Below, in pieces: positions 1 through 32,000 of a DNA stretch of 32,000 bases. The notes under the pieces were generated by a model. That model had not been told where the DNA came from, searched no databases, and saw nothing but the letters and a program-made list of their open reading frames with translations. The first letter of the stretch is position 1. Every line of letters starts with the position of its first letter. Both the position numbers and the translations under genes were made by a program. The stretch spans positions 3,720,001-3,752,000 of the forward strand of contig NZ_CP066018.1 of NCBI RefSeq assembly GCF_016127575.1, given 5' to 3'. The stretch is from Cupriavidus necator. Its GTDB lineage: Bacteria > Pseudomonadota > Gammaproteobacteria > Burkholderiales > Burkholderiaceae.

Positions 1-1
1 C

Positions 2-661
2 GACGAAGGCGGGCTGTGCATCGGCTACCTGGAATACGCGATGCACTCGGGCGTGCTGCCGAATGCCTTGCGCGAACTGCGCGACAGCCGGCCTGCGGTG
101 CATATCGCGCTGTACAACCAGCAGTCGGACGTTCAACTGGAGGGGCTGCGCCAGCGCAGCCTCGACATCGCACTCGTCTGCGAGCCGCCGCCACCTGACG
201 ATCCAGACCTCGAGGCTGCCCAGGTGCTCAATGATCCGATGCTGCTGGCGCTGCCCGAAGGGCACCCGCTTGCCAAAGCGGAGCAGCTCAGCCCGGATGA
301 CCTGGCTGCGCAAAAATGGATCGGCGTGATGCACCAAGAAACCGCGCTGCGGCACGACACGTTCATCGCGGCTTGCGCCAGAGCCGGCTTCACGCCGACG
401 ATCACCATGGAGGCGACCGAACCGCTAGCCGCCCTGGGACTCGTGGCCGCGGGACTCGGCGTGACCACGATCCAGCAAAGCCTGCGCCACCAGGCGCCAC
501 CGGGCGTGGTGCTGCACGAGCTGTCGTGGTTCAGCTATCGCACGCCCTTGTGGGCGGCCTGGCACAAGGTCAACCTGCGGCCGCTGGTGGAGATCTTCCG
601 CAAGACGTTGCTGCAGACGAGTGGCGTGGTGCCGGAGCTCGCAACGGCGCAGGCGGGCTGA
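2..661 (+). CDS. LysR-family transcriptional regulator, effector-binding domain (5' end outside window)
   Basis: The frame is open from the window edge (nt 2) to TGA at 659-661. The translation (LDIALVCEPP..DPMLLALPEGHPLA..FTPTITMEATEPLAALGLVAAGLGVTTIQQS..) has the layout of a LysR substrate-binding domain. The N-terminal HTH would lie upstream of the window. Confidence 0.85.
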   Translation, partial: DEGGLCIGYLEYAMHSGVLPNALRELRDSRPAVHIALYNQQSDVQLEGLRQRSLDIALVCEPPPPDDPDLEAAQVLNDPMLLALPEGHPLAKAEQLSPDDLAAQKWIGVMHQETALRHDTFIAACARAGFTPTITMEATEPLAALGLVAAGLGVTTIQQSLRHQAPPGVVLHELSWFSYRTPLWAAWHKVNLRPLVEIFRKTLLQTSGVVPELATAQAG

Positions 662-1124
662 CGCACCGTCGCTCCCTGAGGTGGCGTGAGCGGGTGCAGA
701 CGACCGCCGTTCAATGGCGCAGAAAGCTATTGTGTCGGCTTTCGGTCCTGTCGTTGCCATGAAGCCGCTGGCTGTTCCTTCCCTCGCCAACATTGCTGTT
801 GAGGACCGCTAATTCTATGACTGGCGGCCACTAACTCCGCGACCGTGGCGTGTCGGCAAGGTGTTGGTAGCGTTCGCGACGCCGGACCGCTCCTCGCCCG
901 ATCCGACTGATCACAGCATTGAGATTGCCGCTGTGGACGAAGGGATGGTCTCGAGGCGGCGGTCGTGAACCTCGCAGACCGTCGGCCGACGGACTCAGCC
1001 ATTCTCGTTTCCAGCGGGGCGAGAAGAGGTTCTGATAATCATATAGCCAGCCTCCCTCCGTTCGGGTCGAACGGCTGGCGTAGAGTCGAATTGCGAATAC
1101 CGACGTGACGCACAGGAGGCCGGC

Positions 1125-1259
1125 ATGAACAAGTTTAGTGGAATCGACCTGCACTCGAACAACAGTGTGGTTGTGGTCAGCGATGAAGCTGACCGGGTTA
1201 TCTACCAACGCCAACGGTCGCTCGAATCTCGTCGCCTGTCAAAGGCTCGCGTGGCCTGA
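1125..1259 (+). mobile_element. IS110-family (DEDD) transposase, N-terminal stub only
   Basis: ATG at 1125 follows AGGAGG (1114-1119). The first ~28 codons, MNKFSGIDLHSNNSVVVVSDEADRVIYQR, match the conserved IS110-family N-terminus (GIDLHSNN...). The frame then degenerates and stops at 1257-1259 after 44 codons. It is absent from the ORF track because it is shorter than 60 aa. Confidence 0.55.
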
Positions 1260-1298
1260 TCGCGTTCTTCTTTGATGGCTGATCGTGGGCGGATTGCG

Positions 1299-1925
1299 TT
1301 ATCTTCCGCCCTTCGCGGTCGTATATGCCGTAATCAAGTTCCGATAATCCGGAATATGATTCGAGAACAAGGTTCCCAGCCCTTCGATGTCGTTGCGCCA
1401 GTCGCGATGCAGTTCGCAAGCGACGCCGAACCAGGTCATCAGTTGTGCACCGGCTTCGGCCATGCGGTGCCATGCCGATTCGCGCGTCACTTCATTGAAT
1501 GTCCCTGACGCATCGGTCACGACGAACACATCGTATCCTTCTTCGATCGCAGATAGCGCGGGAAACGCCACGCAGACTTCGGTCACCACTCCGGCGATCA
1601 ACAACTGCTTCTTGCCCGTTGCCTTGACAGCCTTCACGAAGTCCTCATTGTCCCAGGCATTGATCTGGCCAGGGCGTGGAATGAACGGCGCGTCGGGGAA
1701 CATCGTCTTCAGTTCCGGCACCAGCGGGCCGTTAGGGCCGTCTTCGAAGCTGGTGGTCAGGATCGTCGGCAGCTTGAAGTATTTCGCCAGATCCGCCAGC
1801 GCGAGGACGTTGTTCTTGAACTTGTCCGGCTCAATGTCGCGCACCAGCGACAGCAGGCCGGCCTGATGATCCACCATCAATACCGCCGCCTGGCTTTTGT
1901 CCAGACGCTTGTAGGTCTTGCTCAT
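1299..1925 (-). CDS. ycaC: Isochorismatase-family hydrolase (YcaC-like)
   Basis: The product is 208 aa from MSKTYKRLDKSQAAVLMVDHQAGL... ATG at 1925 is preceded by GAGGAG. Isochorismatase/cysteine-hydrolase motifs are present (VDHQ, LLIAGVVTEVCV). The longer ORF start at 1976 lacks an SD. Confidence 0.9.
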   Translation of the reverse strand: MSKTYKRLDKSQAAVLMVDHQAGLLSLVRDIEPDKFKNNVLALADLAKYFKLPTILTTSFEDGPNGPLVPELKTMFPDAPFIPRPGQINAWDNEDFVKAVKATGKKQLLIAGVVTEVCVAFPALSAIEEGYDVFVVTDASGTFNEVTRESAWHRMAEAGAQLMTWFGVACELHRDWRNDIEGLGTLFSNHIPDYRNLITAYTTAKGGR

Positions 1926-2261
1926 CTTGGGCTCCTCGTAGATGCGCGTCCGGGTACAAGAATTTGCACGGCCCAAACACGCTTGGTCATACCTGCTGCA
2001 CTGCGGGTACGGCTGGCAATACTTGCAAATTTGTATGTCCCTAATAGCTCTCCGTCAACCTCTGGCGGGCGTTCTGCGCGGCTGGCCGGTCCCGGGCGTG
2101 CCATCGCCACGAAATGCGAGGGCTTCTGAAGCACGGCGCAAAGTGTCCGCTAGCACCACTGATTGCATATGCGTTGAGCGGTTTTGTAGCAATACGCATA
2201 GTTGCTGGCAGCTCCCCCCGGTAGCTCGTCGTCCCCACGAGAACCTTCATGGGGAAGATGC

Positions 2262-3061
2262 ATGCTCACTTCGAGCAACTCAAGGTGGGAATCTTGGAAA
2301 CTTACGCTCGACCGACCGTCCTTCCCTATATATATCGAAGTGCGGAGGTCCGCCATCGTATTCTGCGATGGCGCCATCACTAATGATTGCTCTACAACGT
2401 TTCCTGTCATGCGCTGCGCCGCGCAAGTGTTGCGGATCGCTATTTCCGCCAATGTCGAGACCTTGACGCTTTACCTCATTCCCTATCGCGGTAGGAATGT
2501 TCATTACTGCGCCGGCGGCGACCTGGGCCAGATGGCCCGGCGCGAAGGCTTTTCCGCAGGCACGCCCGAAGACGTGCAGTTGCGATATCGCGATACCGTA
2601 CAGCGGTGCCGCTGGCCTTGCAGCAAGCCGACATCCCCACCTACTGCGACATCCGTTTCGCCAGCCCGCATGCCACCTTCTGCGTGACGTTCGCCCAATT
2701 CGGGATCGTCTCCGGCGATGGCGGTTCATGGGGCCTGCCGAAATTGCTCGGCCTGTCCAAGGCGATGGAGATGACCTTCACCGCCGCGCCAATCGACGCC
2801 AGCGAGGCGCTACGGATCGGCCTGGTTTCCGCAGTTGCCGAGGGCGACAACCTGATGCGGGATGCAAATGCACTCGCCCACGCCATCGCCGACATCCTGC
2901 CAATGCGATCCGCATGGTCAAGCGCCTGCTGCGCGATGGCCGGGCATATCGATCTGCGCGTGCATATGGACATGGCGGCCGCATTCCAGGCCATTGCCCA
3001 CGCATCGCCGGAGCACCTGTCGGCAGTCGAAAGGGTGCTACGGCGGTTACGACGCGTTTGA
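2262..3061 (+). pseudogene. Enoyl-CoA hydratase/isomerase (crotonase) family gene, multiply frameshifted
   Basis: Crotonase motifs are split over three frames. KLTLDRPS...HYCAGGDL is in the frame of nt 2262. CDIRFAS..ATF..FAQFGIVSGDGGSWGLPKLLGLSKAMEMTFTAAPIDASEALRIGLVSAV is in the frame of nt 2606. PANAIRMVKRLLRDG is in the frame of nt 2497. The C-terminal part then returns to the 2606 frame. Confidence 0.65.
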
Positions 3062-4194
3062 GTCCGGGTCGTCGCCGTCCGGAAAATCGAGCGACTCGTC
3101 AGCCCTCTCAAGCCAAGCCGTGTCGAGCGACAGCCGATGTATTCCCGTTCTTGGCGTCCAATCGCCCGCGGCGAAGTTCCCCGAGTGGCTATTGCAGGCG
3201 GGCAGTGGCAACCGCTGGAAGTGGTCGGGCGTCAGCCTAATGATCCTGAGCGCGACAATTACTGAAAGGCCATGCACCTGCTGGGACTTGGCGCAAATAT
3301 CCTGGAGAAGAGGCCCATGACCGCTAAGCCAAGTTGTGAGGTGGATTCTCCGCGCGCACCTGTATGAACAGATGGCGCAGCAGATCAATGGCATGTTGCA
3401 CCAGTTGCACAACCAGATCGGCAATGCTCATGTCCATACTTATGGCTTGGGTGGTCGCAAAGATTACGACCCCTAGCACAGCAAGCACCGTCAAGCCGAA
3501 CTTCAGATCGTCATTCACAGTGGCCTTCTCCCGCCTCTTCACCGAATTCAGGTCCATAACCGACAGGGGCGCTACACAATGGCGCACCGTTGAACAATTG
3601 GACCCATCTCACTTCCTTGTGAGCGTGGCAGAGGTGGGATGCGCCGTTCCGTGCAGCATCCCTCGCATGTGCAACTGAGCTTGATGGGACAGGAATCAGA
3701 CCGTGCACCCCAAGACCGGTTCTTCCGGGGCCATGGCCTCGCCGCCAGAATCCAGAGCGACAGTGGCGCGGTCCGAAATGACGGAAACCAATTGCTACAG
3801 TAGTTCGAGACCCAAGTCGCCCAAGCCGATTTCAGGAACTGGGACGCCCTTTCTTTTCTGGAACAGGATGTGCTGCGCCACCAGTCTGAAACGGCAAGCG
3901 ACCCGCGATCGATCAGATCCAATGCCCTGCACGGCGCAGCACCGACGTGAGAGCCGGATCGAATCGCAACGACAGCGCGTGCATCTGATCGCCGATTTTC
4001 TTCGCCTGCACGACGCCGTACGCCGACAGCTCTATGTCCATCCAGCATGGTGAAGCGTAAGCGTCAGCGGAAACCATCTGGTGAGGCAGGAGCAGCGATG
4101 AGAAGGGTAGCGGCTTCACGGTATAAGGAGTGAAGCGATGGCCGAACATCGAGATGGCAGTAGCGGACACGACGGACGGCGAGTCCACCATCGT

Positions 4195-5215
4195 GACCGC
4201 TGCCGCGCAGCCCTCGCCGCTGCCCAAGAGCAACGCCAGCGCAGGGGTGCTGGCCAGCATCCAGGTCGACACCTTCGTGGTCCACCTGCCGATCAATCGG
4301 CAGGAGACGCGCTATGCGCGCCTGGGCGTGCACCTGCCAAGGGGCCACTCTGTGCGAATGGAAGCTGGCTTCTGCCGAGCTGCTGGCAAAGCTGCTGCCG
4401 CCTTTGCGCAACCACGTCCAGCAGGCGCCGCGCCTGCATCTGGACGACACCACGCTGCCACTACTCGAGCGCAGGCGCGCCACCACGCGGCAGGCCCATC
4501 TATGGGGCTACCTCGTGGCCGGGCTGCGGCAGGAGAACGGATTATGGGTCGACCACCAGCCAGCGGTGCTGTTCGAGTTCGCGGAATCCCGCGCCGGCGC
4601 CCATCCCCTGAACTTCCTGCGCGACTATCATGGCTACCTGCAGGCGGCTGCCTACAGCGGCCACGATGCGCTTTGCCGTACCGGCCGGATCATCGAGGGC
4701 GGATGCTGGGCGCATTGCCGCCGACGCTTCTTCGAGATCGCCAAGGCCCAGAAGACGCCAGGGCTGGCCGCGCGGGGGCATTGGCGTGGATCGCCAAGCT
4801 GTATGCCATCGAAGCCGGCATCAAGTACAGGTCACCGGAGCACAAGCTGGCGGTGCGCCAGGCCGAGGCCGTGCCGCTGCTGTCGCAGTTCCATCAGTGG
4901 CTGCAGGGTAACGCCCATGGCCTGCTGGCCAGGCATCGTTGCGCAATGGCACGCGCAAGGGCCAGGGCTGACGTACTCGGCTGAGAGCGGCTGAACGGTC
5001 GCTGCCGCCCTCGCCCCGGCCAGCGCCGATATCCGCAGGCGGCGCCTGCTCGGCGAGCCAGATGGCGGCGCGAGGTTTTGGATTTTCCGGGAAGGCGGCG
5101 GCACGTTTGTCGCGCGCCTGTGCAAAGGGCGGATTCAGGCAGTGAGCGAAACGCCCCGGGCAGCAATTATGGAATTACGGTCCTCCCTGCTTCGCTATCG
5201 CCCGGTTTGAAGTGG
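4195..5215 (+). mobile_element. IS66-family transposase (TnpC) relic, 5'-truncated and frameshifted
   Basis: Hallmark IS66 strings are spread over several frames. They include AGVLASIQVDTFVVHLPINRQETRYARLGV, LHLDDTTLPLLE, HLWGY, PAVLFEFAESRAGAHPLNFLRDYHGYLQAAAYSGHDAL, IIEGGCWAHCRRRFFE, ALAWIAKLYAIEAGI and a degenerate AERSL..RRRLLGEPDGGAR tail. There is no continuous ORF. The end coordinates are approximate. Confidence 0.75.
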
Positions 5216-5253
5216 TCTGAGCCCATGCGGCATGGCCGTGAGCAGCGACAACA

Positions 5254-5955
5254 TTAGGTGCAAGCGGTGACTACTTTACGTATGTGAGCGGGATGGGACA
5301 AAAGTGCGCCGAACGTCACCATGGCGTTAGGGCGATCCATCCCGACATATACGCCGACGACGCATCTTGTCGAAACGTCGAGGGCTATGCTTAGCCATGG
5401 CCGGCCAATTGGGCGTCGGCTCGCATCATCAACCAGGATCAGATCGGCCAGCGTGTGATCAATCTGCACAATATCCATCGGACAGCGCGCCACAAGATGA
5501 CCTGGTGGAATCTCAGAGCCCGGCTGCGTTGCGAGCCGAAGGGCGTCCTCTTTCCGATGGGCGGCCCATCGTCGCGAAATGGTAGATCTGCTTGGCGGAC
5601 TAACACTTGCCCCTGCGCATCGCTTCCGAATTTCGACGTCGAGCTCGAAGAGCGGATGAGCGAGATGAGGCTGTCGCGGCAGCCAATCGGTCAGGACCTC
5701 ATTCACGATTTCCTCGATGGTCGCTGGTAGACGCGGCTTTCCCACTTTTGGGCCTCGGTCATAAGGTATCAATGCGCTCGCCACAGGATCCGCGAGAAAG
5801 CGCCGGCGCAAGTGATAAACCGTGGCCCAATGGATTCCAAGCAATTTGCCAGCAGTCTCAGCTTGCTTAAGCGTGAGGGGAGCCGTCCCAAGCGGACGCA
5901 ACACCCTCGCAATCGCCAGCTCGCGCTTCGTTGCAATCCTCATCGCCATGCTCAA
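5254..5955 (-). mobile_element. tniA: TniA-like (Tn5053/Tn402, Mu/Tn7 TnsB-type) DDE transposase, N-terminal ~220 aa only
   Basis: IVQIDHTLADLILVDDASRRPIGRPWLSIALDVSTRCVVGVYVGMDRPNA matches the TniA core around the first catalytic Asp. Homology is lost near nt ~5290, and full-length TniA is >500 aa. The 3' break abuts the IS66 relic. Confidence 0.75.
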
Positions 5956-6236
5956 GGCCGTGGTCTTACATACGCGGACAGATTTCCTTTATCGTCGCTG
6001 CCGTCTGTAGCTTTGCGAGCGGCGTCTGCACGATTGGTTGCCAGACTGGCCTGATCGTTGTGTCTGGCTCCGCTTTTGGTGTGCTTGTTGGTATCCGTGC
6101 TTCTCGCCTGGTGGTCCTACCGACAGTACCAAGGGCTGGGTCTTCCTGAAAGCGAAAGTGCGTCACATCACTAGGGCAACCGATGGATCCGTCAGAAATT
6201 TTGTGTTTAGGCATAACATGTCACCAAGGAGCATGT

Positions 6237-6551
6237 ATGCCACTAAAAACCACGACCAGTCAGGCTGCCAACCGTGAACCGCCGCCCCATTCCCGAGGAC
6301 CTGATTGCCCATTTCGTAAATGGGTCCGATGCCTGCCGAGGCGGTTCAAGACGCCTCGATGGCATTCAAAAAGGCCCTGATTGAGCGCGCCCTGGGCGGA
6401 GTAGACTGTCCTGACCGAGGACGGTCCACTGCGGGTCGATATCCCACGCCACCGTGTCAAGATGCGTGAGGACGGCGTGGTACGTAACAAGGCCGTCAAC
6501 CTGGCCTTGGGCGTGCTGCCGGATGGCACGCGCGACATCCTGGGCCTGTGG
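6237..6551 (+). mobile_element. IS256-family (mutator-type) transposase relic with frameshifts and an internal deletion
   Basis: The pieces are PIPEDLIAHFVNGS (6286-6327), AVQDASMAFKKALIERALGG (from 6329) and LTEDGPLRVDIPRHR. The last is fused directly to VKMREDGVVRNKAVNLALGVLPDGTRDILGLW (to ~6551). In intact IS256-type enzymes the DIPRDR and RVKIRDxGVV blocks are >100 aa apart. Confidence 0.7.
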
Positions 6552-6968
6552 GATATTCATGCGGCCAGGCATCGCCGATGCGTACAGCGCGCCTTCGGGT
6601 TGCATCGGCATTGCCGCCGCCATGAGCAGCTGCTCGTAGGTAGCGTGCAGCTCCCATTCTGCCTTCGCCGCCGTCGAGCCATACTCGCGGACGTTCCATC
6701 CGTTGATCTCGTCGGCCCGCGCCTTCAATAGGCGCGCGGCTTCGCGGAGGATTTCAGCGCGTTTATCGAAGCTTGTGGACGCCCATCCTGGCTGCGCACG
6801 CTGCGCGGCATTAGCTGCCCGGTCGATATCATCCGCAAGGCCGATTCCGATCGTCGCCAGGATCTTCCCCGTCGACGGCTCGACGACGTCCGCAACGCTG
6901 CCAGTGCCAGGCACCCAACCGTTCGAGAAGATCCGCCCTTCCCATGCGCATGAATTGCTATTGGTCAT
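6552..6968 (-). pseudogene. Aldehyde dehydrogenase family gene, N-terminal ~135 codons only
   Basis: MTNSNSCAWEGRIFSNGWVPGTGSVADVVEPSTGKILATIG..AQPGWASTSFDKRAEILREAARLL..EINGWNVREYGSTAAKAEWE is a typical ALDH N-terminus. Homology ends after ..ALYASAMPGR near 6552-6565, where the reading frame runs into the antisense of the IS256 relic. Confidence 0.75.
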
Positions 6969-7008
6969 TAATGTCTCCGCAAATACTGTAGGAATATCGC
7001 CAGCGTCA

Positions 7009-7292
7009 TCAATTGGCAGAGCCGGCCAGAACCCGCACGACGCCTGACTCCCTCTTGCCGTGATCCGAGATTAGGAAGACCGCGATCGCGGCCACCACGC
7101 CGGGGATGGCAAACACCATGAAGTTGAACGTGTTAGGAAACTGCTGGCTCAGGAGGTAGCCACCCAGTGCGGGCCCTGACACTGCGCCGAGCCGCCCGGC
7201 TGCTGCGGCCCAACCGACTCAGGTCGACCGTACGTGCGCGGGATATAACTGGGCTGCGAAGGCATGTACGATTGGGGTTGCCCAGCCCCCGA
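7009..7292 (-). pseudogene. MFS transporter, C-terminal relic with an in-frame TGA
   Basis: The minus-strand frame reads ..EIGGWATPIVHAFAAQLYPAHVRST*VGWAAAAGRLGAVSGPALGGYLLSQQFPNTFNFMVFAIPGVVAAIAVFLISDHGKRESG..*. The stop at 7219-7221 sits where MFS proteins have the Gly of the RxxG(x)G motif. The natural stop is at 7009-7011. The 5' ~350 codons are absent, and the upstream boundary is approximate. Confidence 0.55.
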
Positions 7293-7341
7293 TTTCGGAA
7301 TATATTTTTCTCCACAAAGACCCCATCGGGGAGACTCCCCT

Positions 7342-7713
7342 ATGAGCGTATACGTCGCACGTGATCGAGCAAGCGCGCTTGAGCACATCAGTTCGCGCAT
7401 AGATAGTACTGTCGATCTAGACTATGAAACCGCGTGGGAAGACGCGTTCGAACTCGGACGACTTGGGCAACAGCGCGGCATCGTCGTACAGTTCCGAACC
7501 ATCGAACATGTCTGTGTGGAGTCTGCAGATGCGCTAGCCAGAGGGCTCCGCGGAGAAAAACTCACATTCCGACAGCGACACCTCTACTGCCGGTTCGACA
7601 TGACGGCATTATCCGAGGACTGTCTGTGCGAACTCGAGGCACTCGCTATCAAGCACGGCGACTACATCCTGCCTGGTCACTTGCTGCAAGAAGCCACGCT
7701 CATCTGGAACTAG
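7342..7713 (+). CDS. Hypothetical protein (123 aa), no recognisable family
   Basis: ATG at 7342 lies 8 nt after GGGGAG. The ORF sits in a locally AT-richer patch bounded by gene relics. I recognise no motif. Confidence 0.45.
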   Translation: MSVYVARDRASALEHISSRIDSTVDLDYETAWEDAFELGRLGQQRGIVVQFRTIEHVCVESADALARGLRGEKLTFRQRHLYCRFDMTALSEDCLCELEALAIKHGDYILPGHLLQEATLIWN

Positions 7714-7969
7714 CCAGTTCATGCTGTCCCAACAGCGATACGTTGGGCGGCATCTCGCATGTCGGGCCACCGGCTGACGCAGGCAAGGGACTTCGCGCTC
7801 GCATGCCATCGCAAAAGAACTCCGCTGAAGAGCAAAAATGTTGTCTTCCCGGCATGCCGGCCAGACTGCTTCCGGGAGATAGCAAATCTACTTAAGAAGA
7901 ATCCCTACGGGCGGAAGCATCCCGGCAAAAGTAGGATGACGGGACGAACTTTGCATGAAGGAATATGTC

Positions 7970-8398
7970 ATGCGTCCCCGCTATGCGACTGAGAAGGATT
8001 GGCCTGAGGTTGAGGCCCTCCTGCGTGCTTCCTCACTTTGCGTCGAGGGGGTACGCGAACATATCACCCATTTCATCATGGTCCGCGACAATGCCGGGCT
8101 CCTCGGATGTGCCGGCGTGGAGCGCTATGGGGAAACAGGACTTCTTCGAGGACTGGCTGTTGCGCAGCGCGCAAGGTCTGCAGGTCTCGGCGAGCTTCTG
8201 CTTTCCGCAATCGTGGCAGACGTCCGGCTGCAAGGGGTCGCATCAATAGTGTTGCAGACCAAGACCGCATCCGGCTATTTCGCGCGCCTCGGCTTCGCGC
8301 CAATCAACCTTTCTGACCTGCCGCCTGCCGTAATGCGCTCGCAGGAACTCAACCGTCCCCCAGCCGATGTCGGGACGCTGATGCAAATTGCCTTGTAG
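7970..8398 (+). CDS. GNAT-family N-acetyltransferase (ArsN2/ArgA C-terminal-like pattern)
   Basis: The product is 142 aa from MRPRYATEKDW. AAGGA lies 7 nt upstream of ATG 7970. The pattern GVERYGETGLLRGLAVAQRARSAGLGELLL..VLQTKTASGYFARLGFAPI is the acetyl-CoA-binding GNAT core. Confidence 0.85.
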   Translation: MRPRYATEKDWPEVEALLRASSLCVEGVREHITHFIMVRDNAGLLGCAGVERYGETGLLRGLAVAQRARSAGLGELLLSAIVADVRLQGVASIVLQTKTASGYFARLGFAPINLSDLPPAVMRSQELNRPPADVGTLMQIAL

Positions 8399-9782
8399 TA
8401 GCTCGCTCGCAAGTTCATTCGCCGGAGCGGGCAGCCAGGCGCATTGCGGAACCACGGAGGACGGCTCGCAACGTTGATGTCGATGCAAGAATTTCCACCA
8501 CGCCAGGGTCATCGCGGCTTTGGCTTCCTTGACCTTGCTGCCCTATTCCCTTCGAGCGGCTTGAATTTCCCGAAGTCTTCTTCATGCGCCCTGCTCCCGA
8601 CCGTGGGCTTTTCGGGGAGCGGTTTAAGCCATTAGCGCGGCACGATTTGAGGCCAACAGCCGTGTTCAACCGGCACCGACTTCGTTCGTGAGCGGCTTGC
8701 CGCTTTCGAACTCCGTCACGCTGCGCAAGGTTGTTTCGCAAATGGTCGTCACGGCCTCACGCGTGAGGAAGGCTTGGTGCCCGGTCACGATCACGTTAGG
8801 AAACGTGATTAGCTGCTGCAGCACGGAGTCGTCGACGATGATGCCGGACAGGTCGCGGAAGAACAGGCCCGCCTCCTGCTCGTACACGTCGATCGCCAGC
8901 CCGCCGAGTTGCCCGCTCCGGAGCGCTCCGATGACTGCTTCCGTGTCGATCAGCCCGCCGCGGCTGGTGTTGATGAGCAAGGCCCCCGGCTTGGCGCGCG
9001 ACAGCGTTTCGGCATTGATGATGTGATGGGTCTCGGGCGTGAGCGGGCAATGCAGCGAGATGCAGTCCGCGCTTGCGCCGATTTCTCCCTCGTCCGCGTA
9101 GCGTCCACCAAGGGCCTCGAATTCCGGGGACGGGTACTTGTCGTAGCCGATCACGTTGCAACCGAACCCGACCATGATTTTCGCAAACACGCGCCCGATC
9201 TTGCCGGTGCCGATCACGGCCACGGTCTTGCCGCACAGGTCGAAGCCCATCAGGCCTTCGAGCGAGAAATTGAAGTCCCGCGTGCGATTGTAGGCCCGGT
9301 GGATCTTGCGGTTGACCGCCATCAGCAGGGCCGCCGCGTGCTCGGCGACCGCGTTGGGCGAGTAGTCGACAACGCGCACCACCTTGATCCCGAGCGCCTG
9401 CGCGGCTTTCAGGTCGACGTTGTTGAACCCCGTGCAGCGCAGCGCGACCAGCTTGGTGCCGCCGCGTCCGAGCGCTTCCAGCACGGTCGCATCGGCCCGG
9501 TCATTGACGAAGATGCACACTGCGCCGTGGCCCGCGGCGAGGCCCACCGTCTCATTGTCCAAGGGAACTTCGAAGTACTTGAGCTGATGGCCTTCGGCCG
9601 CATTCGCGGCATCGAGATGTTGACGATCATAGGACTTTGCGCTGAAGACGGCGATTTCCATGATGTGTCTCCGCGGCGAATCGCATGGCGCGCTTCGCCC
9701 AGGTTGCCCTGCACTATCCGCCAGCCAGTGTGGCGGCGACCTGTACGAACAGGATTTTCACGATGGTCATTGACGGGAAGAT
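8107..9782. repeat. Tandem duplication, unit 1 (1,676 bp)
   Basis: Every ORF in the track within 8107-9782 recurs at +1,676 nt with an identical translation in several frames and on both strands. The stretches I compared base by base (8107-8690 vs 9783-10366; 9662-9782 vs 11338-11458) are identical. Confidence 0.9.
8666..9661 (-). CDS. ldhA: D-lactate dehydrogenase (D-isomer-specific 2-hydroxyacid dehydrogenase), copy 1
   Basis: The 331-aa product is colinear with fermentative LdhA. Shared blocks include CIFVND, ALRCTGFNNVDL, AVAEHA, NRKIHRAYNRTRDFNFSLEGL, GKTVAVIGTGKIG, SLHCPLTPETHH, NTSRGGLID and GHQAFLT. An SD (GGAGA) precedes the ATG. Confidence 0.95.
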   Translation of the reverse strand: MEIAVFSAKSYDRQHLDAANAAEGHQLKYFEVPLDNETVGLAAGHGAVCIFVNDRADATVLEALGRGGTKLVALRCTGFNNVDLKAAQALGIKVVRVVDYSPNAVAEHAAALLMAVNRKIHRAYNRTRDFNFSLEGLMGFDLCGKTVAVIGTGKIGRVFAKIMVGFGCNVIGYDKYPSPEFEALGGRYADEGEIGASADCISLHCPLTPETHHIINAETLSRAKPGALLINTSRGGLIDTEAVIGALRSGQLGGLAIDVYEQEAGLFFRDLSGIIVDDSVLQQLITFPNVIVTGHQAFLTREAVTTICETTLRSVTEFESGKPLTNEVGAG

Positions 9783-10074
9783 ATGTGCCGGCGTGGAGCG
9801 CTATGGGGAAACAGGACTTCTTCGAGGACTGGCTGTTGCGCAGCGCGCAAGGTCTGCAGGTCTCGGCGAGCTTCTGCTTTCCGCAATCGTGGCAGACGTC
9901 CGGCTGCAAGGGGTCGCATCAATAGTGTTGCAGACCAAGACCGCATCCGGCTATTTCGCGCGCCTCGGCTTCGCGCCAATCAACCTTTCTGACCTGCCGC
10001 CTGCCGTAATGCGCTCGCAGGAACTCAACCGTCCCCCAGCCGATGTCGGGACGCTGATGCAAATTGCCTTGTAG
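9783..10074 (+). pseudogene. 5'-truncated second copy of the GNAT gene (codons 52-end), embedded in chimeric ORF 9685-10074
   Basis: CAGVERYGETGLL...MQIAL is identical to the C-terminal 96 aa of the 7970-8398 product. The first 33 codons of ORF 9685-10074 are antisense to the ldhA upstream region and the transporter 3' tail. Confidence 0.8.
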
Positions 10075-10341
10075 TAGCTCGCTCGCAAGTTCATTCGCCG
10101 GAGCGGGCAGCCAGGCGCATTGCGGAACCACGGAGGACGGCTCGCAACGTTGATGTCGATGCAAGAATTTCCACCACGCCAGGGTCATCGCGGCTTTGGC
10201 TTCCTTGACCTTGCTGCCCTATTCCCTTCGAGCGGCTTGAATTTCCCGAAGTCTTCTTCATGCGCCCTGCTCCCGACCGTGGGCTTTTCGGGGAGCGGTT
10301 TAAGCCATTAGCGCGGCACGATTTGAGGCCAACAGCCGTGT

Positions 10342-11337
10342 TCAACCGGCACCGACTTCGTTCGTGAGCGGCTTGCCGCTTTCGAACTCCGTCACGCTGC
10401 GCAAGGTTGTTTCGCAAATGGTCGTCACGGCCTCACGCGTGAGGAAGGCTTGGTGCCCGGTCACGATCACGTTAGGAAACGTGATTAGCTGCTGCAGCAC
10501 GGAGTCGTCGACGATGATGCCGGACAGGTCGCGGAAGAACAGGCCCGCCTCCTGCTCGTACACGTCGATCGCCAGCCCGCCGAGTTGCCCGCTCCGGAGC
10601 GCTCCGATGACTGCTTCCGTGTCGATCAGCCCGCCGCGGCTGGTGTTGATGAGCAAGGCCCCCGGCTTGGCGCGCGACAGCGTTTCGGCATTGATGATGT
10701 GATGGGTCTCGGGCGTGAGCGGGCAATGCAGCGAGATGCAGTCCGCGCTTGCGCCGATTTCTCCCTCGTCCGCGTAGCGTCCACCAAGGGCCTCGAATTC
10801 CGGGGACGGGTACTTGTCGTAGCCGATCACGTTGCAACCGAACCCGACCATGATTTTCGCAAACACGCGCCCGATCTTGCCGGTGCCGATCACGGCCACG
10901 GTCTTGCCGCACAGGTCGAAGCCCATCAGGCCTTCGAGCGAGAAATTGAAGTCCCGCGTGCGATTGTAGGCCCGGTGGATCTTGCGGTTGACCGCCATCA
11001 GCAGGGCCGCCGCGTGCTCGGCGACCGCGTTGGGCGAGTAGTCGACAACGCGCACCACCTTGATCCCGAGCGCCTGCGCGGCTTTCAGGTCGACGTTGTT
11101 GAACCCCGTGCAGCGCAGCGCGACCAGCTTGGTGCCGCCGCGTCCGAGCGCTTCCAGCACGGTCGCATCGGCCCGGTCATTGACGAAGATGCACACTGCG
11201 CCGTGGCCCGCGGCGAGGCCCACCGTCTCATTGTCCAAGGGAACTTCGAAGTACTTGAGCTGATGGCCTTCGGCCGCATTCGCGGCATCGAGATGTTGAC
11301 GATCATAGGACTTTGCGCTGAAGACGGCGATTTCCAT
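10342..11337 (-). CDS. ldhA: D-lactate dehydrogenase, copy 2 (identical translation to copy 1)
   Basis: The 331-aa translation is identical to 8666-9661. The gene lies 52 nt downstream of the transporter gene stop on the same strand. Confidence 0.95.
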   Translation of the reverse strand: MEIAVFSAKSYDRQHLDAANAAEGHQLKYFEVPLDNETVGLAAGHGAVCIFVNDRADATVLEALGRGGTKLVALRCTGFNNVDLKAAQALGIKVVRVVDYSPNAVAEHAAALLMAVNRKIHRAYNRTRDFNFSLEGLMGFDLCGKTVAVIGTGKIGRVFAKIMVGFGCNVIGYDKYPSPEFEALGGRYADEGEIGASADCISLHCPLTPETHHIINAETLSRAKPGALLINTSRGGLIDTEAVIGALRSGQLGGLAIDVYEQEAGLFFRDLSGIIVDDSVLQQLITFPNVIVTGHQAFLTREAVTTICETTLRSVTEFESGKPLTNEVGAG

Positions 11338-11389
11338 GATGTGTCTCCGCGGCGAATCGCATGGCGCGCTTCGCCCAGGTTGCCCTGCA

Positions 11390-12982
11390 CTATCCGCCAG
11401 CCAGTGTGGCGGCGACCTGTACGAACAGGATTTTCACGATGGTCATTGACGGGAAGATCATCGAGTAGCCGAGGTCGGGCCGGTCGGTGGGCGCGACGCG
11501 GTTGGCAAAGGCAAGGATGGCGGGATTGCCGGTCGCGCCGCAGATCACGCCCACCGCCAGGTCGAACGGCAGCCTGAAGACCCAGAGGCAGAAAATCGCA
11601 GTAATCAGCAGCAGGGCAAGCAGAATCACCACGCCATAGATCAGGAAGGACACCCCGGTTACGCCGATGGTGGCGAAGAACTTCGGCCCGGATGCAATGC
11701 CCACCTGTGCCAGGAAGATGGTCAGCCCGAAGTTGCGCAGGACCAGGTTGGCCGACAGCGGCATGGTCCAGACGAACGGCCCGAGACGGCGCACCCGGCC
11801 GAGCATGAGGGCGACCAGCAGCAGCGCCGCCAGCCCCAGCGCCAGCGTGCCGACGCCCGGAATCGGCACCGGGATCAGCCCCACCAGCAGCCCGAGGGCC
11901 GCGCCGATGCCGATCGAGATAAAGCTCAGCTCGGCGGTGCCCTTGATGGAGTCGCCGAACAGCGCGCGAATCGGCTTCATGTGGGCGCGATTGACCAGCA
12001 GGCCGACGCGGTCACCGAACTCGAGGGTGAGGTCATCCCGGGGCATCAGGTCCGCATCACCGCGCCGCACATGGGCGATCGAGCAGACCATGCCTTCGGG
12101 AAAGCGGATATCGCGCAGCGTGTGTCCGACCACGAGCCGGCTAGAGGCGAACACGCGCATATAGTCCAGGTCTTCGCGATGGCTTGTCATGCGGCCCGGC
12201 TGCAGTTCCCCGCACAGCGAGGTGGCTTCACGCAGCACGGCCGGGTCAGTGGCGGTCGCGAGCAGCACGTCGTTGGCCTGCAGGACCAGGTCGTCGGCGG
12301 AGGGGTGGTTGTGGTGGGCGCGACGCACGGCGGCAATCGCCACCCCGTCCGGTAGGCGCGCTACCACCTCCGACAGCCGCGCGCCGATAAACGCCGGGTT
12401 CGTCAGCGCAATCTCGGCGGTCTCGATCAGCTTTGGCGGCGGCCGCACGATATTCGGCTTGAGCAGCGCGGTGAGCGCATACAGAAACAGGATCGGCCCT
12501 GCCACGCCGACTGGGTATGCGACGCTGTAGCCCACCGCGGCGCCGTCGCTCTTCATCGCCGCCATCGCGGCCTGCAGGCTTGCCGTGCTGGTGCCCGCGC
12601 CGGCGAACATGCCTAGCGACTCGTCTAGCTTCACGCCGACCAGCGGCACCAACGCAACCGCGAGCAGTCCGGAGCCAACCACGCCGAGGACCGCAGCGGC
12701 GTTGGCCTTGATGCCATCGGGGCTGGTCAGACCCTTAAAGAACTGCTCCCCGTACTGGATCCCAATGCCATAGAGAAAGAGCAGCAGCCCTAGGGTGCCA
12801 AGGATGGCAGGCGGCGCGGACTTCGGCGCGAACCCGCCGATCGCCAGCCCCACGAACAGCACCGCGCCCGAACCGAGCGACACGCCCTTGATATTGATCT
12901 CGCCGAAGACATAGCCCAGTGCAACCGTGAGGAACAGCGTGAGCAGCGGCTGGGTTTCGAGCAATGTCCGGACTGCATCCAT
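11390..12982 (-). CDS. AAE-family (AspT/YidE/YbjL-type) putative transport protein with two central TrkA-C/RCK_C domains
   Basis: The product is 530 aa from MDAVRTLLETQPLLTLFLTVALGYVFGEINIKG. ATG 12982 is preceded by AAGGAG. It has N- and C-terminal polytopic halves flanking two RCK_C-like segments (..LQANDVLLATATDP.., ..LEFGDRVGLLVNRAH..). The ORF-track start at 13087 adds 35 non-hydrophobic codons without an SD. Confidence 0.85.
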   Translation of the reverse strand: MDAVRTLLETQPLLTLFLTVALGYVFGEINIKGVSLGSGAVLFVGLAIGGFAPKSAPPAILGTLGLLLFLYGIGIQYGEQFFKGLTSPDGIKANAAAVLGVVGSGLLAVALVPLVGVKLDESLGMFAGAGTSTASLQAAMAAMKSDGAAVGYSVAYPVGVAGPILFLYALTALLKPNIVRPPPKLIETAEIALTNPAFIGARLSEVVARLPDGVAIAAVRRAHHNHPSADDLVLQANDVLLATATDPAVLREATSLCGELQPGRMTSHREDLDYMRVFASSRLVVGHTLRDIRFPEGMVCSIAHVRRGDADLMPRDDLTLEFGDRVGLLVNRAHMKPIRALFGDSIKGTAELSFISIGIGAALGLLVGLIPVPIPGVGTLALGLAALLLVALMLGRVRRLGPFVWTMPLSANLVLRNFGLTIFLAQVGIASGPKFFATIGVTGVSFLIYGVVILLALLLITAIFCLWVFRLPFDLAVGVICGATGNPAILAFANRVAPTDRPDLGYSMIFPSMTIVKILFVQVAATLAGG

Positions 12983-13611
12983 GGCAGCTCCTTTCTGATG
13001 GGCAGGAGCAAGGGGGGCAGCGATAAGCAACTGCGCAGGGTCACGCGCGCACTGCGCGGACGGGGTTGACAACCGTTTTCCGGGCATGCGTTATCGAGTG
13101 CGGCTTGCATGAACCCGATCATCGTGACAGGCACCGGCCGGCACGGCGGCAACCACCGGAATGCCCCTCGAAAATATACGATGCGCCGCACAAGTTCAAG
13201 AATTGAAGCGGCGCTCGGTCAAACAGGCGGTTGGCACCTCCAGACACAAATCTTCTGCCAAACCCTATCTCCACCTTACGGTAGCGCCGGCCTCACTTTC
13301 CCCCACATGCTGCGGCCAACCGCGCGCTAGCCAATCGAGGCGATCATCGCGTCGGCGAGATCTTCGCAGCGCATCCAAAGCCGCCGGAAATCCACCAATC
13401 TGCTGGCATCCGGTATGTCGGGTGGGAACGGGCACGAATCCGTGCGGAATATGCAGGCTATCGCCGGTCAATTCGACGTACGGCTCAGCTTCCAGGATCC
13501 ATCAGAAGGCAGCCCGGTTTCTGGGGTCACGCTGATCCTGCCAAGCTGCGGTGCAGGCAATACCCGCAAATGGGGCTGTGCGACAACGCTGCATGGGACT
13601 AAATTACGGCA

Positions 13612-15153
13612 ATGCCGAAACCCCTTTCTCCTGCTTCTGAAACAGCCGGCACCGGACGCCTGCCATACCGAATCGACCTGGAGTTCGCGCGTGGCCTGGT
13701 CTGGTTCCGGCGCGACCTGCGCGCCGACGACCATGCAGCGCTGCACTATGCCCTCAAGCACTGCCGCCAAGTGTGGTGCGTGTTTGTCTTCGATCGCGAA
13801 ATCCTTGACCCGCTGATTGCACGCGGACGCAAGGTCGATCGACGTGTAGAGTTCATCCTGAGGTCGTTAGAGCCGTTACGCAGGACGCTGACCGATGCGG
13901 GCGGCGGCCTGATCGTGCTTGACGATATCGCGCGCGATGCCATTCCCAGGCTGGCGGCCGAACTCGATGCCGATGCCGTCTTCACGAACCACGACTACGA
14001 ACCTGCCGCGAAGCGGCGTGACACGGCCGTGCGTCAGGCACTGGCTTCCGACTCCCGAGTGCTGTTCACATTCAAGGACCAGGTTATCTTCGAGGCTGAC
14101 GAGCTCTTGACCGGCCAAGGCCAGCCCTTCAGCGTCTTCGCGCCGTACAAGAATGCGTGGTTACGCGCAGTGCAGCCGTTCGACCTTCGACCGTATCCAG
14201 TCGACCAGTATCTGGGCGCGCTGGCACCGGTGCCCCGTCAGTATCAAAAGGCTTCGCCGATGCTGCACGATCTCGGCTTCGCTGCCAGCAATCTTGCCGA
14301 GATTGCAATGCCCACGGGCAGTGATGGCGCCCGTGCACTGTTCGATGAATTCATCGACCGCATCGGCGATTATGGCTACCGGCGAGATTTCCCCTCGCTG
14401 CGCGGCCCGAGCTACCTATCGGTACACCTGCGCTTCGGCACGATCTCGATCCGCACGCTGGCGCGAGCCGCGCTTGACGCCGTACTGCGCGGCGGCAGCG
14501 AAAGCGCCGGCGCGGCCGTCTGGCTATCCGAACTGATCTGGCGCGACTTCTATTTCATGATCCTCCACCACCATCCCCGCGTGGCCGACGGCAAGTCTTT
14601 CCGCCCCGAATACGATGCGCTGCAGTGGGTCGACTCTGTCACGGGTGACAAATACTTTCAGGCATGGTGCGACGCTCAGACCGGCTATCCGCTGGTCGAT
14701 GCCGCGATGCTGCAGATCCGCCAGAGCGGCTACATGCATAATCGTCTACGGATGGTGACTGCGAGCTTTCTCGTCAAGGATCTCGGCGTCGACTGGCGAC
14801 GCGGCGAGCAATATTTCGCCGACCAGCTCAATGATTTCGATTTCTCGGCCAACAACGGCGGGTGGCAGTGGGCTGCGTCAACGGGCTGCGATGCACAGCC
14901 GTACTTCCGTATCTTCAATCCGGTCAAGCAATCGGAGAAATTTGATCCACAGGGGCGATTTATTCGCAAGTACTTGCCGGTGCTGGCACAGATGCCGGAC
15001 CAGTACATCCATGCGCCATGGACGGCGCCTGTGAATGTACTGGCTACAGCGGGGGTGAAGCTTGGAGAGAACTATCCACCCCCGATCGTGCAGCACGAAG
15101 TTGCGCGGAAACAGACCCTTGAAAGGTATGCGGCGATAAGGAAATCAATATAG
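13612..15153 (+). CDS. phrB: Deoxyribodipyrimidine photolyase (class I CPD photolyase/cryptochrome family)
   Basis: Family blocks are present: LVWFRRDLRADDHAAL, SYLSVHLRFGTIS, WRDFY, TGYPLVDAAMLQIRQSGYMHNRLRMVTASFLVKDL, NNGGWQWAASTGCDAQPYFRIFNP. The exact start is uncertain because the SD is weak. Confidence 0.9.
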   Translation: MPKPLSPASETAGTGRLPYRIDLEFARGLVWFRRDLRADDHAALHYALKHCRQVWCVFVFDREILDPLIARGRKVDRRVEFILRSLEPLRRTLTDAGGGLIVLDDIARDAIPRLAAELDADAVFTNHDYEPAAKRRDTAVRQALASDSRVLFTFKDQVIFEADELLTGQGQPFSVFAPYKNAWLRAVQPFDLRPYPVDQYLGALAPVPRQYQKASPMLHDLGFAASNLAEIAMPTGSDGARALFDEFIDRIGDYGYRRDFPSLRGPSYLSVHLRFGTISIRTLARAALDAVLRGGSESAGAAVWLSELIWRDFYFMILHHHPRVADGKSFRPEYDALQWVDSVTGDKYFQAWCDAQTGYPLVDAAMLQIRQSGYMHNRLRMVTASFLVKDLGVDWRRGEQYFADQLNDFDFSANNGGWQWAASTGCDAQPYFRIFNPVKQSEKFDPQGRFIRKYLPVLAQMPDQYIHAPWTAPVNVLATAGVKLGENYPPPIVQHEVARKQTLERYAAIRKSI

Positions 15154-15244
15154 CCGTTGCAGATCGCGATTCCGGCTAATGGCGTTCGACCGGCTCGAGC
15201 GCCCTCCACTCCCCGGCTGCTCTCCGGGCCATCGCACTAAGCCA

Positions 15245-16945
15245 CTAGGGCGCGGAAAACGCCGCGCCGATTTGCCGTGCCCGTTTCATCTCGTCGCCGT
15301 GCAGGTAGATCGAGGTGGTCGAGATCGAGGCGTGACGCAGGTTGTCCCTCACTGTCGTCAATTCCGCGCCGCGCGCCAGTGCATGAGTCGCATGAGTGTG
15401 CCGCATCCAGTGCGGGCTCGCCTGCCGCAGCTTGTCGGCGGCGGAAGGGTGATCCGCCTGGATCAAGTCCGCCACTTGCCTGAAGAAGCGCCGCAACACG
15501 CCCCACAGGCGCGTGCCGGTGATGCCACTGGCCGGATCCTGGCCAAGGCCGCCGATCAGTGGGGTATGCGGGTCCCATCGCGCTGGCGTGACTGGCAGGC
15601 CTCGTTCCACCAGATAGCTGTCGAGCGCCAGGCGCGCCAACGGTGGCAGTGCCACCTTGCCAGCCTTGGCTCCTTTGCCAACCAGCTTGAGCCAATGGTC
15701 GCCATGGGGATCGCTTTCAACGTCGCCGAGCGTCGCACCGACGAGTTCGCTGGCGCGCAGTCCGGTGGCGTAGCCGAAGTCCAGCACAAAGCGCAGGCGC
15801 TGGGCCGCCGGGCCGTCCCAGCCATAGGACCATTCGAGGCCGTCAGCAATGGTGCGGATCAGCAGCCATTCGCCTTCCGTGAACGCGTGCGAGCTGTCCA
15901 GCGCCACCGACCGCCCTCCTCCGCGCACCTTGATCCCGGCGAACGGATTGGCCAGCACATAGCGCTGCTGGATCAGCCAGCGGAACATCGCCCCCAGTAC
16001 AGACAAGGCATGGGCGGTGGAGCGCGCCGAGAGGCTGCCGGTGAACGGACGCCAGTCGGGCGAGGTACGTGGTCTCGCTGGCCCTACCCAGCGTTCCCGG
16101 GGCGCCGGTCGCCGCACGAAGCTGCGATAGGCCGTCGCATCCTCAGTGGTCAGCGACGACAACGGCCGTTCGCGCTCGACAATCGCCCACAGGATCAGCC
16201 GCTCGGCCTCTTTGCGATAGGTGCGCTGCGTCGCTGGCGACTCATGCAAGGCCAGCCACGCCTGGATCGCCGCGTAATCGTTGTCCGCATTGAGGGCGCA
16301 GGTCGCGCGCGGCGCGCGGAACTTCCCCCGCGACCCATCCACTTCATGCGGCAGCCGCAGTTGCTCCCATGGCACGACCATGCCCCGCGGCGCCTGCGCG
16401 AGCAGCGCCCGGGCGCGCTCGGTCAGTTGGGGGTGCCGGGCAAAGAAGGCTTCGACCTGTCGGGCCCCGGCCGCGCCCAGGCCGGGGATCGCGGCCCACC
16501 AGCGGCGCCGGCGCGGCACCCGAACGGTCAGTGCCGCCAGCGTGTCGATGCCCTGCGCGCGCAGCGCGGCGACCGTGCGCGGCGCCAGCCACAAGCCGAT
16601 GTCGTCGCTGATTGCCGGTGCCGGCGGCGGCAGCGTACGCAGCGTCTCGATGGCATGGTCCGCTGCCCTGCCCTTCTCCGCCCGCTCGGCCGCGGAAATT
16701 TCAAACAGCGCAGCCAGGTCCTCGCGCTGGCGGCTGCGGGCGTATGCGGCAAGCTGGCGGCGGATGCGCCCGAGGATGCCGCGCGACGACTGGCCCTGCG
16801 CCCGCTCCTCGCCCAGATATCGTGCGACGGCTTCGCGCGTCGTCAGCCCGGCATGCCAGGCGCGCAGCGCGGCGAGTGAGGTGGCATCGGGGAAGCCGGA
16901 TGGCGGGGCCGGTTCCGGCGGGGTCAGGGTCAAGCGAGTTTTCAT
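15245..16945 (-). CDS. Tyrosine recombinase / phage-integrase-family protein, 566 aa with a long N-terminal extension
   Basis: The C-terminal catalytic set is intact: ATGLRASEL (Arg I), GKGAKAGKVALP (Lys), HWMRHTHATH (His-x-x-Arg), LRHASISTTSIYLH (His/Tyr). The ~250-aa N-terminal region contains helix-hairpin-helix-like GIDTLAAL / IPGLGAAGARQVEAF segments. Confidence 0.85.
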   Translation of the reverse strand: MKTRLTLTPPEPAPPSGFPDATSLAALRAWHAGLTTREAVARYLGEERAQGQSSRGILGRIRRQLAAYARSRQREDLAALFEISAAERAEKGRAADHAIETLRTLPPPAPAISDDIGLWLAPRTVAALRAQGIDTLAALTVRVPRRRRWWAAIPGLGAAGARQVEAFFARHPQLTERARALLAQAPRGMVVPWEQLRLPHEVDGSRGKFRAPRATCALNADNDYAAIQAWLALHESPATQRTYRKEAERLILWAIVERERPLSSLTTEDATAYRSFVRRPAPRERWVGPARPRTSPDWRPFTGSLSARSTAHALSVLGAMFRWLIQQRYVLANPFAGIKVRGGGRSVALDSSHAFTEGEWLLIRTIADGLEWSYGWDGPAAQRLRFVLDFGYATGLRASELVGATLGDVESDPHGDHWLKLVGKGAKAGKVALPPLARLALDSYLVERGLPVTPARWDPHTPLIGGLGQDPASGITGTRLWGVLRRFFRQVADLIQADHPSAADKLRQASPHWMRHTHATHALARGAELTTVRDNLRHASISTTSIYLHGDEMKRARQIGAAFSAP

Positions 16946-16972
16946 ATACGCCAGTTTAGCGCATCGATGTAT

Positions 16973-17002
16973 CTATTACGATAAGGATACTTATCGTAAT
17001 AG
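16973..17002. promoter_or_regulatory. 30-bp perfect palindrome (13-bp inverted arms + 4-nt centre, or 11+8+11) 28 nt upstream of the recombinase ATG
   Basis: The sequence is CTATTACGATAAG-GATA-CTTATCGTAATAG. It is read directly from the sequence, is AT-rich within GC-rich DNA, and lies in the recombinase promoter/leader region. Confidence 0.7.
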
Positions 17003-17063
17003 CTGGATCGGTAGCTTGTAGCGCAAGGGCTGGCGCCGGATCGCTGCGCCATGCGCGCAACGG

Positions 17064-17806
17064 TCAGGGCCGTCGATGTTCCGATGGTGTTGCGGCGATC
17101 CCGGGGACTTGCCGTTGGTAATCGGAAGGCGCCATCCCCTCCCAGCGCCTGAAGGCACGTCTGAAATTCGCCAGGTCACTGAAGCCGAGCGTGAATGCGA
17201 TCTCCTGGATAGTCAGCCGATTCGCCTTCAGGTGCACAATTGCCAGCCGGCGGCGGATATCGTCCAGAATTTCACGATAGGAGGCCCCCTCCTCCATCAG
17301 CTTGCGATGAAGCGTTCGCGGCGTCATGTTAAGGTGCCGCGCGGTGGCGAGCAGCGTGGGAAATCCACCTTCCTTCTCGAGCATCAGGCGCCTGACCCGG
17401 GCCGTCAGCGTCTGCTGGCGATTGAGCTTGCCAAACTGTTCCTTGCACAGCTTTACGGCTTCAAGAAAGACCTGGGGATTGCCGGTCTTGAGCGGCTGAT
17501 CCAGGTACGCCACCGGAAATTCCAGGCCGGCCCAGGTCTCGTCATAGCGTACCTGGCAGCGAAACAGGCTTGCGGCCAGCAGAGGAATCACGCCTGCCTG
17601 GTAGCGCTCGCTACATGCTGACGCAGCTCGGCGAGGACCGCATCGACGGCATCCGCCAGGCGGATTCGCGCGAGCGCGTGTTCGGCGCGGGGCCCGGACT
17701 GCTGGTGCAAGGTGATGGCTGGCAGGTCTTGCTGAACGCATACAAGGAATGGGGCGCAAGAAATCGCCCGGAAGGCAGCAAGACGTCCTGCGGGTGCTGG
17801 CGCCAC
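17064..17806 (-). pseudogene. AraC-family transcriptional regulator, probably frameshifted and N-terminally short
   Basis: The C-terminal HTH pair is clear (ATARHLNMTPRTLHRKLMEEGASYREILDDIRRRLAIVHL..IQEIAFTLGFSDLANFRRAFRRWEGMAPSDY). Plausible upstream coding (MAPAPAGRLAAFRAISCAPFLVCVQQDL..AVLAELRQHV) is in a different frame (ORF 17588-17806), implying a frameshift near 17590-17625. Related regulators with an arabinose-binding-like domain are ~100 aa longer. Confidence 0.5.
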
Positions 17807-17883
17807 TATGAGTTTGCGGCCTGGCAGCCTCGCGCGAAGCGCGAATCATGGCGCGCGGCAAGGATGCACCGGCCCGATTGTGC

Positions 17884-18447
17884 TCAGCCCGCGCGCGGGC
17901 CCTCCACGAACGCGGCGAAGCCGGCAACGAACTCCCTGAGCCGCGCACGCATGCCGGCATCGGTGAGTTCGCCCTGCGCGTCGAATACCTGGCCGGCCCG
18001 CGCAACCAGCAGCCGGTTGCCGGTATAGTGCCGCGTGCCCAGCGTCTTGAGCACCGGCAGCCAGTCGTTCTGTGCCAGCACCGTGCCGAAGCCCCCGGCC
18101 GAGGCGCCGAGCACCGCAACCGGGCGATTGCCGAAGACCACGGGAATATCCCCGGCCGGCCGCGAGAGCCAGTCGATAGCGTTCTTGAAGACCCCGGGGA
18201 TGCCATTGTTGTATTCAGGCGTGGCCAGAATCAGGCCATCGCTCGCCATGACCTGTTCGCGCAACGCCACCACGGCGGCGGGCAAGCCCTCACGCGCCTC
18301 CAGATCCGCATCGTAAAGCGGAATGCCATGCAGGGTGGCGATATCAAGCCGGACCTGCGTGCCCGCCTCAGCCTGCGCCGCCCGCAGCAGTGCGGTGTTG
18401 TACGACTGTGCCCGCAGGCTGCCGGAAATTCCCAGGATCTGGATCAT
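17884..18447 (-). CDS. NADPH-dependent FMN reductase family protein
   Basis: The 187-aa product MIQILGISGSLRAQSYNTALL..LILATPEYNNGIPGVFKNAIDWLSRP..VAVLGASAGGFG shows the typical flavodoxin-like FMN_red pattern. An SD (AGAGG) lies upstream. Confidence 0.9.
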   Translation of the reverse strand: MIQILGISGSLRAQSYNTALLRAAQAEAGTQVRLDIATLHGIPLYDADLEAREGLPAAVVALREQVMASDGLILATPEYNNGIPGVFKNAIDWLSRPAGDIPVVFGNRPVAVLGASAGGFGTVLAQNDWLPVLKTLGTRHYTGNRLLVARAGQVFDAQGELTDAGMRARLREFVAGFAAFVEGPRAG

Positions 18448-18564
18448 TTGTCACACCTCTTTTCATGAAGATGAAGGATACAGTTTTGCTCATTATCCAG
18501 CATGATAGAGCCTTGCCGGCGCGGAATGACTCCACCGCGCCTACACACTTGAACTCCCACTCGA

Positions 18565-19389
18565 ATGCTGAAACGAACCGTGATGAAGATACGAGCGGCC
18601 CCAGTCTGGCGTTCGCTTGCCGCGGCCTGGCTCGCCGCAGGCGGTCTGCTCGGGACCGCGTCGCACCGCGTGCACGCCGGACAGATATGCGATGCGCCCT
18701 ATGTCCATGACGGCGGACGGATCCGCTTCGAAGCGGACGGATTGACGCCGATGACAACCATTGCCTTCTTCCGCAACGTCAACGACTTCGAGCGCGACCT
18801 TTGCTCGTTCGATCTGGACATCTATTCCAGGTCCGCCCTCCGGCGCTTGATGGGGCCGCCCGTCGAGACCGTGCAGCGTCACCGGCTCGTGATTGACGAA
18901 CGCTCGGGACAGCCAGTCGTGCGCAGCCTCAATGCACGCGTTCAGGCCCACGGCCAGTACACCGAGCTGGTCGGGGAAATGAGTACCAACTCGAACGGAC
19001 TGCTGCTGTATCCGCCGGCGCTGACAGAGGGCCAGGTACTCCCGGCGGAAACGTTTGCGTCCCGCTACGACTTTCGTATTGTGGATCGCCGCACCGGCAC
19101 CACGGTCTCTGATTTCGTTGGTTCCAATGTTCGCCTGACCTTGTCTGAGCGGACGGTGGGTCCGCTGCAGCGCCTGAAGCTTGCCACCGGCACCCTCCTC
19201 TGCTGGCCGATCCGATATACCAAGTTCGTGGATCCTGGCCGCTTTCGGCTGGTCGATACGGATATCGAACTGGAGCCGACGGTGCTCGACATGACCGACT
19301 GGTATTGTCCCGCCCGGCGATTCGTCATGCGCCAGGAAGTTCGCTACAAAAATCAGCACCAGGTTGTCGATGTGGTGGAAATTGAATAG
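18565..19389 (+). CDS. Exported hypothetical protein (signal peptide, four Cys)
   Basis: The N-terminus MLKRTVMKIRAAPVWRSLAAAWLAAGGLLGTASHRVHA-GQ looks like a Sec signal peptide. Amino-acid composition is balanced, unlike the Arg/Gly/Pro-rich antisense ORF 18541-19611. I recognise no family. Confidence 0.6.
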   Translation: MLKRTVMKIRAAPVWRSLAAAWLAAGGLLGTASHRVHAGQICDAPYVHDGGRIRFEADGLTPMTTIAFFRNVNDFERDLCSFDLDIYSRSALRRLMGPPVETVQRHRLVIDERSGQPVVRSLNARVQAHGQYTELVGEMSTNSNGLLLYPPALTEGQVLPAETFASRYDFRIVDRRTGTTVSDFVGSNVRLTLSERTVGPLQRLKLATGTLLCWPIRYTKFVDPGRFRLVDTDIELEPTVLDMTDWYCPARRFVMRQEVRYKNQHQVVDVVEIE

Positions 19390-19452
19390 GGCAGCCGCTG
19401 AAGGGTTTCGCCATTGGAACACCTGCATTGCATAGCGCCAATCTGTGGCGGG

Positions 19453-19476
19453 AAAAAGCGCCCGATCAACGGGCGC
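19453..19476 (-). terminator. Rho-independent terminator candidate for the Bug-family gene
   Basis: On the minus strand, GCGCCCG-TTGAT-CGGGCGC is followed by TTTTT. It lies ~140 nt downstream of the 19612 stop. Confidence 0.5.
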
Positions 19477-19611
19477 AAACGGAGACGACCACGGAGGTAA
19501 AGCAGGCCCGGCTCCAGAAAGAATGTCGCAGCAAACGGCAGCGGGGATAGCAAGGCGGGCCGACATGCCGTCCGGCCCGATGGACACGCCGACTGTCTCG
19601 CCCCCCGTCAC

Positions 19612-20622
19612 TCAATCGACCTGTGCTCCCGAGTCCTTGACGACCTTCGCCCATTTCACCAGATCGTCCTTGATCAGAACGCGGAACTGCTCTGGCGTAT
19701 TGGATGCGGCCTCTGCTCCTTGCGCGGCCAGCTTGTCCTGCACGTCCTTGCTATTCAGGACTTTGGTGGCCTCCGCATGAAGCTGGGCAAGAATTTCCTT
19801 TGGCGTACCGGCTGGCGCAAGCAACCCATACCAGGAGACCGCGCTGTACCCGGGAATGGCCTCCCCTATCGCCGGCACCTCGGGAATCAGTCTTGACCGT
19901 TTCTCTGTGGCCACGCCAAGTACGCGGAGTTGCCCCGTTTTCACGAACGGCATCACGCCTGGCAAGCTGCCGAACGTTATGGGAACCTGGCCGGCAACCA
20001 CGTCAGTAGCCGCTGCCGCTGCGCTCTTGTACGGAACGTGAGTAATATCGATGCCAGCCTTTGCCTTCAGCATTTCCCCGAGCAGATGATTCAGCGTGCC
20101 ATTGCCCGCGGAGGCATAGTCCAGTTTTCCTGGCTTCGACCTGGCCAGGCCAATCAGATCGTGGACAGACCTGGCCTGGATTGCGGGGTTCGTGACCAGC
20201 ACGTACGGCGCCGTTGCCACCAGCGTAATCGGCTCGAAGTCCTTGACCGGATCAAACGGAATCTTCCGGTATAGCGACGGGTTGATGGTGAACGAACTGC
20301 CGACTGTCAGCAGTAGCGTGTAGCCGTCGCGCGGTGCCTTCGCGGCTACCTGGATGCCGATATTGCCACCGGCGCCCGGCCGGTTGTCGACGACAATGGG
20401 GTGGCCCAGCACCGCACCGAGTCTTTGCGCCACGATTCTCGCCACGGCATCGTTGGCACCACCAGGCGCTTGTGGAACGATCAGTGTCACCGGCTTCACC
20501 GGATACCCACTCGCCCAGCCTGAGCCGCTTATCATTAGCGCGGGAACCAAGCCTCCAGTACGGAGAAGACGCAATGCCTTCCCTTTGATACCTTTCAATT
20601 CATGTCTCCTTTGAAGCGGCAT
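19612..20622 (-). CDS. Bug-family (TctC-like) tripartite tricarboxylate transporter substrate-binding protein
   Basis: YPVKPVTLIVPQAPGGANDAVARIVAQRLGAVLGHPIVVDNRPGAGGNIG..APRDGYTLLL is the Bug-family signature. The likely start is MPLQRRHELKG.. (ATG 20622), followed by a signal-like segment. The 20697 start is not supported. Confidence 0.85.
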   Translation of the reverse strand: MPLQRRHELKGIKGKALRLLRTGGLVPALMISGSGWASGYPVKPVTLIVPQAPGGANDAVARIVAQRLGAVLGHPIVVDNRPGAGGNIGIQVAAKAPRDGYTLLLTVGSSFTINPSLYRKIPFDPVKDFEPITLVATAPYVLVTNPAIQARSVHDLIGLARSKPGKLDYASAGNGTLNHLLGEMLKAKAGIDITHVPYKSAAAAATDVVAGQVPITFGSLPGVMPFVKTGQLRVLGVATEKRSRLIPEVPAIGEAIPGYSAVSWYGLLAPAGTPKEILAQLHAEATKVLNSKDVQDKLAAQGAEAASNTPEQFRVLIKDDLVKWAKVVKDSGAQVD

Positions 20623-20990
20623 GCCACCAGTTGTGAAGCATAAGCAGCAAGCCGTGATTCGATGAGGATGAAAGAGGTGAAGGGTGTCGTAAAGCAATAA
20701 ATGGCGAGCGTGCCATCGCGTTTGGTGATGGCCGAATGGTGGCTACGGGGCGGATGGTTGGAAGTGAAGCCATGCAGGATGCATCTGACCCGGCCGGACT
20801 TTCAGGCGCTAACGCCACGCCTGAAGGGATGCGCCAGCCAGGCCTGGCCTGCAAGGCAAGGTTGCCGTCATTGCCCGCGCTGGCTACGCTGCAAGCGTGG
20901 CGCACGCCAGCTTCTGCGTGACGGCCGGCTGGCCGTCCCCGGCCGGCTTGCTCGCCGTTCCTTGCACATATCCTTCCCGGAGATTGCGGC

Positions 20991-21359
20991 ATGGCCATCC
21001 AGCTCAACCACACCATCGTCTTTTCTCACGACAAGAAGGTCTCCGCCGACTTCCTCTGCGAGATCCTCGGACGTCCCCCGGCCGAGCCGTTCGGGCCGTT
21101 TCTCGGCGTGCGGCTGGACAATGACGTGACCCTGGACTTCATGGACGCGGAGGGCGATGTTGCCCTGCAGCACTATGCCTTCCTGGTCAGCGACGCCGAA
21201 TTCGATCAGGGCTTTGCCCGCGTCCGCGCGCGCAACCTGACCTACTGGGCGGACCCGTACCGCCGCCGCCCAGGCGAGGTCAACACCGACGATGGCGGCC
21301 GTCGGATCTACTTCGAGGATCCGAGCAAGCACTTTCTGGAGATCTTTACGAAGGGCTAG
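20991..21359 (+). CDS. VOC-family protein (glyoxalase/bleomycin-resistance/dioxygenase fold)
   Basis: The product is 122 aa. LNHTIVFSHDKKVSADFLCEILG...QHYAFLVSDAEFD...RRIYFEDPSKHFLEI is the typical paired beta-alpha-beta-beta-beta pattern. GGAG lies 8 nt upstream. Confidence 0.8.
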   Translation: MAIQLNHTIVFSHDKKVSADFLCEILGRPPAEPFGPFLGVRLDNDVTLDFMDAEGDVALQHYAFLVSDAEFDQGFARVRARNLTYWADPYRRRPGEVNTDDGGRRIYFEDPSKHFLEIFTKG

Positions 21360-21517
21360 TGTCCTGTCATGAGCCTTTGACGAGACACTGGCGCCCTGCC
21401 ACGCCAGCTCGATGCTTTGCAGCGTTGACTGCGCTTGGTTGATGCGGTTGCACCCCATAGAATGAAGTTGCGCCTTGGAAAGCGGCTCTGGTTTCTGCCG
21501 CATCAAAGGAGGATGTC

Positions 21518-22042
21518 ATGGAACTTCATATGCAATCGCATCGCTACGCGCACCGGTGGCCGGACTGGCGTGCGGCGGCGCTGGCGGGCCTCGTCGCCGG
21601 GGTGGTATTCCTGGTGCTCGACTTGCTGGCGGCCATGCTGATGGGGGCCAGCGTCTGGAAGCCGCTGACCATGATCGCGGCCATCATGCTGGGCCCTGAT
21701 GTGCTGGCGCAAGCTGCCACCTTCCAGATGAGCGTGCTGGTAGCGGCCGTGGTGGTCCACTTCGTGCTCTCTGTCGTGTTCGCGGTGATCCTGGCAGCGA
21801 TCATGGCGCCGTTCCGTTTCGATTCGAGCGTCGGCATGGCCTCGGTGGTGGGGGCGCTGTTCGGCCTGGTCCTGTACCTGGTCAATTTTCACGGCATGAC
21901 TGCCGTCTTCCCATGGTTTGCCGAAGCGCGAGGCTGGGTGACCGCCATTGCCCACATCGTGTTCGGCCTGGTCGCGGCTGACTCGTATCTGAAACTGGAG
22001 CGGCACGTGGATGCGTCCGCCGGCGGAACTGGCGGTACCTAG
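21518..22042 (+). CDS. Hypothetical integral membrane protein (about four TM segments)
   Basis: A strong SD (AAAGGAGGA) spans 21505-21513. Four hydrophobic stretches are visible (LAGLVAGVVFLVLDLLAAML, LTMIAAIML.., VLVAAVVVHFVLSVVFAVILAAI, VVGALFGLVLYLV / VTAIAHIVFGLVAA). Confidence 0.7.
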   Translation: MELHMQSHRYAHRWPDWRAAALAGLVAGVVFLVLDLLAAMLMGASVWKPLTMIAAIMLGPDVLAQAATFQMSVLVAAVVVHFVLSVVFAVILAAIMAPFRFDSSVGMASVVGALFGLVLYLVNFHGMTAVFPWFAEARGWVTAIAHIVFGLVAADSYLKLERHVDASAGGTGGT

Positions 22043-22083
22043 GAGAGCAAGCGCAAAACGAGCAGCGGCAAGGCGCGCGATCC

Positions 22084-22836
22084 ATGCAGACCGTCGCCTA
22101 TCCCTATCAGCCAGTGCCTGAACGGGGCACCCTGAGGTGCTTCCTGCTGGCCTTGTTCATGCACCTGCTGCTGGGTGCCCTGCTCTACTATGGCGTGCGC
22201 TGGCGCAGCGCGGCGCCGGAGGGTATCGCGGCCGAACTGTGGGAGGCGATCCCGGAAGCCGCAACGCCAGCGCCTGCAATCACGCCGGCGCCAAGCCCGA
22301 AGCCGGTCGAAGAGGAAGACGCCGACATCTCGCTGCAGGAAAAGCAGCGCAAGGCCGAGCAGGCCGCGCGCGACCAGGCACAAGCACGGCAGCGCGAGAA
22401 CCAGGCCCGTGCCGAAGCGGCCCGCAAGGAGGCGCAGCGCAAGGCGACGGAAGCGCAGCGCCAGGCCGACAATGCCCAGCGCCAGGGCGAACTGGCGCGA
22501 TTGCGGTCGCAGGCGGGCAATTCGGGAACACGGGTCGGCTCCGGCTCCGGCACCAAGCCTTCGTCCGGTTATGCCGAGCGGGTCCGGCAGCGGGTCAAGC
22601 CGAACATCATTTTCAATGAAGACGTCAGCGGCAATCCGGCGGCGGTGGTGGCCGTGGGCATGGCGCCGGATGGCTCGGTGCTGTCGACGCGGCTCGCCAA
22701 GTCAAGCGGCAATGCGGCCTGGGACAACGCCGTGCTGCGCGCGGTGCAGCGATCCGACCCGCTGCCGCGCGACGAAAACGGCGTTGCACCGTCCAATATC
22801 CTCATTACTTTCTGGCCCAAGGACGAAGGCGGCTAG
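22084..22836 (+). CDS. TolA-like / TonB-C-terminal-domain cell-envelope protein
   Basis: It has an N-terminal anchor (CFLLALFMHLLLGALLYYGV) and a Pro-rich linker. A long charged QRKAEQAARDQAQARQRENQARAEAARKEAQRKATEAQRQ helix follows, then a C-terminal YAERVRQRVKPNIIF..GNPAAVVAV..APDGSVL..KSSGNAAWDNAVLRAV..PLP block, as in TolA domain III. Confidence 0.75.
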   Translation: MQTVAYPYQPVPERGTLRCFLLALFMHLLLGALLYYGVRWRSAAPEGIAAELWEAIPEAATPAPAITPAPSPKPVEEEDADISLQEKQRKAEQAARDQAQARQRENQARAEAARKEAQRKATEAQRQADNAQRQGELARLRSQAGNSGTRVGSGSGTKPSSGYAERVRQRVKPNIIFNEDVSGNPAAVVAVGMAPDGSVLSTRLAKSSGNAAWDNAVLRAVQRSDPLPRDENGVAPSNILITFWPKDEGG

Positions 22837-22866
22837 TAGTGCCGCCTCCTGTGCCCTGTCCAGGCG

Positions 22867-25800
22867 CTACGCCTCTATGTAGCCCTTGCGCAGTTTCTCC
22901 GCCACCAGCTTGTCCGCCTCGCGCCGTGCCCGCTCGGCGCTGTCGAAGGTCTTCACGCTGGTCTGCCCTGTGCTGCCGATGCGGCCGTAGGTGACGGAGA
23001 GCTCCGCCCCGCGTACGCTGGCACGCCAGAACTTGCGCGATGTGCCCTGTTCGAAGCGCAGGCTCCGAACCAGTTCCGCTTGCGCAGCCGATGCCGTCGC
23101 CGCGTCCGTCCGGGCCTCGCCCGTTGACGCCGGATCCTGCGCCGCGGCCGGCTTCGCCAACGGCACCGGCATCTCGACCTCCACGTCCAGCGCGCGATCC
23201 TCGCCATCGGCCAGCATGGCCTCGATGCGGGCCAGCACCGCGTCCCGATCGTCGAGCCAGTCCTTGCCGGGGATGTCCAGCACCAGCCAGCCGAAGCCGC
23301 GCAGGACGCCGGGGCGGAACACATAGCGCTCGGCGGTGTCCGTCACCGGCTCGGACGGCGCATCGAGCAGGATCGCCAGCGCGTAGCCTTGTCCCGACGG
23401 ATCGGCGATGGCCAGGTCGCAGCGGAACTGCGAGCGGCCGACGTTGGCGTGCACCTGGTGGCCGCGCGCACGCAGCGCCTCGGCCAGTGCGTCGCGGACG
23501 CTGTCCGGCGTGGCCTCGCGCGTGAAGGCGTCGCGCGCGCCGGGGTTCAGCGCGCCGAGCACCGACTGGGCGCGTTCGAACTGCCCGCGCGCGCTGGCCT
23601 GCGCGAACTGCAGGAACGCACGCAGCGCGGCCGCGCCATCGTTGTGCACGTTGGTGATCGCCTCGGCCTGGATCGTCGACACCACCGCCATCCGATGGCG
23701 CGCGCGGCTGAAGATCACGTTCAGCCGCTTCTCGCCGCCGCGCTGGTTGATCGGGCCGAAGTTCATCAGCATCTTGCCGTCCGGCCCCGGCGCGTAGCAG
23801 ATGCTCAGGATGATCACGTCGCGCTCGTCGCCTTGCACGTTCTCCAGGTTCTTGACGAACAGTCCGTTGAACTGGTCGTCGTCCTCGCGCACGTACTCGC
23901 GCTCGAGGCGCATCGCGAAGTCCGCGTCCTCGGCGGCCAGCGCCTCGAGCGCGGACTCGATGGCGCCCTGCTGCGCCTCTGAAAACGCCACGATGCCCAG
24001 GCTCAGCCCGGTCTCGCGCCGCAGCAGCTCGCGCACGGTCCGGGCGATGTAGTTCGCCTCCTGCGCATTGCGGCGCTCCGCGTAGACGCCGTCGGCCAGC
24101 CGGTGGAAGCTGACCGGCCGCGCCAGCAGCGCGTCGGCGCCCGCGATGCCGGCATCTTCCTGGTCCGAACGCAGCGCAGGCGCCTCGTCCTCGGCCTGCT
24201 CCAGCAAACGGTCGGGAATGGTGACCAGGCGTCCGTCGTAGAACGCCGCGTTGGAAAAGCTGATCAGCGACTCGTGACGGCTGCGGTAGTGCCACGCCAG
24301 CAGCGTGGCGGGCAGGTTGCGCGCGGCCTGGTTCAGCAGGCTGTCCGAATCGAGATTGATCGCGATGCGCTCGCCCTCCTCTTCCACGACGATCTCGTCG
24401 TCGCCCTCGGCACCGCCGGCCGTGAAGAAACTTGTCGGCGGCAGCTGCATCTCGTCGCCGACCACCACCACCTGGCGCGCGCGGCTCAGCGCCGGCACGG
24501 CCTCCTCGGTCGGAATCTGGCTGGCCTCGTCGAAGATCACCACGTCGAACAGATCAGGCGACAGCGGCAGCGTGTCGGACACCGACAATGGACTCATCAG
24601 CCAGATCGGCTTCAGGTCGTTGATGACGAGGCCGGTCTCGTCGTCGCAGAGATCGCGGATCGAGCGGTGGCGCATGCTCTTGCCGAACTCGTGCTCCAGT
24701 TCGCGGCGACCCGTGGCGTATTGTTTCTTGAACGCCTTGCCGTCGGCGTCCAGCATCGTGGCCGACAGCGAGGACACGCGCACGTGCTCGGCAAACTGCC
24801 GGTGCCGCGTGGCGCGAACCACTTGCGCGTTCAGCGCGAGCAGTTCACGCTGCCCTTGCGCCACGGCGCGCGCAGCCTGCGCCAGCGCCGCGCCGCCAAA
24901 GCGCGCCAGCACCGGGTTCTCGCGCGTGAGACGGCGCAGTGCCTCATCGGCGACCAGCGCCTCGAGCTGCACCGGTGCGTGATCGAGCCACTGCAGCATG
25001 GCGGCACAGGCGGGGTCGCCCGCATGCACCGCGCGCAACAGCGGCAACAGGTCTGGCAGGTCGTCCAGCGCCTCGCGCAGGTCGCGCAGCAGTTCGGCGA
25101 TGTCGCCGAGGCGCGCATCGGCGGCCAGCGCCAGCCCGTCGCGTACACGCTGCGCGAGCTTCTCCAGCGACTCGCGCGCACCGGCCTCGGCGCGCGCCGC
25201 CGCGACCGGGTCGACAGCCTGGCGCAAGTGCGCGACCAGTTCGCGCGGGCCTGCGCCCGACTGCAGGCGCCGCTCGAGTTCGCCGAGCGCGCGCAGGAAA
25301 GCCCGCATCTCGCCGACCCCGTAGCGGCGGCGGCTGTCGGCATCGGCCGCCGCCAGCGCGGCGCTCGCGGCGTGCTCAGCGGCCAGCGCTTCCAGCACCT
25401 TGCCGTAGCCCGGATGGACGGCGTGCTTGCCGAAGTCATAGCGGCGCTTCAGTTCGCCGCGCAGCCGCCACCATGCGGGCTGCAGCCAGCGCGCGAACGA
25501 CGGCTCCAGCCGCCGCGCGAGCGCCAGCGCCGATTCGGTATCGCCGGGGCTCAGCTTGTCCTGCCAGTTAGACGTTGCGGCTTGCGCGTCGGCGAGTGCC
25601 TGTGTGCGCGACTCCAGCTCCGCGCGGATCTCGCGCAGCGCGGCTTGCGCCGGCGAGGCCGCGTCGAGCAGGTCCAGATGCGCGGCCAGGCCCGTGTCGA
25701 GCAGCCACTGGCTGTCGGCGGCGATTGCGCGTGCCTGCTCCAGCGCGGTGTCCTGGCCGGTCAGGCTGGCGGTACTGTCGAGCAGCGGGTCGAGCGCATC

Positions 25801-28389
25801 GAACAGCGCCTCGGCGTCACGGCACAGCTGCTCGGCGCGGCCATAGGCGCGCTCGTCGGCCAGCAGTTGCGGCGACAGGCGCGCGAACGGGTGCGCGGCC
25901 AGGCTGTCGACACCGAAGCGCTCGCGCATCGCGCGGTGCACGCGGTGCGCGAGATCGCGCTGACGGTCCCAGGCGGCCAGCGCCGGCAGGCGCTCGCGCA
26001 GCGCAGGCCCTGCCTCGGGCACAGCGGGCAACGCGGCCACGCGGCGCAGCAACGCACGCACGCTGTCGCCGAGTGCCTCGGGCGCGCTGGCCATCGCCGA
26101 CTCGAATGCGTCGATGCGCTGCTGGTATGCGGCCAGCGCCTCGACGACCTGCGTGCGGCGCGCAGCCAGCGCGTCGCCATCGTGCGGCTGCGCGATCCAC
26201 TGCTCGTAGCAGGCACGCAGGTCGGCAATAAAGGCCTTCTTGTCGGTCTGCGAGTCGTGGATCAGGGAGCACAGCGAGTCCAGCCCGCTTTGCTTGAGCC
26301 GGTGGAACACCACGTCGAGCGCGGCGCGCTTCTCGCAGACGAACAGCACGCGTTTGCCGCGGCCCGCGTAGTCGGCGATCAGGTTGGTGATGGTCTGCGA
26401 CTTGCCAGTGCCCGGCGGGCCCTGGATGATGAAGCTGCGCTGGCTGCGCGCGAGGCCGACCGCGGCGTTCTGCGTCGCATCGGCCCCCACCACGTTCCAC
26501 TGCTCGGCCGGTGCGAGCGGCGCGGGCACTTGCGTCTCCACGTCGCGCGGATCGATCGAGAACACGCGGTCGAATGCCGGATTGGCGCCGGGCTCGTCCA
26601 GCAACTGCGCGTAGTCGCGCACCAGCGACATCTTGCGGTAGTTGAAGTTGGCGAGCGTCACCTGCGTCAGGTCCAGGTCCCAGGCATAACGGTGGCCTTC
26701 GGACTCCTCGAGCACGTAGCCCTGGCGCTCGTCGCTTTCCGCGGCGGCGGGGCCGCTCATGTGTGGCTGGCGCGGACCGGCGCCCGGTGCGGCGCCCGCC
26801 TCGAAGCGCTGCGGCAGCTCGCTCGGCCGCACCCAGTGCTCGAACAGCGCGCGTCCCAGCGGCCGGTAGTCGTCCTGCGCATAGCTGTACGGCGGCAGCC
26901 AGCCACCGGTGCGCGCGGCGGCCGGGCCCGGCTTGCGGCGCTGGAACTGCTGCATCCGCTGCAGCGCCTTCTGCCGCACCAGCCGCACCGCGGCCTTGTC
27001 GACCAGGCGCAGCTCCACTGACGGTTCCGAGCGGCGGATCTGCGCGAGGATGCCGGCATGGATCTCCTCGAGCGAGATCTTGCCGAGATCCACCGTCTCG
27101 TCCAGCCGGATGTCGTACAGCTGGCTCAGGTAGTGGCGCAGCACCGGGTTGAACTCGGCCTCGCCGCCCGCGCACTGGATCACGTACTGGTCGCGCACGC
27201 CCTTGCGTTTGACCAGCTCCACCGGCAGCCACAGCAGCGGCGTCACGATGCGCTCGTCCGGCGCCTCCTTCAGGTTGTGCCAGCGCAGGAACGCCACCAC
27301 CAGGCGCAGGTTGCTGAAGCCATACTCGGCGCGGTCGCGGCGGGTCTCGGCGATCAGGCGGTCCAGCGACGCCGGCAGGTAGGGCTGGTCGTCGAAGCGC
27401 AGCCAGCGCTGCAGCGACACCGGCTTGCCCGCCACCAGGTCGGCTGCGAACGGTCCGCCCCAGGTGCAGATATGCTCGGGCCGCACGCTTTCGATCTGCA
27501 GCATCAGCGGCACGCTGGCCACGGTGACGTTGACGCTGACCGCGGTCGGACGGAAATGCAGCAGGCGGTTGCGCCGCGACAGATCGAACAGGCGGTCGCG
27601 CAGGTGCGTGAGCACGGCGGCGCGGCGCGGCGTGGCACCGGTCGTGCCGGCCAGCGCACGCTCGACGTCCAGGCCGAGTGGCTGGTCGCGCCACGTGCGC
27701 AGCCGGGTCGCCAGCGCGGCGACATCGGTGGCGCGGTCGTGGCGGTTGATCTCGGTCATCTCGACGATCACCGCGGCGACGATCGGATGCAAGCGCTCAT
27801 GCAGCAGGAACAGGTTGCGGCGATGCGCCACGAAACTGCGCAGGTCGTCCTCGTCGGCGAAGTCCAGGCCGCAGGCCAGGCTCGCCAGCACCATGCCGAG
27901 CAGGAAGATGTCGCCGATTTCGTCGTGGTGGCCGACGAGCCGTTCCCAGCTGGCCGGGCCGGGCAGGTAGACCGGGCGCGCGACGGGCGCCGTAGCGTCA
28001 AGCTGCAGCGCCAGGTCGGCCTGGTCGCGCTGTCCGTCGTCGGCATGGCCGAGCTGCAGCGCGCCGACGATGTTCAGGCCCGAGGCCGGATGCGGCTGCA
28101 CGCGATGCACCGCGCCGATGTCCATGACGGGCGCCTCGCCATCGGGCCGGCGCAGGCGCAGCGCCCCATCCTCGTCCACCAGGATGCTGTCGCGATCGAG
28201 CGCGGCCACCCTGCCCTGCGCGTGCAGCGTGGCAACCTGCGCGAACAGCGGCAGCACCAGCACCAGGACGTCGTCGGTGGGCAGCGCCGCGCCCGCCTGC
28301 GCCTCGATCAGGGCGCGCAGCATGCGCGGCTCCCCGCTGCCGGTCATATCCGGAATGGTATTGGTGCCGTGGGTCGTGCTGTCAGTCAT
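22867..28389 (-). CDS. 1,840-aa multidomain protein: kinase-like N-domain / DUF4011-like region / Upf1-like SF1 helicase (AAA_11+AAA_12 type) / restriction-endonuclease-like fold / C-terminal WGR domain
   Basis: ATG at 28389 (MTDSTTHG..) follows GGGAGGG and overlaps the upstream stop (ATGA). Motifs:
- LFDLSRRNRLLHFRP (DUF4011-type)
- Walker A IIQGPPGTGKSQT (~26398-26424)
- VVIFDEASQI and VVVGDEMQLPP (~24470-24545)
- WHYRSRHESLISFSN
- NVQGDERDVIILS and GEKRLNVIFSRARHRM
- GRSQFRCDLAI..LAILLD..FGWLVLDIPGKDW
- KFWRASVRGAELSVTYGRIGSTGQTSVKTF..KLRKGY. Confidence 0.9.
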   Translation of the reverse strand: MTDSTTHGTNTIPDMTGSGEPRMLRALIEAQAGAALPTDDVLVLVLPLFAQVATLHAQGRVAALDRDSILVDEDGALRLRRPDGEAPVMDIGAVHRVQPHPASGLNIVGALQLGHADDGQRDQADLALQLDATAPVARPVYLPGPASWERLVGHHDEIGDIFLLGMVLASLACGLDFADEDDLRSFVAHRRNLFLLHERLHPIVAAVIVEMTEINRHDRATDVAALATRLRTWRDQPLGLDVERALAGTTGATPRRAAVLTHLRDRLFDLSRRNRLLHFRPTAVSVNVTVASVPLMLQIESVRPEHICTWGGPFAADLVAGKPVSLQRWLRFDDQPYLPASLDRLIAETRRDRAEYGFSNLRLVVAFLRWHNLKEAPDERIVTPLLWLPVELVKRKGVRDQYVIQCAGGEAEFNPVLRHYLSQLYDIRLDETVDLGKISLEEIHAGILAQIRRSEPSVELRLVDKAAVRLVRQKALQRMQQFQRRKPGPAAARTGGWLPPYSYAQDDYRPLGRALFEHWVRPSELPQRFEAGAAPGAGPRQPHMSGPAAAESDERQGYVLEESEGHRYAWDLDLTQVTLANFNYRKMSLVRDYAQLLDEPGANPAFDRVFSIDPRDVETQVPAPLAPAEQWNVVGADATQNAAVGLARSQRSFIIQGPPGTGKSQTITNLIADYAGRGKRVLFVCEKRAALDVVFHRLKQSGLDSLCSLIHDSQTDKKAFIADLRACYEQWIAQPHDGDALAARRTQVVEALAAYQQRIDAFESAMASAPEALGDSVRALLRRVAALPAVPEAGPALRERLPALAAWDRQRDLAHRVHRAMRERFGVDSLAAHPFARLSPQLLADERAYGRAEQLCRDAEALFDALDPLLDSTASLTGQDTALEQARAIAADSQWLLDTGLAAHLDLLDAASPAQAALREIRAELESRTQALADAQAATSNWQDKLSPGDTESALALARRLEPSFARWLQPAWWRLRGELKRRYDFGKHAVHPGYGKVLEALAAEHAASAALAAADADSRRRYGVGEMRAFLRALGELERRLQSGAGPRELVAHLRQAVDPVAAARAEAGARESLEKLAQRVRDGLALAADARLGDIAELLRDLREALDDLPDLLPLLRAVHAGDPACAAMLQWLDHAPVQLEALVADEALRRLTRENPVLARFGGAALAQAARAVAQGQRELLALNAQVVRATRHRQFAEHVRVSSLSATMLDADGKAFKKQYATGRRELEHEFGKSMRHRSIRDLCDDETGLVINDLKPIWLMSPLSVSDTLPLSPDLFDVVIFDEASQIPTEEAVPALSRARQVVVVGDEMQLPPTSFFTAGGAEGDDEIVVEEEGERIAINLDSDSLLNQAARNLPATLLAWHYRSRHESLISFSNAAFYDGRLVTIPDRLLEQAEDEAPALRSDQEDAGIAGADALLARPVSFHRLADGVYAERRNAQEANYIARTVRELLRRETGLSLGIVAFSEAQQGAIESALEALAAEDADFAMRLEREYVREDDDQFNGLFVKNLENVQGDERDVIILSICYAPGPDGKMLMNFGPINQRGGEKRLNVIFSRARHRMAVVSTIQAEAITNVHNDGAAALRAFLQFAQASARGQFERAQSVLGALNPGARDAFTREATPDSVRDALAEALRARGHQVHANVGRSQFRCDLAIADPSGQGYALAILLDAPSEPVTDTAERYVFRPGVLRGFGWLVLDIPGKDWLDDRDAVLARIEAMLADGEDRALDVEVEMPVPLAKPAAAQDPASTGEARTDAATASAAQAELVRSLRFEQGTSRKFWRASVRGAELSVTYGRIGSTGQTSVKTFDSAERARREADKLVAEKLRKGYIEA

Positions 28390-29591
28390 GCCCGGCCCTC
28401 CCTGGCCAGTTCGCGGTGGAGTTGGCGCTGGTAGCGGTCCAGCTCGCGCTTGCCGAAGCCGGCGTCGCGGCGCAGGTTGCCATGCAGCGCTTCCAGGCTG
28501 CCGAGCGCCTGCGCCACCTGGCCGGCGCGCAGCAGCGCCGCGTCCTGCTGGTCGGGGTCGGCGAGCGCCAGGTCCATCATCAGCGCGTTGAGGTAGCCGC
28601 GCACGCTGTCGTCGGCCACGTCCGGCCCCAACCCCTCGGGGCCGATCGCTGGTTCGTCGTCGCGCCAGTCGGGGAACATCATGCGCACTTGCGCGAGTAC
28701 TGCCTCGCTCGCCAGCGGCGTGCCGGCGAGGAAGTGGGCCAGGAAGCCGCGCGTCAGCGCCTGCAGGCGGATCTGTCCCGGCAGGTCCAGCTTCTCCAGC
28801 GCCAGCGGGCCGTGCAGCCGGGTTTCGATCCATGGATCGAGATCGGCCGCGCCCTCCCACCACAGCGCCAGTGCGCGCGCCCGGATAAAGGTCTCGGGAT
28901 GGCTGTGGGCGGCGCTCGCGCCCGCTTCGTGGGCCTCGATCTCGGCCGCCTGGCGCAGGTAGGCGGCCGCGTCCACGCTGCCGATGCCGGTCTGCACCTT
29001 GACCAGCGTCGACACGGCCGGCGCCACCGCACGGGCGGCCACGGCGCCGCCGCGGTCGGCGAACAGCTCGGTGTGCAGCGCGTAGCGGCGCCAGGTCTCG
29101 CGATGGCTGGCGCTGGCGCCGGGCGCGGCCAGCGCGTCGTTCAGGATGCGGTCGGCCACCAGGAACTGGCCGTCGTCGCGCGACCACAGCAGGTAGTGGG
29201 CCAGTTCGTGGCCGAACACCGCCAGCAGCTCCGGCGGCGACAGCCGATCCAGCAGCGGCCCCTGCAGGATGATGTGGACCTCGCCCGGCACGTAGACCAG
29301 CGACGCGTTCATGTCATGGCCCGGCGACTGGTAAAGCGTCGCGGGGGCGTCGATGCCGAGGCGCGCCATCGCCTCGGCCAGCGCCGCGTGCACGTCGGCA
29401 TGTGCGTCCGCCTCGAGGCGGTAGGTGTCGCGCAGCAGCATCGAGCGCAGTGCCTCGCGGTGATCGGCGCCGGTCGCGCGGGCGCCGGCCCAGCGCCAGA
29501 CCTCGGGCTCATGGCGGCGCAGGTAGTCGACCACCGTTGCGTGATAGGCAAGCGGCACCAGCGCGCCGCGATCCGGGGCGTGAGAGTCCAT
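28386..29591 (-). CDS. M48-like zinc metallopeptidase, predicted cytoplasmic (401 aa)
   Basis: HELAH lies at 29196-29210 (aa 128-132). Downstream are HTELFADRGG (aa ~173-182) and SHPETFIRARAL. Together these are the HExxH / ExxAD / HP..R set seen in HtpX/BepA/Ste24-type M48 peptidases. I see no hydrophobic TM segment or signal peptide. The C-terminal ~170 aa look helical. Confidence 0.8.
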   Translation of the reverse strand: MDSHAPDRGALVPLAYHATVVDYLRRHEPEVWRWAGARATGADHREALRSMLLRDTYRLEADAHADVHAALAEAMARLGIDAPATLYQSPGHDMNASLVYVPGEVHIILQGPLLDRLSPPELLAVFGHELAHYLLWSRDDGQFLVADRILNDALAAPGASASHRETWRRYALHTELFADRGGAVAARAVAPAVSTLVKVQTGIGSVDAAAYLRQAAEIEAHEAGASAAHSHPETFIRARALALWWEGAADLDPWIETRLHGPLALEKLDLPGQIRLQALTRGFLAHFLAGTPLASEAVLAQVRMMFPDWRDDEPAIGPEGLGPDVADDSVRGYLNALMMDLALADPDQQDAALLRAGQVAQALGSLEALHGNLRRDAGFGKRELDRYQRQLHRELAREGRA

Positions 29592-29952
29592 GCGGGACGT
29601 TCCAGGGTTGCGTGGAAGCCGATTCTACAGGGGGAGCATGGCGTTGGCGCCGTCCATCAGCGCGGGCAATGCCCGCACTGGCCTGGCGAGCATGACGTTG
29701 TCGGGAGCAGTTGGAGGCGGGGATGCCGGCGCGAGAAGCGGCTGATGGCTGAAGCTGTTGGTTTGGGTGGGCGGCTGATACGCCGCAAGTTTGTTTCTGC
29801 CCAACATTTACTCCGCCAGCCGGGCGGAATTCGCTGATGACGGGGCTGCGACTCCATTTTTGTCGGTCCGCATCCGGTGGCACAGCTTCTGCGTATAAGC
29901 GAGAGGACGCCCGCCGCGTTCTGCCCTCCTTACCGCAAATCGGAGTACCGCC

Positions 29953-30336
29953 ATGATCCGCCAGCTCGCCAACACGATCTTCGCCACCGCCGCGATTGCA
30001 GTCGCCTGCACTGCCGGCATTGCCCATGCCGCCGCCCGCGACAGCGCTCCTGCCGGCGACAAGTCCGGCTACACCTTCCGCATCGACATGCGCGACGTCT
30101 ATAGCGAAGCTGCGCGGGCCGGCCGCTTCGACGTCTTCATCGACGGTACTCGCGTTGAGGCTTCACCCGTCAACGAGCAGTCCGTTTCCGGCCTCGACCG
30201 CAGTGGCGTGTCGGCCGACCCTGCCCGCAAATTCGACATCTACACCGACGGCGCGCTGGCCGGCATGGACCGCAGCGGGGTATCGGCAGATCCCGCGCGC
30301 AAGTTCGACGTCTATACCGATGGCGCCTTGGCATAA
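29953..30336 (+). CDS. Small secreted protein (127 aa) with DRSGVSADPARKFD[IV]YTDGALA repeats
   Basis: An SD (CGGAG) lies 7 nt upstream. The signal peptide is MIRQLANTIFATAAIAVACTAGIAHA-AA. There are two 22-aa repeats plus a degenerate third (GRFDVFIDGTRV). Hairpins lie downstream. Confidence 0.75.
   Translation: MIRQLANTIFATAAIAVACTAGIAHAAARDSAPAGDKSGYTFRIDMRDVYSEAARAGRFDVFIDGTRVEASPVNEQSVSGLDRSGVSADPARKFDIYTDGALAGMDRSGVSADPARKFDVYTDGALA
30196..30333 (+). repeat. Two 66-nt coding repeats separated by 6 nt (30196-30261 and 30268-30333)
   Basis: A codon-by-codon comparison shows 14 differing codons out of 22. Thirteen are synonymous and one is Ile/Val. Confidence 0.85.
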
Positions 30337-30390
30337 GCCCGTGCATAGCAAGCCTGCCTCAGGCAGGCAGCCATCGTCAAACGCGCTTAC

Positions 30391-30437
30391 GCGCCCTTTG
30401 GAACGTATTTCTCCCGGCTCCGAAGGGCGCTTTTTTT
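30391..30437 (+). terminator. Rho-independent terminator candidate after the small secreted-protein gene
   Basis: GCGCCCTTTGGA (30391-30402) pairs with TCCGAAGGGCGC (30419-30430) with one G-U pair, and is followed by TTTTTTT (30431-30437). A second hairpin, GCCTGCC-TCA-GGCAGGC at 30352-30368, lacks a T-tract. Confidence 0.6.
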
Positions 30438-30453
30438 CTGGCCGGAGCCCGCG

Positions 30454-31563
30454 TCAGCCCAGCTCGGGGTAGTCGACGTAGCCGTGCGCACCGTTGCCGC
30501 CGTACAGCGACGCGTCTTCAAACGGACGGTTCAGCGGCTTGTTTTCGCGGAAGCGGCGCGGCAGGTCGGGGTTGGTGATCATCTTGCGGCCGAACGAGAC
30601 CATGTCGGCACTGCCACGGCGAATCGCCTCTTCGGCCATCTCCTTGGAGTAGCCGTTGTTGACCATCCATACGCCGGTGTACAGGCGGTGCAGCGCTTCA
30701 TAGTCGAACGGGGCGTTGTCGCGCGGGCCGCCGGTGTGGCCTTCCACGACATGGATATACACCGGATGCAGCTTCTCCAGTTCACGCACGACATATTCGA
30801 ACAGTGGCTGTGGGTTGCTCTCCAGCGCGTCGTTGACGGGCGAGACCGGCGCCAGGCGAACGCCGACCCGGTCGGCACCAATCTCCTTAACCACGGCAGC
30901 CATGACTTCGAGCAGGAAGCGCGCGCGGTTTTCGATGCTGCCGCCATACGCGTCGGTGCGATTGTTCGTGCCATCGCGCAGGAAGGCGTCAAGCAGGTAG
31001 CCGTGCGCGCCATGGACTTCGACACCGTCGAAGCCGGCCTGGACGGCATTGGCTGCAGCGGTGCGGAAGTCGTCGACAATACCAGCGATCTCGGCCGTCT
31101 CGAGCGCGCGCGGGACCGAGCATTCGACGTAGCCTTTGCCATTGATATAGGTCTTGGCATTGGCAGCGATGGCCGACGGTGCGACCGGGGCCTGGTTGTC
31201 CGGCTGGAAGTGCGTGTGCGACATGCGGCCGGTGTGCCAGATCTGCAGGAAGATCCTGCCGCCCTTAGCGTGGACCGCATCGGTCACCTTCTTCCAGGCA
31301 GCAATCTGCTCGGGGGTGTAGACGCCCGGCGTATTGGTGTAGCCCTGGGCAGTGGTCGAGACCTGGGTGGCTTCAGCGATGATCAGGCCTACGCTGGCGC
31401 GCTGGCTGTAGTACTCGACCACCATGTCGGTCGGCACCAGGTTGTCGTCGGCCCGGCTGCGCGTGAGCGGCGCCATGGCCATGCGGTTGGCCAGTTCGAG
31501 CTTGCCCAGCTTGATTGGCTGGAACAGCGCGTCGGCGAGGAAGGCTTCGTTCTGTACACCCAT
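30454..31563 (-). CDS. nemA: Old Yellow Enzyme-family NADH:flavin oxidoreductase / alkene reductase (N-ethylmaleimide reductase-like)
   Basis: The 369-aa product is colinear with NemA-type OYEs. Shared blocks include MAPLTRSRA, YYSQRASVGLIIAEATQVS, PEQIAAWKKVTDAVHAKGG, LQIWHTGR, FDGVEVHGAHGYLLDAFL, RTDAYGGSIENRARFLLEV, ANPDLPRRF and GYVDYPEL. GGAG lies upstream. Confidence 0.9.
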   Translation of the reverse strand: MGVQNEAFLADALFQPIKLGKLELANRMAMAPLTRSRADDNLVPTDMVVEYYSQRASVGLIIAEATQVSTTAQGYTNTPGVYTPEQIAAWKKVTDAVHAKGGRIFLQIWHTGRMSHTHFQPDNQAPVAPSAIAANAKTYINGKGYVECSVPRALETAEIAGIVDDFRTAAANAVQAGFDGVEVHGAHGYLLDAFLRDGTNNRTDAYGGSIENRARFLLEVMAAVVKEIGADRVGVRLAPVSPVNDALESNPQPLFEYVVRELEKLHPVYIHVVEGHTGGPRDNAPFDYEALHRLYTGVWMVNNGYSKEMAEEAIRRGSADMVSFGRKMITNPDLPRRFRENKPLNRPFEDASLYGGNGAHGYVDYPELG

Positions 31564-31586
31564 GAATCACTTACTCCGTAGTTGGT

Positions 31587-32000
31587 CTATGGCTTGTTGC
31601 GGCGAGAACCGCCGTTAGCGGCCGGCTGGAACAGGTGGTCAAACATCAGGTCGACGCTGCGGCGCAGCGGCTCGACAGAGCATTCGAGCTTCATGCGCAG
31701 CAAGGCGCCCTCCCAGGCATCCCACGCCAGCCCGGATAGCTCGGCAGCCGCTATGTCGGCACGGATATCGCCGTGCGCCTGGGCCTCGCAGATCATGCTG
31801 GCGAGGCGTTCGCGCCACGCCAGTTGCGCGGATTGCAGGGCGGCCCGGCAGACTTCGCTCGACAAGGCAATCTCCGCCGCGAAGTTACCTATCAGACACC
31901 CAGCCTGCAGCTTCCTCGATTCGTGGTACGCAATCATCCGGGCAAAGACATAGCGGATCGCTGCCATTGGCGCAGACGGCGCCTCATCGATCATCGCCTC
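31587..32000 (-). CDS. TetR/AcrR-family regulator, C-terminal ligand-binding domain (5' end outside window)
   Basis: The frame is open to the window edge. The all-helical sequence (..CLIGNFAAEIALSSEVCRAALQSAQLAWRERLASMICEAQAHGDIRADIAAAELSGLAWDAWEGALLRMKLE..) is typical of a TetR_C domain. Its position directly upstream of the OYE gene mirrors the nemR-nemA arrangement. Confidence 0.7.
   Translation of the reverse strand, partial: EAMIDEAPSAPMAAIRYVFARMIAYHESRKLQAGCLIGNFAAEIALSSEVCRAALQSAQLAWRERLASMICEAQAHGDIRADIAAAELSGLAWDAWEGALLRMKLECSVEPLRRSVDLMFDHLFQPAANGGSRRNKP

Follow-up and report, generated by a model that had tools for sequence, protein, structure and literature searches.

Two overlapping genes of Cupriavidus necator, one for a zinc metalloprotease and one for an 1,840-residue helicase, raise the question of whether they form a single system and what that system would do. 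The window in which they lie (32,000 nucleotides, contig NZ_CP066018.1) was analysed, starting from an original prediction of a translationally coupled operon with a candidate role in surveillance or defence.

Organization and translational coupling of the gene pair

Both open reading frames were found on the minus strand where they had been predicted.

28386..29591, minus strand: gene 1, soluble M48-type zinc metalloprotease, 401 aa (Pfam Peptidase_M48)
22867..28389, minus strand: gene 2, DUF4011/Upf1-like SF1 helicase, 1,840 aa (Pfam domains)
28386..28402, minus strand: coupling junction, GGGAGGG Shine-Dalgarno sequence and ATGA stop/start overlap (direct sequence reading)

In the ATGA sequence (28386-28389), the protease TGA (28388-28386) shares bases with the helicase ATG (28389-28387), and the GGGAGGG sequence inside the upstream gene (28396-28402) is located 7-13 nt 5' of the helicase ATG. 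A stop/start overlap between an M48-like gene and the helicase gene was kept in 73 of 79 loci (4 nt in 65, 13 nt in 7, and 8 nt in 1). Because the overlap recurs across loci, the coupling is more than chance. All of the quoted motifs were also present, namely HELAH, ELFADR, and SHPETFIRAR in the protease and LFDLSRRNRLLHF, GPPGTGKS, DEASQ, GDEMQLPP, YRS, QGDERD, and RLNVIFSRAR in the helicase. Pfam matches above the gathering scores were obtained for Peptidase_M48, DUF4011, AAA_11, AAA_12, the MTES_1575 REase, and WGR, and the helicase had the expected domain order of kinase-like, DUF4011, Upf1-like helicase, REase-like, and WGR.

Features of the protease

29196..29210, minus strand: HELAH zinc-binding/catalytic motif, H128, E129, and H132 (invariant in 30 homologues)
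29055..29069, minus strand: ELFAD, third zinc-ligand Glu (E175) and the AD of the M48 ExxAD motif
28893..28904, minus strand: SHPE motif, S230-E233 (H231, P232, and E233 invariant)
28389..28844, minus strand: C-terminal all-helical domain, residues 250-401 (model helices 251-400)

The Peptidase_M48 match scored 37.3 bits against a cut-off of 20.3. No hydrophobic segment was detected in the protease (maximum Kyte-Doolittle 19-residue mean, 1.23), so the enzyme is soluble and free of a membrane anchor, as had been proposed. E175, A178, and D179 were invariant in the 30 homologues. HELAH appears as HEL[AST]H in members from Bacteroidota, Actinomycetota, and metagenomes, and across phyla the other two motifs read TExx[AC]DRG and [ST]HPE. 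Judged by these residues, the protease appears to be catalytically intact.

A search of PDB sequences with the protease gave no match. The structures nearest to its AlphaFold2 model (pLDDT 87) were BepA, ZMPSTE24, and minigluzincins, all of them weak. The protease has the HExxH plus ExxAD gluzincin core in common with BepA and the minigluzincins abylysin and selecase (Foldseek E 0.03-0.4), and the all-helical domain after its catalytic core recalls the M48 and helical-repeat layout of BepA, with a low TM-score only. On the other hand, BepA is periplasmic and targets outer-membrane proteins, whereas the protease here has no signal peptide or membrane segment and its genetic partner is a helicase.

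Domains of the helicase

27685..28332, minus strand: N-terminal kinase-fold domain, residues 20-235 (predicted model, Foldseek)
27127..27594, minus strand: DUF4011 domain, residues 266-421 (Pfam, 52.6 bits)
26398..26421, minus strand: Walker A GPPGTGKS, residues 657-664 (invariant in close and distant family members)
24580..26199, minus strand: helical insertion of about 540 aa in helicase domain 1A, residues 731-1270 (between two AAA_11 stretches, Pfam)
23665..24579, minus strand: helicase motifs II-VI, residues 1271-1575, with DEASQ at 24517-24531 (Pfam AAA_11 and AAA_12)
23215..23490, minus strand: Vsr-type REase-like domain MTES_1575, residues 1634-1725 (Pfam, 50.7 bits against a cut-off of 38.2)
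23356..23373, minus strand: degenerate nuclease site ILLDAP (alignment with ProA-like proteins)
22873..23061, minus strand: C-terminal WGR domain, residues 1777-1839 (Pfam, 60.7 bits)

Alpha-, beta-, and gammaproteobacteria contained helicase homologues of about 1,830 aa with 60-94% identity. Motif II and the remaining helicase motifs were, like Walker A, invariant in close and distant members, and the motor matched the PDB sequences of IGHMBP2, Upf1, Sen1, and DNA2. Every domain of the pair was under purifying selection (dN/dS 0.04-0.3), and none showed diversifying selection. Outside the motor, DUF4011 was the best-conserved segment (majority fraction 0.85; dN/dS 0.05-0.12), and the helical insertion was the least conserved large segment (0.66), still under purifying selection (dN/dS 0.09-0.16). 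The WGR region matched PDB 2ra8 (E 1.7e-12). The predicted WGR tail is thus present here, but it is not a fixed part of the system: it was fused to the helicase in 69 of 80 loci and was missing from the Variovorax clade and from locus L043.

No kinase match was obtained in the helicase N-terminus with Pfam. The kinase-like domain was nevertheless borne out at the fold level by Foldseek, in which the model of this domain (pLDDT about 90) matched PKMYT1, PknB, CDK2, and others (E 5e-5 to 1e-3, probability 1.0); the alignments to PKMYT1 and PknB covered about 215 columns at an E value of about 5e-5. The N-lobe was absent from the domain, and the HRD Asp, the catalytic Asn, and DFG were not conserved. 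The domain is therefore predicted to be a C-lobe-only pseudokinase. This N-terminal module was common to at least 236 clusters (50% identity), and in the model it is followed by a low-confidence linker (residues 239-302) leading to DUF4011.

A nuclease-like fold was present as predicted, but its active site has decayed. The GVECDGA..YH sequence of three ProA-like proteins was replaced by ILLDAP in all 10 family members aligned, and the MTES_1575 domain with this degenerate site remains under purifying selection. Because the catalytic Glu and His kept by the ProA-like proteins are lost, the fold is unlikely to be catalytic; the same is likely for the kinase-like domain. Since a nuclease site was lost and a dead-kinase domain was gained, the pair probably acts by cutting protein and not DNA.

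Linkage and specificity of the pair

Of 80 genomic loci from alpha-, beta-, and gammaproteobacteria, 79 had the M48-like gene immediately 5' of the helicase gene in the same orientation; the remaining locus is a truncated contig. The M48-like gene was also directly upstream in members from Chitinophagales (Bacteroidota) and Micrococcales (Actinomycetota) (2/2 loci) and adjoined the helicase in 3/3 distant metagenomic members. These results strongly confirm, across phyla, the claim of an obligate M48 partner, and the two genes stay together as a unit in no fewer than three bacterial phyla. Over the loci, the protein identities of protease and helicase co-varied (r = 0.97), and no conserved third gene was found beside the pair.

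Helicase paralogues gave a different picture. Among plasmid records, protease and full-length helicase each matched 14, and these were identical; no protease match occurred in the 519 records with helicase paralogues. Among 80 metagenomic DUF4011-helicase loci, the M48-like and kinase-like-domain profiles matched only the same 3, and the protease was found in none of the 46 other paralogue loci for which 1.5 kb or more of upstream DNA was available; the kinase-fold domain was confined to helicases with an M48 partner. The protease and the pseudokinase thus co-occur exclusively, and this co-occurrence suggests that the protease may dock on the pseudokinase domain.

Relationship to known systems

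As had been proposed, the pair corresponded to no named system: the protease had no match in PADLOC, and the helicase scored below the NCBIfam cut-offs for ProA (NF058533, the PADLOC candidate PDC-S37, comprising DUF3320-containing DUF4011 helicases) and Hhe (NF042953; PADLOC Hhe). Over the motor and nuclease region it scored 707 bits with ProA, 698 bits with PDC-S37, and 323-465 bits with Hhe, against curated equivalog cut-offs of 1500 for ProA and 2000 for Hhe; a true ProA protein scores 2100. The helicase is thus paralogous to Hhe and ProA/PDC-S37, both of them anti-phage proteins.

Mokosh, the reference chosen in the original prediction, is more distant. Its Upf1-like COG1112 core matched only the 2A half of the motor (residues about 1273-1577; MkoA 115 bits, MkoC 70 bits). 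The pair lacks the PLD nuclease and an MkoB-type partner, and Mokosh lacks the DUF4011, kinase-like, WGR, and M48 components.

ProA is of similar length (about 1,900 aa) and has in common with the helicase the DUF4011 region, the split Upf1-like SF1 core, the large helical insertion, and the Vsr-type MTES_1575 domain. The alignment was in register (query 570-1764 to model 577-1742), the helical insertion included. ProA is also tied to WGR, since in Paracoccus the gene after ProA encodes a separate 87-aa WGR protein. In contrast, the N-terminal 390 aa of ProA differ and contain no kinase-like domain, its C-terminus is a DUF3320 winged-helix region in place of WGR, it keeps the ECDG..YH nuclease site where the helicase here has LLDA, and it has no M48 partner. 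ProA-like paralogues are plasmid-borne, adjoining CRISPR-Cas and transposases.

Hhe likewise combines a DUF4011 SF1 helicase with a C-terminal nuclease fold; this one gene, with helicase and nuclease domains, is described as protecting E. coli (bioRxiv 10.1101/2024.10.10.617714). Hhe works without a partner and presumably through its nuclease, whereas in the present pair the nuclease site is degenerate and the protease partner is obligatory.

Distribution and genomic setting

The search patterns for the pair matched 356 of about 185,000 species, and carriage was patchy in Pseudomonas and Ralstonia. Identity to the Cupriavidus copy was 69-74% in Xanthomonadales, 52-54% in Variovorax, and 70% in a second Cupriavidus lineage.

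22863..29634, minus strand: two-gene cassette including a 5' leader of about 43 nt (DNA homology starts and stops here)
29622..29627, minus strand: −10-like TAGAAT within the CCTGTAGAATCGG motif (kept across genera)

The cassette DNA was 86-95% identical to 9 other Cupriavidus- or Ralstonia-labelled loci, with ends coinciding with the cassette coordinates, and the flanking DNA was common only to locus L019. An IS66 remnant and gene fragments occur in the region surrounding this break in homology, and a search for direct or inverted repeats of at least 9 nt at the cassette ends found none. The GC content was 70-75% in the cassette and 60-65% in the flanks. This difference, together with the exact end of Cupriavidus homology at the cassette, makes the earlier statement of native codon usage doubtful. 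Because carriage is patchy, the Xanthomonadales copies are nearer than the Variovorax copies, and homology breaks at the cassette ends, the pair appears to be accessory and horizontally transferred.

The TAGAAT sequence is located about 30 nt 5' of the protease ATG, and the CCTGTAGAATCGG motif was kept in Cupriavidus, Burkholderia, Herbaspirillum, Collimonas, and Viridibacterium loci, even with differing upstream flanks. Since a simple sigma-70 scan gave no canonical −35/−10 pair at this site, TAGAAT is regarded as a putative promoter element. Scans of the DNA upstream of the pair at 77 loci with the LexA-box consensus sequences of beta/gamma, alpha, and Xanthomonadales type gave no match.

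Synteny was stable within Variovorax, Lysobacter, Sphingomonas, Duganella, and most Cupriavidus. Among the 192 nearest ORFs, in about 53 distinct contexts, a clear defence system was found at one locus only (Gabija, locus L010). A few other loci had isolated PADLOC matches, and the remaining neighbours were metabolic, regulatory, or transport genes. These data argue against a defence-island lifestyle, in agreement with the earlier description of the flanks. The pair was found on no true plasmid, its plasmid records being Ralstonia 2-Mb megaplasmids only, and in no phage record. Between classes, the helicase retained 60% identity over 1,840 aa, which is unusually high for a defence gene. In one synteny group, that of Ralstonia solanacearum, a 1,945-aa UvrA paralogue follows the pair in the same orientation. 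A literature search found no experimental work on any family member.

Proposed function of the pair

A role in genome maintenance, in which the helicase delivers the metalloprotease to DNA-protein crosslinks, stalled topoisomerases, or roadblocks, is a rather unlikely but substantial alternative. Such a pair would be the bacterial equivalent of FAM111A, or of SPRTN/Wss1 acting together with a helicase. The enzymatic content, which pairs an ATPase/helicase with a protease and includes no functional nuclease, is consistent with this role, as are the chromosomal, non-island setting, the genus-level synteny, and the housekeeping-grade conservation under purifying selection throughout. WGR is a DNA-break-binding module in PARPs, and bacterial WGR proteins belong to regulons of the DNA-damage response (MolR in the LexA regulon and DR2173 in the DdrO/IrrE regulon; PMC8533742). 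The UvrA paralogue in R. solanacearum and a weak SprT-like Pfam match over the HExxH region of the protease (E 0.005) also fit, but the UvrA adjacency is confined to its synteny group and the SprT-like match was below the Pfam threshold. The absence of a LexA box at the 77 loci, the rarity and within-genus patchiness of the pair, and the anti-phage nature of the nearest named relatives argue against it.

Somewhat less probable is that the protease is a regulator and not the effector, either processing the helicase, for instance by an activating cut in the disordered post-pseudokinase linker, or cleaving a repressor or other regulator when DNA damage or invasion has been sensed by the helicase, as in IrrE-DdrO, ImmA-ImmR, or CapP-CapH. 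Metalloproteases that are activated by DNA damage and cut repressors are well established and provide a precedent, and both the exclusive occurrence of the protease with the extra N-terminal domain and the low-confidence linker would suit such processing. However, no third gene, for example one for a repressor to be cleaved, is conserved beside the pair; a protease that only activates the helicase would leave it with no obvious effector, given the degenerate nuclease site; and IrrE, ImmA, and CapP are peptidases of M78/COG2856, a family different from the M48 of this protease. The likeness to these proteins, and to SPRTN/Wss1 with FANCJ, is a functional analogy only, that of a zinc metalloprotease coupled to nucleic-acid sensing or unwinding, with no homology beyond the zincin motif. 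Unlike the DNA-damage-activated systems, the pair has neither a conserved substrate gene nor a detected LexA box.

That the helicase is an ordinary Hhe or ProA/PDC-S37 member with an incidental upstream protease is very improbable: the strong partial matches and the common DUF4011, AAA_11/AAA_12, and MTES_1575 backbone are contradicted by scores below the cut-offs (707 against 1500 and 465 against 2000), matches spanning only residues about 570-1760, different termini, loss of the nuclease Glu and His, and a protease that is present in 79/80, 3/3, and 2/2 loci of the family as against 0/46 and 0/519 paralogue loci.

We tentatively favour a self-contained helicase-coupled protease module, in which a nuclease effector was exchanged for a protease and which would most likely act in surveillance of foreign or aberrant DNA in conflict and defence. 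The Hhe/ProA ancestry and the patchy, horizontally transferred distribution favour a defence role; it is disfavoured because defence-gene neighbours are nearly absent, carriage on true plasmids or phages is absent, and conservation is unusually high. The stable synteny at the genus level and the lack of diversifying selection also count against the module as proposed. The helicase would share its origin with Hhe and ProA/PDC-S37, which are anti-phage helicase-nucleases encoded by single genes. Along the line leading to the present pair, the Vsr-type nuclease site would have decayed, a C-lobe-only pseudokinase would have been added N-terminally, and the M48 protease gene would have been placed directly upstream with translational coupling. 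Protease and helicase, made at a fixed ratio, would form a complex with the pseudokinase domain as the docking surface for the protease. The helicase would load on and track along DNA, with WGR, where present, and the dead nuclease fold serving as DNA-binding or DNA-structure-sensing modules. Engagement of a triggering nucleic-acid structure would then license the protease, and protein would be cleaved rather than DNA.

Organization and conserved linkage of the protease and helicase genes

The two ORFs of the original prediction, an M48-like gene and a 1,840-aa ORF, were both found on the minus strand, and the motifs quoted for them were all present in the translated products.

Genes of the cassette
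22867-28389, minus strand: helicase gene, 1,840-aa ORF
28386-29591, minus strand: protease gene, 401-aa ORF, located 5' of the helicase gene

The translational coupling and the Shine-Dalgarno sequence proposed for this junction were also seen in the sequence: the TGA of the protease gene and the ATG of the helicase gene overlap as ATGA, and GGGAGGG is located 7-13 nt 5' of the helicase ATG. The closest relatives of the window copies showed 92-96% identity. A consensus scan found no canonical promoter or terminator at the operon ends, where a −10-like motif was the only conserved element; the CCTGTAGAATCGG motif was conserved in the approximately 43-nt leader of the cassette in nine other Cupriavidus-type loci. 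In three Duganella/Massilia loci (L009, L022, and L072), the leaders lack the conserved TAGAAT, and the stop codon of the upstream gene lies within a few bases of the protease start. The pair and the upstream gene may be co-transcribed in this clade.

The M48 partner had been called obligate, and a survey of homologues for its adjacency and its overlapping stop and start codons had been proposed. When relatives were collected from one genome per species, 356 species had a relative, and linkage was judged in the 80 best loci. These loci came from alpha-, beta-, and gammaproteobacteria and showed 51-96% identity. In 79 of them, an M48-like gene immediately preceded the helicase gene in the same orientation; the sole exception was a contig beginning inside the helicase gene. 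A 4-nt overlap of the stop and start codons was seen in 65 loci, a 13-nt overlap in seven, and an 8-nt overlap in one, and a gap of 1-3 nt separated the two genes in four. Across loci, the identities of the protease and of the helicase to the window copies were correlated (r = 0.97), and no third gene conserved across contexts was found. An overlapping M48-like gene was also present upstream in one Chitinophagales (Bacteroidota) and one Micrococcales (Actinomycetota) member, the helicases of which showed 34-45% identity over the N-terminal 640 residues.

The linkage extended to plasmid and metagenomic records. Protease matches were obtained in 14 of 72,556 plasmid records, exactly those carrying a full-length helicase and all Ralstonia solanacearum/syzygii 2-Mb megaplasmids, and in none of the 519 plasmid records with paralogous DUF4011 helicases. 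A metagenome scan yielded 80 DUF4011-helicase loci. Three of these were matched by a profile made from 80 family proteases, and the same three by a profile for the kinase-like domain at the N-terminus of the helicase. The protease gene abutted the helicase gene in all three and was absent from all 46 remaining loci for which 1.5 kb or more of sequence upstream was available. The N-terminal domain is therefore present or absent along with the protease, and the survey upheld the obligate partnership.

In Pseudomonas sp. OHS18 (L080, about 8797-10000), the M48-like frame is broken approximately 235 nt ahead of the helicase start; this gene is possibly a pseudogene, and the locus a natural protease-less variant.

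Properties of the protease

The 401-aa product scored 37.3 bits with Peptidase_M48 (Pfam PF01435; cut-off 20.3), and its residues 64-241 aligned with positions 4-182 of the 186 in the profile. It has no hydrophobic segment, in agreement with the soluble M48-like peptidase first proposed. H128, E129, H132, E175, A178, and D179, which represent HExxH and the downstream Glu ligand in ExxAD, were invariant among 30 homologues, and HELxH, TExxADRG, and [ST]HPE were kept from Proteobacteria to Bacteroidota and Actinomycetota. This conservation across phyla argues that the catalytic activity of the protease is under selection. A structure model (pLDDT 87) showed a putative M48-like catalytic domain and, C-terminal to it, a domain made up entirely of helices. 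The top Foldseek matches, BepA, ZMPSTE24, and minigluzincins, were weak (E 0.03-0.4, low TM-scores). No sequence match was found in the PDB, and a viral structure library gave weak fold matches and no significant one.

Domain architecture of the helicase

Domains of the helicase (Pfam; residues of the 1,840-aa protein)
Residues 266-421: DUF4011
Residues 637-703 and 1350-1571: AAA_11/AAA_12 (68.2 and 59.0 bits), the halves separated by a large insertion
Residues 1634-1725: MTES_1575 Vsr-type REase domain (50.7 bits against a threshold of 38.2)
Residues 1781-1839: WGR, PF05406 (60.7 bits against a threshold of 22)

The complete Upf1-like SF1 motor of the original prediction was borne out. Both AAA_11 and AAA_12 scored above threshold, motifs I, II, III, V, and VI were present, and GPPGTGKS, DEASQ, GDEMQLPP, QGDERD, and RLNVIFSRAR were invariant in the helicase family. 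The closest solved structures to the motor were IGHMBP2, Upf1, Sen1, and DNA2. The other three modules that had been proposed, namely the kinase-like domain, the nuclease-like fold, and the WGR tail, each required qualification.

An AlphaFold2 model of residues 1-640 was confident for residues 20-235, and Foldseek aligned this segment over about 215 columns with the kinase domains of PKMYT1, PknB, CDK2, and JAK3 (E 5e-5 to 1e-3, probability 1.0). These matches suggest a kinase-like fold, but no Pfam kinase match was obtained in the helicase, and neither a modelled N-lobe nor conserved catalytic residues were present. In the model, a single short strand and a helix, beginning at about residue 20, precede an alpha-E-like helix; because the domain begins just ahead of this helix, it has no N-lobe. 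Its conserved pattern is LH..G[RK]VA.L...D.IL....G.L.L.xPDG. In a manual register to the kinase subdomains, the HRD Asp, the catalytic Asn, and the DFG Asp were all absent from conserved positions, and Glu149 (APE-like), Asp160 in DIFxLG (subdomain-IX-like), and a C-terminal Arg cluster were retained. The modelled N-terminal domain is likely to be a C-lobe-only pseudokinase that provides a protein-docking surface.

The nuclease-like fold was present, as MTES_1575 scored above threshold, but part of its putative catalytic site has been lost. The residues considered catalytic are those indicated by the pattern of the family and by the assignment to Vsr in PMC3710099. When the MTES_1575 region was aligned with those of three ProA-like proteins, the first Asp (FRCDL) was kept, and GVECDGA..YH of the paralogues was replaced by ILLDAP in all ten family members aligned, with Glu changed to Leu and YH gone. 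One of the ten also lacked the second Asp, and the Glu to Leu change was seen in a distant low-GC group as well. Because ECDG..YH has been replaced, the Vsr-type nuclease is probably inactive.

The WGR tail is present in the window protein (match to PDB 2ra8, E 1.7e-12) but is fused in only 69 of the 80 loci; it is missing in the Variovorax clade and is therefore accessory. Purifying selection was observed in all domains, the two degenerate ones among them (dN/dS 0.04-0.3), the sole exception being one noisy 92-codon value.

Relationship to named anti-phage systems

Hhe and ProA are recognised anti-phage DUF4011/Upf1-like helicase-nucleases, the mechanism of which is poorly understood. In PADLOC, the window helicase matched PDC-S37 (698 bits), Hhe (322.6 bits), and MkoA (115 bits), and in NCBIfam it matched ProA (NF058533; 707 bits against a cut-off of 1500) and Hhe (NF042953; 464.7 bits against 2000). 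All of these matches were confined to helicase residues approximately 570-1760, and the best NF042953 stretch corresponded to residues 1140-1726. The comparison with Mokosh made earlier holds insofar as MkoA was matched, but PDC-S37, ProA, and Hhe (323-465 bits) all scored higher. The protease had no PADLOC match.

Assignment of the helicase to ProA/PDC-S37 was rejected on account of the low score, the partial model coverage (ProA positions 577-1742 of 1903; PDC-S37 positions 215-1360 of 1550), the WGR C-terminus, and the change of ECDG..YH to LLDA. The ProA family was characterised here by its scores in NCBIfam and PADLOC and by example loci; no paper defining the name ProA was found in literature searches or in PMC12642450 and PMC13069673. 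A bona fide ProA, the DUF3320 protein of a Paracoccus plasmid, scored 2100 bits over positions 1-1903 and covered the whole PDC-S37 model, and Salinibacter and Comamonas plasmid proteins likewise covered the ProA and PDC-S37 models. Since these proteins span both models, ProA, PDC-S37, and the DUF3320 helicases form one family. DUF3320 is a tandem winged-helix domain, described in the same paper as the Vsr assignment of the nuclease domain (PMC3710099). The ProA-like paralogues have a different N-terminus, an intact nuclease motif, and a winged-helix C-terminus, whereas the window helicase has a kinase-like N-terminus, a degenerate nuclease, and WGR. Moreover, the paralogues adjoin CRISPR-Cas or transposases and have no M48 neighbour, in contrast to the window helicase with its M48 partner. 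Next to the ProA gene of the Paracoccus yeei plasmid pTT13-4 (L083), a stand-alone 87-aa WGR gene follows on the opposite strand (10058-10321); WGR is therefore associated with this helicase superfamily both fused and separate.

Hhe is a single-gene helicase-nuclease defence system (bioRxiv 10.1101/2024.10.10.617714), whereas the window helicase has a conserved upstream protease gene. Assignment to Hhe was rejected on this ground and on the sub-threshold score. Another DUF4011 gene, the larger member of a core P. aeruginosa 'small hypothetical + large DUF4011' pair, flanks the defence hotspot cDHS1 (Johnson et al. 2023, PMC10250203). The 120 best relatives found for a Pseudomonas member of the family included none from P. 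aeruginosa, so that this pair was not accepted as part of the family; its DUF4011 gene is probably another paralogue.

The earlier statement that no named system was recognisable is thus consistent with the scores of both proteins. Given these scores and the differing N-terminus, C-terminus, nuclease, and neighbour, the window pair is placed by sequence outside both ProA and Hhe, as a distinct lineage of the known anti-phage helicase superfamily.

Genomic context of the cassette

The GC content of the cassette was 70-75%, compared with 60-65% in the flanks. DNA homology to nine other Cupriavidus-type loci started and stopped within a few bases of the cassette ends, leader included, and the flanks of the window cassette were common to one strain only. 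Identity to the window copy was higher in Xanthomonadales (69-74%) than in Variovorax (52-54%) or a second Cupriavidus lineage (70%); carriage in Pseudomonas and Ralstonia was patchy. Together with an IS66 fragment, a truncated dehydrogenase gene, and a tandem duplication in the surrounding region, these features speak for an accessory, horizontally transferred cassette. The cassette ends carry no direct or inverted terminal repeats, and no integrase or transposase adjoins the pair; the IS66 fragment lies 18 kb away.

On the other hand, the pair occupies a syntenic position in Variovorax, Lysobacter, Sphingomonas, Duganella, and most Cupriavidus, and helicases from different classes share 60% identity across 1,840 aa, a housekeeping level of conservation. 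No copy was found on a true plasmid among the plasmid records, and no phage-borne pair was detected, the only phage hits being four distant helicase matches. Enrichment near defence genes, which was to be checked, was not observed. In a scan with PADLOC v2 (2023) only of the two nearest ORFs per side from crude ORF calls, a clear defence system was present at one locus among 192 neighbours in about 53 contexts; the other neighbours were LysR regulators, transporters, SecA, ribonucleotide reductase, and the like. The exception was a complete Gabija system (GajA, 784 aa; GajB, 624 aa) in Collimonas sp. NPDC087041 (L010, 12781-17003), on the same strand as the helicase gene and 120 nt downstream of it.

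Several features of individual loci were also recorded. In Ralstonia solanacearum megaplasmids, a 1,945-aa duplicated UvrA paralogue lies approximately 225 bp downstream on the same strand (L082, 15738-21575; L084, 13732-19569), an adjacency confined to that synteny group. L018 (CP158803.1), labelled Ralstonia pickettii RAL3, encodes a helicase 96% identical to that of the window, and its flanks also occur at loci of Cupriavidus necator, C. numazuensis, and C. pinatubonensis; this may reflect a wrong taxonomic label on the record or a recent transfer of the region.

Other features of the window
4130-4984 and 6366-6968: IS66-family transposase fragment and truncated aldehyde dehydrogenase (first approximately 120 of 461 profile positions)
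8107-11337: perfect tandem duplication, 1,676-bp period, 100% identity reported over 300 nt
8666-9661 and 10342-11337, minus strand: two identical 331-aa D-2-hydroxyacid dehydrogenase genes arising from the duplication
13612-15153: DNA photolyase gene, about 8 kb from the cassette
15179-16879, plus strand: 566-aa ORF after the photolyase gene, no Pfam match; equally long antisense ORF at 15245-16945
18541-19611, 20868-21506, 21503-22006, and 29996-30472: ORFs flanking the cassette, no Pfam match

The IS66 fragment and the truncated aldehyde dehydrogenase suggest that the region around the cassette is decayed and variable. Except for 18541-19611, the flanking ORFs have counterparts only in a related strain (L019), the sole locus with shared flanks. 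No association of the photolyase gene or the 566-aa ORF with the pair was seen in other loci.

Proposed mechanism and role

No experimental data for any family member were found in the searchable literature. The enzymatically competent parts are predicted to be the ATPase/helicase and the metalloprotease, with the nuclease and kinase folds as non-catalytic modules. In the most economical mechanism, the protease and the helicase would form a stoichiometric complex, in which the helicase would sense or track nucleic acid, WGR and the dead Vsr fold would act as DNA-binding modules, and the protease, docked on the pseudokinase domain, would be the output.

On the basis of ancestry and transferability, conflict or defence is the single most likely role, a tentative assignment that falls short of even chances. 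The GC contrast, the homology breaks at the cassette ends, the patchy carriage, and the cross-order identities favour it, but the syntenic, non-island placement, the lack of true plasmid and phage carriers, and the housekeeping-level conservation speak against it. This chromosomal and highly conserved lifestyle keeps in play a role in genome maintenance, in which DNA-bound or crosslinked proteins would be removed; we regard this role as unlikely, and no LexA-box consensus, as expected for SOS control, was found upstream of the operon in 77 loci. A regulatory-protease reading is less probable still.

A more specific proposal, in which we place little confidence, is that a helicase-guided protease strips covalently trapped or tightly bound proteins off DNA, on a recycled anti-phage helicase-nuclease scaffold with the nuclease switched off. 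The pair would then be a convergent bacterial DNA-protein-crosslink or roadblock protease, comparable to eukaryotic SPRTN/Wss1 plus a helicase, or to FAM111A.

The pair is experimentally tractable, consisting of two genes with clear point mutants (HELAH and Walker A) and being carried by the genetically workable Cupriavidus, Burkholderia, Ralstonia, Pseudomonas syringae/tolaasii, and Caulobacter. The lineage represents a natural experiment on the Hhe/ProA scaffold, in which the nuclease site was lost, the protease became obligatory, and the pseudokinase occurs only alongside the protease. A complex operating in the proposed way would be a protease guided by nucleic acid, an output so far undescribed for this helicase family, and if its role is to remove DNA-bound proteins, it would bear on the question of whether bacteria possess dedicated DNA-protein-crosslink proteases.

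Follow-up and report, generated by a model that had tools for sequence, protein, structure and literature searches.

A WGR domain forms the C-terminus of a DUF4011-type SF1 helicase in Cupriavidus necator and is an optional tail within its family

The helicase protein encoded at 28389..22867 on the minus strand of the window (the whole 32,000-nucleotide stretch of the Cupriavidus necator genome that was analysed; NZ_CP066018.1, positions 3,720,001 to 3,752,000) has 1,840 aa and ends in a true WGR domain, which occupies residues 1772-1840 (22870..23076, minus strand). Within the helicase family, the WGR is optional. Its function is probably that of an accessory, flexibly tethered module that recognises duplex-DNA discontinuities and concentrates or loads the SF1 helicase there. 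The fusion of a WGR to such a helicase is already labelled in public databases; no paper testing this fusion was found in the literature.

The original prediction was that the last 69 residues are a WGR domain, for which a Pfam PF05406 search was suggested. The translation of 22870-23076 on the minus strand is identical to the residues quoted then, and the isolated 69-residue tail scores 68.0 bits against PF05406 (E 7.9e-19; profile positions 11-74 of 79), far over the gathering cut-off of 22 bits, while the score inside the full ORF is 60.4 bits. A genome-wide search returned the helicase tail (67.8 bits) as the sole WGR match in the 7.4-Mb genome. The motifs listed with the prediction, namely KFW, YGRIGSTGQ, K.F, and EKLRKGY, are all real, being present in the translation, and they are the best-conserved positions across 46 diverse tails from the family; the tail contains the complete WGR signature (the KF[WY] strand, [WYF]GR[IV]G..GQ, and the C-terminal K..KGY), which is near-invariant in these 46 tails. 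A plus-strand reading of 22870-23076 was also considered and gives no domain, the gene being on the minus strand.

The AlphaFold (AF2) model gives the domain a predicted structure of four strands and a helix (pLDDT 93-98), in which an antiparallel sheet appears packed on one long helix and superposes on solved WGR domains. The nearest solved structure is that of the Bacteroides fragilis protein Q64V53 (2ra8), which has the same minimal bacterial WGR (47% identity; Z 12.8 and rmsd 0.9 Å over 68 residues for the tail model); this match and the Pfam score together confirm the identity of the tail. Q64V53 is a structural-genomics protein of 351-362 residues with an N-terminal WGR and without a helicase, and it gives no mechanistic guidance. 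The WGR domains of human PARP1, PARP2, and PARP3 (e.g., 6f5b, 2eoc, and 4dqy) belong to the same Pfam family and have the same fold: the tail model matches them with Z 8.5-9.6 and rmsd 2.5-2.8 Å over 71-74 residues, and it superposes on DNA-bound PARP2 (6f5b, 6f5f) and PARP1 (7s6m, 4dqy) with Z 8.8-9.6 over 71-73 residues. Moreover, a bacterial-WGR profile picks up the PARP3 WGR at E 0.0016.

The rest of the protein consists, in order, of a conserved N-terminal domain, DUF4011, a Upf1-like SF1 helicase, a degenerate MTES_1575 fold, and a 44-aa linker that leads to the WGR (all on the minus strand). The N-terminal domain (residues 1-240; 27670..28389) was recognised with phmmer in 97 of 100 full-length family representatives, and a Pfam search of these 240 residues found no match. 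DUF4011 (residues 266-421; 27127..27594; PF13195, 52 bits), which had been correctly foreseen, occurs once in the genome, in this helicase. The helicase has an N-terminal RecA-like domain, the start of which, with the Walker A motif GPPGTGKS, is matched by AAA_11 (residues 637-703; 26281..26481; PF13086, 67.6 bits), and a C-terminal RecA-like domain matched by AAA_12 (residues 1350-1571; 23677..24342; PF13087, 58.7 bits); a TIGR00376 match assigns this core to the Upf1/IGHMBP2/senataxin type. The restriction-endonuclease-like domain that follows (MTES_1575 or Vsr-like; residues 1634-1725; 23215..23490) scores 50 bits against PF18741 versus 118-128 bits for ProA-like relatives, and 3hrl, I-Bth0305I, and Vsr share its fold (Z 9-10). 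The domain is degenerate: the canonical nuclease motif, IECDG..YH, is ILLDA here, and the Glu is gone family-wide.

The linker (residues 1728-1771; 23077..23208) is predicted to be disordered, with a pLDDT below 40 over model residues 137-169, and is hypervariable among relatives in both length and sequence. It had been described as an Ala/Pro-rich stretch of about 40 aa. The length and the richness in Ala hold; the 44 residues include 13 Ala, 4 Pro, and 9 Asp/Glu (charge -6), so the linker is better described as Ala-rich and acidic than as strictly Ala/Pro-rich. The proposed tethering of the WGR to the nuclease-like fold and the SF1 helicase is upheld by the AAA_11, AAA_12, and MTES_1575 matches and by this disordered linker. 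Beyond the WGR core, only 3 residues remain before the end of the protein, and the TAG stop (22867-22869) comes directly after the WGR codons. Pfam found no PARP catalytic or regulatory domain anywhere in the protein, which, in contrast to PARP1, PARP2, and PARP3, has neither an ADP-ribosyltransferase nor a helical regulatory domain nor zinc fingers, so that the WGR is carried by a helicase and not by an ADP-ribosyltransferase enzyme.

The gene upstream of the helicase gene encodes an M48-like zinc peptidase (28386..29591, minus strand; Pfam Peptidase_M48, 37 bits). The two genes are joined by an ATGA overlap (translational coupling), in which the helicase start ATG (28387-28389), with the Shine-Dalgarno sequence GGGAGGG, overlaps the TGA of the M48 gene. 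A 2,106-aa ORF starting at a GTG (29187) was rejected as the helicase gene because it overlaps with the M48 gene over the first 266 codons; the true start is the ATG at 28389. RNA-seq revealed that both genes are transcribed and that they are co-transcribed. In most of 80 species loci, an M48 gene lies directly upstream of the helicase gene whether the WGR is present or absent; the upstream M48 gene with its ATGA junction and the conserved N-terminal domain place the protein in the M48-partnered DUF4011 helicase family. Since the peptidase is co-translated and the nuclease fold lacks its catalytic Glu, DNA cutting by the helicase protein is probably not the output of the two-gene unit.

Prometheus ProA (NF058533) also combines DUF4011, a Upf1-like SF1 helicase, and the MTES_1575 fold in one polypeptide, and the helicase matches its profile with 706 bits (positions 577-1742 of 1903), under the curated cut-off of 1500. 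ProA differs in its N-terminus and in its C-terminus, where it has DUF3320 instead of the WGR, and the nuclease motif is degenerate in the helicase here. Other genomes and plasmids were sampled for ProA-like relatives, and these carry DUF3320; Pfam found no match to it in the helicase. Moreover, ProA is described as a single-protein system (PMC13700489), whereas the helicase here is paired with an M48 peptidase. Hhe (NF042953; PADLOC Hhe), a single-gene anti-phage helicase-nuclease, has in common the C-terminal helicase half and the Vsr-like fold, but the match (467 bits, E 2e-96; cut-off 2000 bits) extends over profile positions 1155-1680 of 1797, so that the C-terminal third alone aligns; the termini differ, and the protease partner is on the side of the helicase here. 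A further match, to the PADLOC candidate PDC-S37, has an E of 1.2e-209 (profile positions 215-1357 of 1550), PADLOC-DB having no curated cut-off for it; no paper on PDC-S37 was found in the literature. A PADLOC scan of the six neighbouring ORFs found no match, and support from a defence island is therefore absent in the window.

The tails of other DUF4011-type helicases, a survey of which was suggested with the original prediction, proved to be diverse: WGR, no tail, BRCT, and possibly HhH, with DUF3320 as the tail of the outgroup ProA/Hhe-type helicases. Both samples of relatives were ranked with a WGR-containing query, and the tail counts may reflect this. The WGR is kept in 118 of the 120 closest relatives (67-94% identity, key residues intact), and it is conserved in at least five phyla. 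In the wider family, many full-length relatives end right after the nuclease fold and retain the M48 partner and the remaining architecture. Downstream of the tail-less genes, no WGR remnants were found except in one frameshifted copy in a nanopore MAG, so these tail-less forms are real. The core mechanism must therefore be able to work without the WGR, and the absence of the domain from so many full-length relatives is more in keeping with an optional aid to targeting than with an obligatory input.

In three independent lineages (P0163, P0177, and L075), the same C-terminal slot contains a BRCT domain, and in one relative (P0170) the tail has a tentative HHH_8-like match of 25 bits, which is under the Pfam cut-off of 30. 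Domains of the BRCT and HhH types occur in enzymes that handle nicks and gaps (PARP1, LigA, and PolX); BRCT can also act as a protein-binding domain. In LigA the C-terminal HhH/BRCT, and in PolX the 8-kDa HhH, give a nick- or gap-processing enzyme an accessory DNA-binding tail, and by analogy the WGR may be alike in role and position; the folds are different, and there is no homology.

The WGR-tailed forms are not a single clade (AU p 4e-11), and the core tree forces at least six changes of WGR presence. This history of repeated loss or gain, together with frameshifted copies (P0229 and L105), might be taken to mean that the tail is a dispensable leftover of evolution that is heading for loss and has no present function. 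Such an explanation is highly improbable given the retention and the intact key residues in the closest relatives, the conservation across phyla, and the transcription of the WGR codons, which the minus-strand transcript covers at ~50-60x (three RNA-seq runs). Moreover, the WGR co-evolves with the helicase core, their distances being correlated with r 0.64, a value reached in 0 of 2000 permutations. A search of 50,697 phage records found no WGR resembling that of the helicase.

The PARP2 WGR contacts DNA through K130, Y132, W151, R153, Q159, K179, K183, and Y201 (PMC6294510). The counterparts in the helicase, assigned from an alignment with PARP3 and from the end-points of the structural alignment, are K1786, W1788, Y1801, R1803, Q1809, K1832, and Y1837, while PARP2 N127 and K179 lack a conserved counterpart in the bacterial tail. 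The helicase tail and the PARPs have in common the aromatic-G-R motif, the GQ motif, and the Lys and aromatic residue of the KF[WY] strand. Among the 46 diverse tails, K1786 is K in 43, W1788 is W in 45, Y1801 is F or Y in 43, R1803 is R in 40 (and K in five more), Q1809 is Q in 36, K1832 is K in all 46, and Y1837 is Y in 44. Purifying selection acts on these counterparts of the PARP2 contact positions; however, the same residues form the fold signature of every WGR, so their conservation is not specific for DNA contact. Y1837 is probably the counterpart of Y201, the 5'-phosphate-reading Tyr of PARP2, as judged from the alignment ranges only (model 168-240 versus PARP2 110-204). The plain sequence alignment sets Y1837 against a Trp some 13 residues further upstream, and its pairing of the final KGY with the KNNW of PARP3 was dropped in favour of the structural alignment. 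The WGR has a charge of +6 (family mean +4.7) and the remaining protein one of -47, which makes the domain a basic island on an acidic protein.

The original suggestion that the domain recognises DNA ends or nicks thus has indirect support: the superposition on the DNA-bound WGR of PARP1 and PARP2 (Z 9.0-9.6), the near-invariant contact counterparts, the basic island, and the BRCT or possible HhH in the same slot of other family members. The WGR may accordingly bind DNA and may prefer nicks or 5'-phosphate ends. In the favoured mechanism, it would bind nicks, gaps, or 5'-phosphate-bearing ends in duplex DNA, and this binding would gather or load the Upf1-like SF1 helicase at breaks, the entry points that the motor requires; binding would then serve targeting rather than activation. 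Another possibility, an unlikely one, is that the tail is a handle with affinity for nucleic acids in general, or binds RNA or R-loops; it would lengthen the dwell of the helicase on any polynucleotide without preferring nicks or 5'-phosphate ends. Helicase cores of this type include RNA and R-loop enzymes, the related ProA has been called akin to R-loop-acting enzymes (PMC13700489), and the positive charge of the WGR is equally compatible with unspecific binding. Compared with PARP2, moreover, the helicase tail is a minimal WGR of 69 residues without ~22 residues of loops and helix extension (22 of 95 PARP2 residues are unaligned). An unspecific handle would, however, sit poorly with the near-invariance of the counterparts of the 5'-phosphate-reading Tyr and of the ribose-stacking aromatic in PARP2, and the BRCT and HhH-like tails indicate duplex-DNA discontinuities, as does another bacterial protein in which a DNA-ligase OB domain is fused to two WGRs.

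Other bacterial WGRs are found on LRR, beta-propeller, and 'fibronectin-binding' proteins, of which the LRR and beta-propeller proteins have no obvious DNA role. The tail could accordingly serve in protein interaction or regulation and not bind nucleic acid; it might act as an autoinhibitory plug, provide a docking site, or be a substrate of the M48 peptidase or a decoy for it. The long, exposed, disordered linker would be an easy target for a protease, and M48 might cut there; BRCT, the alternative tail, often binds proteins, and the M48 partner accompanies the helicase in most of the 80 loci. Nevertheless, this pairing is unchanged in tail-less relatives and is thus independent of the WGR, no stand-alone WGR gene was seen near the tail-less loci, and the basic surface and the PARP-like contact residues suit nucleic acid better, all of which makes a pure protein module quite unlikely. 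If the tail were indeed without nucleic-acid binding, the common label 'predicted DNA-binding WGR domain' would need revision.

The literature searched contained no functional study of, or report of nucleic-acid binding by, any bacterial WGR. Here, such a domain is in an interpretable setting: it is tethered to a helicase, occupies a slot in which BRCT can replace it, has conserved PARP-like contact residues, and is expressed in a culturable laboratory species. Should the tail read nicks or 5'-phosphate ends, bacteria would have PARP-style break sensing separate from ADP-ribosylation, which would help explain how a widespread, unnamed protease-helicase pair, a relative of the anti-phage proteins Hhe and ProA, locates its substrate. 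A bolder and decidedly doubtful extension is that the C-terminal slot is a 'break-sensor socket' for exchangeable WGR, BRCT, or HhH modules, in which the minimal WGR would by itself read 5'-phosphate nicks and load a 5'-to-3' SF1 motor at breaks in invading or damaged DNA; the motor would in turn activate the M48 effector. This would amount to an immune or damage-response system that works by proteolysis and is triggered by nicks, and to a prokaryotic precedent for PARP-style break sensing. Neither M48 nor helicase effectors are mentioned in a preprint on protease activation (PMC12642450).

In genomes of the genus that are without the operon, the two flanks are non-adjacent, and no clean indel is definable. 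A consensus scan found no terminator or promoter near the stop codon of the helicase gene; past this codon, the RNA-seq depth declines gradually, from ~22740 to 22180.

The helicase gene encodes 1,840 residues on the minus strand, from an ATG at 28389-28387, which is preceded by a Shine-Dalgarno sequence (GGGAGGG), to a TAG stop at 22869-22867. Its open reading frame (29187..22867) runs into that of an M48-like peptidase (29591..28386; Pfam Peptidase_M48). A start at 29187 was rejected because of this overlap and because ATG 28389 has the Shine-Dalgarno sequence and shares ATGA with the peptidase TGA. Renumbered from this ATG, the Pfam domains, all on the minus strand, are DUF4011 (residues 266-421), AAA_11 (residue 637 onward), AAA_12 (1350-1571), the MTES_1575 nuclease fold (1634-1725), and WGR (1781-1839). 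The original prediction, that the protein ends in a WGR domain at 22870-23076, proved correct in its coordinates, the strand being minus, and in its assignment: PF05406 matches the last 69 residues by themselves with 68 bits (E 7.9e-19; cut-off 22). The helicase, which is not a PARP, holds the sole WGR and the sole DUF4011 of the genome (7.4 Mb, three replicons). It does not reach the equivalog cut-offs of the related anti-phage proteins ProA (Prometheus) and Hhe, and it is a member of an unnamed, protease-partnered branch.

The whole operon is present in RNA-seq contigs of seven studies. In three runs of one study, raw reads extend from 29596 down to about 22450 at 30-60x, with the WGR codons at full depth and with the orientation expected of minus-strand RNA in the usual stranded libraries. 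Transcript 5' ends accumulate in two of these runs at 29596, 5 nt upstream of the peptidase ATG (29591), which suggests that the mRNA is nearly leaderless or that 29596 is a processing site. About 115 reads per run match only 27226-27243 and 28254-28274; 22 foreign letters separate these pieces, and the sequence on either side of them is foreign too. The probable source of these reads is an abundant transcript from elsewhere with short words in common. A TonB_2/TolA-like gene (21518-22836, plus strand) is convergent with the helicase gene; 30 nt separate the stop codons, no terminator is recognisable between them, and RNA-seq shows antisense read-through there.

The last 240 residues were modelled with AlphaFold2 from a family alignment. 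The nuclease fold is well modelled, model residues 137-169 are disordered (pLDDT under 40), and the WGR domain (171-240, pLDDT 93-98) consists of four strands and a long helix, followed by a short last strand. According to Foldseek and VIA-align, the top match of this domain is 2ra8, a WGR protein of B. fragilis (Z 12.8 and rmsd 0.9 Å at 47% identity), followed by DNA-bound PARP2/PARP1 WGR (Z 8.8-9.6 over 71-73 residues, rmsd 2.5-2.8 Å), while PARP3 WGR gives Z 8.5. The nuclease part (23215-23490, minus strand) resembles the Vsr-like endonucleases 3hrl, I-Bth0305I, and Vsr (Z 9-10). Where ProA-like proteins have FRIDLGV ... GIECDGATYH ... RDRxR, the helicase and its family have FRCDLAI ... AILLDAPSE ... 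ERYVFRP: the IECDG glutamate (now ILLDA) and most of the RDRxR basic motif, retained by ProA-like relatives, are gone from all aligned family members. Judged from these motifs, DNA cutting by this fold is therefore doubtful.

In PARP2, the 5' phosphate is contacted by K130, K183, and Y201, and the backbone by Y132 and K179; R153, together with N127, touches the 3' side, Q159 touches the complementary strand, and W151 is stacked against the 5' ribose (PMC6294510). Alignments to PARP3 pair the helicase KFW with PARP NKFY and YGRIGSTGQ with WGRVGxxGQ, so that K1786 corresponds to PARP2 K130, W1788 to Y132, Y1801 to W151, R1803 to R153, and Q1809 to Q159; K1832 is in register with K183. All 73 model residues span PARP2 110-204 in the structural alignment, the end-points of which suggest that Y1837 (of KGY) may be the equivalent of Y201, although the plain sequence alignment disagrees. 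In 46 tails, each from a different 50%-identity cluster, the contact-equivalent positions are near-invariant: K1786 is K in 43, W1788 is W in 45, Y1801 is F or Y in 43, R1803 is R in 40 and K in 5 more, Q1809 is Q in 36, K1832 is K in all 46, and Y1837 is Y in 44, with G1802 and G1836 being G in every tail. PARP2 N127 and K179 have no conserved counterpart. The net charge is +6 for the WGR tail (family mean +4.7), -6 for the linker, and -47 for the remainder of the helicase.

The tail probably recognises DNA discontinuities: it would bind such a site, and this binding would help the Upf1-like motor, which going by its family should run 5'-to-3', to find its entry point. That the tail is instead an unspecific binder, or one of RNA or R-loops, is a less likely explanation, and a protein-interaction or protease-related regulatory role is an unlikely one. 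A literature search found no paper on a WGR-helicase fusion or testing any bacterial WGR.

The nearest relatives of the helicase are Cupriavidus proteins. Of the 120 best clusters at 90% identity (67-94% identical), 118 have PF05406; they represent Cupriavidus, Burkholderia, Ralstonia, Massilia, Lysobacter, Xanthomonas, Caulobacter, and others. Databases already call some of them "WGR domain-containing protein" or "predicted DNA-binding WGR domain protein". The remaining two clusters appear frameshifted or truncated. The survey of tails proposed with the original prediction revealed WGR, no tail, BRCT, an HHH_8-like domain, or DUF3320. WGR ends 33 of 100 full-length representatives at 50% identity and 46 of 79 species-representative loci with a readable gene end (one further locus was unusable), shares that are overstated because the query that ranked both samples contained WGR. 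Among the representatives, 64 have no tail, stopping at most a few residues beyond the nuclease fold, and one each has a BRCT tail (P0163), an HHH_8-like tail below Pfam's cut-off (P0170), and a broken WGR (P0229); a second BRCT lineage, P0177, is a fragment. Among the loci, a clean absence of the tail, with nothing left of it downstream, is seen in about 28, and one each has a frameshifted WGR, a BRCT tail (L075), and, in an outgroup (L104), DUF3320. The family extends over Proteobacteria, Verrucomicrobia, Planctomycetes, Bacteroidota, Actinobacteria, Armatimonadota, and Myxococcota. Distant DUF4011 helicases, drawn from the same class and from plasmids, differ from this helicase in that their nuclease motif is canonical (MTES_1575, 118-128 bits); most of them end in DUF3320, like ProA (PMC13700489).

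Parsimony on the helicase-core tree gives 16 changes of WGR presence, at least six of them forced by well-supported branches, and the AU test on a 50-row maximum-likelihood tree rejects the grouping of all WGR forms in a single clade (delta lnL 221, p 4e-11). WGR and core identities nonetheless correlate (r 0.64; 0 of 2000 permutations), which on an unrooted tree is better explained by early acquisition, co-inheritance, and repeated loss than by the capture, time and again, of unrelated WGRs. The WGR tail is a real, expressed, selectively maintained, and optional module; that it is a leftover without function is very improbable.

Most of 80 loci have an M48 gene immediately upstream, with or without the WGR tail, and no stand-alone WGR gene was found near the tail-less helicase genes of these loci. 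In four WGR-tailed Chitinophaga loci (L066, L070, L079, and L084), an iterated M48 profile found no upstream peptidase ORF, and these are possible exceptions to the pairing. In genome G002, the orthologous helicase (L023:4667-10349, plus strand) is in two overlapping ORFs (4667-8215 and 8130-10349) downstream of an intact M48 gene, a split due to a frameshift, to pseudogene formation, or to an error in sequencing. In Sphingomonas sp. H160509 (L103) and Nonlabens ulvanivorans (L102), the gene is in pieces, spread over several or many frames, and these two are likely pseudogenes or poor assemblies. The partners of bacterial WGR are very mixed: G002 also encodes WGR with a beta-propeller (L016) and, in an incomplete frame of 669 aa, the N-terminus of which lies beyond the end of the locus (L017:385-2391, minus strand), a DNA-ligase OB-like domain, two tandem WGR, and leucine-rich repeats.

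About 19 of 78 Cupriavidus species have a full orthologue. In PLSDB, the WGR form is restricted to Ralstonia megaplasmids of roughly 2 Mb, and none was found in 50,697 phage records. At 71.5% GC, the operon (22867-29591) ranks in the top 0.8% of windows of its own size (6.7 kb) on the replicon (mean 66.5%), and its flanks have 60-64%. The low-GC part contains a DUF3701 tyrosine recombinase gene (15245-16945, minus strand) and an IS66 transposase remnant (4130-4984). Positions 8325-9782 and 10001-11458 form a perfect tandem duplication (100% over at least 1,458 bp), which must be a very recent event if it is not an artefact of the assembly. Each copy carries a gene for a 331-aa D-2-hydroxyacid dehydrogenase (8666-9661 and 10342-11337, minus strand).
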